A stretch of 63,507 nt of DNA, the filler included, from Hausera hauseri (lineage: Eukaryota), in NCBI GenBank assembly GCA_046269625.1. It is 11 parts of 11 records of this genome, joined end to end, with 100 filler letters (N's around TTAATTAATTAA, not from the genome) between each part and the next. Parts side by side here need not be neighbours in the genome. Positions count along the whole stretch, not along the records: positions 37,175 to 42,815 come from JBJURY010215410.1; positions 42,916 to 49,134 come from JBJURY010123762.1; positions 49,235 to 53,318 come from JBJURY010771538.1; positions 53,419 to 59,436 come from JBJURY010152644.1; 7 more parts are not named here. The stretch is one strand, 5' to 3'. A program made the position numbers and the translations under genes. Under the pieces are notes generated by a model. The model had not been told where the DNA came from and did not search any database. It worked only from the letters and a program-made list of their open reading frames with translations. This document shows, one piece after another, positions 1 to 63,507 of this stretch. Position 1 is the stretch's first letter; each line of letters begins with the position of its first letter.

Positions 1-178
1 ATCCATACAGTACGCCCGCCTGTGTGTATCCACTTTCTGACTGTGTGTCTCCTATCTCCGCCCTATTAATCGTGCGTGCGTGTATCGTTTTTTCTACCCC
101 ATGACTCATCCGCGAACCAGAAAATTTTTTCTTCCCCGGGGGGAGGGGCTTGCGGCCATGGACTCCTATCCTACTACT
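1..178 (-). repeat. LTR fragment (5' end) related to the LTR at 26756-27685, inserted antisense into the chu-Gypsy copy
   Basis: 55-175 (atctccgccctattaatcgtgcgtg...ccatgactcatccgcgaacca...ggggcttgcggccat...ctatcctact) aligns by eye with 27563-27685; from ~180 the sequence switches to the chu-Gypsy ORF. Confidence 0.7.
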
Positions 179-235
179 AATTTCCAATATATGTTACGAA
201 GTTTAACTGTGAATAATCTAGGAAACGAATCAAAC

Positions 236-2233
236 TGGCTAATTAATTTCCTAACTGTGATGATGTTAATAAGACAAATGGGAGCGGTTACAATATATGA
301 CCGTGACAAATTCATACTTGGCCAAAGATATTCATTGATGGATTTAAAAATGTGCGAAGATGCGAGACCGCATAAATTAGAAACAAAAGAAAAAAGATAT
401 GTGCTGTATCAGCAACGAGAATTAGTTTCATTGGACGGAATAGAATGCATATTACGACGATTTCTCAATATTTTCCATTGTGGATTAATAAATTGACATT
501 CATTTATAATCAAGCCGACGACCCCACTAATTCCAATGAATTGAGAACGCCAGCATTGTAAGCAGGCTAGAGAGACAGGCAGGCTGAAGTGGGACGGCAT
601 GGAATTAGAAATGCAGCAAGGGAAAATAATCAGAGCATGCAAGGTAATAGCAGGAAGATTATATATGCATACGGGTCAATGTAAAGGTGCAGTATACGAT
701 ATTAGATGGGGATTGGAGTCAAACATAGTGGTTGTGGATTTCTACGAAACCGAGATGCACACATAAAAAGCGGTATACAATAGCGTTACTAAGCTCTATA
801 CGGAAAATCAAAAGTGCCACATACAAGAGGGCACTTGTGTTTTTAGAAGTTCAGGAGTAATTTGAGTCCCTCCAGCCAAGACCGATTGCAATTTTATTAA
901 AATTAAAGAACTACCGTTTAACGAAACAACAGGAAAACGCTACATAAGTAATACGGATACAAACTCAAAAACGCGAGAGGATATAGGAAAACAGCCTACA
1001 CCTACCATATTAATTTTCGATACTCACGGGTTAAAGTTTGTGAATAAAAACGTACTCACAAGGTGTGATGTAATAATGTACGCCACCAATTAGGAAGCAT
1101 TCTTTGTAGCTGAAACCGAGATAAATACCAGAACGTTTAGGCTTGAGACTCAAGATATTGGAATTGAAGATTATTTGTAGAATAGAGACGATTATTTCAA
1201 CTACAAGGGACAGACTGAAATTACTGAGTTATACCATAAAATAATAACGAAGGACTGCAAACTAGACTTAGAAGTCATGAGAACCAAACTGCCTTTAATA
1301 TATGCCAATCCCGAGCTAGCATCACTAATAATTCCGATAAAAGAAGGTGTTTTTGGACGAGTGACCGGAGAAGTTCTTCTGACCCACGAATGCGAGAAGA
1401 AGGATGTACCTATTAACGTAAAAGAGAAAAGGTGCATTCAAAAACTTCCAGTGATATATCAGGACATACCAAGATTGGTAACGCCGATTACAAGAATATT
1501 ACTGGCAAACTCTACCCAACCGAAGATTCTGAAAGATTGTAAAACCAGTTTGGGAGAACCATTGTTTAGACGTAGCAAAACCAATTGGGTAAGTTTACCG
1601 AATGGTGGGATAATTACGCCTAACATCAAGTTAACAGGAAAAAATTTAATAAAAGGAATAACTGATGATAAGTTTCAAGATACTGCAGCAAATGGTTTTT
1701 ACCGGCCAAAAGAAGTAGAGGCGTTTAGATAATTTCTTGCTTTCCCACGCCAACGTACGCATGAATTAAACAGAGCGATGCATACAATACTAGAGAATTC
1801 ACGTTGTACAGCGAAATGGGAATCGTGACTTGGTGTTAATTACTATCAAAAGATGACAACTGAAATATTGTATAAAATCTGCAGAAGATTTCTGATATTT
1901 GGACAAGCCGCATCAGGATTCCTAGCACTTTATTTCTTAATTCAACTGGTTAAGGCGATAATTCAATCGGTTATAAATGGATACAAAAACATCACCCTAA
2001 CAGGATTCCTATGTAAAATCTTAACAGTTATTATCACACTTTTCGGAAAATTTTTAAAGGCGTACGAAAAAAATAAATGGAAAGCGGATGTGAAACGACA
2101 TTTTGGCTATCGTAATCGGAAACGTAAAAGGAGACACATATTTAGTTACAGACGCAAATTTGTAAATGTGAAGACACGAAGAGATAACTCTGACGATGAT
2201 AAGCCTAAGGGAGGAGCGCAGTATCAAGGATAA
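236..2233 (+). pseudogene. env: Chuvirus-like (class III, gB/G-type) envelope glycoprotein with signal sequence and C-terminal TM
   Basis: WLINFLTVMMLIRQMGA/VTIYD, YSLMDLKMCE, IFHCGL, GEVLLTHEC, CIQKLPV, PITRIL, then FLIFGQAASGFLALYFLIQLVKAII..INGY; pattern matches chuviral G-like proteins; ORFs 1277 and 1853 share a frame. Confidence 0.8.
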
Positions 2234-2739
2234 ATAGGCACAAAACTACTCTGTTATAAAACCACCCTTACCAATATTACCGCCAACTGCACCAATATAT
2301 GACGACTGTGAAAAACAATCTGTGTTCATATCAAACAGATATTTATAGAAAACCGTTCAGCCTTGAAGATCCTTATGAAGGAACGAAACATTACGGAATA
2401 TTACGTAAAGTGCTCGAAACGAAAAGAACATCTGACCCATATCGTCGTTCACCGGTCGACAACCATGGAATAATTTATTCACCTAGAATACCCAGGCCGA
2501 ACGAAATACCATCAACATTGTCAAGAGACCAATAGATGCAGAATTTTGGAAACCAAGAATAACAGCCGCCAGTTAGGAATCAGAAAATGGAAAACGCCAA
2601 CTGCATAAATAATGAACTGTACCTAAATGGAGAGATAAGGCAGTAATTCGGTCAACCAGTTGCAACCATCGAAGTGAGAATTAACGACTATAAGGTGTCA
2701 ACGATTCAACATCTAAAGGCAGCGCCAAATTACTATGGT

Positions 2740-3060
2740 ACGGTAACCGAAGGTAGACCCTTCGCAAAAATTCAGTTAGAAGATTGGGAAGTTTACGCAT
2801 TGATAGACACAGGATATGAGATATCATTGATAAAACACGACTCAATATTGCACTTTCTAAGGAAACAGCTATATCCACCTCCAACAAAAGACCCAGGAAG
2901 TATTGGAGCTTTTTGACAGACGTCTAAAAGCAAATTCCTATGTAAGCCAGAAATTCATATAATGGGACAATCATTTCATCACAAATTTTTACTAATGGAA
3001 CAGTTAACAGACGATGTAGTCTTAGGATGTGATCTGTTGAGACAATTATCCAATATGTCA
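2740..3060 (+). pseudogene. pol: Retroviral-type aspartic protease
   Basis: GRPFAKIQL..VYALIDTG and DVVLGCDLL motifs. Confidence 0.88.
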
Positions 3061-3612
3061 ATAGACTTTCATTCAGGGAAATTAATAAAGCTCGGCCCGA
3101 TTAAGGGAGTTAAAACCACTAAAGATAGGCAATTCGGAGAAGTATGGATTCCAATGGACGATAACATTCCGCCGAGAACCGAGGTATTAATATATGCTCA
3201 AGTACGTCAAGACGACGACCGGCCAGAGTACTTTGAACCAAAGGAATCGTTAAATCCAAGCATCGTACTTAGTAACGTATTAACAAGGGCATCGAAGGGC
3301 CAATAATGCTAATAATACACCGACTCCGATCAAACTGTATGCCAATAACACCTTGGATTACACATATAGAGTATCGTCAATAACTACTGAAGGAAAACCT
3401 TACAAGTGTGCCCAATTTCCACTTCACATCGAAACTAAATTTTCACCAGAAGCATACTGTCGATTTTGTGAGCTACTTTGTCACTATAGCTCTGTCATCG
3501 ATAGAGACGAAGAGGACATTGGCAAAGCCAAAGCCTTGAGACTAACAATTGCACTTAAGAAAAGCCTGGCTAATGATGATGAAATAGACTTAGAGGATCA
3601 AAAGATGTCAAA

Positions 3613-4218
3613 ATGGTATTCTCCTCCGCATTATTTAAGGCCGAAAATAACAAAAGAAGTCGGCGTATGTTAAAGGCCGACATAATTAGACCAAGCTATA
3701 GATCTTGGTACTCACCTATACTCATGTTTAAGAAGAAAGGTACTACAAAGCACCAATTTTGTGTCGATTACCGAGCACTAAACACGCTTATGATGAAAAA
3801 TTCTTTCCCATTGCCATCAGTAAAAGAAGCCCTAGATAGACTTTCCGGAGCTAAATGGTTTACCACGCTCAATCTGCAATCCGGATATTGACAAGTAGAA
3901 ATAGAAGAAGAAGACTGCTATAAAACTGCGTTTAAAACACACGATGAAGCGTACGAATTTAATGTCATGCCATTTAGGATAACTGCTAGACCACCCATTT
4001 TTACTCGAATTATGAACAAGATGCTAATGGGACTGAAACACGCGTTCGCGTATCTAGACGACGTAATGACTGCATCAAAAACAGAAGAAGAACATTTAAA
4101 GGATATTGAGAACACGCTTATGAGAGTGGGGCAAGCCGGATTAAAATTAAACCCCAAGAAATGTAAATGGGCTCAAAACACTTTGCCTTATCTCGGACAT
4201 ATAGTTGGAGATGGATAA
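3613..4218 (+). pseudogene. pol: Ty3/Gypsy reverse transcriptase
   Basis: IIRPS..SPI, FCVDYRALN, FPLPSV..LSGAKWFTTL.LQSGY*QV, MPF, AYLDDV, KLNPKKC, YLGHIV. Confidence 0.95.
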
Positions 4219-4408
4219 ATCATTAAGTAAGATATCGGATTTTATGGAACCCCAGAACCAAAAGGAGTTGAGACATTGGTTAGGTTTATGTTGTTACTAC
4301 GCCACTTATGTACCAGAATATTCAAGGATAAATACACCCTTGTATCGCTTTCTTAAAAAAGGAATTAAATAGAAATGGACGGAGGTTGAACAAAAAGCTT
4401 TCGATGAA

Positions 4409-4830
4409 GTGAAAAAAATCTTAACTAGCGAACCCGTTTTAAGATATCCTGATTTTAACCTACCGTTTATAATTAAAGCGGATGCTAGTAACAAAGGTAC
4501 TAGATATGAATTAGCCCAGAAACAAGCGGATAAAAAACTAGATCACCCAATCGCATACGGAGGACGGTCACTAAAGAAAGCTGAAAAGAATTACTCGGTC
4601 ACGGAATTAGAAACATTAGCGGTAAACGAAACTCTACGACATTTTAACGTATAAGTCTACGGAGAGAAGATTATAATAGTTACGGATCATAAAGCAGTTA
4701 CAACCTTGAAAGGTAGAGGAAACAACTCAACATGTAGACTCACCAGATGGATCGAAGAGATCTCACGGTACAATATTGAAATTCAATACAAACCCGAAGC
4801 AAACATGTCGATGCCGATGCACTATCCAGG
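4409..4830 (+). pseudogene. pol: RNase H
   Basis: PVLRYPDFNLPFIIKADAS, HPIAYGGRSL..AEKNYSVTELETLAV, VTDHK, DADALSR. Confidence 0.92.
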
Positions 4831-5034
4831 CTTAAAATTAAAATAAGCACGGTTACGGTAATGCGAAAGGCTCTTTTCGAAGAACTAGTAGATATACAGC
4901 GAGCCTTCACGATGGATAAAGCAACTAAATTTCTACTGAACAAAAGAAGGACAAAGTTATACAACAAATCGTTTAGTTTGTCGAGAATGAACTAACACCG
5001 AAAGAACACCAATTACGGAAACATTTACAAAGAC

Positions 5035-6099
5035 ATGCTCACAAATACAGGAATACTAATGGCCGAACATGACTCATATTTTGCCGGACACATGTCATGG
5101 AAGAAGACATTAGAAAAAAAATTAAATAAATATTATTGGACGAGCGTATACATCGATGTGAAGAATTTGCTAAATGCTCGCGAAGTATGCGCAACCAAAC
5201 AGACGAAAGTGAAAAACTACATTCCCAAACTTAGACCAATAAACATACCGGACAGACCAATGCAAGCGATATCCATGGATATAGCAGGACCGTTACCTGG
5301 AACTCATAAGAATAATACATACTTTCTGATATGTATAGATCGGTCAACTCATTTCGTCGAAATTGTGTCACTAGTGGACCAAAAGGCTAAGACCTTAGCT
5401 GAAGCTCTAGTAAGAAAAATTATCTGCAGATACGGACCTCCCAAACAAATACTGACAAACCGTGGAAGAAACTTTACGAGTGGATTATTCAAAAAAATTA
5501 CCAAAATATTTAAAATTGAACGATTAACCACAACGGCTTACCACTCGCGATGTAACGCAATGGTCGAACGAATGAATCCAACAGTTCAACGAATCTTATC
5601 AACAGTAGTTGCGAAAGACAAGAAGGATTGGGATGGATTTTAATAGGGCACGCCATTTGCCATAAACACTACATCACATCCTGCAACATGATTCACTCCA
5701 TTTTTATGATGTACGGCAGAGAAGCTGTATGACCCACGAACTTAGGAATAATGCCATATACAATGAAGACGGACAATCTAGAGCAAAAAAAAACGATTTA
5801 AAAGACACTATGACAAGAAGGCTAAACCGCATGATCTAGAACAAGAAAACTGGGTTTATTTGCACTATCCAGTAGCCAGGAAAGGTAAGTCATTGAAGCT
5901 CACCCGAACCGGAAGAGGACCTTATGAGGTTCTTAGAACCATGCCGACCACGACGTATATTAACAAAAATGGCAAAGAAGAGATTGTATCTATACAAAGA
6001 GTGGTCAAAACGGAAATAAGGCCAAATAAACGCTGCGACTACGTTCAAGTAAGGAAAATCCAAGTCAAACCAAGAGAGAAAAAAAAACGTCATCGATAG
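5035..6099 (+). pseudogene. pol: Integrase (HHCC zinc domain, rve core, GPY module)
   Basis: HDSYFAGH, KYYW, ISMDIAGPLP, ICRYGPPKQILTNRGRNF, TTAYHSRCNAMVERMN, KL...GRGPYEV. Confidence 0.93.
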
Positions 6100-6119
6100 T
6101 AACTAGACCGATATCATAA

Positions 6120-7450
6120 TCACAAATAATTCTTGCACTATCGCTAATTGCTTCATATATACAAAAGGTAAAAACACAATGGACAATGGGTTTAGCAGAA
6201 GATATACACTGAGTTATGCCACATTTACAAACCGAAAAAGAACAACATGCAGGAAGACGAAAAGATATGCAGAATTTAGAGTCACTTAGAGTGTACAATA
6301 TGAACTGGACCAAACCTTGAGCCTGGTTTAAGGCAAGCGACTCTGTTAAGAGCCATGTAAAATTCCAAATAATATTTCTGGATCAAACTACCTCTGCGAT
6401 GAAGATATGTAATTTCTCGTATGGAGCCCAGCAGAAATATTGCAATTTAGATTTTGGACGGACATATAAATATAAATTTCAAATGTTCTATTATAGTCTG
6501 CCTGGCGCCCAAGCCTATGTAATTATCGAATTGAGAATAAAAATGCCTAAGCGCAACGACATAAATCAAGCCAGAACGGACGATATAATCCGACATACCG
6601 ATCCATTTAAAAGACTCCTATATTATAACATTATTGGAATCTCTAAAGATTTTAAAAAACAATGTATCTGAATTAATACTAAAATAAAATTGCCGAGAGA
6701 AAGATACCAATACATGAAATAACCCCTCGTATGAATTATTGTTATATTGCGCGAGAACAGCGAAATCCGTGCTGCAGAATACCCCTGGACCATGAATACC
6801 AATTGCAATTTGATTTGTACAATACCTAACCGAACGAACCGAGTAATTATTTTAGAGGATATCGTCCAAAAGTCGGAATATGGAAGATTTCCTTCCCAAC
6901 AACTACGAGAAAAAGTACAACTCTCACTACTAATATCGCCACTTTGAGTAGAATGTCCGAGAGAGAATTGGAAAACATACCTGTTAGAATTTGGGCACGG
7001 CATAATAGAATTGTATTTTATGTTGAAGAAACAGTGGATTATGAAAATAAAATCCAGTGTCATACCTTATATACCAACCAAATTGTAATATTAAGGAAGA
7101 ATAGTCGGGAAATTGAACGCAAAGCGCTACGATCACAAAATGAATATATAATTCAAATGACCGTAGATGGTAAGAGACATAAAACTCTGACAGCACGAAC
7201 CCTTAACAATGAAGTTCACGTAATGCAATTAAAAGATACTAGTACCCAAAATGCAATTACTACAGAAAACTCTATTGAACCGAATAACTTACCGATAATA
7301 GCTATATTCAGTTTGTCAATTTTCTTTTTTATAATATTAACAGCGACAATTTTCTTAGTTTCCAAAAACCGTAATAAGCGACGTCAAAATCAACAGAGGG
7401 ATAAACGGGCAAAAGGGTTCCACGACGGACTTTATGATAGCATAACATGA
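6120..7450 (+). pseudogene. Putative second type-I membrane protein downstream of integrase
   Basis: Hydrophobic IILALSLIASYI at ~6125, Cys-containing fragments (6399-6947), TM LPIIAIFSLSIFFFIILTATIFLV (7289-7360) followed by a basic stop-transfer KNRNKRR. Confidence 0.6.
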
Positions 7451-7545
7451 TAATTACAGATCGGGTTATCTTATCATCAGACAATTTTTTGTTTCAAAAT
7501 GATAATCTGTCTTAGGATTGACCATTATTTTTATTTTAGCAGAGT

Positions 7546-8664
7546 ATGGCCGAAAAGGCGAAGAATCTAGCATACAGCTTCAGATACAACATCGATGATT
7601 TTCTACAACAAAATGTGGCAGTTCTAAAGCCTTCATTTAAAAGCTTATACTGCCAAATCAAAGAAAGTTTGAAAAATAAAACGTATTTGGAAATCGATCG
7701 AGAAAGCAAAAAACCGAATGGATTGAAATAGGGTGTAGAGGAAAATCGACTATTCCGACTATAAGCAAGGCGAAGTTTTAAGGATACACGAGCATACCTA
7801 TTGAGAGATATGATCCCATATGAGCCAACACATTAGCAAATGTACATACATGTCGCTGATGGAGAAGTCCAGTACAGGATTGTTGGACAGTCCTGGAGTA
7901 CTCAAAGAGGTCAACAATGGAAATTTAGCACATATGAGCTATGTTGCTCTAGCCTCATGGATTACGCTTTGGAGTTTAGAATCGCAGAGCTTCTAACCAA
8001 ACTTATGTTCGAACTGACCTTACAAACGGAAGTGATGAGGCCACTACCACATATACTGTGTATACAGAAGCCCTCAAAGGATGAGATCGAACGAGTCGGA
8101 GAATCTTTCCAACTGGTTCCAGACGGCAGGAATACTCGAATTCTAGCCGTAAACTATGGAGAAAAGGATGATGAATGGTACACCCCAATTGAAGTTCCCA
8201 TCCGAAGTATAAATGGAGAAGAGATGATTAACAAAATAATCGCGCCGAAAACTAAGGTGAAAGATACATTTCCTGACGTTACCGGAATCACAAAGCTACA
8301 GCTGGAAAAAGGCAAAGATTTCCCAGAAATTCAAGAAGACATAAGCCATTCCTTATATGGATTTGTTGTAACCGGATTTAGAGTACACGATATGCTAGAA
8401 AGGCTAGGAATTCGACAGGAATATATAGCCGGATTTCGTGAATTGATTCTCAATCCGACAGTCGTAAGCCGAACAGAAAGCAGTATAATGAAAAAAAGAG
8501 GATGTCTACTTCCTTCAGCATCACGAGAATCGCAATTTAAGATGATGTTAGAAGCCATGAATGGTGAACATTTTCATTTCCATAAACTAATGCCAGCGAG
8601 TCAAAGGACAAAACTCGTAAGAGATGTTTGTTTCTCTACGATGGGAACACAAGTGGAAAACTGA
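7546..8664 (+). pseudogene. Accessory ORF with DEDDh/REX4-ISG20-like exonuclease fold, catalytic residues degenerate
   Basis: ORFs 7546 and 7840 share a frame; ILAVNYGE..IEV.I....GEEMINKIIAP...VKD...VTGIT...L.KGKDF.EIQEDI...L.G.VVTGF.V..ML..LGI. Confidence 0.6.
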
Positions 8665-9490
8665 ACCCCAAGGACATAATAGTTTCCATATAACTATTCT
8701 AAATAACCCATTCAAGTTACTCAAACAGAAAAGATCGAATGAAAATGGTCAAAAAACCCCCATCGACCAGTCGGAGTCAGACCGAAGGCAGACTAACCTC
8801 TGGAAAAGCAACAGAAAGAACGGAATTCATGGAATCGAACACTAGAGAGACTCAGAGAAGACAAAAGACAAAACTCTCCCTGTTCGAATATATCAGTAGA
8901 AATAAATGTAAGATCAGTAGTAACCACGCCGAGGAAATGAAACCATCTACTAGCAGTCTTACGCCAATCATTAAAGAAGTGACAAACCCCAAGGATAAAC
9001 CGAAAAGGCAGGGAGCCGAAAGATCAAACGAACAAGGAACGAAAATTTGTCATTATGAACCACCTAGAACAGAAGTAAGCGTTCTATCTTAGTAACAGAA
9101 TTCGGTCAGGTTAAAGAGTATACCCCAATGCTTGTCATGGCCGAATACGACAGCAGAGGCAAAATTAAAGGAGCCATATTTTATGTCTCCACTGTTCCTA
9201 GGATAATTATAAGTGGGGATGGATATGCCCGAGAAGACACAACAATTGACAAATATTTAGCCACAATATTTTAATTGAAGAACGGCACCAATAGACTAAC
9301 TATTCCAGTAGATACCCAAGTTCGAGTTCAACTGAATAGACAATACAAAAAGACAGGAATACCTGATTTAGGCAAACAGGAAATTGTTAAATGGACATTG
9401 GTAACCATATCAAATGACCCCACGAAAAGCTCCATAGACTCTAAACAAAAGTGATTATATGGTTATTTATAACAGGACAAGAAAGGATTT

Positions 9491-9925
9491 GTGTTCGAAC
9501 GAATTGAAGTTGACGAAGATCTTTTGGATATAGATGGAGGTGAAAAAGAAGAATGCCCCGTTTGTGACGCAAACCTATACCAAGGATTTGTAGCGTTAGA
9601 TAATAAGGATTGTACACATAAATACTGTCGATATTGCTTAGAAACGTGGACCCTGAAAAATGGGAGAACGACCTACCCGGTATGTAGGGCTGAAGCTACG
9701 AAGTTGCGTTATTTCTCTGATGGAGAGAGTAAGAAGATAGTGCAAATATTCCCTCAAAAACCCACTACAGCTTACCGTTTTGACTTGCGACCCCCGCGAG
9801 ATAAGTCACATTCGGAAGCGGACTTCCGCGACCGAATGAATCATTTACGCGGCACCTCTTTTGACACAATAGGCACATCCGAGATGCCGTTCAGGAAGGA
9901 GAAATGTCGTAGAAAGGAATTGTAA
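9491..9925 (+). pseudogene. C3HC4 RING-finger ORF
   Basis: CPVC-x15-CTHKYCRYC..W..TYPVCR (9554-9685); 7th ligand Cys>Tyr (TAC for TGC). Confidence 0.8.
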
Positions 9926-10491
9926 ATTGGAAAACCGAAACGTGTACATATGTAAATTTAATTGAAAATAAAACCGAAAGCGAAAAAAATTTGGCATCGA
10001 AATTGAAACAGGAATTTTTCGTTATTCAGCATTAATTAATCAGTTCTTCACAAATTAGTCGATTTATGTCCATAACTATTTGTTGAATATGCAGAAATTA
10101 GTGTTGTAAATTAGCGATTGCAGGCTAACAACCAAAATTATTGGTTAGAAAAGGGAAAGAAATGGCCCAGAAATAATTATAAAGAAATTCCAATCTGCTT
10201 AGTCAGATACCAACAACTATATAAACAGAAAAGGAATCAAGTAACACAGTTTTATCCACATTGAAACGATACTGACAATTAGTGGTGAAAATCTGAAATA
10301 AATTATTGTTGTAGTTGATTTGCGCACTGTATCTACAAACGTATTGTCCTTATTGTATATTGAATAAATCTGTTATATATTAAAATTCTATTATAGTTTC
10401 CGTCGCTCCTTACAAAGGACTTGTACTACACTAACACTTAAATTAGACATAAAATCTATAGTTAAGACTAGATTTTTGTAAAATGCAAGGG

Positions 10492-10591
10492 NNNNNNNNN
10501 NNNNNNNNNNNNNNNNNNNNNNNNNNNNNNNNNNNTTAATTAATTAANNNNNNNNNNNNNNNNNNNNNNNNNNNNNNNNNNNNNNNNNNNN
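10492..10591. other. Assembly linker
   Basis: 100 bp N-TTAATTAATTAA-N (stops in all six frames). Confidence 0.97.
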
Positions 10592-10678
10592 TGGCTATAT
10601 TTTTCATTATTTCCAAAATTACTTCAACGAATGGTAAGTTTTTTATTTGTGCTCCTCAAATAATTGGTTGATTTTTAG

Positions 10679-11290
10679 ATGTGCAAACTTTACAGAGAAT
10701 GCTTGAATCAAATCCATGAGCCTGAAAATTGCTACAGTATTATAAAAAAGTACTTTAGCCATATTCACAACAGGGTTCAGTATAACATATACCCTACATG
10801 TGAGGTAGTGTGTCAAACCAATTATGAAGACTTTTACAATGTCAATAAACAGCACATAATTCCTTTCACCAAGTCGAAAAAACAAATATTCAGCACCAAT
10901 ATGTCAATAACGACTTTCGTGCCAAAGGGAAATCAAGGATGCAGGTCATATGTGTATTGCACATGTGCAATACACAGCCCTCAGAATTGCCACAATACCA
11001 TGAGGACCTATTGTGGACACAAATCCAATGGGATCATCTATTATATCTGCTCAGGATGTGAGACTGTATGTGATGGAAAATACATACAGTTTTATGAAGA
11101 TCACAAACATCATTTGACTGACTTCGCATCAGAGTCAAAGAAGATCATATTTAATGAACATAGGCCACAGCCTGCAGTACCACAGCCTGCAGTACAGCCA
11201 GATGCGGGACTGAAAAGCGCATCAGGCGCATCAGGCGCAGCGGCTCCAACAAAAGCCAAAGACAGCGGCCAGTTGAAGCTGCAGCATTAA
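10679..11290 (+). CDS. Cys/His-rich hypothetical protein upstream of PolB (possibly PolB N-terminal extension)
   Basis: Open 203-aa ORF with many C/H pairs and an Ala/Pro-rich tail; homolog at 15480-15961 (-). Confidence 0.5.
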   Translation: MCKLYRECLNQIHEPENCYSIIKKYFSHIHNRVQYNIYPTCEVVCQTNYEDFYNVNKQHIIPFTKSKKQIFSTNMSITTFVPKGNQGCRSYVYCTCAIHSPQNCHNTMRTYCGHKSNGIIYYICSGCETVCDGKYIQFYEDHKHHLTDFASESKKIIFNEHRPQPAVPQPAVQPDAGLKSASGASGAAAPTKAKDSGQLKLQH

Positions 11291-11299
11291 AGAGAAAAT

Positions 11300-14077
11300 G
11301 CCGCAAATGTCATTGATGCAACTGGTCAAACAACCACCATGGAGTTCCTCGAGTACACAGATGAGAAACAGAGGGAATTCTCCAGAACAACATAGCGGAG
11401 CTCAAAGCCATTAAGGCTAATATGAAACTCGAGGCAACATACATCAATGTTGAAGGCGAAGAGTCCAAAAGGGCCTTCAAGACCAGAAATAGGCCAATTT
11501 TTGAAGCCACCAATATAGTAGAATGGCTGCATGAAGAGCATGCAAAGCTGATCCTTGCAGCTGATGAGAGCCAGAGTAAGAAGAGCAGATAGACTCTGGC
11601 AACCATCAAGAGATTGCCTGTGTATGTTCACAAGTACTCTCCAATGCGGGGCAGTTCATATATACAGCTTCCGGAATGGATTGCTAATAAAAGAGCATAT
11701 GTCAATGTCCATAATAATGACAACATGTGTTTCATGTATGCCATTTTATGTAAACTCGTACAGGATCAAAAACATTCAGCAGATTGAATTTGGCTATATA
11801 ATGATCTGAAGCACAACTATGACTTCCAATGTACCACATTCCCTCCATCCTTAGATGAAATTAAGAAGTTCAGCCGAATCAACAACATATCCATCAACAT
11901 CATTGGATTGGATGAGGAGGACAAATTTTATCCCCTGCAGATATATGATACTGAATTGGAAGATCATAGGGATCTGCTCCTACTAGACGATGGAGAAAAG
12001 AAACATTATGTTTGGATCAAGAATTTTGAGCGTCTAGTCAGATCCCAAATTACGAATCATCATGGACAAATAGAAATATGTAAACGATGCTTTTCCCATT
12101 TCAGTGGTGATACAGCAGTGGACAAGCTTGCAGAGCACAAAATGTGCTGCAACAACAATTACTGTGTAAGACCAGAATTTCCCAAGGAGGACTATATTGA
12201 ATTCCAGGAGTTCCAGAAGAAGCTCAAGGTCCCAGTAGTTATCTATTGCGACTTTGAAGCTATTCTCCGGCCAATTCACAGCTCCGCTCCCAGTCCTCAA
12301 CATAGCAGCACAACGGCATACCAATATCACTAACTCTCATCGTGTTGCATGTATGCCAAAGGATTGGACAGTGAACCATTTCTATTCAGAGGTCCAGGCG
12401 CAGCAGCGCATTTCATGAAGAGACTTGAAGATATGGCCCATAAGCTTGAAAACTTGCTTCAGCAGCATAAGGATAATATGGGAATGTCGTGGAAACATGC
12501 AGAAGAATGACACAAGGCAAAAACATATTACTTATACGATAAGTCCTTCACCAAGGAAAATTATAAAGTCAAAGATTATTGCCATTTTACAATCACATAT
12601 CGGGGCGCAGCTTGCAACAACTGCAATCTCAGTGGCTATGATTCCCACTTCATTGTTCGGGAACTGTGCAACATTGAAGGAAACATTGATGTCATTCCCA
12701 ATAGTAAGGAAAAATGCATCACTTTCACCAAGCATGTGGGCCTCATTAGACTTTGATTTATAGACAGCATCCGCTTCATGAGCTTGTCACTGGACAGTTT
12801 AGTGAAGAATTCCTCTGCAGAAGAACTCATGGAGACGAAGCGGTTCTTTCCCACTGCATTTAACCTCCTCAAGAGGAAAGGCGTGTTTCCATATGGCTAT
12901 ATAACTTCATGGGAAACACTGGCCGAGATCTTATTGCCGGACAAGAAGGACCTTTACAGTATCCTCTCTGATTGCGATATCAGTGATGCTGATTACCAGC
13001 ATGCCGAAAATGTTTGGCATGCATATCAATGCCGAACATTAGGGGAATACAGCGATATATACCTTAAGACGGACGTGCTGCTGCTGACGGATGCCTTTGA
13101 GAATTTTAGGGATGTTACGATGAAGAGCCATGCATAGGGTCCGGCTCATTTCTTTACGGCTCCAGGGATGAATTGGGCAGCTATGCTGCGCTATACAGGT
13201 ATTAGGCTGCAGATCATAAAGAATTAAGATATGATACTTATGGTTGAGAGAGGCATTAGAGGCGGAATATGCCAAGCCATTCACCGGTATAGTGAAGCCA
13301 ACAACACGTATATGGCCCAGTATGATGCATCCAAGGAATCCTCATATGTATCACACTTAGATGCCAACAACCTATATGGATGGGCAATGAGCGCCCCATT
13401 GCCATATGATGACTTCAAGTGGGTCGAGCATCCTGAAAACATTCCTGTACTGGACCGGAATCCAATCGAAGATACGGGATACATATTGGAGGTGGATATG
13501 GAATATCCGGCTTCTATCCACACAAGGCATCAAAAGCTGTCTTTTCTCCTTGAGAGCAAGCCTCCGCCTCATGGAAAGCATAGAAAGTTGCTCTGCCATC
13601 TGCATAGTAGGGAGAGGTATGTAGTCCACTACACAAATCTCCAGCAAGCAGTCAGCAATGGACTCTGCATCACTAAGATCTATCGGGCCCTGCAATTAAG
13701 CCAGTCACACTGGCTGCAGCCCTACATAGATCTTAATACAAGGCTGCGGACCAATACCAAGAACGATTTTGATATGGACCAATTTAAGCTGTACAACAAC
13801 AGCGTTTTTGGCAAGACCATGGAGGATATCCGCAACATTATCAACATATCCAGTAAGTCTGTGAGTGGAGGAGGGCAAAGAAGCTCATTGCCAAGCCAAA
13901 ATTCCACAGCAGCATCATATATGCTGAGAACTTGATCAGTATACATATGCTGAAAACATACTTGCAATTCAACAAGCCCATATATGTGGGTATCGCAATA
14001 CTGTACCTGTAAAAGACCCTGATGTACAAATTCCACTATAACATCATGGTCCCCACACTCAAGTCCATACAGCTGAT
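11300..14077 (+). pseudogene. Protein-primed family B DNA polymerase (DNA_pol_B_2), 3'-truncated
   Basis: RGSSYIQLP, KKHYVWIKNFERL, VIYCDFEA, RKGVFPY, YLKTDVLLL, RGIRGG, LDANNLYGWAM, KLYNNSVFGKTME. Confidence 0.92.
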
Positions 14078-14084
14078 GATACAA

Positions 14085-16050
14085 TAGCCACTGAGATTAT
14101 GGAACAGTACAGGCACATATGTACATGTTTTGCAACGTAGATTGAAGTTGTTGCAGGCTCCACCTCGATATGTGCCCGTAAAATGGCAATGATCCATAAC
14201 TTTATGATTATGCTTAGTGAAGGACTTGTCACACAAGTAACATGCTGTGGTCCTGCGACATTCTTCTTCCTGCATCTTCGACATGCTCATTGTATCCTTA
14301 TGCTGCTGTAGCATATTTCCAATCATATGAGCCGTGTCTTCAAGTCGCTTCATGAAGTGAGCTGCTGCGCCTGGACCACTGAATAGATATGGTTCACTGT
14401 CCAGTCCTTTTGCATACATACAGTATGATGAGAGTTCATGAAATTGGCATGCTGTTGTGTTGCTATGTTGGGTATTAGGGCTGCAGCTCTGAACTGGACG
14501 CCAAATAGCTTCAAAGTCGCAATAGATAACTATTGTGACCTTCATTTTCTTCTCGAACTCCTTAAATTCAATGTAGTCCTCCTTGGAAAATTCTGGCCTG
14601 ATACAACAATTATTGTTGCAGTACATCTTGTGCTCTGCACGCTTGTCCACTGCTGCATCACCACTGAAATGGGACGGGCGTCGCTTGCATATATATATAT
14701 ATATTCTTGTTGTGTGTTTTGTAATTTGAAATCTTACTAGCCGCTCAAAATTCTTGATCCAAACATAATGTTTCTTTTCTCCATCATATAGTAGGAACAG
14801 ATCCATATGAACTTCCAATTCAGTATCGCATATCTACAGCGGATAGAATTTGTCCTCCTCATCCCATCCCAAGATATTATGGACATGTTGACTTTCCCAA
14901 ATTTTTTGACTTCATCTATGGATGGAGGGAACTTGATGCATTGGAAGTCATAGTTGTGCTGCACATCCTTATATAGACAAACTCGGGAAGCATGATTTTG
15001 ATCCATTACGAGTTTTGATAGAATGGCATACATGAAAGACATGTTATCGTTATTATGGATATTGACACATGCTTTTTATTAACGATTCCATCACGGAGCT
15101 GAATATATGAACTGCCTTGATTGGGAGAGTACTTGTACACATACACAAGCAATCTCTTGATGGCTGAAAGAGTCCATCCGCTCTTCTTATCCTGGCTCTC
15201 CCCGGCTTCACGGATCAGCTTCTCGTGCGCCTCTTGCATCCATTCTGCTATATTGGTGTTTTCAAATATTGGCCTATTTTTGGGCTTGAAAGCCCTATTG
15301 GATTCTTCGCTATCAACATTGATATATGTGGCCTCCAGTTTCATGTTCACTTTAAGGACTTTGCGCTCCGCCACGTTGTCTTGAAGAATTCCCTCTGTTT
15401 CTTCCTTTGTGTATAAGAGGATGTCTTGGAGGGTTGTTTGACCAGTTGCATCAATAACATATCTGAGGCATTTTCTCTTTAATGCCGCCGCTGTCTTTGG
15501 CTTTTTGATAGAGCATCTGCTGCTGCTGCTGCTGCGTTTTAGTCCTGCATTGGGCCTTGCGGCCGAAGCAGGCTGTACAACTGGCTGTGCTGTCGAAGCA
15601 AGCTGCTGCTCATTAAGATGGCCTTCTTTGACTTTGACTTGAAGTCTGTTAAATGGGTAATATGATCTTCGTAAAACTGCATGTATTCTCCATCACATAC
15701 AGCCTCACATCCTGGGCAAATATAATAGAGGATCCTATTGAATTTGTATCAATAATAGCTCCTCGTGGTATTATGACAATTCTGAGGGTTGTGTGTTGAA
15801 TTGTAAAAGTCCTCATACTTGGTTTGACACACTACCTCACATGCAGGTAATATACAATACTCAGTCCTATTGCATAGATGGCTGAAGCATTTCTTCATAA
15901 TGTGGTGACAATTTTCAGGCTCATGGATTTGAGCCAAGCACTGTTTGTATAGATTGCACATCTAAAAATCAACCAATTATTTGAGGAGCACAAATAAAAT
16001 CTCATTATTCGTGGAAGTGATTTTGTAAATAATGAAACATGCAGCCATAT
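14085..16050 (-). pseudogene. Polinton-like PolB fragment B (N-terminal half with endonuclease VII-like zinc domain) plus upstream Cys/His ORF; inverted relative to A
   Basis: SGWTL, GSSYIQL, HYVWIKNFERL, VIYCDFEA, CYLCDKSF..VMDHCHFTGTYRGGACN..NL, VPVLFHNLSGY. Confidence 0.9.
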
Positions 16051-16772
16051 CAACGCATACTACCTCATTTATGGATTTTTAAAGTTTTGAATTTTCGATC
16101 ATTCTAGAACATCTTGTTTTAATGCATCAAATGAATTAAATGCACTTGGACTCCAAATTTAAGAGGGTTTCATACATGGGGAATCGATTGCAGTTGTTAG
16201 ATTCTTCGAATAATTCATGCTTGGCAGAGTTTTCGAGTTCGAATAGCTAAATATTCGACTCTTAAGCTCGAATTCGAATATCTGATGTCATATTCAAATT
16301 GGAAATACATGCCATTATCGATTTTATAAATTTTTATTTTATACCGGAAAGGCCTATGTATGTTCGTCCTCAGTTGGCATTTATTCGCAAACCATTCGAT
16401 CGATTTAAATTCTAATTGCACATTCACATAGTTCATCGTATATGCACTCTACTGCATCCGGTGCTGGGTGCTCATCATCAGTATTGAAATTATCAGAAAT
16501 TCGATATTATTGATTTGTGCACACGTGCACATGTTCAGTGCACCTGCACTGTGCACCAATCGATGTGTACTATAGTAGTTGGAAGGGAGGAGTTCTCCCC
16601 AAACCCCCCCAGGGAAGGAAGGAAGCCAACAGGAGGAGAACACGTCATCAAGGGAAAGGGAAACTGTCGAATGGGAAGAGGACACGTCATCGGGGGGAAG
16701 GAAGTAAGCCAATGGCAGTAGAGGACGAATCAGAGAGCGTTGGGGCCAAATGGGTTTCACTATTCCCACCCC

Positions 16773-16835
16773 GGAACAAAGTCCTACCCTGGAAGAAAGT
16801 CCTACCCTGGAACAAAGTCCTACCCTGGAACAAAG
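16773..16835. repeat. 18-bp tandem repeat (GGAACAAAGTCCTACCCT) x3.5
   Basis: Directly visible; one mismatch in unit 2. Confidence 0.95.
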
Positions 16836-16872
16836 CGGTATTCCCTTTAATGAGAAATAAAAATAAAAATTT

Positions 16873-16972
16873 NNNNNNNNNNNNNNNNNNNNNNNNNNNN
16901 NNNNNNNNNNNNNNNNTTAATTAATTAANNNNNNNNNNNNNNNNNNNNNNNNNNNNNNNNNNNNNNNNNNNN
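16873..16972. other. Assembly linker
   Basis: 100 bp N-TTAATTAATTAA-N. Confidence 0.97.
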
Positions 16973-18319
16973 ATTATCGATTTCAAATATTCAGTGGATA
17001 TTCTACGCAACAAATGATGTTCGTTTGGCACGCCGATTTCTAATGTGCGGTTGACGCATTCCTATTAGTTCTACTGCACATACAGTTTCAAATTTAAAAA
17101 CTTTGAAAGAGTTAGAAGGAAAAAGACAAAATTAGAAAACTTGTTGGATATTTGAAAGATGTGCTGTTGTAGGTCCACTTACAAATAGATGGTAAAGAAG
17201 AGTTTAAATGAGAAGAGTTGGTTGAAATTCTGAGGATAAACATTGAGCCAGATTTGAATTCAAAGACTCAAACTCCCAGTTGTATCTATAAAAATTCGGT
17301 TTCGTACTTCAATTACTTGCTCACTAAAAACTTTAAAGGACCTATCCTGGTCGAGTATTTTATAACAGTCTCAAGATTCAGAGACAGCCAATTAAAAGTG
17401 AAGTAACAACTTTAATTAAAAAAGCCATAACTTATGAGAACGTAGATAATAAATTAAACCAAGTCGAAGTACATCAGTGGGCCGCCATATAGAGATTTCT
17501 AAGGTATCGTGATATTTCCTAATGAGATCATGTTAAGTTTCAAAGGCGATTCTAACACCGACAGGATTTACATTTTGACAATAATAGGAACTTACTTCAA
17601 GGAGGTATTTACGATTCACGCAGAATAAATGGAATAAATAAACATCAGACATCTCAAGCATCTTTATAAAAACTACCCAATCTTCACAATATTTTCTCCA
17701 AGAGTACTAAAATGCATATAACCAACTGATTTTATTATTGATTATTGGTAACTATGCAACTATTAAAATTCAGATTTGTTTGTATTCAAGGTGTCTTTTA
17801 ACATGTATTTTAACATAGTTTTGAATTTAAGATTTTTATCAGAAATTGGGAATTTATACAATGTATACTTTTTGTCTCTAGTGAATATCGAATGTTTTCA
17901 GATTTTAAACTTAAATTGATAAACTAAAACAGCAATTGTTTTACAGTTTCTCACATTTTTAAATTTGAATATTTGCACATCAATGAATTACCGCGGTTAG
18001 ACTTTTGCCAGAATCTTTATATAAGCTTTATTTATTTTCTAACAAAATGGCCCTTGTAAGCTTCTTGACAGAATACTTCCATATGGTAATCAATCTAATT
18101 CCAATAATTATCAATTTTTAACATCTTTATCTGATAAATTTAATTAACTTACAAAAGGTTTGAAATTCTAGTGCGCAATGCTATTGCATTGAAATTTTCA
18201 AATTGTGTTATTTTGGCTTTGTTGGCTGAATTTTTGAATTTCGCCAAATGGAAAAATGAGAATACTCGTGCAAGAATGGAACTCATGTTTTTAGTTTGGT
18301 TTGCACAGGTGATATCATA

Positions 18320-19546
18320 TGAGGATGTTGCAAAAGTTTCCGGGCACTTCTAATATACATTTTACAAACACAAGAATTGACAAACAAATAAACATTAACT
18401 GTTAAAGTAAAATCCATCATTTTCTACTGTTTGGACCCATGTACTTGCCAACTGTTCGATTTTATGTCGATACCATTCCTTTGATTTTGAGGAGAAAAAC
18501 TTGTCGCATCCATTTTTCACCTCATCGACATTCTGGAACTGGCGTTCTGGTAGAAAGTAAGCCATCGACCGGAACAAGTAATAGTCAGGTGGCGCGAGGT
18601 CCGGACTGTATGGGGGGGTGAGGGAGGACTTCAATGACAGGTAAGCTCCTGGATATTTCTCTGAGTTGTCCTTGCTGTGTGCGCTGAGGCACTGTCATGC
18701 AGGGAAAGTGCCCGCTTCCGACTGATCAAGTCAGGGTAGCAAGTTCAAAAAACTTCATAAATCTGTTGCAGCTGTTCAAAGTAGAGATTAGAATTTATTG
18801 AATGACCTTCTGGAACCAGTTTTAAATGCAGTACTCCCTCAAAATTCCACCAGTCGCACAGCATAACCTTCTTTTCAAATCGCCCTCTTCGAACAACCGG
18901 GACTGCTGGTAGGGATTGCTTAAATTAATCCATTTTCCATCCAAAATCATTATTCGTTTCCAGAATCGGGCATCCTCAGAAATGGCAAGAAGCCATTGAC
19001 AGATGACATACGACGTTGAGCCTGTGCTTGAGTCAATTTATGTGGAATTTCTCGATAGCGTCTGTTGTGGAACCCAAGTTGCTGGAGATGGCGATCAATG
19101 GTGGAATAATGAGGGCGGCTGGCTAGTTTTTCACTGCTTGTAGCTGCGCCTCCTTGTTAACTGTGGATGAGCGTCCGGAGTGGGGTTTGTCTTCGACACT
19201 TGTGTCACATTCATTGAAGCGCTTGAGCCATTCTGCTGATGTAGTCTTGTTGACGATCCCTTAACCTTCCACTGTACACACTTCCTCGACTGCGACTCTG
19301 GTTCTGAGCCCTTTTTTCCAATAGTGACGCAAAAGAACTCGAATTGCAATTTTCCTATCACAAACGAATAAGCAACGGCTGCAGCAGCTTATATTAAAAA
19401 AATGGAAAATTCTAGAAATAAAAAATTCTAGAATTAAGGATGTAATCGATGTATTACACAAAAATATACAATTTTCTGGAAGACCATAGAATTTGTAAAA
19501 TGTATTTTTTATATAAAAGCTCCCGGAAAATTTTGCAACACCCTAA
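18320..19546 (-). mobile_element. Full-length but inactive mariner DNA transposon with 25-bp TIRs and TA TSD
   Basis: TIRs 18320-18344 and 19522-19546 (3 mismatches), each flanked by TA; transposase relics PPYSPDLAPPDYYLFRSM, W...VENDGFYF, KVMLC.WWNFEGVLH. Confidence 0.92.
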
Positions 19547-21012
19547 TATAAAATAAGAATTTAAAATACCCCAATTAAGTTTTTTAGAATGCCACCCCAA
19601 CTTTTCTATAGTATGAAAACCCAGAGTGTCAGGTATCATTCAATGTGCTTAGATGATATCAATCGATTTGAATTTATGAGTAAAGAATTAACTCAGTGAT
19701 TAAGTGAGATGCGGACGCGGACCATATCATGCGCAGCGAAATGGAATAGCAGAGAGCATGATGCAGAGTCAAAACAGGTATGGAGGCATGGCAACTAAAT
19801 TTTGATTAATTTGATGGATATCGAGATGAGCGCCGTATCAATTATTGAAGTCTTCCGCAGTCACCTGCAGCAGAAATATTAGAGGCGATGTTGTAGATAT
19901 TATTGGAGAGAAAAGTATGCATACTTACCGTCTCAACCCATGAAGATCAAATAAAGCACTTCTTGATAATGAAATCATCAACAACATAACAGAATAAAGA
20001 TACTACCAACTCAGTCAACAATAGAGTATTCTAATAAGGAAGAGAATATTGGATATGACGAAGATAGGTGAAGTTAAGGAAACACGAACGATTATAAAAA
20101 ACTTATATGGCCTGCGACTCTGACTAACGATGGAGAATTGAAATAAAATTAATTATAATATGCCAATCCTAAATTCAATTTTAATAAAATACCCAGAGAC
20201 AATACAACTCTAAAATATCCACGTTTCAATAAACAATTTTGGTTTAACACACACACACATATACACACATACACACCTATTTTGAACTAAAACTTTCTAC
20301 CGTCTATTGGGATATTTAATTGTAATTCTACGTTTACTAAACATGAATTGAATTATATTGTTCATCTCACATTATCTATCATAATTACTGTCACATCAGT
20401 CACAGTCACTTACAAACAACGTTTCGCTAGGAATAAAAAAAAGTAAATTTCGATTAGATCAATTTTCACTCGAAACTAGTTGAAATTATTCATTCTATTT
20501 TTAATTTGTTTCTTGAAGAAAACCGTATTAAAAAAATAATAATAAATTGTTCAACAATGCGCTCTTCATACATCTCCATTGATTAATTATTTGTTCAACG
20601 GCCACACTTGGTGTAACAAATTTTTTGAGGCTATCCTTCACTTTCTTTTTATTCATACGTATTTAGTGCTTAAATTATAATGCATACTTGTGTACTTATT
20701 CAGCAATTACAAAAGGTTTCAAAGCACACGAACACGACTGAGTAATAATAGGGGAAGGAAAACTGTTAGGGAAATTTCTACAACAATTCATTGAGATATT
20801 TTGTTATTCGATACACATGGATACAGTTTTAGTGTATGTATGTTGTATTTATTTTAGGATATAATGTCGAATGTTTGACTTCGAAATCGCATTATCCCAA
20901 CGGTCTATAATTATTGATGTAATATTTCAGCATTATTATTTTGGGATACACAGCAATAAAAGCTGAAACAGATTTAATTTAAAAAAAAGAATTTAAAAAA
21001 AATCTAAAATCT

Positions 21013-21112
21013 NNNNNNNNNNNNNNNNNNNNNNNNNNNNNNNNNNNNNNNNNNNNTTAATTAATTAANNNNNNNNNNNNNNNNNNNNNNNNNNNNNNNN
21101 NNNNNNNNNNNN
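21013..21112. other. Assembly linker
   Basis: 100 bp N-TTAATTAATTAA-N. Confidence 0.97.
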
Positions 21113-24100
21113 TTTTGATCCAAGAAAATAAAAATTCCGACGTTCGTGGAAAAACGCCGATGAATTGAAGAAAAGGAGAATTAGATGTCACGATGCAGAA
21201 ATATTACTGCGAAATTTAGAAAGGCTCAAGCAGTTTATCGAACAAGTAGATATATCCGGTAAAGAGCAACAATTCGCTGAGAGGTTATATAAAAGTTTAA
21301 AATTATATAATAAAGGGAAGCTCGATGAAGCAATCGACTTAGGACAACATGAAGAGGTACTACCTGAAACGTTGCTAAAATGGAAGCATGAATTAGAATC
21401 ATGGATTAAAAGTGGAGTGAAATTTTCGGAAGGATGGAGTAAAAACGAAGATGGTATTGATGTAAGAGTCGCTAAAGCTCAGTCTCTATTGTCTACCTTA
21501 GAAACAAATTCAAAACTGAAAAGAGTAGTCCGTAATCTAGAGCGTATGATGGTTGAAATTCATTGGTCAATGGTTAACCGGCTTAGAGAAAAACCGGTTA
21601 GCAATCAAAGTGATATTGATTTAGTGATATTGGGTATAGGCCAGTAGATATTCCTCACTTAATGGAGATGATAAAAATCGCCTTCGCCGTACCCAAACAA
21701 TATATGAACCTAGAGAATCGTATTAAAATGGAAAATGAAAAACGAGCACAAATTTGTAGTTTGAGAAATCGAATTATGTTTATGAATAACAAAGAAACCA
21801 AATAGGTAATAAAAGCTTGTATCAAAGAATTCGACGAATATAAGGATGAATTCAATTATGTCAGCCAGATAATAAGGTTTATAAAGGATCCAAATGACAA
21901 ATTAAAGGATGCATATAAGATGATAGACAACGCTATATTAGCAAAGTCAGTAATACCTAATCAACTACAGGAATGGTAGGCCGTAGAGTAAAAGACCGTA
22001 GGAAAGAATTTCCAGAAAGCGAGCCTTCTATCAAGAAACAATTAGAAGCAAGTGCACGTAACTTAAATATAATATAAGCGGAAATAGATATCCGTACTCA
22101 GTTCGAAGAATTAGGACAATTAAACTTTATAAAGAAGAGGCAAGAACTAACGATATTAGAAGAGATATACAAAATGATCGAAGAAACAAACTTTACAGAA
22201 AAGCGGAATATGATTTGTAATATTTATCCAAGATTAAGAAATATCCGACTAGTAGGAGTCCAGCATTTAACAGCTAAACCTACCGATGAAATCTCAATTC
22301 AGGATGTATAAACCTTAAATATTTGTCCAGAACATAGAACAGCTTTAAAAGACACGATGAGATTCATACATAAACCACACGAATGTATAGTCGGAACAGA
22401 TCAGAATTGCCATAACGAGTTGACAAAAATAAGAAACGACCACCATCTTAGTTCTGAAGAATCTAAATTCGTAAAAGAATTGCTCGATGCGATAGATTTC
22501 GACTCAAAAATCATTAATGAGATGTACTAGTTAGCCTTTCTCTTAGTAGAAATGGCAGAAATTAGTGATGAAAAGATGAGACAATTGATTACCAAATTAC
22601 AACAAGTAGAAGAAACATGCATTAGAACTAAACAAAGAGAACAAGGTTAAATGAATTAATAAAATAGATGGAAGTCTATCGGAACAAATATGTTTTTACC
22701 GAGTCAGAAATGAAAAATAAGCGTGAATTTGTACAAAGATGGAAAGAGATGTAATCGTCGAACTAACTGATTATCACCAAAAGGGATTTATCCATTCTGG
22801 TGAATTAGGCGAACTACTGAAAATGATTCAGTATTCATGTGGAAACGGAATAGGTATCTGAACCACACAGATAAAAGAAATACAACCAAGGTTAAAGGAA
22901 TTTCGAGAGAATGTACAAAGGAGGAATACAGCACTAGTAGACTATGGATTTCCAGACGTTGGAAATGAACCGGAATGGGATGCGTACTTAGGTGCAATAA
23001 CGGCCGAAAATCCTGTGACTCTAGTACAGCTAAATAAAATAGAAACATGTCCGCAGAACAGGCAATTCAATGTGGAGATGCTCCTGGATTCAGAGTTAAC
23101 TGAAAAAGATTTAATTGAACTAATTAACGTAAACATTACTGAAAGTAAGTTAAGACAACAACGATGAAAGTAATGGTATCATCCGAATGGATGAATGAAA
23201 AAGAATGTGAGTTAACTACGTATTCCTATGTAAGGGATGTAAGAGAATGGTTAATAAATAATGGTAGAACAAACGAATTAAACTATAGACTCTATTTTAA
23301 AGGTAGAATAGTAGACGATTAGAACAGCTAATATACGTCGGAATCATCCCCGACGAAACAAATGGAATAGTGGTGATAGTAGCCAATAAACGGACTCAAG
23401 AAAAAGCCACACGAAAGGCTAAGACAGCAAAATGCGTAGGGCAAATCATGGGAGTCCGAGACGCGGCAATGTATTTTGAATATTTACAAACGGATGAGGA
23501 CAAGGAACAATACGACAAGAATTTAGTACCACTAAGTGAAACGATAACCAATGTCCCAAGACAGAAACGCCCAGTCGGTAGACCTAAGAAGACACGAGAA
23601 GAAGCTGACTATAATGGAGAATTGATTAAAGAATTGAGATGGATGTCGATTCATACCTTCAGCACAGACGATAAAGAATTAAGCGAATTAATGAAGAATT
23701 TAATACGTATTGTAAATTATTCAAATCGTCGAGGTGACACATTAGATTACAAAGATAGGGCAATATTCAATGCAGCTAGGATGATGAGAAGTTCACGTTT
23801 TAAATGATCAAAAAGTAGTTTAACTGATGAATCAGTGATCGAAAAGATTATGGTAAAAAACACCACTGAAGAATTAATCAAAGTAATGTTGTACGTAGCT
23901 ATCAAAATAAACCCTAATTGAGACAATGAACTTACTAAAGCTACAAGCTTAGCATGAAGAGCGGCGATAAAGCTACCCTAAGAAGTAAATTGGTCGAGAC
24001 CATTCGATAAGGAAGAAGCCAGATGGTTCCTAAGTAGCAATAGACTCGAAGATATGCTACGTAATTTGACAACGACGGATAATAGTAGCTGGAAAAACGA

Positions 24101-25514
24101 ATCCAATTGGTTAATCAGCTTACTCACTCTGATGATGCTAATAAAGCATATAGATGATGTTACCATCTACGACTGCGATAAGTTTAAACTAGGACAGAAA
24201 TATTTCTTGATGGATTTAGAAGTATGCGAGGACGCCAGACCACATAAACTGGAAACAAGTGAGAAAAATTACTTCCTATATAAACAGCAAGAATTAATAT
24301 CGTTGGACGGAATGGAATGTATGTTGAAACGATCTCGTAGCATTTTTCACTGTGGATTAATGCACTGACATTCTTTAATAATCAAACCAACAACTCTTCC
24401 AATCCGAATGAATTTGGAACGCCAGCATTGTAAGCAGGCCAAGGAAACCGGAAGATTAAAATGGGATAGTATGGAACTAGAGATGCAATCAGGAAAGATA
24501 ATTAGGGCATATAAAATAGTGGTAGGAAGGCTAGACATGCATAATGGACATTGCAATGAAGCAGAATATGATATCGGAAAAGGATTAAAATCGAAAGTAG
24601 TGATCGTAGATTTTTATAAATTGGAGATGGGAGTACAGAAACTAATGTTCTATAGCGTGACCAAACTATATACCGAGAATCAAAAATGCGATTTCCAAGA
24701 CGGAACCTGTACATTCAGAAGTTCTGTTACAATATGGAAACCGCCCTCTGGAAAAAACTGTAACTTTATTAAAATTAAGGAATTAAAATTTAACGAAACT
24801 ACCGAAAAACGGTATGTAGATAAATCCGATAACAGCTCAAGAACACGCGAGGACGTATCAGAACACCCTACACCTACGATATTAATATCCGACCAGCATA
24901 TAATAAAATTTATTAAGAAAGAAATGATTCTCGATGCGCAGTGGTGATGGTCGCCATTTTTCGAAGCATTTTTTGTCGCAGAAATGGAAATAAATGCGAA
25001 AACGTATAAACTAAAAACGAAGGACATTCGGATTGAAGATTACTTGAAAAACCTAGACAATTATTTTTATTACAAAGGCCAAGTCGGAATAGCTGAACTA
25101 TACCACAAAATAATAACGAATGATTGTAAACTGGATATGGAAATCATGAGGACAAAGCTGGCTCTTATCTGTGCTAATTCCGAGTTAGCATCCCCAATAA
25201 TTCCTATGAGAGAAGAAATCTTTGGTCAAGTTACTGGTGAAGTACTGTTAACTTATGAGTGTGAAAAAAGAGGCGTACCAATCAACGTTGAAGAAAAACG
25301 CTGCATACAAGAACTTCCCGTTATTTACCAGAATACTCCAAGATTAGCCGTACCGCTTACTAGAGTGTTATTATACAATGCAACTGAACAACAATTCTTA
25401 AAGATTGTAAAGCAAGTTTAGGAGAACCCATGTTTAGGCGTAGTAAAACGGATTGGGTTAGTTTACCAAATGGAGGTATTACTGTCGCTTCCAACAAATT
25501 AACAGGAACAAATA
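21113..25514 (+). mobile_element. chu-Gypsy copy 2 (helical region X, Ubl, AT-hook-like motif, glycoprotein), decayed
   Basis: Homologous to copies 3 and 5 (DISGKEQQFAE, VRDAAMYFEYLQTD, KRPVGRPKK). Confidence 0.88.
24108..25514 (+). pseudogene. env: Chuvirus-like glycoprotein (partial)
   Basis: WLISLLTLMMLIK..VTIYDC, RSIFHCG, GRLDMHNGHC, LYHKIITNDC, GEVLLTYEC, CIQELPV. Confidence 0.8.
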
Positions 25515-25614
25515 NNNNNNNNNNNNNNNNNNNNNNNNNNNNNNNNNNNNNNNNNNNNTTAATTAATTAANNNNNNNNNNNNNNNNNNNNNNNNNNNNNN
25601 NNNNNNNNNNNNNN
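25515..25614. other. Assembly linker
   Basis: 100 bp N-TTAATTAATTAA-N. Confidence 0.97.
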
Positions 25615-26715
25615 CTTATCTTCGTCTTCTATTGTGTTGGTTTTACTCTCTTTTAGTTTTGCTCTAATCTTCTGTTGTAACTTTTCAATTGTTTCTTCAG
25701 GTTCTGTATCAGTAGTTTCGTGTTCGTTATCTGTATCTGATATATTGCCTACTATGTCAATATTCTTTTTCTTCTGGCTTGACTGTCCTTGATTGGGGCA
25801 GGTACGAGCCATGTGTCCATATCTTTGACACGCAAAACACAATGGTTGTCCATCTTGGTTAATTGGGAGTTTTCTCATTGTAGATTTTTGAGGTTGATTC
25901 TGCCAATTATTCTGAAGTGGCTTTTGCCATGTAACTTTCTTCTGAGTCTGTTGCTCCGGTTGATTTTGCTGCTTCTGAAATGGTTTTGGGAAACTTTTCT
26001 TTTGTTGAAAATTTTTCTGTTTCTTTTCATCATTCTTAAAGGACTTTTTTGCATTTTCAAGTCTCTCATAATTCACTTCAATTTTTCTAGCTTTACTAAC
26101 AGCTTCTTTGTAAGTATCCGGATCAGCGACAATAATGTAATTTTGGATTTCCTTATTAACTCCATAACAGAACTGAGCTAGGAGGGCATCTTCCCTTATA
26201 TCATCATCTGCGTAGGCTCTCTGAGCCAGTTTCTGAAGGGCACATGCATACTCTTGCACGGTTTCGCCTTTCCTCTGACGTCTTCTATTGAATTCTCCAA
26301 TTCGACCCTTTCCTGACGGGTCTACTAAGAGCCTTTCCTCTAGAGCGTCTTTAAGGCTAGCCCAATCAGCCTTATCTTCATCTTCTTTTATTTGAGTATA
26401 AGCACTAAGTGCTATGCCTTTAAGATGTAAAGGGAGCCGTTTGGTCCTATGCTCATCTGTCCACCCATAACTTTCAGAATACATTTCGTATTGCATAATA
26501 AACTCTGCGTAATCTTGGTCCGGCTTTGCCTCGTATTTTTCCATGGGTAACACCATCGTACTGTTTAGGTTACTGCCTAAACTAGTTCCAAGTCCTGAGG
26601 ACATTTCGGGATTCTGATTTTCTAACTGAAGATTTTCGTCTGATTCGGAACTACTCCGTGCCGAATCAGTGCGCGAATTTATGTTAGTAGCGTGTGCTTT
26701 ACGTTTCTTACGCAA
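25615..26715 (-). CDS. gag: Gag of a second Ty3/Gypsy family (capsid + CCHC zinc knuckle); first ATG at 26604; open to contig end
   Basis: YGWTD..LPLHLKGIA, RRQRKGETVQEY...LQKLA, LLAQFCYGV, CFACQRYGHMARTC. Confidence 0.9.
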
Positions 26716-26737
26716 AGAATACGACGCCAGTGTGCCT

Positions 26738-26754
26738 CCTCACTCGGGGCACCA
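26738..26754 (-). other. Primer-binding site TGGTGCCCCGAGTGAGG (elongator tRNA-Met-like)
   Basis: Follows the LTR end ...TATCA after 1 nt; complementary to a tRNA 3' end CCUCAC(U)CGGGGCACCA. Confidence 0.8.
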
Positions 26755-26755
26755 G

Positions 26756-27685
26756 TGATAAGTTTAGAAGGTGTAAAATTTATTTGGTCTTACGACCTTA
26801 AACTTATGCTATCAATTCTCAACTTGGGCCCTCTCCTTGTCCCAAGTTCGATTTAATTAGTTACAGTATTCGGCAGCCTGTGGGTCTGCCGAAATTTAGG
26901 AATTTTATTTAGTTACTTTTCCTTAATGTGTGAGTTCGGTCAGGAGGTACACCGACGTCACTCTCCCTGATTTATTATAATTTTGACAACCGACCTGTCT
27001 TAAAGGAAGGTATACCAAAAGGGACGTTTATAGTTTATTCTGAATTTTAGCTATTGCTATACAGTACACTTTACTTAAATTACTAATATAAATCAATAAA
27101 CCAAAAGATAAAACTAGACAATGAGAATTTTAATAAAATTGAATTTTATAAATTTTACATACAACAATCAAAATATATAACGAAACAAAAAAATAAAATA
27201 ATACGCTTACAGTTGTCATACGTAACGTTCATGATATAGCGAGGATCAGAATTGTAAAAATTTGTTGTGTCATAATGCAATCCATACCAGTATATATAGT
27301 TATCATTTAACAAAGGAAATTTACATAGTAAATAAAAATCAATTATTTTAAATTCAAGAAAAATAAAAAAAATCATTTTGTGACCACAAAAGAAATTAAA
27401 ATCAAGATTAGGTGAGTGTCTTTGTTTATTTTGTAATCACATTTCATTTAAATTGTTTATTTTTAGATCCGGATTCATTTCCGGTTTTCTTCGAAGATCC
27501 GGATTCATTTCCGGTTTGCTTGGACACACGAAACTTCACTTGCTTCTCATACACACACGACCAATCTCCGTCCTATTAACCGTGCGTGTGTAGCATTTTT
27601 ACTACTCCATGACTCATCCTCGAACCACTTCGTTTCTTTCCTTCCTGAGGGACGGGGTTGGCGCCATACGTTCACTTCTATCTAC
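26756..27685 (-). repeat. 5' LTR (~930 bp) of the second Gypsy family
   Basis: Ends in CA next to the PBS; outer boundary set by loss of similarity with 1-178; internal ~22-bp tandem duplication at ~27466-27520. Confidence 0.7.
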
Positions 27686-27939
27686 TTTGCTATCTATATA
27701 CTGACGTGTTTTTATAACCTTACAAACAAATGTGGTTATAAAATTTTGTAAACCTTCCCATTTTGTCCGGATTTTGGCACCGCGTCCTGCATATTACGTT
27801 GTTAAGAAAGTTTTAGCTTTATTTTAATTTTAACTGCTTTTTATATTTATTATATTTGTCATACTTTTTCAAAATGCAGTAACTTTACAGATATCAATTT
27901 GAAGCTCGTTTTCCGCTCTACCTATCTGTAATGTTACAT

Positions 27940-28830
27940 GAAACAGAGACAAAAAGCATTTTCACAATTTTCTTGTTCCAATTCAAAATAAGCCTGACAG
28001 TATTGGAAACAGTACGCAATATTTACAATGCGTTTGACCCAGAAACCACTAATGAACGTACTGTGCAATTGTGGTAGAAACAATTTCGTAGTGGTGTCGA
28101 GAGCCTTGAAGACAATAAGCGTATGGTTGGTCATCAGGTGTTTATAACGATTAATTGAGGGCCTTAGTCGACGACAATCCGTGTATAACTATTTCGAAGC
28201 TTGCGTCGGAATTAGGCGTATCGCACGTGACGATTTCCAACCATATGCAGAAAATTGGAAAGTCAGAAAATTTCGATAAATGGGCGCCGTACGAATTGAA
28301 TAAAATTTAAAAATATCATCGTTTTCAAGTGTCACCTGCACTTCTGCCCAGTAAAAAAGATCCGTTTTTAGACTGGATTGTAACGAGATTATAATTAGAT
28401 TCTTTCCGACAATCTGCGACACTTAACTCAATGCGTGAACTGCGACCAAGTTATACAACACTTTTCATTAGACTATTATGGTGACTGTTTAGTTGTCTAC
28501 GAATGGTCTAATCAATTACAACTACATTAATCCAGGCGAAATTGTCACGGTGGAAGTGTTTTCCTATAAATCGACGAAATACACCGAAAACGTTAGTCCA
28601 TGAATCCGACATTGGTTAACAGAAAATGTTCAAATCTTGTCCATAACGACAGACCCTAAAGAAGTTGAACGAAATAGGATACGAAACATTGCATCATAAA
28701 TCTAACTCGTCGGACCTCTAGCCAGCCGCCAACCACTTCAAGAATCTCGACAACTTCCTGTGTTTGAGTTACTTGAAAAACCAAAATGATGCCAAAAATG
28801 GCTTCAACGACTTCAAAAAAGTAATACCAA
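27940..28830 (+). mobile_element. Highly degenerate mariner transposase relic
   Basis: Fragments ETVRNIYNAF...NERTVQLW*KQFRSG.ESLED, KWAPYEL, PFLDWIVT, KLNEIGYETL, FKNLDNFL. Confidence 0.8.
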
Positions 28831-29846
28831 TGATTTTAGGAAACAAAAATGAAATATTCGACACTGACCGCACTGAAAAAAATGACTCAGTCGAGCATAT
28901 ATTGACTCTACCAGTCAATACTTTCATTTCTCCATTTTCGCAGATTAATCGATGAATTTTCAACGAATATCTGTTTTAATAGTTTAGATTATCGGATCAC
29001 TCACTGTTTGTTCTGTGTTCCCTTGACTGGAAGAAAAAAATCCCAGCGTCTCGAGTTTGAGGGTTTCCCAGTGAGCTCTGTACACATCAGAAGAAAACCA
29101 AAAGTGCGTGATTAAGATATGGAGCTGGCGTGGTTATGTTTGACATCTGTGTCCGGGAAATTTTATCCGGGAAGATGTTTTGTTTGGTTTATTATCATAG
29201 ACACTGACAAGAGGAATCAGGTTAAAAATGCGTGAGTGAGCTTCAGGAGTATCTGTAGAGGAAAGCTGATAACATAACTCACAAACATATTTCTTGGAGA
29301 GCTGACGTGGATGTCATGGATAATAAGTTGGTGACGGCAGCTTGGATGCCTTTCACAACTTGTTAAACGGTTTTAAACAACACACGATGCAGAACATTAA
29401 AAAAAAGTATTTATCAATTACTTTTGTGGTTTACTCTCCTTGTAGAGTGCAGCAGTGACTGTCGACTAAGCAATGTTTCGCAGACAATTTTTGTAATAAG
29501 ATCCTTTCGTATTGGTCCCATGTCATGACATCGTGATTTTCTATGACATAATTTGGGTTTTAATTGTCTGAGATATAATCATCAAATTGGTTGAAGTGTG
29601 TTCTCTTGAGCTGTTTTTAACTGGAACCAGCATTTTAAAGTCATTAAATGGAAGTGGTTAAATCCTGAAAGCTTTGTAATATGACAGACGCCGATGAAAT
29701 GACCGAACCCTCCGTTGTGTTGGACTTTTCTGGATCAGGTTTTTCATCATGACTTTTAATGAGTGATAGATGCTTTTAAAATCACGGTTAAGTAGAAGTA
29801 TATAAGTAAAAATAAAAGTACAAGCACTTAAAAAAACTGCTCAGTT

Positions 29847-29946
29847 NNNNNNNNNNNNNNNNNNNNNNNNNNNNNNNNNNNNNNNNNNNNTTAATTAATT
29901 AANNNNNNNNNNNNNNNNNNNNNNNNNNNNNNNNNNNNNNNNNNNN
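29847..29946. other. Assembly linker
   Basis: 100 bp N-TTAATTAATTAA-N. Confidence 0.97.
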
Positions 29947-30089
29947 TGACTAAGCAAGTATCAGCTAGTAGTACTAGAATCTGCTTTATTTGTTAACACA
30001 AGAGCTGCCAGATCTTTTTTAGTTGCCAGAAAGTATCATGCTAAGTCTGCAAGACTATGAAGACAGGGTTAGCTGAATTTATATACACA

Positions 30090-30235
30090 GAATATTTAAA
30101 ATTTCTCAGGTACATAATTTTTAGGTTCAGCCCAGGAGCCATTTTGGTCAAAAATATTCAATCCACCACAGCGGGGATTGAACCCATGACAATGCAGTCA
30201 TCATGTGGGTTCAGTAATCACTACGCTGTCATGGC
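30090..30235 (-). mobile_element. Possible tRNA-derived SINE head
   Basis: Minus strand has A-box-like CAGCGTAGTG and B-box GGTTCAATCCC at tRNA spacing, followed by a non-tRNA body. Confidence 0.4.
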
Positions 30236-32542
30236 TCATGCATTTATGTGCTTGTCTAAATGTGTTGGTTCCCATGACACATCTGTTTTCAACCCAGGGT
30301 GTGTACCAGGACATTCATATATGTTTGTGATAAAAAACTGAGTAATGGCAGAATATAACAGTTAAATAGTAGCATTTATATACTTGCATACAAGTTGCGA
30401 ATACTAGGGGTATAGTTTGTGGAAAATAGCTGACAGTTAGAAAAGGTTGGGAACCATTGCTATAAAGACATAAAATTTTGACGTTTACAATAAGTTTATC
30501 CTGAATTACAAGAGAATGGATAGAAAAAGTGTTCAGTGAAATTAAAATATGGCATAGAAACAATGTATTTTTCTATGGCATTTGAGCTATTTTTTCACTA
30601 ACACTAGAAAACTTATCTTTTCTTCAATGAACAATAAAAAAGCATAACAGTCCTCATTCATCAAGATTTCCTGCTTACTTTCAAAGTTCAAGCTGGTACA
30701 GATGTTTTTTTTGGTTTTACCTTCATTTATACAGGGAAATCTTAATGAGTGCAGTTCCCTTGTTCATTTGCACCCTGCGTACAAACAAAATCAAGTGAAA
30801 AAGAACAAAACAGAACAAAACAGACCAAGCATGTCAGAAACAGACAAGTTTCGACAAAACTACGAGAAAATTGATCTATTCAATATGGACACTCCCGTAA
30901 CATGTGATCAAACCCCGGTCCAAACGGAAACACATATTACCCCGACGCCCGTAATTCCGGAAACGAAACGTACAACCATACGCAATCAAAGCCCTGCCGC
31001 AATGGTATCAAGTCGCACCAGGAGTGCATCAAAGATACTTAGGCTTCATTAAAACCCGACAGGCTCGACAGAAAGAGTACCCAATTGCACGCAGCATGTT
31101 CGTCGCAACAAAGCAGGTGGGGATCAAACCCACAGTGACGAATCGGCACTCGCTCATACCGCTTCTAATAAGCTACGAGCACGCCACACACAATTAGGTG
31201 ACTAACTAGAAGCTCGACGATAAACCCCACAATTTTCGATTTGACACAGTTGGCAACAACAATCGTTGACCCCTTACAAAAGTAGCATTGTGCACAACCC
31301 CTTCATGGTCTCATTTCGTTGTCAGCTTTGACACGAAAAACTCTAACGAGCAAACGAAATACCCCATTTCGATCGGAACACACGCGGAAGTTCTTTTCCC
31401 AGATCGCCGTCATATATTGGTATCAAAATGTCATATAGAATATCAGAGATTTTACTATTTTCCATTTAAATTTACAAAGAATGGATAAATTACTAAAATC
31501 TAAAATTCTTATTTGAACGTGGGAACACGGAACAACTGCCGAAAATATTCTATTTTTAGAAATCAGCAAAAAAACAGCATTTCGCAGTGAAATCAGTCCC
31601 TGTACATACAATAAATAAACTATATAGTATACAAACTTTTTTCAATTCATATATGTATGTGTACATATATCACTTTATTTTGACGTTTATACAGAGAAGA
31701 TTACACTGTTCCTCAGGTATTTTGATTTTCTTCCGGCCGGCAACACCAAAATGTACTTCAATTTCGATAGCATTTTATGTGTTTGGAATATGGAAAAACC
31801 AAACACATTGGTCGGAAGCTGTTGAATTGCTGCATTTTTACATATATACAGTTGCAATTTAGCAACAATTTAAAACCTCCGAAAAATTAATCTCAAGAAA
31901 TAAACTTCTCAAAAATTACATTCCGCTGCAATTTGAAATGACTGAATAAATTAAATAAAATATGTTGCCGATCGGAAGTAAAATCGATATTTTTAAAAGT
32001 AAATTACTATTACAATTTAAGGAACTTGAACGTGAAAATAGCCAATGATTTGTATATATTAATAAAATCCCAGTAATTACCTTGAATAAATATTGCTAAT
32101 GCAAAAAGAAAATAGTCCATTATCGCTACTGGCAATAGAACTGATATTCTATGATTGCTACTGGAAATGTGACTGTCATAAGAAAATTCTTTGTCAGTAG
32201 GCTGTCAACAGTAGGACGATTTATACCCGCACAATTTCCTGAATCTCGTTTATCCTCGTTTTGAAGATATTGACTCCGTTTACGTGCGAGTGACACGAAT
32301 TGTTTCGTAGAAAAAAATTTATCATAACATCCTGTCGAAATACTTCGGTCTCGGACAGGTCATAGGTCCGGACGCTAGGATTAACGACTTCAATGTGATT
32401 GAGGATGGATCATTGAAAACCTGCAAAAGAAATGAAAGAAGTTATGTTTGCGACCATGTCTCGATTCAAGGATCCTACGGACTGGGCAGCAGACTTTTCA
32501 TTTGTGAACTATGGGTAACAATTTAAGCAAGATTCTGAATAA

Positions 32543-32819
32543 GTCTATTCTACTGACAAACTTAAGAGTAGGAATTATTAAAATGAAATTCTATTTTTTA
32601 AATGTGAAATATACTCATTGTTTATGACAACTTGTTTTGCTTATTCACAGTTAAGCAAGATTGTGAATAATTCATTGTAAATGTGAAACATACTCATTGT
32701 TTATTACAACTTGTTTTGCTTATTCACAGTTAAGTAGGATAATTTTGCTATATTAGAAAAAATAATTTTTGCATAAAACAAAACGTCCTGTCGATGATTC
32801 CTTTTAACTCTCTACGTTG
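32543..32819. repeat. Dispersed ~200-bp repeat, copy 1 (with internal duplication)
   Basis: Matches 33491-33686 by eye. Confidence 0.8.
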
Positions 32820-33490
32820 GCCCGCTACAAGTGAGTTTTGTAGAACTTACTAAACTGACTTTTGTCAACATACATAGTACCCAATCTTTTGTTAGAACGA
32901 TAGGTGAGTTGGAGGCAGAGGGAACAATGTCCACTAGCCACTGCACTCTACGTGAGTGCACCATGTGAAATGACTTTTCACCTGTAAACTCTGAGCAGCA
33001 ACTTAAGCAAGATTGTGAATAAGTCATTTTAAAAATTATTCTAACTATAATACGACTAATTAAGTACTTGGTACGACTAAGCTTAAATACATCAAGTACA
33101 TAAGCTACACTAGTTAAAACAAAAAGAAATAAAAATACATCACAGACAAGCACTCTTACTAATATGCATTCATTAGCTTAATGTATTATTTGATTCTTCC
33201 TGCATGTGGCAATCGCATATCAGTGCCACTAACAGGAAGCGAGGACATAAGTCTTCTCAATTTGAGATGCATCTAAATTTCTAACGAAAAATCCATTTGA
33301 AATGGCAAAATTTTTAGTACTTTTAACATGTATAATTAGCATGTGAACAAAAATCAGCTTAAAATATTATATTTATTTTTATGTAAATGTTTCTAAAACA
33401 GTTTTACAGAATTTTCAATCATATGAAATTCTCAATATGCGTTTATTTATGGAAAATTATTGAACAATAAAATTAATAATAATGAAGTTT

Positions 33491-33686
33491 GTCTATCCTA
33501 CTGACAAACGTAACAGTAGGATATATCAAAATGAAATTCTATATTTTAAATGTGAAATCTACTCAGTGTTTATGACAACTTGTTTCGTTTATTTACAGTT
33601 AAGTAGTATAATTTTGCTATATTGGAAAAAATAATTTTTACATGAAACAAAACGTCCTGGCGATGCTTCCTTTTAACTCTGCGTTG
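33491..33686. repeat. Dispersed ~200-bp repeat, copy 2
   Basis: Begins with hairpin CCTACTG-n10-CAGTAGG; matches 32543-32819. Confidence 0.8.
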
Positions 33687-33899
33687 ACTGCTTCAACGAC
33701 ACAGGCTAAACCACCAAAATTATAATGTCCAACCTTCTTCATACGTTTGGGCGGAACGCCATTAAAGTGGTTCCATGTGTTTGAAACATGGGCTACTCAA
33801 TGCAGCATCACTGGCCAACTAAACAAAAGATGGAATACACTATAATACCATCCTGAATGGTTGTCCACGCCCAATTCTGGCAGCAAACCTACGGAAATG

Positions 33900-34128
33900 G
33901 GCGTTTGACACCATTCACAACATCCATCACCCTGGATCAAAAGCCACAGCTCGCTTATTGAGCAGCAGAGTTTGTTGGCCTCGCATGCTAAGCGATATAA
34001 AGCGGTGGACAAAAGAATGTTTACTTTGCCAACAATACAAAGTCAACAAGACTATACAACCCCCAATCCTACACTATCCTTCTGGCTCACGGTTTGAAAC
34101 CATACACATGGACATAGTAGGACCACGT
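33900..34128 (+). pseudogene. Gypsy (CsRn1-like) integrase fragment
   Basis: PGSKAT..L.SRVCWPRM..DIKRWTKECLLCQQYKV...RFETIHMDIVGP. Confidence 0.85.
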
Positions 34129-34965
34129 AAATTAAAAATTACATACGTATACATGTTAAATGAATGACTAATTGAATTACTTTGATACTTTTTCTACCAA
34201 TTTTTCACTCATTGAAATATCGCATTGTGATATCGTATTAATTGTGTGAACAATAATGTTTTTTAATTCATTTTGTGACATTTGCCGTAACTTTTCGGCA
34301 GAATCATTTTCATGCGAGAAAATTTATGAATGGAAAGGAGTGTCACTGCATTGATGAGTGGCAGAGCATCCTCCTCTGACATTTTCATGTGGGCGGAGGC
34401 GTCATAGGCGTTTGGGAAAAGTATTTTAAAGAGGGACCAGAATATATACAAGGAGTTGCATCTAAGAGTGGCATGATAGCCCCAGTAATCCATTTCGTCG
34501 GTGGAGAATTAAGTAGCTACATCGGTTTTTCTAAGAGCTTGTTTTGTAAAGTTGTTAAGGTCCTTAGTCATGTTTTGCAGTGGTGTGTCGCATAATGATT
34601 TTACAATGTCTGAAAAGCTTTTACGAGGTAGGCCAAAAGATTCGGAAGATATTTGTGTAGTGTCTGCTAAATAGGAGGGTGAAGAGGAGCTGCTTGCAGA
34701 AGATTTTTGGCTACTTGAAGACGAGATGGTCAGGATGTCATCATCTGTGTTATCACCTATTCTATTTGTCTGCTTGGAGTAGATGGTGACAGGGTTTTCT
34801 AATTTAGAGGTATGTGCGACTAGTGTTTGTGGTGGGGCATTGATTGTGGCAATATTAAATTCTATTTTGTTGCAGTATATTTGGGTGTTATTACCGTAAT
34901 TTTATCTATATGTGTAAATTCATGTTTTGTAAATGTTAGTTTCGGGTAGGGTATAGGTCCATGAC

Positions 34966-35900
34966 TTAATTGCCAACCCGAGTTTCCCCCTTATTAGGTT
35001 TAGACGGTAGGGGGTTGTTTGAAGTATCGTCGGGAAATTTCGGAGCTTTGAAGGATTTTAAAAGTTCACACAGAGACGTTTCGGAAGAGGTGGTAGCATC
35101 AGATAGTAGGGTCAGGAAGTTAAGAACGCTCCGACTATCTGGAAAGTATATTATTTTGTGCTTATCTGGAGCACTGTTGTACTTCCCTAAGAACCTATTC
35201 AGGAAGTCAGAAGCCCTCAGCTTTAGTCTGTTATTTTTAAAGTACACTGATTCATTCACGTAGGTGCTATTGCTCTTGTAGAAGAAGTATCTAAGAGCTT
35301 TAGCAGTGGATACATACGTAGAGAGTGCACTATGGGTTGAGGAGAGTGCACCATTCTGTGGCCAGGTGAAGCGCGCGTTAGGTTTGTTGATCTGTTTAGG
35401 TGTCTGCTGTGGCATTAGTGTAGTTTTATTGTTAATTGGAATAGGTTGTAATGTGTGTAAGTCTGCTTTGTTAGGTTGTAGTTTTTCTGGGAGTAATTCG
35501 GTCGAAATGGGGCTATTCCTATAGATGTTGGTCCTTAATATTTTGATCTTGTTGGATAAGATGTCAAGTGATTTTAGTGAGTTGGCTGTTGTTGCATTAG
35601 AAAGGAGGCTGAGGAAGGAGAGAATTTGGCTTTTTGATTTGAACGACGCTGAGGTATATAAGTTTGAACTTTCCTTATATTTATTTATAAATTCGTTGGC
35701 AAATTTAATTGCTTGCTTTTTAAGGTTGGTATCCTTTTTCACGACCGATTGACCGACCATGGCACTTAATCCCTTCTTGAAGAAGTAGCGTAGCGTTTGA
35801 ACTGAGGAAACGTATTAATTGACTCTCGTGTCAGAATTGACAAGAGCGTTCTCAAGAGGCCAGGTGAAGTAGGGAGTGGGGGATAATTTACTCCTATCCA
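34966..35900 (-). pseudogene. Unknown protein with tandem-duplicated ~110-aa domain; one in-frame stop upstream of 35760
   Basis: FTWP...YVS...LRYFF...LK..A..F.N.F..KY...FL.LLS.ATT occurs twice. Confidence 0.6.
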
Positions 35901-36006
35901 TGTTAACGTAGTTGGTAGGTTTTTTCATAAGTAGTCGTTCTAGATCTGCCAGGATGATGGATGCCACCGGTGGTAAGGTGATTTTCGTATTGTAGATGAA
36001 GTCTTC

Positions 36007-36414
36007 TTAATCCTCATCTATGATGTACCTTTTGTTATCTGTGTCTTTGACAGTCTGATCCTGTTTTGTTTGAATTTTGTTGCGCTCATGGTACATTTTA
36101 CAGGCTTTAACACATTCTAAGATGAAGGTTTTGATTGTGGTGTACAAAGGCTTAGTCGAGAAGTTGACAGTAAAGGTGACCAGGTCAGCCAAGGGAACAT
36201 AGTCCAAGGCGAGGGTTATTGTTTCAACATATTTGACGAGGAAGTGCTTTTTGTTGATTTTTCCTATTTTGAATAATTGCGTATGCCTATGTTCTTGTAG
36301 TTTAGATTTTATTTCGGCTATACTGTTTTTGAGGGATGCCCTTTCTGTCTCATTAAGTTTCGTGATCGGGAAGAAAATCCATGCGCATGTGCCATTATGA
36401 AGGAAACCTAACAA
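36007..36414 (-). CDS. Hypothetical protein
   Basis: Open frame only; same strand and composition as neighbouring ORFs. Confidence 0.3.
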   Translation of the reverse strand: MLGFLHNGTCAWIFFPITKLNETERASLKNSIAEIKSKLQEHRHTQLFKIGKINKKHFLVKYVETITLALDYVPLADLVTFTVNFSTKPLYTTIKTFILECVKACKMYHERNKIQTKQDQTVKDTDNKRYIIDED

Positions 36415-36423
36415 GTCGGAAGT

Positions 36424-37020
36424 TCAATCTAGGACTGAGTAGATTTCTTTCTGTTGGTCTTTATTTTTAGGTGAAGCTTTGTCCGAAACTTGTTTGACGT
36501 TTTCACTATTAGTCTGCATTGCTGTGGTTACCATCCGAGGTGTGGGCGTTTGTGTGAATTTAGATTGCATCTTGGTTGTTATGGACCTATGTCTACGGAT
36601 TGAATTTAGCGGTTGAGGTGGAGGCTGAATGACAATAGGTCTGGGTGACGGCGGAAGAGTTAAAAAATGGTAGTGTGACCAGGAGTATTGTAACGGAAGG
36701 TCAGGGAAGTAACCTCCACCCAATACAGAAAGGTTACGCTTAATAACTTCAAAAGGTTTGTATTTAGATCGCAAGTACTGGGCGTAGAGAACCAAGATAT
36801 ACGACTTAATATGGGCCATTTGCTCTGTATAGAAGTGCCTAGAAGATATATATATATATATAGTATACAGGAACCGTGTTTGTTCAAGTGTACGCCTAAC
36901 ATTACAGTGTGAGGAGAGGAAGAAGAGTGGTTTGTGGGAATGTTTGAAGGTATCATGTAAATTAGGTAGGAAGGAGAGACAATGTGTAGTGTTCCTCATT
37001 CCTATTAGGTATCTAAGCAC
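36424..37020 (-). CDS. Hypothetical protein (Pro/Thr-rich C-half; likely ATG at internal MAHIKSY)
   Basis: Open frame only. Confidence 0.3.
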   Translation of the reverse strand: MLRYLIGMRNTTHCLSFLPNLHDTFKHSHKPLFFLSSHCNVRRTLEQTRFLYTIYIYISSRHFYTEQMAHIKSYILVLYAQYLRSKYKPFEVIKRNLSVLGGGYFPDLPLQYSWSHYHFLTLPPSPRPIVIQPPPQPLNSIRRHRSITTKMQSKFTQTPTPRMVTTAMQTNSENVKQVSDKASPKNKDQQKEIYSVLD

Positions 37021-37074
37021 AGCCAGCTCGGTCTCGGACAGGTCATAGGTCCGGCCGCCAGGAAAGAAAGAAAG

Positions 37075-37174
37075 NNNNNNNNNNNNNNNNNNNNNNNNNN
37101 NNNNNNNNNNNNNNNNNNTTAATTAATTAANNNNNNNNNNNNNNNNNNNNNNNNNNNNNNNNNNNNNNNNNNNN
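37075..37174. other. Assembly linker
   Basis: 100 bp N-TTAATTAATTAA-N. Confidence 0.97.
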
Positions 37175-37920
37175 AATCGATAACCCAATTTGCTTTTGCC
37201 TTAAAGAAACTGGCAAACAGTTATGTGAGCACCTTAAGGATTTCAAACATAGCCAAGGCTAAAAATGAAGCAGAACGTGAAGCCGAAGAAAAGTCAAGTC
37301 CTCCCGATTTGGACGTCATGATGATGACGCAGTTACTAAATGGTATTTGGTCTAAAGACATAGTAAAGCAATTGATTCTAGAACGTCCCGAGAATTTTGA
37401 TAGGACGTTGCAATTAGCTCAGGACTTGGAGATGTCATAGGATAGATATGCCAGAAACAATGATAGATATGATCGAAATAATGGCCAAGCTGATCGAAGT
37501 CATAGGAATCGCAATAATAGAAATGATAGACGATATAATAAGAATTATGGAGATCTGAACAGGAATGATAATTGTGACCGTAGGAACGATCGATACAATA
37601 ATTAGAATTTTGGTCGAAACAGCCCATTTAGCAAATTAAACTACAATGCGGACAGATACGCAGACTGTCCAAAAAACTTTAATAATTAAAGTCGACAGAA
37701 GGACAATCGGAATTATGATAATCTCCAATATGGACAACCAAGACAGGCTCCACCGCAGCAAACTTACAATAGAAATCCGAGTAGATCTAAATCTCCATTA
37801 AATAAAAATGGCCGTCAAAGAGTTGGAAGAAATGGCAATTTATTCTGTTTTACATGTGGACAAGAATGACATATAGCGAGGTCCTGTCCGAATCCGCGAA
37901 GCGTCTCGTTTGTGGAACCC
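37175..37920 (+). pseudogene. gag: Gag C-terminal part (capsid C-domain, R/N/D-rich tract, CCHC knuckle)
   Basis: ITQFAFALKKLA, QLLNG..L...PENF...LQLAQDLE, CFTCGQE*HIARSC at ~37845. Confidence 0.8.
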
Positions 37921-40900
37921 AGCAAAATTAACGTAATTAGAAACGAAAATTTAGAAGCAATCTATGGCGTTTGTTGAGACACAGGCATGGTTATCGAGAT
38001 ACAATATTTACGACGTTTTTTGAAAAACCAGCCTGATACTGATGACCCCAAAGTTCTAGTGGCTAGAAACGAATATGAGCACAAATTACGATTAATGGAA
38101 GTCTATCACGGTCTACACAAGCCACAAACAGAATATAAACGTTTTATCGCCCCGCCAAGGCTTACTGATATGGCACGGAAGAAGAACCTTCCGAGGACAA
38201 GCAAAGAGTCAGGCGAAATGGAGAAACCTTAGACTCCGGATAAAATAACTATAGAGGTAGAGCCAGAGCATACTATAAAAAAGATAATTGAGGAAATAGA
38301 CGTCGAAGAGAAGGAAGAATTCCTAGAGCCGCTCATTCTCAAAATTACTAAAAACAAAGGCCGTAGTCTCTCGTTGAAGCGAAAACGCAAGGATAGATCA
38401 AGATCTCCCATGCGCAAGTCGAGCACAAAGAAAGAGGTCGAAATCGCACCAAAAAGCGACATCGAGTGCGCCTCAAACTGTCCAGAAATTAGTTTAGTTA
38501 CGCCCGGAGAAATAGAAGAACTGATAAAAATTGCAGATAAAATAAACGATGTATGTCCGATAACTACTAGTGAGGAGGAAACAGAACAAGAAGAGAAACT
38601 TGATCCTAAAAAGTGGAAAATCAGGCGCTCGTGGAAAAATTTCGAACAGTTAAAAAGCATGAGGGAAAATTGTCACAACTTAGAGGTATTACAACAGAAT
38701 TTAGAGAAACTCAAAGCAATAAGTGAACAAGTAGATATTTCGGGCAAAGAACAGCAGATTGTAGAGATACTGTATAAAAAGATGAAACTATACAGTGAAG
38801 GAAAGCTAAGTGAAGCCATAGATTTGGATCAACCCGATGAAGTTGCAAAAGAGACTCTGGCACAATGGAAACGCACATTAGAGCGCTGGATGAAAGTTGG
38901 GACGAAAAATCTAGAGACATGGGATAAGACCACCCAAGACATTGAAACTAGAATCAGCCAGGCTCAGTCGCTATTAGCAACATTAGAAGCCAACCCGAAA
39001 TTAAAACGAGCGGTACATAATCTAAAGCGTGTAATGGATAAAATTAGATTCATCATAGCTGAGCAACTAAAAAAGAAACCGGTTAAAGAAAGGACTGAAA
39101 CTGATCTGGAGATGTTGGGTATAGATTCCTTAGATATTCCGCCTTTAATGGAGATGATAAAAATCGTTTCTAATGCAACAAGGCAATATACCAGTCTGGG
39201 AAGTCGAAAAACTGTCGCAGATAAATAGTCTAAGGAATAGAATTATGTACCCAAATAACGATGAAACACGGAGAATAACTGTAGCTTGTGTCCTGGAATT
39301 TAATGAGCATGAAGAAGAGTTTGACTATGCCTGTCGGATCATTGATTTCATTAAAGGCCCAGATGATGAACTAGAAGACGCCAACAAGATGTCAAACAAA
39401 GCGATACTGGCAAAGCCAGATATCAGGAATCAAATGAATGAGTGGTCCAAAGTAATAACAAGTTTGAGCGAATTAATAAGTAGCCGGATGAACGAATTTC
39501 CGCAAAGCGAATGTAGAGTAAAGAGGCAGTTGAAGGAAGACGCCCAAAATTTAGATACGATGAAAGCAGAAATTGACATCCGAACGCAATTCAAATCCTT
39601 ACGCCTGTTGGATTTTATGGACAGGAAACAAGAAATAATGATGCTTGAGGACATATATAAAGTGATCGAAGAAACAAACTTTACACAAAAGCGGAATGAG
39701 ATTCATGACCTTTATCCAAAATTAAGAAAAGTCCGCCTAGAAGGAATTCAAAATTTGGCCACCAAGCCCATAGGAGAAATATCCGTTCGTGACCTTAAGG
39801 CATTAGACGTTTGTACCAATCACCAGTCAACCCTCGAAGAGATAGTGGCGTTTTTACATCAACCACAGGAAGGAATGCCTGGAGCCGACCGAAGGTATCA
39901 TATCGAATTAACTAAAATAAGGAATGACCAACATCTGAATTTTGAAGAAGTTAAGTTCATAAAAAGGCTACTTGATGAAATAGACCCCGACTCCAGAGTT
40001 ATTAATGAGATGTATGACCTAGTACAACTAATGGTGGAAATGGCAGAAATCAGCGATGAGAAATTAAGACAGCTGCTGCCACAGATACGACAAATTGAAG
40101 AAACTAATATCAAAACCAAACAGAGAGCGATGAAATTTGACGAACTAGCCAAAGAACTCAAACCGTATAAAGTTAAGTATGCTCTTACCGAAGCAGAGAA
40201 GGTTGACAAGTCGCAATTTGTGCATAAATGGCAACTGGACGTAGCTTCCGAGTTAACTAATTACCAGGAAAAGGGATTTATATCAGCCGAAGAATTATGA
40301 CAGCTGCTAACCGTACTACGTCAAACTTCTGGAAATTGATGCTGTTTCCGAACCACCAAAATGGTTATAATGCAACAGAAGCTACGAGAACTTAGAGCAA
40401 CCGTAGAGATTGCGGGTGCAAATAGGTCGACTGACACACTACCGAGAAGTTATTCATTACCGGATAATGAAAATGAGCCAGATTGGGAGGCATATCTAGA
40501 TGCCATGATGGCCGAAAATCCGAAAACCCCCGTGCGATTGAACGAAACAGAGGTACCGTCGCCGGACCAGAAATTCTGTGTAGAAATGCTCTTAGATCCG
40601 GTACAGACTGAAAATGAACTATTTAGGTTAATCAATGTGAACCTCACTGAAAAGCAATTAATACGGTTGGTTCCCACTTTAACCAAATTGGCCAGCGAAG
40701 GTACAGTTTACAGTGCCGCGCCAAAACTTTTAATCAAAGAATATGCTGAATTTCTAAGGACAAGGCCCGAAGAGGGAATTAAAGTAAAAATAACGGCAGA
40801 TTGGATGGATGAAAAGGAAGAAGAGTTCACTACGCATTCATCCGTGAAGGATGTATTACTATGGATAACGAATAACGGTTACACCCACGAGCTGAACTAT

Positions 40901-41718
40901 AGGCTATATTTTAGAGGAAGAATGCTTGACGAGTCGGAACTATTGATAGAAGTCGGAATCATTCCTGACGAGGTGAACCGGTTAGTGGTAACCATCGCTA
41001 ACAACGAGACAAAAGAAGAGGCTATAAGGAAGGCAAAGGCCGAACAGCCAATAGGACGAATAATAGGAGTCCGAGACGCGGTAGTGTATTTTGAGTACCT
41101 ACAGACAGATGAAGATCATGAGCAATACGATAAAAATTTGGTACCGATTAATGTCGGTATACTTGTTGTAACGAAACAAAAGCGACCTATTGGTAGGCCA
41201 CGGAAGATACGGGAAGAAATTGACTATAATGGAGACTTGATCAGAGAAATGGGGCAGATATCCATATTAAACTTTAGTGCAGATAATGAGGAACTGAATG
41301 AACTAATGAAAGATTGGATACGAATGGTAAATTACTCCAGTTTGAACGGTGATGTGTTAGATAAAAAAAGGCCATATTAAATGCCGCCAAGGCCATGAAA
41401 GGCATCCGGTGTAAATTATCTAAAAGTACCTTAAGCGACAAAGCAACGATCGAGAAAATTATGGTGGAAAATACCGTGGAGGAATTGAGAAAAGTGATGC
41501 TATATTTAGCCATCAAAACCAATCCGAATCGCAAAAACGAATTTAACAAGGCTGCCAGTTTAGCAAGGAAGGCTGCCAGGAAAATACCTCGAGAGGTGAA
41601 CTGGTCTAAGCTATTCGAAAAAGAGAAAGAACCTAAAGGAGAATTCTTCTTAGACATCAACAGGCTCGGTGACCTGCTACAAAACGTAGCCGGAAACCGC
41701 AGAGGAAACGAATCGATT
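37921..41718 (+). pseudogene. Region X: long charged helical protein segment with ubiquitin-like domain (40778-40996) and AT-hook-like motif (41180-41206)
   Basis: ORFs 37987, 38374, 39173, 40361, 41395; conserved in copies 2 and 5. Confidence 0.75.
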
Positions 41719-42815
41719 TGGCTAATCAACCTCTTGACCATTATGATGCTGATAAGACAGATAGGCGCCGTCACTGTACATGATTGTCACAGATTTAGAC
41801 TTGGCCAAAAATACTCCCTAATGGACTTGGAAATGTGCGAAGATGCGAGACCACACAAACTGGAAACAAAGGAAAAAAGTTACGTGTATTATACCAACAG
41901 CGCGAACTAATTACATTAGATAGAGTAGAGTGTATGTTGAGACGATCCCGAAGCATCTTCCACTGTGGACTAATACATAGACACTCGTCAATAATTAAGC
42001 CAACCATCCCCCTAATTCTAATGAATTTAGAGCGTCAACATTGCAAACAAACCAGAGAAACGGGAAGAATAAAATGGGATGGAATGGAATTAGAGATGCA
42101 ACAAGGGAAGATAATTAGAGTGTATAAGGTGGTAGCAGGAAGGCTGGACATGCACACTGGACATTGCCAAGGCACAGAATATGATACGGGAAAAGGATCA
42201 GAGTCAAACGTCGTGGTAGTGGATTTTTACGAAACCGAAATGCGCATACAAAAAGTGATGTTTCATAGCGTTACCAAGTTCTATACCGAGAACCACAAGT
42301 GTCGCGTTCAGGATGGCACATGTCCATTTCGAAGTTCAGTAGTAATTTGGGAATCACCAGCTAAAATTGATTGCAACTTCATTAGGATTAAAAAACTTAA
42401 ATTCAACGAGACGACCGGAAAACAGTACATAACTAGTACAGAAACCAACTCTAAAACACAAGAAGATGTAGCCGAACAGTCCACACCCACTATACGGATT
42501 TCTGATACTCATGGATTAAAATTTGTAAAGAAGACCATGCTCACCCGATGCCACGTAGTAATGTATGCTACCAAATATGAAGCGTTTTTTGTAGCCGAGA
42601 CTGAAATAAATGCCCGAACGTTCAAACTCAAGACTCAAGACATCCGAATTGAGGATTATGTGAAGAACAGAGACGATTACTTTTATTATAAAGGAAAAGC
42701 CGGAATAGCCGAGTTGTACCACAAGATGATAACAAACAATTGTAAATTGGACTTGGAAATCATGAGAACTAAATTAGCTCTAATCTACGCCAATCCGGAG
42801 CTGGCGTCACCAATA
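41719..42815 (+). pseudogene. env: Chuvirus-like glycoprotein (N-terminal half)
   Basis: WLINLLTIMMLIRQIGA/VTVHDC, RSIFHCGLIHRHSSI, GHCQG, NVVVVD, VVIW..DCNF, LYHKMITNNC. Confidence 0.82.
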
Positions 42816-42915
42816 NNNNNNNNNNNNNNNNNNNNNNNNNNNNNNNNNNNNNNNNNNNNTTAATTAATTAANNNNNNNNNNNNNNNNNNNNNNNNNNNNN
42901 NNNNNNNNNNNNNNN
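42816..42915. other. Assembly linker
   Basis: 100 bp N-TTAATTAATTAA-N. Confidence 0.97.
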
Positions 42916-43754
42916 TTTTCATCTTTATACGCAACTCTGAATCTTTTTAAAAACACAAAATCAATTTCAAGTCTTGATATCTAATTATATTTCTTTTTTA
43001 TGTACATTCACAACGCCTTTCTTTTCTTTACAATTAAAACAAACTCATACAAGTCATATATAAAAAACTCTATACAATTGACATGAAGAAAATTCATATT
43101 ATCACATAATTTACAATCGCAATTTAATATTATCAATTTGATAACTACAACGATGAATATATACAATTTATTACATAAGTTCGCCAAATCCGCCATCCAC
43201 ATCGCAATATATCATCGTTCACCGTCTCAACTCCCGTCATTTTTTGTTGATTATTTTGGTGCATACAAGCCAAATTTTGTTTAACATGTTCAAGAATAAA
43301 TTCTGAATCTGGGATACCTGACAATTTATACATCCTGGTACTGTTTTTTGACAGTAGAATAGTGAATATCTTCTCAGCATTCCAAATACCATTTCTACAA
43401 CCCATGATTTTTTCTACGATGATAATACCGATTTCTAGAGATTTAAAAAAATAAATTTCTCAAGTCTCCCAAAGATCTCTTCGAGTTTTCATTGAAGGTT
43501 ATGATTCCGACAAAGAAGCCCGGAGTTTATAATTGTATTAGTCAATCTGACCTCCATTTGTTCATTGAATTACTTGGCAACGGGACTCTTAGATTTATTG
43601 ATGTTGTCTTGTATCTATATTAACTTGCCTTCATAATAATATTAATTTAAGTCGATCTCTGTCCGAAAGATATTTGGCCAACTACCATATCAAACACATT
43701 TAACATAACCATCGATACACGGCATTTAGATGAGTTGGTTTTGTTTGCGATTGG

Positions 43755-44112
43755 TAAGACTATTAATCAGAATCCCGATAACCACAATTGGATGTTTGTC
43801 AAGGCCGAACTTACCATTGCTAAATCCGATTATTTTAAAGCCATGAGATGTTACTTGGAAGCGGGTGCGGCAGCAACGGAATTTTTTACAAATCCCGTGA
43901 CAAAGGAAATCTATACTGATTGGGTACTGCAACACAATCCGATGCTGCCGTGAGATGGGGTATCATCACTAGGCCATATTTTTCCGTCAATACATACCGG
44001 ATAATATTATCGCTGCTCAAATGGCCCCGGAGGTGACAATTCCAATGATTCGTCTGATTTCTATGTCCACTTGATGTGGGATATTAATCTCATTGAGTTT
44101 CTTGTCACCATT
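43755..44112 (+). pseudogene. INTS8: Integrator complex subunit 8 C-terminal fragment (frameshifted, with stop)
   Basis: AMRCYLEAGAAATEFFTNPVTKEIYTDWVL...RCC..MG...MWDINLIEFL resembles INTS8 YLQAGAVCSDFF..VP.DVYTDQV...KCC...IWDVTILEYL (from memory). Confidence 0.7.
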
Positions 44113-44124
44113 GTATACGAATAT

Positions 44125-44277
44125 TATTTCACACTGGTCCTATTTAGTAAACTCCATGGTGAAATTTCGACTCTCGATGATCTGATTGAACCTGATCCGG
44201 CCTTCAGGTCACTCCAGCAGATGATTTATTATAATGAAAGCGATTTCTCCGACGTATTTCGCTTGTACTATGAGGTT
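44125..44277 (+). pseudogene. HECT E3 ligase domain fragment
   Basis: YFTLVLFSKLHGEISTLDDLIEPDPAFRSLQQMIYYNESDFSDVFRLYYEV fits HECT F..vlyKL.G...tL.DL....P....SL..ll.Y.....d.f.l.f.v. Confidence 0.6.
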
Positions 44278-45189
44278 TATTTGGAAAACGCAGCAAGAGT
44301 CTCAAGTAACAGAGCTGATAACATGGCAAAACAACCCATCTACTATATGGACACTCTTTGCAACCTATTCAGCGAGAGTATATTATTAAAATGTTGTATG
44401 TTTCTTCTTTACTGGAGTCGGGGTTTGATTTAATCAGAAATAAAGACTCGAAGTACTCGAATTTATCTGGTAATAACGCATGCATTCTGTCAAGTAGAAC
44501 AAGAGAAGTAAAGAGAAAAGTGAGTCAAAACCTCCGTTGGGTTACATACTATTTTATCGTGAAGCGCGGAGGAATATTACACGCGGTAATTCAGAGGAAA
44601 GAATATGTCAGATTTGACAAAATCCGGTAGACGTCTTACAATCACAGATATGTAGACACAGATTGGTAGAATTTTTGTTGCTGATTTGCGCTCACCAGTA
44701 CAATAATTTTCTACATTTATACAAATTACTAATAGTTAACATCAATTTCAATTTTAAAACGCCTTTCAGTTCAGAAATTTTGGATATTTTATCACAATTA
44801 ATATTTGCTACTATTCTCCCGGCTGCATACTCAAACCTTTTCAAGGTCAGAAAAGAAACTCTCCCAGGCCCACACGCACCAACGTTCTCCTTGCATTGCT
44901 TCACAGCAATTTTCCTTTTTTGTTTTCAGCAATAATCAATATATAAAAACAATAAGAGCTCCACTCAACGACACATCACAGCCCTTATACAAATCTGTCA
45001 TTTTTATTCAACACTTTTGACTGCTAATTCACATATCAAGGTCTTACTATGCACTCTTCCGACTCCCTCTCACTGTTCACACGTTACGAACATCCGATCA
45101 TCCATCTCTCTCCACTTTCGCTTTCGGGGTGGATCTGACCCAAATCCATCTTTCTCAGATGATACATCTACAAATACATGTAATATCTA

Positions 45190-46550
45190 TCGTTTATCAA
45201 ACTCTTATCAATCACGAGCCTCGCCAAATCTGCCTTGTGTGGATTTTTTTTTTAAAATAATTTCAGTAGACCAAGGCTCCAATTCCACCAACAGTGGCTA
45301 AAATCCAACATTACTGACTCTTGTGCGAGCCAACAGTCTTGATTTTTCTTCCTGCCAACATCAAGCAGCAGATCAGTAACATTTCCGAACTGTTCCAATT
45401 CTTGACACCTTACAAAAAACTGAGTCTAGTCTATATCACTGATCCATCGATAGACAATATCATACAAAAATACTTCAATGATCATGTGATAGGAAACCAA
45501 AAGCCATCCGACTTTCTCCAGACTGCCATATTGCATAGTAGTGTCTTAGGCGTAACGCATACCAATAACGCAGACTTAATTCGCCGTTATTTCTTGTCAT
45601 CTTTGCCCACCTCTATCACAGCTTTGCTTATTGTCGTCGACGACTCTACGGCTATTGAAAAACTGGCTATAATGACTGATAAGTCCTTTGAAATCCTCCA
45701 TACAAGCAATACTCTTCCAATTGCGGCTGCAATTACACATACGCCAAATATAGACACCACATCTTTCGCTCAACAATGTCAAATGATGTAGCAACAATTT
45801 GATACATTACAGCTGTCAATTTCGGCCATTACCACCTTACTAAACAATATTAATGGGCCTCGACGAAGTGAAGCTAGGCCTTCAAGGGAGCGAAGTCTTT
45901 CAAGACACTCCTCGATCAACATCCCCTGGTGGACGTATGACTTGCTTCTATCATATACGGTTTTGAAAGGATGCAAGGAAATGTTTCTTGGGCTATCGGT
46001 TTTACAGCGAACGATACGCTGTGGACAACCCTATCTGCATCTACCACAATAAGTATCAATAACAGGCCAGATCATGTGTGCCTGGTTGCAAACATTACAA
46101 AAATAAATTTTGTACTTTTTCTTCTCCCTTTTCCCCAAACCCTTTAAAAAACTAGTAACCCAGCCAGTTTTCACAGCACATTCTGGTATAGGCAATACAT
46201 TACACTTTTCTGGCCGTCTTAATACCACCTCTGCACTCTCTCTGTTGAAAGCTGCAATCTTCTCTGACGATTCATCTAATATAGATTTTCCCATCGACTT
46301 TGGAGCCGCCTTTTCGCTTTTACCGCAATCTTTCACGCCAACGTCAATTTTTCTTCGCCTCAACTCTTCGCAGCTAGTGGGCAGCCTTTGCGCATTGTTG
46401 GCATCACAGAGCTAACTTGTACCTTCTACAGCTTACCAGACAAGTTTGCTTGGAAGTTCTTCATTGCTAACATAAAGTCACCAATATTGGCTCAGATTTC
46501 CTGTCCGCACATGATCTATTAGTTGATTGTAAATAAGGCTGTTTGCTGCA
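45190..46550 (+). mobile_element. CsRn1-like Gypsy gag-protease remnant
   Basis: IGNQKPSDFL, YFLSSLP, KLAIMTDK, CFYH.RF..ARKC, FPIDFGAAFSLLP, KFAWKFFIANIKSPIL..DFL..HDLLVDC. Confidence 0.8.
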
Positions 46551-46760
46551 CAGGAATTCAATCGCAAATCCAATCAAATCTAAGGAAATCTAGTGAGCAA
46601 TTCATTGCACTCATCTGTAAATATACTGAACACCTCGTTAACTATTGACAAAACTTTCAATAATGTTAGTATTCTTTTAATTATGAGTAACAATCAGAAA
46701 TCTATTTTAAAACAAAAATCCAAATTGAATGTTGACAGTGGCAACGCCAGTTGTTCTTCG

Positions 46761-48632
46761 TCAATTACTGCAACTGTTTTTTCCGATGATATGTGGAAGG
46801 TTCAAAACAGATTTATTAATAATTTCCATATTTATATCATGGTACAGACGTTTGCTGGGCCCATAACTAGCAAACATTATTCCACTTTTAATACCATTTA
46901 ATATTAATTTTGTTCTTCTTTTCGAGTCCCATAATCCCCATACCGGCTTCTTTTGTGTGAAACAAATGATCACTTGGGGAGAAAATCCCTCTCCACATTT
47001 ACCCTCTTCTGTATCCAACTTTATCTCACTAGACCCATCTATTTTGAATATCCCCATAATTTCCCCATATCCCTTATCCAAAATATATAAATATAAAAAT
47101 ACATCTACATTAAATTTGCCATCATACTTGACCATTGTTAACGCAGTGTCCCTCTGCGGGGGTATGAAACCACCTTTAAATTCATTAGTCGGTTCAAACA
47201 TTCTGATTTTAGCACACATACGATCTCCAGCGGCATTCATAAGAACGAAAAACCAACGAACAACCAGAATATTATTCATATAACATCTTGATACCTGAAT
47301 AAGTCTCTCTTGATGTACAACTTTAGATTGAATTTGATTTGTAATATTGGCTCTGTTGTCGTTTGAACCCGAAGTAACATATTCTTTCGTCAGCAACTCC
47401 GCATTTCGGTCGTTCTCACCCGTACACTCGTTTTTTTGAAATTCTCTGAATATTTTTAATGATAATTCGGAATATAATGTTTCAACGACGTAATAAAGGT
47501 AGTACCTGAATAAACCTTCTACGATTTTCTCGTTCGTATCAGCTTGTGTAATCCCTTCTATTCGGAAACGACCCATTATCAGTGATACCGGACAAAACAA
47601 TCGAAATAAATTCATACAGTGTATTTTTCCCGTGCTTCTCGACCCTTTGATCCCAGTATAATTAAGATCGGATAATATCGGTTCTAGATGAACAAGGATT
47701 GTATCCGAGACCGTCTCTTCGGCTTCTTCATGATCTATGGGTTTTGAATAGTATGCTTGAAACTCTTTTGGGATATATCTCCACCTTCTTATGCATATCG
47801 TATCAGTGTCCAAATAAATAGGGAACGAAATTAGTTTGAAATTAATGTATATAAAATGTCCTTCCATGATTGTATTATATATAGAACCTTTTCCTTTATC
47901 ATAGTATTCGTGCACACACATTAAAGCAGGTCCAACATAAAGGTGAAAGAAAAACGGATAGCGGTATATTTGGTTAAGGCAAAGAAACTCTTGCATGGTT
48001 TTCCAATGTAAATCAGGTTGTAGGTGTCGTTCAGCCAATTCAAAGTAATCACCTTGTAGATAAAGTATTTGGCCAATACATAGAAGTTTTTGCTTCTGTT
48101 TCCCATATGACTCAATTTGTATGTGTCTTTCAACCAACTCAAAACGATCTCTTTGTAGGTGTAGGAGTTTATAAACATGAAGAGTTAAATAAATTCTGTG
48201 AAATTCATATTTATCCATGATAATTTCATCGTGAACATAATTCTTTACTATCTCAAGAAATATCTTCTTAATTTCGTTGGATACATCAATTTCTATAGTC
48301 ATTAATCTCTGTTTAATACTTTCCATAAATGACCTATCATCCGTCTCCGATATGTTTTTTCTTCGTAACACATGTATTCTCGCTTCTGGAGATACCCATT
48401 CATCCAAGACAATAGGATTTAACGTTATGGTCTTTATCTGACCTCTATGAAATGAATGGATAACATTTTCAAAACATCTGAGTCTTCGTGACTCACTGAT
48501 TTTGAACATATTTTGCATTAAGTCGTTTAGGAATTCATTATTCCTTCTTTGAAAATTAAAATTAAATTTCAAATATGAATTTTTAATTTGCATCAATGCC
48601 AATTCTATAGCTATTGCTATAGTATATTCCAT
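46761..48632 (-). CDS. Intact 623-aa hypothetical protein, intronless, with internal 33-aa tandem repeat
   Basis: ATG-to-stop ORF of 1872 bp in very AT-rich DNA; no recognised domain. Confidence 0.7.
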   Translation of the reverse strand: MEYTIAIAIELALMQIKNSYLKFNFNFQRRNNEFLNDLMQNMFKISESRRLRCFENVIHSFHRGQIKTITLNPIVLDEWVSPEARIHVLRRKNISETDDRSFMESIKQRLMTIEIDVSNEIKKIFLEIVKNYVHDEIIMDKYEFHRIYLTLHVYKLLHLQRDRFELVERHIQIESYGKQKQKLLCIGQILYLQGDYFELAERHLQPDLHWKTMQEFLCLNQIYRYPFFFHLYVGPALMCVHEYYDKGKGSIYNTIMEGHFIYINFKLISFPIYLDTDTICIRRWRYIPKEFQAYYSKPIDHEEAEETVSDTILVHLEPILSDLNYTGIKGSRSTGKIHCMNLFRLFCPVSLIMGRFRIEGITQADTNEKIVEGLFRYYLYYVVETLYSELSLKIFREFQKNECTGENDRNAELLTKEYVTSGSNDNRANITNQIQSKVVHQERLIQVSRCYMNNILVVRWFFVLMNAAGDRMCAKIRMFEPTNEFKGGFIPPQRDTALTMVKYDGKFNVDVFLYLYILDKGYGEIMGIFKIDGSSEIKLDTEEGKCGEGFSPQVIICFTQKKPVWGLWDSKRRTKLILNGIKSGIMFASYGPSKRLYHDINMEIINKSVLNLPHIIGKNSCSN

Positions 48633-49134
48633 ATCTACAGATATCGCTTATTTAATTGTATAAATGTACATTGATTTGTACATAATAAATGTAATATTAA
48701 TCATAAATGGGAATTCCCAACTTTTACGTGTATAAATACGTACATCCCGACATAATTTTCAAACTTCCTTGTTGAGTAAAAACTCATGTTAGTATCAAAC
48801 AAACAAAACATTGATTTAATAATGTCCATTTTTCTATTGTAGATCCGAATAAAGACAAAGCTGTCATATTTAAATTTTCCAATTGCGTTAATTTCTTTAT
48901 TGACAAACGTACCTTCATCTTTCTGGTCAACACTATATTTTGCACGTATCTCTCGGTGGTAATTTCGCCTTCAATTTTTAATTTGGATTCCTCCTCTTAT
49001 TTCTTCTCAGAGTTTATTTCCAATTACGTTTCCACTTTTTACCAAATGGACTCTTGTTGGAATCGATGGCAAGTCATTGTTAAGTTCCTCTTCACTTGCC
49101 GTACTCATCGTGAAATCTAATAGACCACCAGGAT

Positions 49135-49234
49135 NNNNNNNNNNNNNNNNNNNNNNNNNNNNNNNNNNNNNNNNNNNNTTAATTAATTAANNNNNNNNNN
49201 NNNNNNNNNNNNNNNNNNNNNNNNNNNNNNNNNN
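49135..49234. other. Assembly linker
   Basis: 100 bp N-TTAATTAATTAA-N. Confidence 0.97.
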
Positions 49235-50990
49235 GCAAGTTGAAGTCCGGGTATTGTAAAACTGGTTCGCGTGTTAGAATCTTCTTCATTTCGTCGAAAG
49301 CTTTCTGTTTGACATCCGATTATTTCCATTTAATTCCTTTCTTAAGTTGGCGATACAAAGGTGCATTTACTATCGAGTTGTCTGGCACATAAGAGGCATA
49401 ATATCCACATAAACCTAGTCACTGTCTTAACTTCCGATTTTATGGCTCCATGTCATCTTATATGTTGTCCAATAATGATTTTTCTGGCACCGATCCTCCT
49501 TCTCCAACTATATGGCCAAGGTTGGATACTGCGTTTTGAGCCCCTTTGCATTTCTTTGGGTATAATTTTAATCTTAATTGTTTCATTTGCATCATTATAT
49601 GCTCGACATCCTTTAAATGTTCTTCTGTTTTTGACGCTATTATTACATAATCTAAGTACACAAAAGCGTTGTCCTGTCCCATTAACATTTTATTCATCAT
49701 TCCTGTAAAAATGGTCGGTCCGGTAGTAATGCCGAACGGCATAACGTTAAATTCATAAACAACATCACGTGTTTTGAATGTCGTTTTATAACGGCCTTCG
49801 TCCTCGATTTCTACTTGCCAATATCCAGATTGTAAATCCAGAGTGGTAAACCATTTTTCACCTGAAAGCTTGTCTAGAGCTTCGTTTGCTGATGGCAGTG
49901 GGAAAGAATCCTTCAACATAAGACTGTTCAGTGTTCTGTAATCAATACAACATTGATGTTTTGTAGTACTTTTCTTTTTAACCATAAAGACTGGCAAGTA
50001 CCAAGATTTGTAGCTGGGCTTAATTATGTCTGCATTTAGAATTCGTTCAACTTCTTTTGTTGTCTCAGGTCTTTTGTTATCTTGTTGTCTCAGAGAATGA
50101 GATGGAGGTTACCATTTCGGCATCTTCTGGTCCTCAAGATCTATTTTCGGGCTTTTTCTTAAGCGGAATAATCAGTCTTAAAGTCTTTGCTCTACAAATA
50201 TCCTCGTCGTCTTTAGCAATAATAAATTTATAGTAGCATAATAATTCGTAGAATAGACAATAAGACTCGTGTGAAAACGTAGTTTCAACATGAGGTGGAA
50301 TTTCAGCATATTTGAAAGGTTTTTTTCAACAGTTATGGACGACACTCTATAAGTATTTTCCAAGGTAGTATAAGCATGTAGCTTGACTGGGTCGGTGCAT
50401 TATTCGCTATTCTGATCGGCACACGGTCTGACTTTACTCTTGCCAATATATTATTGATTACTATATTCGGAATTAACGTTTTCTTTGGTTCGAAATATAC
50501 TGGTTGGTAATAATCTTGTTGAATTTGTGCATAAATTATTATCTCTGTTCTCGATGGAATATTTTTGTCTATTGGAATCCACACTTCTCCAAATTCCCTA
50601 TCTTTAGCAGTTTTTACGCTTTTTATTGGTTTAATCTCTATTAGTTTTCCTGCTTGCATGTCGATTGCTACATTTGGTAGTATTTTAGCAGGTCGCAACC
50701 TAAAATTACATCATCAGTTAATTGTTCCATAATTGCAAATTCATAACAGTAAAACAATCCAAGTATATGAACCTCTGGCTTCCATTTGACTATCGGTTTT
50801 GACATTTGGCCAAAAGCGCCTGTGCTTTTCGGGATCTATTGTTGATGGTGGATACAACTGTCTTCTTAACGTTTGAGGAATTGAATCATTCTTGATGTAA
50901 GACGTCTGAGAACCTGTGTCTATTAAGCACAAACTTCCCAATCTTCTGTAGTGACTTTGGCAAAGGGTCTCCCTTCTATTTCTGTTCCGA
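49235..50990 (-). pseudogene. pol: Protease + reverse transcriptase
   Basis: GRPFAK, LIDTGSQ, CIDYRTLN, FTTLDLQSGYWQV, MPFGI, YLDY (mutated YLDD). Confidence 0.92.
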
Positions 50991-51455
50991 AGCAATTTGA
51001 TGCGGCCTTTGGGCGTTTAATTACCGATATTTTATGGCCGTTACTTCTGATTTCTGAGGAGGATACTATGCATTCCGACAGTTGTCTTAGTTCTTCATTT
51101 TGGTATAATTCGTTATTTTCAGTATTCGAGTTTTCCTTTTCATGAATACTAATTAGTGGTTCTCGGTTGTTCGTATGTGGTTCTATATTTTGAAAAGTTT
51201 GAAACCTTTGATTTCCCCAGACAGTTGGTCTGATCTCTATATTTCGAGGTTCTCTTGGAGAGTATAAGGTTCTAGGACCGTCCGTAGGCTCTCGGTAGAG
51301 CATTCTTCGTAAGATTCCATATCCTTTCATCCCTTTGTAAGGGTCTTCGAGATTAATCGTTCTCTTATAGATTTCTGTTTGATATGAACCCTTTGATCGC
51401 TTATCACAGTTTTCGTAGACTTGAGCAAAAGGGGGTAGCATGGGCAATGGTACCT

Positions 51456-53212
51456 TTATGATGGAATATGTTTTATGTCTATCAATTTTAAATATGGTTT
51501 CTCCGAATTATTCTTTCGTGTTTTGGGCTTAGGAAGCTTTCGCTTGTACAAGAATATAGGTCTCCTTTTCCGTTTGTGATTATGGTAGCCTACATTACAT
51601 TCTACGTCAATTTTCCATCTGCTTTCTTCGTATGCCTTTAAAAACTTTTCGAAAGGCGTTATGATCGCAGTCAAGATTATACATGAGAATACAGCCAATG
51701 TAAACATTTCGTATCCGTTAAATACTACTTCGACTACTGCCTTAATTAGTTGTATTAAGAAATATATGGCTGGAAATTCAGATGCGGCTTGTCCAAAAAT
51801 TAAAAATCTTCCCCAAATTTTATATAGTATTTCCGTGGTTACTCAATGATAATATTTTATACCGAGCAAGGATTACCATTTGGTTTGGTATCTGGTATCA
51901 TCTAATACTGAGGCAATGGCTCGATATAAGTCGAATCCTTTGTCGTAGAAAAGGGAGAAATTGTCTAAAGGCTTCAATTTCCTTTTGTCTATATATACCT
52001 TTCGATGATTCATCCTGGAATTTATCATCCGTTATTCGTCTTACGAGGTTAGCTCCTGTTAACTTAATTGGAGCGGCAGTAATACCTCCATTTGGTAAAC
52101 TTACTCAATGCGTTTCGCTACGTCTAAACATTGGTTTTCCTAAACTTGTTTTACACTGTTTAAGGATTGTTGGCCGAGTCGCATTATGTAACAGTACTCT
52201 AGTAAGTGGCATGGCTAACCGAGTGGTATTCTGGCAATTCTTGTATGCACCGTTTTTCTTCGACAGTAATTGATACATCTCTTTTCTCACATTTGTAAGT
52301 CAATAAGACTTCGCCGGTAACTCGACCAAAAATTTCTTCTCCTATAGGAATTATTGGTGATGCTAACTCAGGATTATCAAAGATGAGAGCTAATTTTGTC
52401 CTCACAATTTCCATGTCTAGTTTACAATCGTGCGTTATCATCTTGTGGTATATATATGCTATTCCAACTTATCCTTTGTAGGAAAAAATAATCGTCTCGG
52501 TTTTTCAAAAAATTTTCGACACGAATGTACTGCGTCTCTAGTTTGTAAGCTTTCGTACTTATTTCCGTTTCTGCGACGAAAAATGCTTCATAGATAGCGG
52601 CAAACACCACTACTTTGCAACAGAAGATCATTTTGTTTTTAATAAATTTTTGTCCATGAGTGTCAGAGATTAATACAGTAGGTGTAGAGTGTTCTGCTAC
52701 ATCTCCGCGTCTCCTTGTATTGCTGTCGAATTTATTCACATATCACTTACCGGTAATTTTATTTCCTTGATTTTAATAAAATTACAATTTCTTCCAGAGG
52801 GAGGTTCACATATTGTAACTGAACTTCTGAAAGCACACATGCTATCTTGTAAATAAAATCTTTGATTCGCGGTATATATAGTTTAATGACGCAATGAAAC
52901 AATGCCTTCTGTGCTCGCATTTCTATTCTTAGAAATTTACGACCATTACGTTTACTTCTATTACTTTACCGGCGTCATACTCTGCACCATTACAGTTTCC
53001 ATTATGCATGTCTAACCTTCCGACTACTACTTTATATGCTCTAATTATTTTTTTGTCTTTTTTGTCTCCAATTTGTGCGGTATGGCGTCTTCACACATCT
53101 CTAAGTCCATTAAGGAGTATTTTTGTCCGAGTTTAAATTTATCGGAGTCATAGTCTGTGACGGCACCTATCTGTTTTACTAACGCTATCAAGGTAAGTAG
53201 GTTGATTAACCA
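51456..53212 (-). pseudogene. env: Chuvirus-like glycoprotein (internally deleted)
   Basis: WLINLLTLIALVKQIGAV, YSLMDLEMCE, GEVLLTYKC, CIQELP, TM-region FTLAVFSCIILTAIITPF. Confidence 0.8.
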
Positions 53213-53318
53213 TTTGGATTCGTTTCTTCGGCTGTTATTATGCGTCATCGTCAGATTACGTAACACATCTTCGAGTCTCTTATTAATATAGGACCGTTTG
53301 TCTTCTTCCTTATGGAAT

Positions 53319-53418
53319 NNNNNNNNNNNNNNNNNNNNNNNNNNNNNNNNNNNNNNNNNNNNTTAATTAATTAANNNNNNNNNNNNNNNNNNNNNNNNNN
53401 NNNNNNNNNNNNNNNNNN
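53319..53418. other. Assembly linker
   Basis: 100 bp N-TTAATTAATTAA-N. Confidence 0.97.
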
Positions 53419-53759
53419 ATATTGTTGATTTTGTTTCTATATTCCGAGTTATTCTTGGTGAGTGCAATATCCCGTGGTCATCTTTCGCTTGTCTTTGGTT
53501 AGTGATATGCATTTTCTTTAATACTCCATATTGTTTTGTTCCTTCAGAAGAATCTTCATAGCTGAAGGGTTTCTGATAGAATGCCGATCTATATAACATC
53601 ATCGATGTTTTGTCACAGTCCTCGTATATCGGAGCCGTTGACGGCATGATAGGTAAGGGTGCTATAATTACGGAATACATTCTATGTCTATTTTGTCCAA
53701 GGATTGCATCTTCTCCCTTAGGCTCATCATCATCTGAATTATTTCTTCGTGTCATTGGT

Positions 53760-55683
53760 TTCTTATCCTTGTGTTTTAATTGAAATATGGGTCTTGCTCG
53801 ACGTTTATGATTATAATAGCCGACCTGGCGTTAAACGTCATTTTTCCATCAAATCTCTTCATACGCTTTAAGCATTTTACCAAATGGTGTGATAATTGCA
53901 GTTAGTATTTTGCATGAAAATCCAGTTAACGTAAATATGTCGTATCCATTAATTACTGCTTGGATGACGGCCTTAACCATCTATATCAGAAAATATATTG
54001 CTAAGAATCCAGATGTAGCTTGTCAAAAAATTAAAAATCTTCCCCAAATTTTGTAAAGTATTTCCGTTGTTACTCTCTAATAATGGTCTACGCCAAGTAA
54101 TGATTTCTATTTAGCCTGATATCATGTATCATCTACCATAGCTCGATTTAATTCATGAGTTTGCTGTCGCGGAAAAGCCAGGAATTGTTTGAAGGATTCG
54201 ATTTCCTTCGGTCTGTATATGCCTTTCGAGGAGGTGTCTTGGAATTTATCGTCTGTAATCCCTTTTGCAAGATTAGTCCCTGTTAATTTATTTGGAGAGG
54301 CAGTAATACCTCCATTTGGTAACCTAACCCCCAATCCGTTTTGCTACGTCTAAACATTGGTTCACCCAAACTTGCTTTGCAATCCTTCAATATTGTAGGT
54401 TGTGTTGCGTTGTCTAGCAATACTCTAGTGAGAGGCATGGCTAACCGTGGGGTATTATGGTAGATTACAGGGAGTTCTTGTATGCACCGTTTTTCCTCAA
54501 CGTTAATTGGTACATCTCTTTTCTCGCATTTGTATGTCAGTAAGACTTCACCTGTAACCCGATCAAAAATTCCTTCTCTCATGGGAATAATCGGTGAGGC
54601 TAACTCCGGGTTTGCATAAATGAGGGCTAATTTTGTTTTCGTGATTTCCGTATTTAATTTGCAGTCATTAGTTATCATTTTGTGGTATAGTTCGGCTATT
54701 CCAACTTGTCCTTTGTAATAAAAATAATCATCTCGGTTTTTCAGATAATCTTCGATTCTAATATCTTGCATTTCTAAGTTGTACGTTTTTAACTTTATCT
54801 CCGATTCTGCGACGAAGAACGCTTTGTAGTTAGCGGTAAACATTATCACTTCATACCATGAGATCATTTCCTTCTTTATGAATTTCAATCCTTGTTGATC
54901 CGAGATTAATATCGTAGGTGTATGATGCTCTGATACATCTTCACGTGCTCTTGAACTGATGTCGGATTAGTTTACGTATCGTTTTCCGGTGGTTTCATTA
55001 AATTTCAATTCCTTAATTTTAATAAAATTACTGGCTTTTCCGGTGGGCGGTTCCCATATGACGACAGAACTTCTGAAGGCACAGGTTCCGTCTTACATGT
55101 GACACTTCTGATTCTTATGATATAATTTAGTGACGCTATGAAACATTATCTTTTGAACTCGCATTTCCGATTCGTAAAAATCTACTACAACTATGTTTGC
55201 TTGCAATACTTTTCCGATATCGTATTTCGTTCCACTACAATGCCCGCTATGCATATCCAACCTTCCGGCTACTATCTTTTATGCTCTGATTATTTTTCCG
55301 GGCTGCATTTCTAATTCCATGCTATCCCATTTCAGTCTTCCGGTTTCTCGGGCTTGCTTGCAGTGTTATCTTTCCAAATTCATAGGAATCGGAGGGGTTG
55401 TCGGTTTAATTATTGAGGAGTGTACGTGTATTAGTCCACAGTGAAAGATGCTACAAGATCGTCTCAACATACATTCCGTGCCATCCAAAGATATCAATTC
55501 TTGTTGTTGGTATAGGAAATAACTCTTCTCATTTGTTTCCAATTTGTGTGGTCTGGCATCCTTACATGCTTCTAAGTCCATTAGTGAATATTTTTGTCTA
55601 AGCTTAAATCTATCACAATCATAGACGGTAACAGCACCCATTTGTTTTAATAGCATCATTAGGGTGAATAAACTGATTAACCA
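53760..55683 (-). pseudogene. env: Chuvirus-like glycoprotein
   Basis: WLISLFTLMMLLKQMGA/VTVYDC, SIFHCG, LYHKMITNDC, GEVLLTYKC, CIQELPV, PLTRVL. Confidence 0.82.
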
Positions 55684-58600
55684 ATTTGATTCATTTTTCC
55701 TGTTGTTATTATCCCTTGTCGTCAGGTTCCGTATGATATCTTCGAGTCTATTGTTACCACTTCTCTTGTCTTCTTCTTTGTCAAACAGTTTTGGCCAATT
55801 TACTTCACACGGGAGTTTCCTAGCTGCTTTTCGTGCCAAATTTGTGGCTTGGTTTAATTCATTTTCTCGATTGGGATTTGTCTTAATTGCCAAGTACAAT
55901 AACACTTTTCTTGGCTCTTCTATCGTATTTTCCACCATAATTTTCTCAACTACTGCATCGTCAGTTAGACTACTTTTTAACAGTTTGAAATGCGAACTTT
56001 TCATTGTCCTGGCTGCATTAAATATTTCCTTTTCTTTGTCATTTAATGTATCTCCGCGGAGACTCGAATAATTTACTATACGTATTAAATTTTTCATTAA
56101 CTCGCTTAATTTTTTATTATCTGTACTAAAAGTAGGAATCGACATCTGCCTTAACTCTCTAATCAGTTCTCCATTATAGTCAATTTCTTCTCGAGGCTTC
56201 CTAGATCTGCCGACTGGGCGTTTTGGTCTTGTGGCATTGGTTGGCATTCTACTCAGCGGTACTAGTTTCTTGTCATATTGTTCCTTATCTTTATCCGTTT
56301 GTAAATACTCGAAATACATTGCCGCATCTCGTACTCTCATGATTTCTCCTACACATTGTTCCGTTTTAGCATTCCGTGTGGCTTCTTCTTTCGTCTGTTC
56401 ATTGGCTATTATTACTATTATACGATTCGTTTCATCGGGGATAATTCCGACATCAATTAACTGTTTTAAATCGTCGAGTATTCTTCCTCTAAAGTAGAAT
56501 CTGTAATTTATCTCGTTTGTTCCACCGTTCTTTAGTAACCATTCTCTTACGTCCTTAACGTAGGAATAAGTAGTCAGCTCACATACTTTTCCTTCCATCC
56601 AGTCAGATGATATCATTATTTTCAGCACTACTTCAGGTTTAGTTCTCAAAGTATTTGCATACTTCTTTATCAGAAGTTTTGGCATTGTGTTGTAAATTGT
56701 ATTCTCGCTATATAATTTAGTTAAGGTCGAAATACGTTGTCTGGGCTTGCTTTTAGTCATATTCACATTAATTGATTCCATCAAGTCCCTTTCAGTTAAC
56801 TCTGAGTCTAGGAGCATTTCCACATTGAATTTCCTGTCCTGCGGATACATTTGTATTTCATCTAGGTGTACTGGTAGTCCGTAATCTACAAGAGCTATGT
56901 TCGTTCTTTGCACATTTTCTCGAACTTCTTTCAGTCTTGGTTGTATTTCTTTAATCTGCGTAGTTCGGAAACCTATTCCGTTTCCACATGCATATTGAAT
57001 CATTTTCAGTAATTCGCCTAACTCGTTAGAATTGATGAATCCCTTTTGATAATAATCGGTTAATTCGATAATTACATCTCTTTGCCATCTTTGTACAAAT
57101 TCTCTCTTATTTTTTATTTCTGATTCCGTAAAAGCGTATTTGTTCTGGTAACCTTCAAACTCTTTTACTAGTTTATGCAGTCACGTTGCTCTTTGTTTTG
57201 TTTTGATGCATGTTTCTTCAACTTGTTGTATTTTGGGCATTAATTGTCTCATCCTTTCATCATTGATTTCCGCCATTTCTACCAGTAAATAAGCTGGCTC
57301 ATACATCCCATTTATAGTTTTTGAGTCGGGATCCATTGCATCCGACAATTACTTCACGAACTTGTGTTCCTGAAAGCTAAAATGTAGGTCGTCTCTTATT
57401 TTTGTCAACTCGGTATGAAAATTCTGAACTGATCCAGTCATCCATTCCTGTGGTTTATGCCAGAATTTTATTGCGTCTTTTAACGTATCTCGATGTCCGG
57501 GACAGATGTCTAAGATTTCAATGTTTTGGGCGGAGATCTTGTCGATCGGTTTTTCCGTTAAGTATTAGATTCCTTCTAGTCGAGCAACCTTCAACTTTGA
57601 AGTTACATTGTAAATCATGTTCCGTTTTTCCGTGAAGTTCGTCTGTTTGATTAATTTATAAATCTCCTTTAATATCTACGTTTCTTGTTCTCTTTTCATA
57701 AATTTTAACCGTCTTAATGCTTCGAAATGGGTGCGGATATCTATTTCTATTCGCATTGTGCCTAGATCATGTGCACTTTCTTCTAGCTGCTTCTTTACCA
57801 TTGGGTCGTTTTGCGGAAATTCTTTTTTGCGGTCTTCTACTGATTTGCTTAGTCGGTTTACTAACTCGGACCATTCCGGCAATTGATTTGCGATTACTGG
57901 TTTCACCATTATAGCCTTATCTAACATCTTATACGCATCGTTTAACTCATCGTCCGGTCCTCTTAGGAAATTCATAATCCAACCGACATAACTAAACTTG
58001 TCCTTATATTCGTCCAGTTCTGCGATACAAGCTTTTATTATATATTTCGTTTCTTCGTTATTCATGAACATGATCCGATTTCTTAAACTACTGATTTGTG
58101 ACCTTCTTTTATTCTCCATTTTGATGCGGCTCTTTAAGTCCGCACATTGTCTGTTTTCGAGGAAGGCAATTTTTATCATCTCCATTAAGTGAGGAATATC
58201 TATCGGGTCTACACCCAATATCTCTAAATCGATACTACTTCGATCGCTAACCGGTTTTTCTCTAAGGCGATTTATCATTATATAACGTATTTCGTCCATC
58301 TTACGTTCTACGTTACGGGCTACTCTCTTCAACTTAGGATTAGCTTCTTAGATAGATAGCAGTGTTTGCGCTTCAGCAACTTTTACACTAATATTATTTT
58401 CGTCTTTATTCCATCCTTCCGAAAATTCTACTCCACTTTTAATCCACGACTCTAATTCGTGGTTCCATTTTATCAACGTATCTCGTGGCGCCTCTTCCGG
58501 TTGTCTTAATTTAATTGCTTCGTCAAGTATCCCATCACTCCACAATTTTTAAATTTTGTATAATTTCTCCGCAAACTGTTGTTCTTTACCAGATATGTCT

Positions 58601-59436
58601 GTTTGTTTACTGATCTGTTTAAACCTCTCTAAATTGTGTCGGAGTATTTCTGGATCGTGACATCTAATTCTTGTCTTCTTTAATTCATCAGCATTCTTCC
58701 ATAAACGTCGAACTTTCCATTTCCTTGCATCAGGATCATTATTATCGTCCGTTTCTTCCTCACTAGCGGGAAGCGGACAAATTTCATTTATTTCGTCATT
58801 AACATTTATCATCTCGGGTGTCTCCAACACTTCTGGAATCCCTATAGGCGTAGTAGAAATATCTGAGGATGAGTTTGCGGTGTAAATATCTTCTCTTCTT
58901 TCTATGTTCTTTTTAATGGGCAAGCGTGAACGAGTTTTAGATTTTCTCTTAGGCGATGGGCTTCTACCTGTATTCTTCGTTATCTTGAGAACTAAGGGCC
59001 CAAGAAATTCGCTTTTGACTTCATCCGTTTTTTCATCTGGATTATGCGTCACGACTTCTATTTCTGCGTTTAAGTCTACATTTTTAGATGTCGATGGATT
59101 CTCCGATTGTGCTATTCCTTGTGGAATAGACTTCTTACGCGCCATATTAGTATTATTTGGTGCTAATGCCCATTCTTCTTCAGTTTGTGACTCTCTTAAT
59201 CCATGATAAACTTCCATTTGTCGTAATTTCTTTTTATATTCTTTTCTAGTGTTCATTACTTGAGGATTAGTAGTTTCACTTAGATTTCTTAAAGATCTGC
59301 GTAAATCTTGCATTTCGATAATCAGGCTTATATCTCCTCGTTTGCCATATATGGCTTCTAATTTATTCTTGATCATACTTGTTTTGTTTGGTTCAGTAAA
59401 TGTGACACTACTAGGATTTGGGCATGACCTAGCAAT
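55684..59436 (-). pseudogene. Gag end + region X with ubiquitin-like domain (56407-56625)
   Basis: Homologous to 37860-41718. Confidence 0.75.
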
Positions 59437-59536
59437 NNNNNNNNNNNNNNNNNNNNNNNNNNNNNNNNNNNNNNNNNNNNTTAATTAATTAANNNNNNNN
59501 NNNNNNNNNNNNNNNNNNNNNNNNNNNNNNNNNNNN
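59437..59536. other. Assembly linker
   Basis: 100 bp N-TTAATTAATTAA-N. Confidence 0.97.
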
Positions 59537-59713
59537 CCCATCATCGCTGGTGACGAAATTGGAACGTATGCGTCAACTCGTCGCATACAAGGATATTATG
59601 CACCAAAATCCATTGACATTTCTATGTAAAAATTATTGTGTGGACTGTCTTAGACGTCAGTGAACATATATTGTTACAAACTTTGTTGTGTTAATAAATG
59701 TTTTGTTGAAATA

Positions 59714-60230
59714 ATGTCCGTCTTATTTATTGGCTTTGAGGGATTCGTGGATAATAATAATGAATACATCATAAAGGAGCTATGTATAATGCCAATGGAT
59801 AATATATTTCATCCACTACATTATGTATTTGCTTAAGTGAATTTTAGTATAGTACATGTGATTTAAGCTATGTTTTGACCTACAACACATCACTGTACAA
59901 ACAAGGCCCAAGCAACAAATGCTTATCTGACACAACATCATTATAAACTGACTTGAGAAGAATACAATACCCAGTTTTGAGGAGATTTCCTTATGTGAGA
60001 CATTGGGAATGTGTGATATAGATGAATCCATATTCTATATCAAAGATCATGCTCATGAGCGAAAGAAGATATTTAATAGCGCATTTCCAGAATTGCGAAA
60101 ATGTGCATATGAATGTAGCATATTGGTGTCTATACCAAAGAATATTACATGTATTTATCGTAAACATGATCAATATTGTGCTTATAAAAAGTGTTTAGCG
60201 TTATGCCAAAGTGATATTGTTACTAAATAA
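59714..60230 (+). pseudogene. Small DEDD-like exonuclease-type ORF with C-terminal Cys/His cluster, of the kind found in arthropod Polintons
   Basis: MSVLFIGFEGFVDNNNEYIIKELCIMP...HYVF ... FYIK...K...C..H..YCA; disrupted. Confidence 0.5.
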
Positions 60231-60388
60231 ATGTGTTATGAAATTAGTTGGTCTTAACCTATACAGTAGTTACTTAATTTTACTTGGCCTTATCCTATAT
60301 CCCACAATATTTGATTAAGATATTATATTGCAACACGACATTTCTATACAACATTTATTAAACAAAGAATAACAGTGAATAACAATAT

Positions 60389-63300
60389 TTAGAATGCCAC
60401 ATATCCGTGAGGTAGTGTGTGGATTCTATCGCTCAGGATCTGCATCTTGTTATCCATCCAATCTAGGCCTTTCTTGTGCAATGTTACTGTTTGGATTTTA
60501 TGATCCCTATATTGGATCCTTCGCATTTCCGATATAATGTTAGTCTACTCATGCTGAACTGTCACATAATCTTCAAAACTGATCTTCTTGGCAAGTGTAG
60601 CCCTTTGAACGCCCTTGGCTCTCTTTTTGATCTGACCACATAAATCTGAAGCATATATTTTTGACATGAGAGCTACAAATCTCGAGATTATTGCTCTGTT
60701 CATCTCGTTTTCGAATTTCCCAAGGATTTTCTTGTTGGCAATTGAATAGTTGGGATGATCCTTTGGATAGTTAAAGGTATCCATGTGTTGAGCCAATTGG
60801 GCAAAGTCCTTATAAATATCATCTGCATGGATCTGATAGTAAAACTATCAGTATCCATGTACATCAGCTGCATGGATTTGAATGTGGGGACCATGACGCC
60901 ATAATGGAAATTGTACATCAAGGTTTTGACAGGTCGAGGATTGTCATACCCACATATATCGGCTTGTTGAATACCAATGCTGCTTTCAGCATATGAATTC
61001 CTACCAAATTCTCAGCATATATGGCTCTGCTATGGAAGTTAGGCTTAGCAATGAGCTTCTTTGCCCGCTTCCAGTTACATACCAGATCGATGTTGACCCT
61101 TTTGCGGATATTCTCCATGGTCTTGCCAAAAACACTGTTGTTATATAGTTTGAATTGATCATTCTCAAAGTCGTTCATGGCTATAGTGCGCAGCCTCGCA
61201 TTGCGGTCTATGTATGACTGCAGCTACATGGACTGGCGAACTGCAGGGCTCTATGGATCTTGTTAATACGAAGTCCATATCTAACTGCCGGCTGAAGATT
61301 AATGTAGTGGATTACATACCTCGCCCTATTACCCAAATGACAGAGCAGCTTTCTATACTTTCCATGGGGCGGAGGCCTGTTTTCAGGCAGAAAAGGTAGC
61401 TATTGATGCCTTGCGTGGATAGAAGCCGGATATTCCTTATCTACCGCCAGTATGTATCCCTCATCTCCAGTGGTATCCAGGTCCAGTATAGGGATGTTTT
61501 CAGGATTTTCAGCCCATTTGACGTTATCATATGGCAATGGGACTATCATTGCCCATCCATACAAGTTGTTGGCATTCAGGTATGATATATATGATAATTC
61601 CTTTGTTGAGTCGTATTCGGTCATATACTTGCTGTCGGCCTCACGATACCGGTTAATGGCCTGGCATATTCCGCCTTTAATGCATCTCTCTCGATCATAA
61701 AGATCATGTTGTAATCCTTAATTATCTGCTGCCTAATACCAGTATGAGCTGGATCCAAAGCATGACTCTTCATTGTAACAGCCCTGAAACTCTCAAAGAC
61801 ATCTGTCAACAGAAGCACGTCCGTCTTGAGTTAAATATCACTGTATTCTCCTATTGATCGGCTTTGGAATGCCTGCCAGACGTTCTGAGCATTCTGGTAG
61901 TCAGCATCACTTATATCACAGTCTGACAGCTGGCTATAAAAGCCCTATTTGTCCGGCAGTGAGATCTCATCCAGTGCTTCCAATGAAGTTATACAGTCAT
62001 AGGGAAACACGCCTTTCCTCTTGACAAGGTCAAATGCAGTGGGGAAGAATCGCTTTGTCTCTTTGAGTTTTTCTGCATGCAGGTTCTTTACTAAACTGTC
62101 CAGTGAAGACGATATGAAGCGGAAACTGTCTACTAAGCAAAGCCTAATTTTCCCAACATACTTCGTAAAAGTGATGTATTTTTTCTCACTTTTGGGGATC
62201 ACATCTATATTACCATCAGTGTTGCCTAATTCTCGGATTATAAAATGAGAATCATAACCACTGAAATTATGGAACACTACAGGCACATATCTGCACGTTT
62301 TGAGTCCTAGATTGCAGTTGTTACATGCTGCGCCTCGATATGCACCTGTAAAATGGCAGTGATCATTGACTTTCCAATTTTCCTTCGTAAAAGACTTGTC
62401 GCACAAGTAACATGTTTTTGCCTTGCGCCATTCGTCTTTTTGCATTCACGACATGCTCATATTATCCTTATGCTGCTAAAGCATGTTTTTAAGCTTATCA
62501 GCTATGTTTTCAAGTTGTTTTATGAAATGTGCTGCTGCGCCTGGACCTCTAAATAGATATGGTTCAATGTCCAGTCTTTGGCATACATGCAATATTATGA
62601 GAGTTCATGATATTGGTATGCCGTTGTACTGCTGTGTTGAGGACTGGGAGTGCAGCTGTAAAATGGCCGGAGAATATCTTCAAAGTCGCAATAGACGACA
62701 GTTGAGACCTTGAGCTTCTTCTTGAACTCCTTGAATTCAATATAGGAATCCTTGGGAAATTCTGGCCTGATAAAGTAATTGTTGTTGCAGTACATCTTGT
62801 GCTGTGCAAGCTTTCCACTGCAGTATCACCGCTAAAATGGGACAAGCGTTGTTTACATATTTCTATTTGTCCATGATGATTCATAATTTGGAATTTGACT
62901 AGACGCTCATACTTTTTTATCCAAACATAATGTTTCTTTTCCCCGTCGTCTAGTAGGAGCAGATCTCTATGATCTTCCAATTCAGTATCACATATTTGCA
63001 GGGGATAGAATTTGTCTACATCATCCAATCCAATGATGTTGATGGATATATTGTTGAATCGACTGAACTTCTTGACTTCATCTATGGATAGCGGGAACTT
63101 AATACATTGGAAGTCATTGTTGTGCTGCAGACCATTATGTAGCCAAATTCAATCTGCTGCATGTTTCTGATCCATTACAAGTTCACAGAGAATGGAATAC
63201 ATGAAACGCTTGTTGTCACTCTTATGGACATGCTTTTTTATTACCCATCCAATCAGGGAGTTGAATATATGAACTACCCCGCATTCGGGAGAACCTGTGC

Positions 63301-63507
63301 ACATACACAAGCAATTTCTTGATGGTTATCGGAGTCCATTTGCTCTTCTTATCATGGCTGTCCTTAGCCTCGTGGATCAGCTTCTCTTGCGCATCTTGCA
63401 TCCATTCTGCTATATTGGGTGTTTTCCAATATGGGTCTATTTCTGGTTTTGAAGGCCCTTTTGGACTCTTCGCCATCAACATTGACGTATGTGGCCTCAA
63501 GTTTCAT
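60389..63507 (-). pseudogene. Polinton/Maverick-type protein-primed PolB, copy C (endonuclease VII-like domain through C-terminus)
   Basis: RGSSYIQLP, DHCHFTGAYRGAACNNCN, RKGVFPY, ANNLYGWAM, KLYNNSVFGKTMENIRKR, YMDTDSF, LGKF.NE, KRAKGV, TLPHGY. Confidence 0.93.

Follow-up and report, generated by a model that had tools for sequence, protein, structure and literature searches.

Decayed Ty3/gypsy-type retroelements with a predicted gB/chuvirus-type envelope gene placed between gag and pol

The stretch of Hausera hauseri DNA analysed here (the window, 63,507 nt) opens on a damaged reading frame that had been predicted to encode a chuvirus-like class III fusion glycoprotein, carried in five copies by a Ty3/Gypsy element and acquired by a capture of its own. 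The locus therefore raises the question of what kind of element carries this envelope gene, and whether the gene was taken from a virus or inherited with the element. Our reading, to which we give a probability of roughly 85%, is that five sister families of a giant animal retroelement, of Ty3/gypsy type, are represented in the window by decayed members. In these elements a predicted gB/chuvirus-type env lies between gag and pol, likely as part of one Gag-insert-Env-Pol polyprotein as in the planarian element Burro, and env probably descends by inheritance from an old lineage of retroelements.

A predicted class III envelope gene in five sister families

The env frame at 236-2233 (+) spans 665 codons with 8 in-frame stops. 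Read with X at the stops, it matches the Pfam family PF24664 (Monjiviricetes_fusion) with a score of 169.8 bits where the cut-off is 27 (E 8.6e-50), and covers profile positions 8-606 of 653. An AlphaFold2 model, made from an alignment of 101 rows (3 window rows plus 98 of the best 150 of 254 matches), reached a pLDDT of 84.7 and a pTM of 0.64, and contains an N-terminal helix (residues 2-13) and a long central helix (317-357). Foldseek comparison of the model with the PDB returned herpesvirus gB in 38 of 38 rows among the matches listed (best E 1.8e-13, identity 9-11%, TM-score about 0.35-0.4). In a library of viral structures the best matches were chu-like and related G proteins (E 5e-35, identity 14-20%), headed by a chu-like G with 16% identity and a TM-score of 0.60. 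A sequence search of the PDB gave no match at E 10, and a word-index protein search scored none of 4,542 candidates. Two hydrophobic segments, at residues 562-580 and 586-604 (~1919-1975 and ~1991-2047), are followed by a basic tail; the second is read as membrane-adjacent because relatives show one strong membrane segment there. An internal signal-like segment lies at the start of env and falls below the hydropathy threshold in the 236-2233 copy. The predicted identity as a class III, gB/chuvirus-type fusion glycoprotein holds on the profile match and the model, and a role in fusion is predicted from them. The series of ten sequence motifs on which the prediction had drawn is an approximate composite: four of the patterns match the 236-2233 copy as written, while R.IFHCG..H.S, W....C.F, GEV....C and FG..SG.L...GY occur as written in none of the five copies and match only in looser versions.

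The window is made of 11 separate contigs joined by identical N spacers, and env homologues occur at five places, one each on five different contigs: 236-2233 (+), 24108-25513 (+), 41719-42815 (+), 53212-51501 (-) and 55683-53714 (-). The five copies had been correctly counted, but their DNA identity of only 67-78% over the 10 pairs makes them five sister families rather than copies of one element. Silent sites are near saturation in all six pairs formed by four of the env copies (pS 0.68-0.78, against pN 0.12-0.19), and dN/dS is 0.05 and 0.07 in the two of these six pairs for which it is computable. Env was thus under purifying selection while the five families diverged, and each piece in the window decayed afterwards. 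Tandem or local duplication as the source of the five copies was rejected because they sit on separate contigs.

The window pieces are dead or incomplete. Family 1 (236-2233) carries the 8 stops in env already mentioned. Family 2, at 21113..25514 (+), comprises the insert that precedes env and env residues 1-470, with 2 stops and a frame change. Family 3, at 37175..42815 (+), runs from Gag's C-terminal portion through a CCHC knuckle (~37846-37893; PF00098 E 7e-4) and the insert to env residue 365, and has a frame change; both families are cut by a contig end. Family 4, at 53419..59436 (-), holds the end of a zinc knuckle, an insert of ~1,250 residues and env residues 1-451 in one frame, with the env tail continuing in frame into the linker; 11 stops and a change of frame interrupt it. 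Family 5, at 49235..53318 (-), holds a heavily broken env (several frame changes and a deletion), the linker, protease, RT and the start of RNase H. Every window env (5 of 5) is broken or cut off and both pol regions are broken; intact copies may exist elsewhere in the genome. A search of sequencing runs listed one that contains the sequence, and no RNA run among those listed. An alternative genetic code was ruled out as the cause because the breaks use all three stop codons.

Several other sequences lie beside these elements. Positions 1-190, directly ahead of family 1, have no homology to the other families, where the insert continues instead, and form a very abundant repeat in sequencing run X1 (highest summed depth of 30 bins); this is probably a different repeat, which cuts family 1 short immediately ahead of env. 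The stretches 10592-16872 and 59537-63507 are occupied by decayed elements coding for a protein-primed-type B DNA polymerase (PF03175 E 4e-5); they are 79% alike and include an inverted duplicate within contig 2. Pieces of an INTS8-like host gene (43651-44433; PF25756 E 5e-16) adjoin a Gag-like fragment recognised by eye (45318-45791); a search with the INTS8 piece to place the host matched 0 of 199. An open frame of 628 codons at 46761-48647 (-) has no Pfam match, and the integrase zinc-binding domain of another gypsy-type element lies at 33823-34167 (PF17921 E 4e-14).

Gene order and cargo of the elements

In family 1, env is followed on the same strand by a linker to the protease (2234..2750), broken by small indels as judged from the frames and a DNA alignment of three copies. 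Next come a retropepsin with a DTG motif near 2806 and the spacer behind it (2752..3300; tblastn with relatives E 9e-10, Pfam RVP only E 0.026). Reverse transcriptase (YLDD) and RNase H follow at 3583..4804, interrupted by stops and a frame change (PF00078 E 1e-27, PF17919 E 8e-31, PF17917 E 2e-28), and an integrase with H2C2 motif, core and C-terminal part lies at 4996..6040 (PF17921 E 1e-8, PF00665 E 2e-11; tblastn). The PR-RT-RH-IN order is that of Ty3/gypsy elements (Metaviridae). The best PDB match of the RT is Ty3 (E 8e-38), followed by caulimovirus-type (1e-23) and foamy virus (6e-11) enzymes, a ranking by similarity rather than a tree, and one in which BEL/Pao RT is absent from the rows listed. 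Peptidase_A17 and DUF5641 are what we take to be marks of BEL/Pao, and the pol pieces scanned contain no Pao-type Pfam family at E 0.01. Similarity searching thus supports the original prediction of a Gypsy-type pol. The spacer between PR and RT is homologous to the spacer of relatives, has no Pfam match and lies where Burro has its dUTPase-like region. LTRs, a primer site and a target duplication were not found on contig 1, the contigs ending inside elements or being truncated; a tRNA search found none, and the metagenome loci L001 and L002 described below contain no self-repeat.

The order of genes, which the original prediction did not include, places env downstream of gag and upstream of pol. 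Two of the five contigs carry pol behind env on the same strand. The contig of family 3 starts in Gag's C-terminal portion and has the CCHC knuckle upstream of env; a capsid match is found only on the contig of a more distant sister family, where Gag (capsid and CCHC; PF19259 E 1e-3, PF00098) lies at 25615..26739 (-) and is cut by a contig end. The contig of family 4 starts at the end of the knuckle and continues in one frame of 1,702 codons, through the ~1,250-residue insert, to env residue 451. This frame contains 10 stops, against ~127 expected from its composition (0.075 per codon). From there the env tail of family 4 runs in frame into the linker for ~137 codons up to the contig end, and the frame of the linker is continuous with that of the protease in family 5. 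The env-linker junction is in frame in one of the three copies that cover it, with small indels at this point in families 1 and 5 in the DNA alignment of the three. No single contig extends from gag through pol, and the whole layout is pieced together from overlapping families.

Relatives show the same arrangement in longer ORFs. Queried with 1,199 family 4 residues, made up of ~750 from the end of the insert and env residues 1-450, HMMER gave 254 matches, of which the best 150 were examined; the nearest relatives among the matches listed are long unnamed ORFs with 25-33% identity. PF24664 was found in 23 of 24 relatives scanned with Pfam. Env is followed in the same ORF by RT, RNase H and integrase in 4 of the 24, by RT and RNase H in 1 and by a protease in 5 more. 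It precedes protease, RT, RH and IN in the long ORFs P0003, P0005, P0011 and P0014, and the cluster mates P0152 (4,844 aa) and P0156 (3,003 aa) have the same env-then-pol order. Two metagenome loci, L001 and L002, were found among 594 pattern matches. In L001 a single ORF of 3,703 codons encodes Gag, two ubiquitin-like stretches, Env, PR, RT, RH and IN, then a membrane protein, and is followed by an exonuclease ORF; L002 resembles this locus but is cut at the 5' end. The Gag at 25615..26739 is 84-87% identical to P0012, whose ORF has the order Gag-insert-Env; a search for further relatives of the P0012 insert returned P0012 alone among 2,430. With the portion of the N-terminal helical region that was searched, only P0026 (150 aa, 38%) matched, and the first 500 residues of the insert had no match in a Pfam scan.

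Some peculiarities of the relatives may be recorded here. Several retropepsin-like repeats per ORF occur in P0152, P0002, P0003, P0006 and L002, up to 7 stretches in P0152, together with ankyrin and C2H2 matches. In L002 a membrane-protein module like the one behind integrase was also seen, by eye, between env and pol. NCBI lists P0005, a complete retroelement polyprotein of Env and Pol, under a Flavobacteriaceae MAG; it is most likely animal DNA in a bacterial bin.

The insert appears to carry cargo. A putative ubiquitin-like domain at 56370..56700 (-), and again at 40760-41080 (+), matches Pfam ubiquitin (E 0.029) and UBX (E 0.007), in both copies below the curated cut-offs, and scores E 8e-5 against a profile of segments of relatives picked by eye (top 7 of 107 sequence windows). 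It is followed by a motif that we take to be AT-hook-like. Just before env, at 55750..56127 (-), is a degenerate helical domain at the position of the Bcl-2-like domain of relatives. In P0004 this domain is Bcl-2-like (Pfam E 1e-3; Bcl-xL E 0.01) and the window domain aligns with it in register; a WxxxxGGW pattern of relatives, presumably BH2-like, is reduced in the window. For the window sequence itself the Bcl-2 assignment is weak. Against a four-row profile, 3 of 1,000 shuffles reached the real score. With a six-row profile 0, 10 and 80 of 1,000 shuffles did so for three copies of the domain, and other sequence windows of the insert scored higher. HHalign gave a probability of 5%. A profile of the pre-env domain matched Bcl-xL in the PDB at E 0.05-0.4, with designed helical proteins ranking above it and one alignment row in the wrong frame. 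A fold prediction of the ubiquitin-like and helical region had a pLDDT of 36 and no Foldseek match at E 0.001, and the corresponding segments of P0015 and L002 had no Bcl-2 match.

Behind the integrase of family 1 lie four further ORFs on the same strand. ORF A (6100..7450) consists of broken frame or frames ending in a strong transmembrane helix (~7295-7351) and a basic tail, as seen by hydropathy, at the same position as a second membrane protein fused behind integrase in relatives. The membrane domains of the relatives find each other in 4 of 4 leave-one-out tests, and they contain two membrane-spanning segments after integrase in P0005 and P0156 and at least one in P0003, P0011 and P0152. 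Against a profile of these domains ORF A scores 5-7 bits, under an out-of-frame sequence window at 10 bits (1,356 windows), and so does not rise above background. ORF B (7669..8664) is homologous to the accessory gene for a DEDD exonuclease (RNase T family) that relatives carry (pairwise E 3e-7 with the L002 ORF, 3e-4 with the L001 ORF), although direct searches of Pfam and the PDB gave no match. The accessory ORFs L001:12085-13473 and L002:10617-12107, behind uninterrupted polyproteins, match PF00929 exonuclease. Their first acidic motif is intact; it is replaced in ORF B, which is therefore predicted to be inactive and is a probable pseudo-exonuclease. ORF C (8703..9092) is basic and has no Pfam match, and ORF D (9101..9925) has a C3HC4-type RING finger (PF13639 E 6e-5; PF00097 E 2e-4, at its cut-off). 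Strand, a shared A-rich skew, the ORF B match and cover by multiple contigs in run X1 suggest that ORFs A-D belong to the element. In that run 16,617 of 15.5 million contigs aligned and 30 of 30 bins were covered, with about three quarters of the alignments <95% alike; X1 may be the source of the window itself, so this cover adds no independent support. A narrow word search of the open-access literature, of a kind that missed even PMC6431247, found no printed account of a second membrane protein or an exonuclease in gag-env-pol elements.

This layout suggests how such an element might have worked. One long Gag-insert-Env-Pol polyprotein would be made. Its internal signal segment would direct the Env ectodomain into the ER lumen, and beyond the membrane anchor Pol would again lie in the cytosol. 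Release of the parts could then fall to signal peptidase together with the element's own retropepsin. Capsids would form at the membrane holding Env trimers, tying assembly to Env-bearing membrane. Fusion of the particles with other cells would be the task of Env, most likely inside the host animal as they travel to germ line or stem cells. Host cell-death and ubiquitin pathways may be the targets of the cargo (ubiquitin-like, Bcl-2-like and RING).

An element of the same ancestry might have used Env only as a membrane anchor, or for direct spread from cell to cell, and made no free infectious particle. A single ORF would fix Env at about one per Gag and Pol, unlike the situation in retroviruses, which speaks for such a use. 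However, the whole ectodomain and its cysteine frame have been under strong purifying selection across families, which would be needless in a mere anchor, and we consider this use unlikely, though worth keeping in mind.

Origin of the envelope gene

The original prediction took the pairing of a Gypsy-type pol with a chuviral G to be unusual and to imply an independent capture. According to the portions of PMC10084718 available, no clear gypsy capture of a chuviral glycoprotein had been found, which is the state of knowledge that the prediction reflected. That the pairing is unusual is not supported: PMC13524379 reports 114 gypsy elements carrying the chuvirus-like gene of mosquito BEL/Pao elements, and PMC6431247 describes a like env in Burro.

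Phylogeny bears on the capture more directly. A FastTree analysis of 101 rows placed the window env in an 18-row clade (support 0.97) with polyprotein rows, apart from ~80 stand-alone G-sized proteins. In an IQ-TREE analysis of 43 rows it fell in a 19-row clade (SH-aLRT 95) with all 16 polyprotein-labelled rows, two of them short fragments. The other clade (99) holds three virus G proteins, one from a named chu-like virus and two from contigs with a Mononegavirales-type polymerase, and the DUF5641-bearing row P0088. The check by phylogeny that had been proposed thus leaves both the virus G proteins and the one BEL/Pao-like row outside the 19-row clade of the window env. The 43-row tree is a quick search with SH-aLRT values and no bootstrap, its virus sampling is thin and its 22 stand-alone rows were picked from the matches. 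The two virus contigs, L003 and L004, come from negative-strand RNA viruses and carry a PF24664 G beside the polymerase. A pattern scan for RT over viral contigs found none.

The rival reading is that a gypsy element took up a chuviral G by itself and founded a separate infectious lineage. In its favour, the best structural matches among viruses are chu-like G; the window env sits on a long branch (1.53 in the 43-row tree) and is only 25-33% identical to its nearest relatives, and GAG-ENV-POL elements are not monophyletic on pol according to PMC13524379. On the other hand, virus G proteins are only 14-20% identical to the window env, and the named virus G P0039 matches no better than ~1e-12, against E 1e-60 for the envs of retroelement polyproteins. 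The polyprotein relatives also share the position of env, the upstream ubiquitin-like domain and the downstream exonuclease-like ORF. Because env nests in both trees among polyprotein-embedded retroelement envs and apart from virus G, a separate capture is unsupported, and we regard it as quite improbable. We favour inheritance from an old retroelement env, as far as sequence comparison can tell.

A BEL/Pao element of the Anakin kind would carry the same glycoprotein family and share the PR-RT-RH-IN order, and our RT comparison was a similarity search in which BEL/Pao RT did not feature. This is nevertheless very improbable, as the RT matches Ty3 at E 8e-38, PF17917, PF17919 and PF17921 are present on pol pieces that show no Pao-type family, the window env lies upstream of pol and the DUF5641-bearing P0088 belongs to the other env clade. 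We give virtually no weight to a chuvirus fragment (a non-retroviral endogenous viral element) lying by chance among gypsy debris, as the glycoproteins flanked by gypsy fragments with no clear capture in the available text of PMC10084718 might suggest, since in diverged families env occupies a constant position with respect to gag and pol, on the same strand and in the same frame, has a dN/dS of 0.05-0.07 where computable, and is refuted as a fragment by the in-frame Gag-insert-Env run and the uninterrupted relatives.

Meaning and comparison with known elements

The layout with env between gag and pol has already been described from flatworms and nematodes, and the window is a new, divergent example of it. 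It adds a deeply diverged and abundant branch to the gag-env-pol retroelements. The purifying selection on a chuvirus-like env through the split of five families agrees with an envelope that is old and functional rather than recently captured. The gain is modest, because the pairing of gypsy with a chuvirus-like env is already in print; the cargo is worth a look, namely the second membrane protein behind integrase, the probable pseudo-exonuclease and the RING ORF. A bolder and rather improbable proposal sees in Burro-like elements a broad lineage of invertebrate retroviruses, mostly uncatalogued, whose single polyprotein yields two surface proteins: a class III fusogen located between Gag and Pol, and a separate attachment-type membrane protein behind integrase. 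Cargo related to apoptosis, ubiquitin and exonucleases would come with them. On this view, with an env clade as deep as that of the chu-like viruses, the gene may have passed from retroelements to viruses rather than in the opposite direction.

The glycoproteins of Jingchuvirales/Monjiviricetes and herpesvirus gB have the class III fold and the cysteine frame in common with the window env, but differ from it in sequence, as the identities above show, and the window env is an internal part of a polyprotein. Anakin, a BEL/Pao element of mosquitoes, likewise carries the same glycoprotein family on an LTR retroelement (PMC7642597), but it has a BEL/Pao pol, and the BEL/Pao-like row falls in a different env clade from the window env. 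The LTR elements of bdelloid rotifers with a DEDDy exonuclease ORF3 resemble the window elements in having an accessory ORF of an exonuclease family behind pol; according to PMC5408684 they are without a true env, and window ORF B, a homologue of PF00929-type ORFs, has lost the first acidic motif.

The nematode elements known as NERV have, by description, env before pol, as in the window elements. They are said to have been reported by Sacco et al. in 2022 with a continuous gag-env-pro-pol ORF. Their env and pol order is given as flipped, as cited in PMC13524379 (Chary and Hayashi, eLife 2026). That paper, as far as its available text goes, describes gB-type env on Ty3/gypsy elements across animals, with a GAG-ENV-POL order in Nematoda, Bryozoa and Platyhelminthes. 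Its gB-type errantiviruses share with the window elements a Ty3/gypsy pol, a gB-type class III env related to chuvirus G, the position of env before pol and multiple copies. The errantivirus set has intact, LTR-flanked copies, whereas the window elements are decayed, and the ~1,250-residue insert and the ORFs behind pol are features of the window elements that the available sections of PMC13524379 do not mention for errantiviruses.

The closest likeness is to Burro of planarians, together with GYPSM1. In the accessible text of PMC6431247, Burro has one ORF of ~4,900 aa with Gag, Ubi/SUMO-like, BCL-2, Env, PR and a dUTPase-like region, and its Env, in frame between gag and pol, matches mononegavirus glycoproteins. 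The window elements resemble this description in what is probably one giant ORF (whole in the relative L001). It comprises Gag (CCHC), a long stretch of helices, a ubiquitin/SUMO-like domain and, where Burro has BCL-2, a helical domain. Next, in frame between gag and pol, is a mononegavirus-like Env, then PR, a spacer, RT, RH and IN, and extra ORFs have ubiquitin-pathway domains. The window elements differ in that a scan of window pieces gave no MATH, BIR or ankyrin match, the domain at the Bcl-2 position is degenerate, and a membrane-protein ORF, an exonuclease-like ORF and a RING ORF lie behind integrase. Their length, summed over overlapping pieces, is ~16 kb, against a Burro internal region of up to 25 kb. 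The window elements are best filed as a divergent, decayed Burro-like GAG-ENV-POL lineage, likened to Burro by description rather than by sequence.

Follow-up and report, generated by a model that had tools for sequence, protein, structure and literature searches.

The question raised by this locus is whether a Ty3/Gypsy element can carry an envelope glycoprotein (G) between gag and pol as part of one continuous polyprotein. The window, i.e. the whole stretch of 63,507 nucleotides from Hausera hauseri that was analysed, consists of 11 separate contigs with N spacers between them, and the element copies lie on separate contigs. Five of the 11 carry decayed subfamilies of one Ty3/Gypsy element (Table 1). 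These are 64-76% identical to each other and diverged (dS 0.9 to saturated) rather than copies of a single young element, and all five are broken. The interval 37175-59436, to which the element had been assigned in a sequence-only reading, also takes in an unrelated contig (42916-49134). We regard the five, with a probability of roughly 85%, as independently decayed copies of several Burro-like Ty3/Gypsy LTR subfamilies with gag, a long region X, G and pol in one frame, likely encoding one polyprotein of ~3,600 aa that the signal peptidase of the host and the protease of the element would cut apart. The domain order, the common frame, the purifying selection on X, its Ubl domain and the uncharged stretch before G are shown by the copies themselves.

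Table 1. Element features in the window; contigs S1, S4, S7, S9 and S10 carry copies 1 to 5, S5 a sister family.
Feature	Position	Strand	Support or remark
S1 (copy 1): X end, signal, G, linker, PR, spacer, RT, RNase H, integrase	197-6099	+	
S1 PR	2749-3051	+	
S1 RT	3637-4206	+	
S1 3' accessory region	6100-9925	+	one window copy; repetitive in run X1
S1 RING finger	9551-9688	+	
S4 (copy 2): X and G ectodomain	21113-25514	+	
S5 5' end: LTR-end-like TCA, TGG primer-binding-like site (26746-26758), gag with knuckle	25615-26758	-	
S7 (copy 3): Gag capsid C-terminal part, R/N/D-rich spacer, CCHC knuckle	37177-37887	+	one frame, premature stops
S7 CCHC knuckle	37846-37887	+	zf-CCHC E 0.0024
S7 region X, from knuckle to signal stretch	37888-41715	+	
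S7 helical bundle and ubiquitin-like module in X	40595-40993	+	relatives-only profile E 6e-8; UBX E 0.029
S7 internal signal-like stretch (41716-41769), then G ectodomain to contig end	41716-42815	+	PF24664 E 5e-24
S9 (copy 4): X end, signal stretch, G, TM and tail, linker, protease, PR-RT spacer, RT	49461-53318	-	RVT_1 E 7e-27; PF24664 E 2e-11 and 4e-6
S10 G C-terminal part, TM, basic tail, start of G-PR linker	53419-54330	-	contig stops before PR
S10 (copy 5): knuckle tail, X, G ectodomain	54331-59436	-	one frame, 1,702 codons, 10 stops
S10 uncharged internal signal-like stretch	55633-55686	-	abuts mature-G-like start
S10 all-helical domain where relatives have a Bcl-2-like domain	55790-56154	-	candidate identity
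S10 helical bundle and ubiquitin-like domain (Ubl about 56400-56640)	56395-56829	-	profile E 6e-7

The domain identities proposed from the sequence (zf-CCHC, PF24664 for G, RVP, RVT_1, RNase H and integrase) were borne out. The pol domains of S1 follow each other as RVP (E 2e-5), RVT_1, RT_RNaseH, Integrase_H2C2 and rve, which is the Ty3/Gypsy (Metaviridae) order. Gag up to the knuckle is covered by S7 alone and the RNase H-integrase part (RH-IN) by S1 alone, each a broken copy; the S7 knuckle is interrupted by a premature stop. The capsid part of S7 had no Pfam match and was assigned by eye against the gag of S5, in which Pfam recognises both Ty3_capsid and the knuckle. This gag is without breaks and 68% identical to the natural protein P0012 (gag-knuckle-X'-G). 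Only S5 has an LTR-end-like and primer-binding-like site; the contigs otherwise end within the element. Between protease (PR) and reverse transcriptase (RT) lies a spacer of ~200 aa that can be aligned to the spacer of P0152 and is blank in Pfam, with no dUTPase match. An RT tree (122 rows, 6 short rows left out, quick search) placed the element without resolution; the four nearest rows by path were G-bearing polyproteins, without support.

By its match to PF24664 (best E 8e-29, in S10), G is a fusion protein of the Monjiviricetes type, and it is preceded by an internal signal-like stretch. This stretch occupies the same position in all five window copies and in 15 of 15 relatives inspected, and in S10 the C-terminal part of G has a TM stretch followed by a basic tail. 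Four window G sequences form one clade (support 100), which is placed within the polyprotein-embedded G proteins and away from 30 of stand-alone size (SH-aLRT 98, 96, 97), a clustering that is favoured by the choice of the polyprotein rows as top matches. A full HMMER search with G returned 256 proteins. None of 593-2,000 aa was found among the 1,072 candidates of a word-index search, and the G query met no related loci in JGI metagenome and IMG/VR contigs.

The gag-to-PR stretch is spanned by none of the contigs of the window, and the case for a single frame has to be assembled from overlapping copies. One S10 frame of 1,702 codons holds the knuckle tail, X and most of G with no frameshift. 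Codon phase agrees at 96-100% of aligned codons in all ten copy pairs, and from knuckle to RT there is neither a stop nor a frameshift that all covering copies have in common; a single stop recurs in two of the five. For PR, spacer and RT there are two copies only, and six breaks in this part were bridged by fewer than 20 alignment columns. The six junctions proposed earlier are each in frame in the copies named for them, and the 545-aa ORF said to join X to G is real, being the Met-started part of a 604-codon stop-free frame in S10 (55366-57180). Shared phase, the absence of an all-copy break, the 1,702-codon frame and unbroken relatives thus support the claim that gag, X, G and pol once formed a single ancestral frame of ~3,500+ aa. 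Its size was also judged correctly, since the gag C-terminal domain through IN measures 10.4 kb, about 3,470 codons, to which the missing gag start must be added. Read across contigs, gag, X, G and pol were likely once one polyprotein of ~3,600 aa.

Unbroken natural relatives encode gag-G-PR-RT-RH-IN as a single protein. G is followed by a protease in 11 of 16 database proteins scanned and shares one protein with RT in five of the 16; P0014 (2,146 aa) has knuckle-G-PR-RT-RH-IN in one protein, and P0152 reaches 4,844 aa.

Region X contains a ubiquitin-like domain upstream of env. In S10 this domain matches the UBL of ubiquilin-2 (E 7.7e-5) and has no C-terminal diglycine. The helical+Ubl module of the window recurs in four relatives (hhalign 94%, E 8.5e-8), and the relatives-only profile that detects it (Table 1) was built with no window copies. 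An alignment search with the Ubl returned only P0029, itself a query row. Directly before G, Bcl-2 (PF00452) is matched by the segments of four of four relatives (best E 7.4e-5) and by none of three window segments, for which hhalign and the relatives-only profile were not significant either. The window domain lies at the same place, is helical and has one aligned Trp. An AlphaFold model from 12 rows had a pLDDT of 41.6 overall, 58-74 in the helical+Ubl module and below about 50 in the Bcl-2-position domain, and a single-sequence model of the Ubl-to-signal region, at 33.5, was too poor to use. Foldseek with the 12-row model found nothing at E <= 0.001 (BAG6 Ubl appeared at E 1.1).

The sequence-only reading gave the element at least 14.8 kb. 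The 10.4 kb described above stand; the other 4.4 kb, 3' of IN, are only likely to be owned by the element. IN and the region beyond it are in different frames in S1. A TM stretch at 7286-7340 probably marks a second membrane protein, although the region shows no similarity to the membrane proteins that follow IN in P0003, P0005, P0011 and P0152 and the likeness is topological only. The ORF at 7837-8664 matches RNase_T at E 0.2, and its reading as an exonuclease stays a hint because a PDB sequence search and a comparison with 240 collected proteins were both blank.

It might be argued that the contigs with gag-X-G and those with G-pol belong to separate elements with a common glycoprotein, the single frame being an artefact of stitching. 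The low identity of the copies, synonymous sites near saturation and the lack of a contig from gag to PR would all fit. However, in the G-pol copies S9 and S1 the final part of X still precedes G in frame, and S10, a gag-X-G copy, retains a post-G linker homologous to the linker into PR. At synonymous sites S9 is moreover closer to S4 (dS 0.88) and S10 (1.15) than to S1 (2.69). Together with the single clade of the four G sequences tested and the full order in unbroken relatives, this makes a mixture of elements very unlikely. The chance that X is no working part of the element, but junk picked up between gag and env or an insertion nested there, is smaller still and practically negligible. 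It is true that Pfam and PDB offer no match for about 860 aa of X (a PDB sequence search with P0001 was blank), that the only database match to X is one fragment (P0026), and that X, at ~1,260 aa including the signal in S10, compares with 219-611 aa in six relatives. The idea is nevertheless largely refuted, because X is collinear and in frame across three subfamilies, with third-position bias and a dN/dS of 0.11-0.18 (four of nine rows unsaturated), and its Ubl module recurs in distant relatives. X evolved under purifying selection; of the 27 region-by-pair rows, over all regions, 18 are unsaturated and give a dN/dS of 0.06-0.34.

The layout could also be accepted with most of G translated from a subgenomic RNA that arises by splicing or internal initiation, in which case the open frame across G would serve to make Gag-Pol. 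Errantivirus env is expressed from spliced or subgenomic RNA, equimolar Gag, Env and Pol are unusual among retroelements, and several copies have Met codons within the signal stretch. Against this, no Met upstream of the signal stretch is conserved across the five copies, and the Gag-Pol product would still have to cross the signal and TM segments. We consider this route to G improbable. If a single polyprotein is made, as we prefer, Gag-X would be synthesised in the cytosol, the internal signal stretch would direct G into the ER lumen and then be cleaved, and the C-terminal TM of G would halt transfer, so that linker-PR-RT-RH-IN would come to lie in the cytosol again. The aspartic protease might then release capsid, nucleocapsid, X domains and Pol enzymes. 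Gag, Env and Pol would arise in equal amounts, and with both polyprotein ends tethered at the ER membrane an enveloped particle could bud. The Ubl and the helical domain, possibly Bcl-2-derived, may act on host ubiquitin and cell-death pathways.

The sequence-only reading recognised the architecture in no described family. This was wrong: an identical layout is already catalogued, having been published for planarian Burro/GYPSM1 and for nematode and bryozoan elements (PMC6431247, PMC13524379; our comparison draws on excerpts of these and the other papers cited). As described there, Burro/GYPSM1 has Gag, Ubl, BCL2, env, PR, RT, RH and IN in a 4,873-aa ORF (Arkhipova & Yushenova 2019, PMC6431247), with env in frame between gag and pol (citing Grohme 2018 and Jurka 2007). 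Compared by description, without direct sequence alignment, the window elements share with it a Gag with CCHC knuckle, a long accessory region with a ubiquitin/SUMO-like domain, a mononegavirus-type fusion glycoprotein in frame, then PR, spacer, RT, RH and IN, a giant single ORF (here assembled across contigs) and a RING finger in the element region. They differ from the excerpted description in size (~3,600 aa versus 4,873-5,140 aa, in planarian elements of 25-30 kb) and in knuckles (one seen here, two to three there). Burro has a dUTPase-like spacer and a BCL2-like domain directly before env, whereas here the spacer has no Pfam dUTPase match and the helical domain at the latter place is a candidate only. 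The MATH, BIR, ankyrin and midasin cargo of Burro had no Pfam match in the window ORFs scanned, from which the 5' and far 3' ends of the element are missing. The contigs here have 30-44% GC, whereas S. mediterranea is more than 70% AT.

Nematode retroviruses reportedly include some with a continuous gag-env-pro-pol ORF. Non-canonical nematode endogenous retroviruses (Sacco et al. 2022, PMID 35550022, as cited in excerpts of PMC13524379) carry env and pol in reversed order in a metavirus; X is much longer here than in what is described of them. GAG-ENV-POL Ty3/gypsy elements are described from Nematoda, Bryozoa and Platyhelminthes (Chary & Hayashi 2026, PMC13524379), all 36 nematode rows of the table being Chromadorea. 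As in these 'ancient errantiviruses', a Ty3/gypsy pol is combined with a chuvirus-like/gB-type env between gag and pol, the HSV/gB-type (chuvirus-like) class here being predicted from the PF24664 match (E 8e-29) and the signal-like and TM stretches. With 3 kb of flank counted at either end, the regions in its list measure up to about 18 kb, so by subtraction their ORFs span up to about 12 kb. The paper lists intact elements only, and its main text makes no mention of ubiquitin-like, Bcl-2 or fibronectin domains. Mosquito LTR elements have captured the same Pfam glycoprotein family from a chuvirus (Dezordi 2020, PMC7642597), but their pol is described as BEL/Pao and not Gypsy, and stand-alone-size glycoproteins fall outside the clade of the window G.

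What remains new is a ~625-aa block in X without assignment and the placement in this host. It is doubtful whether one should go further and propose a separate Burro-like lineage in an animal group other than planarians, nematodes and bryozoans. Such a lineage would have a ~625-aa helical accessory protein of its own under purifying selection, a degenerate Bcl-2 whose tail doubles as env signal peptide, and, 3' of integrase, coding sequence for another surface protein, a protein resembling a nuclease and a RING ligase. While the planarian elements are young, the window copies are all broken and for that reason a poor test system. The helical+Ubl cassette before env has been kept across envelopes that are only 25-32% identical, and with these copies the few published invertebrate Gypsy elements that have env inside the Gag-Pol polyprotein are joined by one more family, itself deeply diverged.

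The five element-bearing contigs (copies 1-5; S1, S4, S7, S9 and S10) were collinear in their order and 64-76% identical to one another in nucleotide sequence. The window is not one locus: its 11 contigs are separated by spacers of N that hold stops in every frame. S10 breaks off some 340 nt before the protease (PR), and no contig therefore covers gag to PR. The codon phase of each copy was followed on the five-way alignment, no consensus being built, and agreed over 96-100% of aligned codons in all ten copy pairs. From the knuckle to the reverse transcriptase (RT) every alignment column was open in at least some copy, and one stop was common to two of the five copies. In S10 a single frame of 1,702 codons, interrupted by 10 stops but never shifted, took in the knuckle tail, the region between gag and the glycoprotein (X) and most of the ectodomain. 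The trace was weakest at two places: the gag part contained four stops in a region covered by S7 only, and six breaks in the stretch from PR to RNase H (RH), present in two copies, were bridged by fewer than 20 columns. RH-integrase (IN), covered by S1 alone, was collinear there with unbroken relatives. The sequence-only reading had proposed a Gypsy element with env between gag and pol as one polyprotein; all junctions it quoted were present in the translations, and the feature is real and had been read correctly.

Features of the window; breaks are stops/frameshifts from the codon-phase trace
Feature	Position	Strand	Content	Breaks
S1	1-10491	+	end of X, G, to IN and beyond	14/6 (within 164-4650)
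S4	21113-25514	+	X-G	13/7
S7	37175-42815	+	gag through X into G	8/3
S9	49235-53318	-	last part of X, then G and on to RT	10/14
S10	53419-59436	-	gag through X into G	17/1
AT-hook-like GRP motif	56197-56223	-	between Ubl and helical domain	
AT-hook-like GRP motif	41180-41210	+	between Ubl and helical domain	
Post-integrase region of S1	6100-9925	+	TM segment with basic tail, ORF, RING finger	
Repeat of ~125 bp	51-175; 27561-27686		common to both places	
Gag of S5	25615-26758	-	unbroken, with knuckle, behind LTR-end/PBS-like site	
S6, Integrase H2C2	33823-34167	+	fragment	
S6, repeat pair	32492-33696		short direct repeats	
DNA polymerase B	10592-16872		two decayed copies, inverted orientation	
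DNA polymerase B	59537-63507		decayed	
INTS8-like	43651-44433	+	fragments, PF25756 (E = 5e-16 and 5e-4)	
Open frame	46761-48647	-	628 codons	
Mariner-like transposase	18395-19542	-	remnants, judged by eye	

dN/dS was 0.06-0.34 in 18 of 27 region-by-pair rows, the other nine being saturated at synonymous sites. Low ratios together with this saturation indicate that the copies are old subfamilies which diverged while coding and decayed separately later. For X the ratio was 0.11-0.18 in four of nine rows (the remainder saturated); X was therefore a functional protein. In run X1, S1 was matched by 11,032 short contigs, mostly at 90-95% identity and spread over all 30 bins; this fits a many-copy family and gives no copy number. 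The ~125-bp repeat, which had very high depth in this run, breaks into S1 upstream of G.

The envelope fusion glycoprotein G matched PF24664 (Monjiviricetes_fusion) in all five copies (E = 8e-29 for S10, stops read as X residues). With 1,190 residues of S10 as the query, HMMER found 256 matches among 1.84 billion representatives, 15 of them below 1e-30. Among 16 matches picked by rank and length and scanned for domains, G was followed by an aspartic protease in 11 and shared one protein with RT in five. The order was knuckle-G-PR-RT-RH-IN in P0014 (2,146 aa), knuckle-G-PR in P0006 and Retrotrans_gag-G-PR in P0016. P0152, a cluster mate of P0007, lies on a contig of 23.5 kb and is 4,844 aa long. 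One of ten relatives looked up lies in a bacterial MAG, probably through contamination. A hydrophobic stretch preceded the YDC/FDC start of G in all 15 relatives inspected. Two to six aspartic-protease-like repeats were seen between G and RT or beyond in P0002, P0003, P0006, P0007, P0016, P0018 and P0152, the last with ankyrin and C2H2 matches besides. In a quick G tree of 47 sequences (four window, 13 polyprotein and 30 of 70 stand-alone-size matches) the window rows formed one clade nested among polyprotein rows (SH-aLRT 97, 96, 98), a nesting partly due to selection because the polyprotein rows were top matches. In the RT tree the window pair sat on a long unresolved branch.

Including the signal, X is some 1,260 aa long; in six knuckle-bearing relatives its length is 219-611 aa. 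Its start is of low complexity and is followed by a charged block roughly 625 aa long. Then come a small helical bundle with a ubiquitin-like domain (Ubl), an AT-hook-like motif and a domain made wholly of helices, and last, ahead of the start of G, a stretch free of charged residues. Pfam and PDB searches gave no family match for the charged block, and one 150-aa database fragment (P0026) matched it at E = 9e-18. A five-row profile of the Ubl matched the ubiquilin-2 UBL (E = 7.7e-5) and otherwise almost only ubiquitin folds; a profile from four relatives alone picked the two window modules out of 636 tiles (E = 6e-8 and 6e-7). These profiles firmly identify a ubiquitin-like domain in X. Motifs like the AT-hook-like GRP motif precede G in P0003, P0006, P0007, P0012 and P0152. 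At the place of the last helical domain, Bcl-2 matches were found in all four relatives' segments (best E = 7.4e-5) and in none of three window segments; profile-profile and relatives-only profile tests of this identity were not significant for the window. An AlphaFold model was helical at this position with low confidence, and gave no significant Foldseek match. The domain is possibly a degenerate Bcl-2 domain.

The S5 gag was 68% identical to P0012, which goes on as X'-G; S5 is a sister family of the same kind, and probably younger. Its PBS-like site resembles the 3' end of elongator tRNA-Met. Elsewhere in the window, the polymerase B copies are protein-primed (PF03175, with Endonuclease_7) and Maverick/Polinton-like, and the INTS8-like fragments are a piece of a host gene. 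The 628-codon frame had no Pfam or PDB match, nor did Pfam match a transposase in the mariner-like remnants.

The order, the frame, the selection, the Ubl and the hydrophobic stretches were observed; a route of synthesis and processing we infer from the topology of membrane polyproteins. Gag-X would be made in the cytosol; the internal signal would then insert and be cut, placing G in the ER lumen. G ends in two hydrophobic stretches and a strongly basic tail. A single C-terminal TM with this tail would bring the chain back to the cytosol, on the assumption, needed for a cytosolic Pol, that just one of the two stretches spans the membrane, and the element's own protease would free the mature proteins. 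Env might instead be made from a spliced RNA.

The architecture had been taken as undescribed, but two papers, the only ones that literature searches for the layout brought up, already describe it in kind (PMC6431247; PMC13524379). In Burro1/GYPSM1 of Schmidtea mediterranea, ORF1 of 4,873 aa carries Gag, CCHC knuckles and Smc, MATH, Ubi2/SUMO-like and BCL-2 domains, next an env that matches fusion glycoproteins of mononegaviruses from arthropods and fish, and after it PR, dUTPase-like, RT, RH and IN (Arkhipova & Yushenova 2019, PMC6431247). GAG-ENV-POL elements with HSV/gB-type env are tabulated in 36 nematode, 10 bryozoan and nine flatworm rows and are not monophyletic in POL (Chary & Hayashi 2026, PMC13524379, citing Sacco et al. 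2022 for the nematode elements). The window element is a GAG-ENV-POL Ty3/Gypsy element and, judged by sequence, would work like Burro. The MATH, BIR and ankyrin cargo of Burro was not found by Pfam in the window ORFs scanned, and Burro was compared by description only; we therefore do not place it in Burro proper. Beyond its integrase, S1 has an ORF that hints faintly at RNase_T (E = 0.2). In P0003, P0005, P0011 and P0152 a protein with signal, ectodomain and TM is fused downstream of IN. What is new to learn from the element lies in the part of X without a family match, in the accessory region 3' of IN and in the place of its host.

Follow-up and report, generated by a model that had tools for sequence, protein, structure and literature searches.

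Evidence for a ubiquitin-like domain on the Gag side of a Gag-Env-Pol retroelement from Hausera hauseri

The window analysed here, a stretch of 63,507 nucleotides of Hausera hauseri DNA, carries copies of a Ty3/gypsy retroelement whose polyprotein almost certainly contains a genuine ubiquitin-like domain (Ubl) between Gag and Env. The domain is very probably integral and non-conjugatable. As the best explanation, which we consider probable on balance, an integral Ubl without a conjugation tail on the Gag side of a Gag-Env-Pol protein would provide a surface on which host ubiquitin receptors can dock.

Copies of the element in the window

Since the window consists of 11 separate segments with N-linkers between them, the copies described below are not neighbours. 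Parts of a single retroelement family, sharing 64–80% DNA identity, were recognized in five segments, three of which include the Ubl, namely copies 2, 4 and 5:

40778–40996, plus strand: Ubl of copy 4; 73 amino acids, unbroken, no C-terminal Gly-Gly
56407–56625, minus strand: Ubl of copy 5; unbroken, within a 604-codon open stretch reaching Env
23164–23381, plus strand: Ubl of copy 2; frameshift near 23320, with ~37 codons absent just upstream

The Ubl of copy 4, whose 73 residues agree with those quoted at first pass, sits in a stop-to-stop frame at 40340–41380. A first-pass annotation had described the domain as conserved in copies 2 and 5, and a profile of the three copies, searched against all six frames of the window, found precisely these and copy 4: exactly three places scored 37–165 bits, while the next best reached 4.5 bits, and no additional Ubl was found in the same polyprotein. 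Identical residues amounted to 42 of 73 (58%) between copies 4 and 5 and to 53 of 73 between copies 2 and 5. With dN/dS values of 0.17 for copy 4 against copy 5 (73 codons) and of 0.23 and 0.33 for the pairs involving copy 2 (52 codons), the Ubl is under purifying selection (0.17–0.33). Its conservation equals that of its flanks and is no higher, as identity between copies 4 and 5 is 58% in the Ubl, 51% upstream, 62% downstream and 72% in Env. No stops are common to different copies. The element copies in the window are decayed and dead, and any function of the Ubl therefore belonged to active ancestors.

Identity of the ubiquitin-like domain

The assignment of 40778–40996 as a Ubl, first made from the sequence alone, was borne out by profile searches. 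Profile A9, which combines the three window copies with two distant relatives (P0005 and P0006, described below), was searched against the PDB and matched the Ubl of ubiquilin-2 with an E-value of 5.7e-6 over positions 4–66 of 84. At E ≤ 0.001 this profile gave 12 PDB matches, 11 of them named as ubiquilin/hPLIC-2 or ISG15 and one being an unnamed RIKEN clone; further down followed BAG6 (E 0.003), RAD23 (E 0.011) and the best SUMO1 match (E 0.12). Without the relatives, the three-copy profile yielded 10 of 15 matches named as Ubl (best E 0.032), copy 5 alone yielded 16 of 23, and all eight matches of copy 4 alone were Ubl entries (E 0.29–1.3). Among the ESM Atlas matches listed, each of the five named rows was a ubiquitin or Rad60-SLD cluster (0.88–0.90).

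The Pfam check that had been proposed along with the assignment gave a divided answer, as the single copies stayed under the cut-offs and significance was obtained against the PDB with the profile including both relatives. Copy 5 scored 15.3 bits and copy 4 12.3 bits for ubiquitin against a gathering score of 25.4, and neither copy attained the gathering score of PF00240 or PF11976. The single-copy Pfam E-values of 0.004 and 0.017 are not significant on their own, because chance matches down to E 0.0037 were obtained in a control search of Pfam with 20 tiles of 87 residues taken elsewhere from this polyprotein, none of which (0 of 20) matched ubiquitin, UBX or Rad60-SLD. Adding the P0005 and P0006 stretches improved the best Pfam ubiquitin E-value to 4.3e-5; in NCBIfam, no match for the Ubl was found.

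Structure prediction, the second check proposed, did not confirm a beta-grasp fold, with pLDDT values of 38 for the single sequence and 50 for a four-row alignment that predates the finding of P0005 and P0006; it is the profiles that uphold the domain identity. Fold searches with the low-confidence pLDDT-50 model ranked no Ubl high. The order strand-strand-helix-strand(s)-strand with an alternating hydrophobic core fits a Ubl, a secondary structure that was taken from the same model and whose support is only moderate because of this pLDDT of 50. In an ungapped alignment to ubiquitin residues 23–71, the Phe-x-Gly turn is preserved, as are the positions of the core (residue numbers 23–71, 44, 47, 48 and 70 follow the ubiquitin numbering). 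At position 44, the window copies carry Tyr and the relatives Val, so that a hydrophobic residue occurs in all five sequences; Gly47 is retained in all five as well. The window copies have Arg in place of Lys48 and a hydrophobic residue at position 70, where the alignment places Lys in the relatives. That the resemblance arose by chance, the segment having another alpha/beta fold, appears very improbable: sub-threshold Pfam scores, control tiles with similar E-values to unrelated families and the low rank of Ubls in fold searches speak in its favour, but the profile E-value of 5.7e-6 over positions 4–66 of 84 and the Pfam E-value of 4.3e-5 obtained with the P0005/P0006 stretches argue against it, and the fold searches relied on low-confidence models.

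Two specific classes were considered and rejected. The UBX domain binds p97 via a Phe-Pro-Arg loop; here, PF00789 reached 17.9 bits against a cut-off of 21, in copy 4 only, and no Pro follows the Phe in any copy. For a conjugatable modifier (type I UBL) the Gly-Gly is missing: in agreement with the first-pass annotation, none occurs within 25 residues downstream of the domain in any of the three copies, nor directly after the domain in either relative. The same observation bears on the idea that host deubiquitinases use the Ubl as a processing signal, as in pestivirus polyproteins, or that the Ubl is a conjugatable modifier. Ubiquitin insertions in BVDV/CSFV are described to act in this manner (PMC8310069), but with no Gly-Gly after the Ubl and a sequence distant from ubiquitin, this reading is barely credible here and has already been largely refuted.

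Layout of the element

The element is a Ty3/gypsy retroelement comprising Gag, ~1,250 extra residues, an internal signal peptide, a gB-type Env and Pol, with the following parts located in the window:

37846–37887, plus strand: Gag CCHC zinc knuckle of copy 4; pattern match, contains a stop
38233–40600, plus strand: long charged region from the knuckle to the Ubl; no Pfam family above cut-off
41713–41775, plus strand: putative internal signal peptide of Env, predicted from a hydrophobic stretch
41776–42815, plus strand: N-terminal part of a gB/Monjiviricetes-type envelope glycoprotein; PF24664 with 85.4 bits, cut-off 27; the segment ends here
54286–59436, minus strand: single frame of copy 5 with 1,717 codons; starts just past the knuckle, spans the Ubl and enters Env
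2647–6096, plus strand: Pol (protease, RT, RNase H, integrase) following Env in a sister copy; broken
49461–50108, minus strand: RT following Env in another sister copy; RVT_1 with 94.9 bits

In copy 5, a single frame connects the knuckle with the Ubl and Env, which substantiates the earlier placement of the domain inside a retrotransposon polyprotein. This frame holds 10 stops, each of which is a sense codon in other copies. The Ubl begins 937 codons past the knuckle of copy 5 and ends ~240 residues before the predicted signal peptide, a stretch that is the sole interval above 1.6 on the Kyte-Doolittle scale in the 1,717-codon frame. The gene order gag, env, pol was pieced together from overlapping copies, and open stretches that overlap among three copies let us infer that reading continues from Env into Pol. 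The order PR-RT-RH-IN within Pol is that of Ty3/gypsy, with the protease identified by motif and a weak RVP match (E 0.066), and between PR and RT lies a conserved insert that gave no dUTPase match. Based on distances and knuckle positions, the polyprotein is estimated at 3,500–3,650 residues. No direct repeat of at least 25 bases that could mark LTRs was detected in the segment 1–10491, and the segments end inside the element; likewise, the stretches scanned gave no Pfam match to MATH, BIR or ankyrin, the element ends lying outside the window.

Between Ubl and Env, no match to a BCL2-like domain was obtained in Pfam, the PDB or the Atlas, and a BCL2-like reading of this region, prompted by Burro and by the end of P0005, gained no backing from the profile, which gave −1.0 bits, with 175 of 403 scored shuffles as high. 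Residues 830–985 of P0005 form a helical C-terminal region ending in Gly-Gly-Trp, which we take to resemble the BCL2 BH2 motif; the P0005 C-terminus aligns collinearly with the stretch preceding Env in the window copies at 19%, which is not above shuffles. A Ddi1-like pairing of Ubl and protease was rejected because Env separates the two.

The Env tail at 1829–2230 (plus strand) contains two hydrophobic stretches rather than one, and the topology of the Pol that follows hinges on whether both are membrane-spanning. An ORF with a RING finger (9473–9922, plus strand; PF00097 with 21.3 bits, cut-off 21) lies 3.4 kb past the integrase of a sister copy and is encoded by the same strand; between the two are a membrane-segment ORF (6830–7447) and an ORF of 275 codons (7837–8661). 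These three ORFs are possibly accessory genes of the element.

Distant Gag relatives and a shared unit

P0005 and P0006 are distant Gag proteins with CCHC knuckles and 21–29% identity, and the knuckle region of copy 4 matches that of P0005 with an E-value of 5e-4. Two further features accompany the Ubl:

40619–40765, plus strand: segment predicted to be helical, immediately preceding the Ubl; common to P0005 and P0006
41180–41206, plus strand: basic Gly-Arg-Pro motif, presumably AT-hook-like, ~60 residues after the Ubl

The helical segment scored 10.2 and 15.7 bits against P0005 and P0006, respectively, compared with 6.2 and 2.8 bits for the best shuffles, and segment and Ubl each match both relatives separately; its helicity is predicted only in the low-confidence model with pLDDT 38. 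The motif after the Ubl reads Gly-Arg-Pro in copies 2 and 4, Gly-Arg-Ser in copy 5 and Arg-Gly-Arg-Pro in both relatives, and Pfam gave no AT-hook match for this region in window copies or relatives.

A Gag of another gypsy family, with Ty3 capsid and CCHC knuckle, is located at 25615–26739 (minus strand) on a segment that stops soon after the knuckle; it resembles the Gag parts of P0005 (E 1e-31) and P0006 (3e-21). The stretch 37177–37437, considered as a Gag capsid, did not match this Gag (E 0.16). Word-based searches for the domain returned no homologs, and an RT search among long proteins left two of 606 candidates, neither with a listed Ubl or Env family. Locus scans found none in metagenomes (copy 5 as query) and none in viral contigs; the metagenome match L001 was discarded as a chance 25-residue match within a bacterial gene.

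Comparison with known systems

A Ubl between Gag and Env is already known from giant flatworm retrotransposons, of which the element in the window is a further example. In planarian Burro/GYPSM1, Arkhipova and Yushenova describe a Ubi2/SUMO-like domain (PF11976) between MATH and BCL2, as well as an Env that lies in frame between Gag and Pol and matches mononegavirus fusion proteins (PMC6431247). As far as that description goes, both elements combine Gag with a CCHC knuckle, a long extra region and a ubiquitin-fold domain in one polyprotein, in which Env lies in frame between Gag and Pol and is followed by PR-RT-RH-IN. They differ in polyprotein size (an estimated 3,500–3,650 versus 4,873–5,140 residues), in the number of knuckles (one seen here versus two or three) and in MATH, BIR, ankyrin and BCL2, which are present in Burro/GYPSM1, whereas none was detected here; moreover, the Ubl of the window ranks with ubiquilin/ISG15 and not with SUMO, Burro/GYPSM1 being compared by description only. 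Because size and the MATH/BIR/ankyrin features fail in the visible parts, the element was not filed as Burro; we class it as a gypsy element of the GAG-ENV-POL, gB type whose cargo is Burro-like. Its differing features are the Ubl nearer to ubiquilin than to SUMO, the shorter polyprotein, and the helical segment and AT-hook-like motif that flank the Ubl and are common to both relatives. For Burro1, expression is described as shown (PMC8532177) and a function of the RING/BIR cargo is cited (PMC13465017).

GAG-ENV-POL errantiviruses with an HSV/gB-type ENV, described from nematodes, bryozoans and flatworms by Chary and Hayashi (PMC13524379), share the gene order and the Env class PF24664 with the present element, but are intact, while the window copies are broken. 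The term "ubiquitin" has 0 occurrences in the main text of that article, whose supplements could hold domain notes. With the type II UBLs of ubiquilin, RAD23 and BAG6, which are its best profile matches, the domain has in common that it is integral and devoid of Gly-Gly; unlike them, it lies mid-chain in a retroelement polyprotein with no UBA partner detected, and the binding patch is kept only partly in the relatives.

Proposed role of the domain

Host-receptor docking as the job of the Ubl comes close to an even chance in our judgement while falling short of it. The internal signal peptide ~240 residues downstream would leave the Ubl in the cytosol, tied to Gag at the membrane, where the retained hydrophobic face (Tyr/Val at position 44) could bind host ubiquitin/UBL receptors of the ESCRT or proteasome type. 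Such binding would need no ligation step, and docking might aid particle release or control precursor turnover. We favour docking because ubiquilin-type Ubls are the best matches, because an engineered Gag-ubiquitin fusion is reported to be able to drive ESCRT-dependent budding (PMC2958808), and because the classical late-domain motifs PTAP, PPxY and YPxL are absent from the knuckle-to-signal region of copy 5 and from both whole relatives. The "proteasome or adaptor binding" suggested at first pass is likewise a putative role; the top profile matches are ubiquilin Ubl domains.

Alternatively, and by analogy with coronavirus nsp3 Ubl1, the Ubl might act as an internal scaffold whose partners belong to the element itself (nucleocapsid, RNA or accessory RING protein), which is possible, if rather unlikely. 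Viral polyprotein Ubls are described to work in this way, nsp3 Ubl1 binding the viral N protein (PMC9938351, PMC8769549), and nsp3 Ubl1 shares with our domain that it is an integral, non-conjugated Ubl of a viral polyprotein; it belongs to an unrelated virus class, no similarity match was seen, and the comparison is one of analogy only. The observation that Ubl and preceding helical segment travel as one unit in relatives of 21–29% identity would agree with a scaffold, as would the RING ORF 3.4 kb past the integrase in the sister copy, but this ORF is only a candidate gene of the element, no LTR having been found, and the ubiquilin-type top matches and the hydrophobic residue at position 44 in five of five sequences count against a scaffold.

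We regard as quite doubtful a further proposal, in which a unit of helix, Ubl and AT-hook would be freed by the element's protease and, in the nucleus, bind AT-rich DNA and mimic SUMO or ubiquitin against silencing. The basic Gly-Arg-Pro after the Ubl in copies 2 and 4, its Arg-Gly-Arg-Pro counterpart in both relatives and the Ubi2/SUMO-like label of the Burro domain are consistent with it; however, Pfam gave no AT-hook match, Ser replaces Pro in copy 5, the match to SUMO1 (E 0.12) lies far below that to ubiquilin (E 5.7e-6), and no cleavage site was identified.

Other observations in the window

A broken fragment at 43651–44430 (plus strand) resembles Integrator complex subunit 8 over its first 154 codons (PDB 7cun_H, E 1e-15) and runs on into unrelated sequence; it may be a host-gene mosaic, and its presence suits a eukaryotic host that is probably an animal. 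Decayed repeats in inverted arrangement at 10592–16872 and 59537–63507, with matches to type B DNA polymerase and endonuclease VII, are by resemblance taken to be Polinton-like. An ORF of 628 codons, unbroken and matched by neither Pfam nor NCBIfam, lies at 46761–48647 (minus strand), and short fragments at 18398–18694 (minus strand) and 33823–34164 (plus strand) are putatively similar to the C-terminus of a mariner transposase and to a further integrase.

Significance

In the literature accessible to us, a Ubl between Gag and Env is covered by one sentence only (PMC6431247), and no functional test was found there. The present element extends the occurrence of a ubiquitin-fold domain between Gag and Env beyond the full-size Burro layout, since the Ubl also occurs in a Gag-Env-Pol family of smaller size and in a pair of remote Gag proteins, each time behind the same helical segment. 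As a natural domain of 73 residues, it offers a small and tractable handle on the contact between element and host ubiquitin system. More speculatively, and in our view doubtful, helix, Ubl and AT-hook could form a Gag module conserved across a broader range of animal gypsy elements, in which the Ubl would serve as a genetically encoded "built-in ubiquitin" that recruits ESCRT and replaces a late domain; if true, this module would be the natural counterpart of engineered Gag-ubiquitin fusions.

Follow-up and report, generated by a model that had tools for sequence, protein, structure and literature searches.

The 17 codons at positions 55633-55683 (minus strand) of the window, the 63,507-nucleotide stretch of Hausera hauseri DNA analysed here, encode WLISLFTLMMLLKQMGA followed directly by VTVYDC. 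From its sequence context, this stretch is likely the signal peptide of a captured glycoprotein, acting inside a polyprotein. We give a probability of about 0.72 to the reading that the family is one of decayed Burro-like Ty3/gypsy elements that encode gag, a region X, the glycoprotein (G) and pol in one register, with the stretch as G's own signal and pol in the cytosol. The window's own copies are dead, and their value lies in the family.

The window consists of short contigs joined by spacers, and the family was read from five fragments (c1-c5; Table 1) of one LTR-element family, which overlap at 64-77% identity. The ten gaps (e.g. 10492-10591 and 53319-53418) are 100-base N spacers with a central TTAATTAATTAA; as they join separate contigs, neighbourhood across them is meaningless. 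Pieced together, the copies give the order gag zinc knuckle, region X (about 1,250 codons), PF24664 glycoprotein, linker, protease-reverse transcriptase-RNase H-integrase (PR-RT-RH-IN), second membrane protein and accessory ORFs, with an internal length of about 14 kb or more. Both the Ty3/gypsy pol order and an upstream gag with a CCHC knuckle are present. The c3 zinc knuckle is broken by one stop, and the end of the knuckle recurs at the start of c5. All copies are broken, the complete span from gag to pol is found in none of the five, no copy spans both element ends for an LTR comparison, and the 3' end of the c1 contig (9900-10491) is matched nowhere else in the window. Elsewhere in the window, three decayed, Polinton-like copies of a type-B DNA polymerase that carries an endonuclease VII-like domain are found at 10600-16050 and 60860-63507, and a 628-codon open frame at 46761-48647 (minus strand) has no Pfam match.

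Table 1. Positions in the window of the element copies and of the features read from them.
Feature	Copy	Position	Strand	Basis or remark
Fragment of element family	c1	1 to about 10,000	+	
Fragment of element family	c2	21113-25514	+	
Fragment of element family	c3	37175-42815	+	
Fragment of element family	c4	53318-49235	-	
Fragment of element family	c5	59436-53419	-	
Gag C-terminal part	c3	37175-37900	+	Zinc knuckle about 37846-37887; same frame as X
Gag zinc knuckle end and region X	c5	55684-59436	-	One frame without frameshift; 6 point stops
Ubiquitin-like domain in X	c5	56400-56640 (limits approximate)	-	Profile A1 against PDB sequences
Helical region just before signal, weakly Bcl-2-like	c5	55770-55970 (limits approximate)	-	Profile A2
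Predicted internal signal sequence, directly before G ectodomain	c5	55633-55683	-	12-residue hydrophobic core and KQMGA
Homologous stretch	c1	236-286	+	Copy alignment; upstream replaced by LTR-like piece
Homologous stretch	c2	24108-24158	+	Copy alignment; cleavage region decayed
Homologous stretch	c3	41719-41769	+	Copy alignment; open X codons upstream
Homologous stretch	c4	53162-53212	-	Copy alignment; contig end 35 codons upstream
Chuvirus-type (Monjiviricetes) fusion glycoprotein ectodomain	c5	54070-55632	-	PF24664; interrupted by stops and by one private insertion
H2, predicted membrane anchor of G	c5	53975-54049	-	c1: 1877-1951; family-wide
H3, second hydrophobic segment, likely amphipathic on cytosolic face	c5	53870-53938	-	c1: 1991-2056; family-wide
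Basic tail and linker	c5	53419-53830	-	Open without stop to contig end
Linker	c4	50926-51507	-	Open up to protease start
Pol, order PR-RT-RNase H-integrase	c1	2750-6096	+	DTG at 2806; several frameshifts
Second membrane protein after integrase	c1	6120-7450	+	Hydrophobic start about 6126-6161, anchor 7289-7360, basic tail

The hydrophobic core of the stretch is 12 residues long in all five copies, within the range of 7-15 for a cleavable ER signal peptide, and the stretch is the top-scoring hydrophobic segment of the 1,701-codon c5 frame (dG +1.4, the next segment +3.5, on an approximate Hessa-type scale, as for all dG values here). Across the copies its dG is +0.6 to +1.9, and its dN/dS of 0.09 (10 copy pairs) indicates purifying selection; that the stretch is a chance hydrophobic run was rejected. 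Alanine occupies position -1 in four of the five copies, with I or M at -3 (M in two of the five), and an alternative A-x-T cleavage site is present in four. The n-region is weakly basic, K+R exceeding D+E by 1-2 residues in three of the five. The preliminary description had placed the stretch and its neighbouring motifs, preceded by a stop-free X, in every copy. The stretch itself is there in all five, but VT.YDC is exact in two, and MML and the G-A ending are each kept in four; upstream codons are open in c5 (499), c3 (118) and c4 (35, to the contig end), but c2 meets a stop after 42. In c1 the upstream part has been replaced by LTR-like sequence matching 27561-27627, so c1 cannot attest X in frame. 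A spliced leader at this place was rejected, the sequence matching an LTR-like stretch in the opposite orientation to that stretch's gag. This LTR-like sequence of a second family (1-190 and 27561-27700) seems to have entered c1 immediately upstream of the signal, in the opposite orientation. The gag of the second family, at 25570-26739 (minus strand), shares 68% identity, across 330 columns, with the start of the database protein P0008; since P0008 continues through gag, X, signal and G in one protein, the genome holds a second family of such build.

A full HMMER search with 338 residues of the c3 G gave 84 matches, and nine of the best 12 exceed 1,000 residues. A protease motif lies downstream of G in 10 of the 84, and a zinc knuckle upstream combined with a protease downstream, in one protein, in 5. 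Pfam, run on 25 of the 84, found PR, RT, RNase H and integrase downstream of G in P0005, P0006, P0013 and P0019. Some relatives' records may represent spliced gene models. P0006, which has 2,627 residues, lies on a contig of 9,084 bases and is annotated as bacterial, is unlikely to be one, because it was called by a source that labels it bacterial. The record names P0006 a protein of a Flavobacteriaceae genome bin, probably through bin contamination. In a quick tree of 50 G sequences, the window copies and all 12 embedded proteins fell into one group of 16 rows (SH-aLRT 93, which is below the starred level). Several tandem protease-like domains, some after integrase, are seen in P0005, P0010, P0011, P0020 and P0086; in P0086 there are up to 7 Pfam protease stretches, and another two hydrophobic segments, as a pair, separate its G from RT.

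In the free G proteins, the first Y/F-D-C falls within the first 37 residues, behind such a stretch, in nine of the ten listed. The stretch is kept in 12/12 embedded relatives, 150 to 1,366 residues into the protein; a small residue occupies -3 in all 12 and -1 in 11 of them. Position 6 of the PF24664 profile falls on residue 502 of P0001, which is two residues into the stretch. Because free G proteins carry it N-terminally, embedded relatives keep it and PF24664 starts inside it, we read the stretch as G's signal, now internal. The internal signal first proposed is well supported by the codon register of the copies and by the uninterrupted relatives; the stretch is present in 5/5 copies, is under purifying selection and lies where free G proteins have their signal peptide.

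For the use of this signal we infer the following route. Gag-X would be made in the cytosol; the signal would insert N-in, C-out at the ER; and signal peptidase would cut after A, or two residues later after T. Gag-X would then stay anchored by the signal remnant, G would fold in the lumen, and H2 would stop transfer. H3 would lie on the cytosolic face; the tail, linker and PR-RT-RH-IN would be in the cytosol and be set free by the element's own protease, and a second signal after integrase would export the second membrane protein. The proposed 1:1:1 gag:env:pol stoichiometry would hold at synthesis only, as single-ORF elements reach Gag excess by Pol degradation or splicing: in the available parts of the respective papers, Tf1, with a single ORF, is given a 26:1 ratio of Gag to integrase through degradation (PMC7175516), and BARE splices a Gag-only RNA (PMC3735527). 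We propose tentatively that signal peptidase may cut Gag from Pol co-synthetically, with no Gag-Pol fusion, leaving Gag-X on the ER; that Pol may enter the particle tethered to the inner tail of Env; and that the second signal may add the second membrane protein.

A signal more than 1,200 residues into the chain may be skipped part of the time, and the alternative that survives best, though we consider it rather unlikely, is that this deep and marginal signal is used on part of the chains only, so that cytosolic full-length Gag-X-G-Pol brings Pol to the capsid. The dG of +0.6 to +1.9 and the weak n-region charge speak for such leakiness, and in LTR elements Pol is normally packaged within a Gag-Pol fusion, according to the available text of PMC7175516. 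The relatives' signals, however, are stronger (down to dG -2.3), and a cysteine-rich G that stays untranslocated, its anchor free, would probably be degraded. Leaky use is in part compatible with the threaded polyprotein: cleavage would part Gag from Pol, and Pol would therefore be packaged either via the Env tail or via leaky use of the signal.

G might instead be made mainly from its own spliced or internally started message, its signal being an ordinary N-terminal one and the in-frame fusion serving Gag-Pol only. Retroviruses make Env by splicing (PMC10309623, in the part available), and an in-frame ATG lies 18 codons upstream of the signal in c2 and 15 in c1. This ATG is absent there from c3, c4 and c5, and that of c1 adjoins the LTR-like insertion; no in-frame ATG upstream of the signal is common to the copies, its position differing where it occurs. 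The search for a splice acceptor before G that the preliminary description had called for found no pyrimidine-rich acceptor (best AG 0.64 pyrimidine, in one copy only): the sequence upstream of the signal is purine-rich in the window copies and has no acceptor common to them. Gag-Pol readthrough would in any case still need to pass both signal and anchor. We consider a separate message for G improbable.

Pieces of four copies matched PF24664 (Monjiviricetes_fusion; best E 3e-24, Pfam). Majority cysteines number 14 in the 523 G codons versus 9 in the 1,287 upstream codons, whereas G shows no enrichment of N-glycosylation sequons (2 in 523 versus 6 in 1,287 codons), the counts of which do not separate lumen from cytosol. 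The topology first outlined ran from a single G anchor through a basic tail, RNRKRKRR, into pol. The basic tail is present, but H3, between anchor and tail, had been missed; RNRKRKRR is the wording of c1 (2111-2134), with HKRKRR in c4 and HKRRAR in c5; and about 200 linker codons separate the tail from the protease. The count of membrane passes that had been suggested as a check gives two hydrophobic segments after the ectodomain, of which H3 is likely amphipathic, judged by scores and conservation. In all ten pol-linked relatives the dG of H3 is above 0 and worse than that of H2, with a proline in 10/10 and a central K/R in 8/10; among 26 other relatives it is below 0 in one only. P0006, absent from the relatives' H3 alignment and scored separately, gives +1.6. 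In the window copies H3 scores +0.3 (c1), -1.0 (c4) and +2.5 (c5), with a central lysine in c1 and c5; against the pattern, the c4 H3 scores better than the c4 H2 (+1.6 to +2.1). In an AlphaFold model of P0015, a single 56-residue helix leads to a turn, after which H3 forms two short helices; the model is silent on membrane position. In a fold search it matches HSV-1 gB at E 1.7e-4; matches to the protease domain took up the fold searches with this model, and H3 was not placed on gB. In P0019 and P0020, additional hydrophobic segments precede the signal.

Following pol (in c1, RT about 3634-4209, the RNase H region, and integrase by Pfam at 4996-5640), the second membrane protein of c1 has a strong anchor (dG -3.9) and a terminal GLYDSI tyrosine motif, and no clear Pfam family was found for it (6120-7450). 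It is off frame from integrase in c1 and in frame in P0005, P0006 and P0086, in which, as in c1, a second signal, an ectodomain and an anchor follow integrase. Behind c1 there are also a RING-finger accessory ORF (Pfam, E 5.8e-5) and a 275-codon accessory ORF without a Pfam match; accessory ORFs lie at 7837-8664 and 9473-9925 (plus strand).

This arrangement bears on whether H3 could be a second membrane pass, leaving pol luminal, or whether H2 could be luminal and H3 the sole pass, which would keep the topology first outlined. The near-zero dG of H3 is compatible with insertion, the signal itself scoring +0.6 to +1.9; the c4 value of -1.0 points the same way, and the densest basic cluster comes after H3, not after H2. 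We nevertheless regard an inserted H3 as quite improbable, given its positive dG in 10/10 pol-linked and 25/26 other relatives, its central K/R and its proline. Moreover, a second signal, ectodomain and anchor after integrase require integrase to be cytosolic, a parity argument, and RT and integrase could not work in the lumen. On scores, conservation and parity, pol likely returns to the cytosol, provided that H3 is not a second pass.

The continuity of the reading frame was followed from gag to protease. Over the 1,701 codons that lead from the knuckle into G, c5 meets 10 stops in its frame, versus 186 and 151 in the other frames. At four c5 stop positions, among the best-supported differences listed, at least 96% of the aligned X1 depth has another letter, and these four are therefore read as private decay. 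There are 50 in-register stops, with one codon, inside G, common to two copies. Third codon positions are the most variable in 27/27 windows from zinc knuckle to protease, and every region as far as the linker for which dN/dS could be computed gave 0.09-0.25 (0.13-0.25 for the knuckle end and region X); dN/dS is usable up to the linker, the PR and RT values being invalid with the register uncorrected for a 1-base PR indel. At this indel the register shifts; that part of PR is covered by c1 and c4 only, of which c1 reads through. Alignment of the five copies shows that, outside the tail-linker stretch, each frameshifting indel belongs to a single copy wherever at least three copies overlap. The gag-X junction is open in c5, X-G in c3 and c5, tail-linker in c5 and linker-PR in c4, and neither a shared slippery heptamer nor a 2A motif was found across the window copies. 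One continuous ORF, as first described, is well supported by the codon register in the copies together with the uninterrupted relatives.

The weak point of the one-frame reading is the tail-linker junction, where c1 and c4 are both off frame, agree modulo 3 and differ from c5; continuity with separate losses in c1 and c4 is favoured by 2 parsimony steps only. Of the contigs aligned in two runs (698), which may include the window's own source and count as further copies rather than as independent support, 4 of the 16 listed bridge this place without a gap, 45 align with a substitution, no indel reaches 2%, and 52 stop matching at 53709-53710. That pol is reached by a programmed frameshift here, making Pol a minor product, is highly improbable: the c1-c4 agreement and the 52 contigs that cease to match would suit it, but c5 is open through the junction, in the best alignments c1 and c4 lost the frame independently, no slippery site or stop is common to the copies, contigs bridge the place gap-free or align there with a substitution and no indel reaches 2%, and ten relatives run from G to protease in one frame.

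Region X holds a ubiquitin-like domain: profile A1, built from two window copies and four relatives, matched PDB sequences of the ubiquilin-2 UBL (E 1.9e-5) and ISG15 (E 5.5e-5). Profile A2, from the helical region just before the signal, matched Bcl-xL weakly (E 0.012-0.04), carried mostly by the relatives' GGW motif; the relative P0004 has a Pfam Bcl-2 match just before the signal (E 9.6e-4), and a structural model of this domain was uninformative (pLDDT 46.8). Ubiquitin-like and Bcl-2-like folds are cytosolic, which fits the N-in orientation of the predicted signal. A profile of the X copies matches the parts of P0008 and P0006 that precede G, and homology of X is visible only via relatives found with G: word-indexed searches with X gave 3,480 and 7,317 candidates, none at E <= 0.001, and a search of Atlas gave no match. 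MATH, BIR and ankyrin had no Pfam match in the X pieces scanned, the copies being fragments; P0086 has ankyrin repeats. Between the ubiquitin-like and Bcl-2-like regions, at 56190-56225 (minus strand), lies a basic GR(P/S)R/K motif, echoed in P0005, P0008, P0011 and P0086, which we take to resemble an AT-hook.

The structural polyproteins of flaviviruses and alphaviruses combine a cytosolic capsid, an internal signal, a luminal glycoprotein, a stop-transfer anchor and a cytosolic continuation. The likeness is an analogy of working only, and the element is not a member of these groups: they have class II fusogens and RNA-dependent replication, whereas here G is class III-type and a reverse transcriptase is encoded. 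Closest in build is the planarian Burro (GYPSM1), whose polyprotein, in the available text of PMC6431247, comprises Gag, a CCHC knuckle, a coiled-coil, ubiquitin/SUMO-like and BCL2-like domains, an in-frame env and PR-RT-RH-IN; its env matches mononegavirus fusion glycoproteins, and its accessory ORFs have ubiquitin-related domains. Shared with it are env in frame between gag and pol (here pieced from overlapping copies), a mononegavirus-type env (here PF24664) and a ubiquitin-like domain upstream of env. The window copies, which are fragments, gave no match to the MATH, BIR and ankyrin domains of Burro, and their pieced length is about 14 kb or more, versus up to 25 kb (25-30 kb class) in Burro. 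The present elements are Burro-like in build, as compared by described architecture, and are not filed as Burro.

Chary and Hayashi describe GAG-ENV-POL errantiviruses with an HSV/gB-type env in Nematoda, Bryozoa and Platyhelminthes, the env ectodomain lying between a signal peptide and a TM or between two TMs (PMC13524379, main text as available). Those elements share the Ty3/gypsy pol and a gB-type env before pol; that text does not mention 'polyprotein', threading or Pol packaging, although its Figure 5A may show topology, and elements as long as the present ones would not pass its size filter (10 kb at most). One Gag-Pol-Env polyprotein is encoded by Atlas virus and other Belpaoviridae, in Atlas virus with internal membrane segments and predicted cellular cleavage (bioRxiv 10.1101/2021.11.23.469668), and in Anakin a chuvirus-type G was captured by an LTR element (PMC7642597), both as far as the available text goes. 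Atlas resembles the present family in having an envelope protein inside one ORF with internal membrane segments; in Atlas and Anakin, however, env comes last and Gag-Pol is joined in the cytosol, whereas here env lies between gag and pol, and they are BEL/Pao rather than gypsy elements.

In-frame gag-env-pol order is already published (PMC6431247, in the part available), which lowers the surprise of finding it here. The available text of that paper has 0 occurrences of 'signal peptide' and 'membrane topology', and we found no statement on signal-peptidase threading of a gag-env-pol element in the portions of the literature examined; the figures and supplements of PMC13524379 may bear on topology. 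The gene order is thus known, and its consequences for assembly are seemingly unaddressed in those portions. On the tentative reading in which no Gag-Pol fusion is made, the signal remnant would double as the tail anchor of a Bcl-2-like domain, membrane assembly would be obligatory even for intracellular copying, and the family would assemble by a flavivirus-like logic that has not been described for a reverse-transcribing element. The signal, the anchor and the second signal, all conserved, are small, separable segments that bear on assembly. Should the signal be cut efficiently, the rule that Pol is packaged as Gag-Pol would fail in this family, and Env would be a required scaffold rather than an optional add-on.
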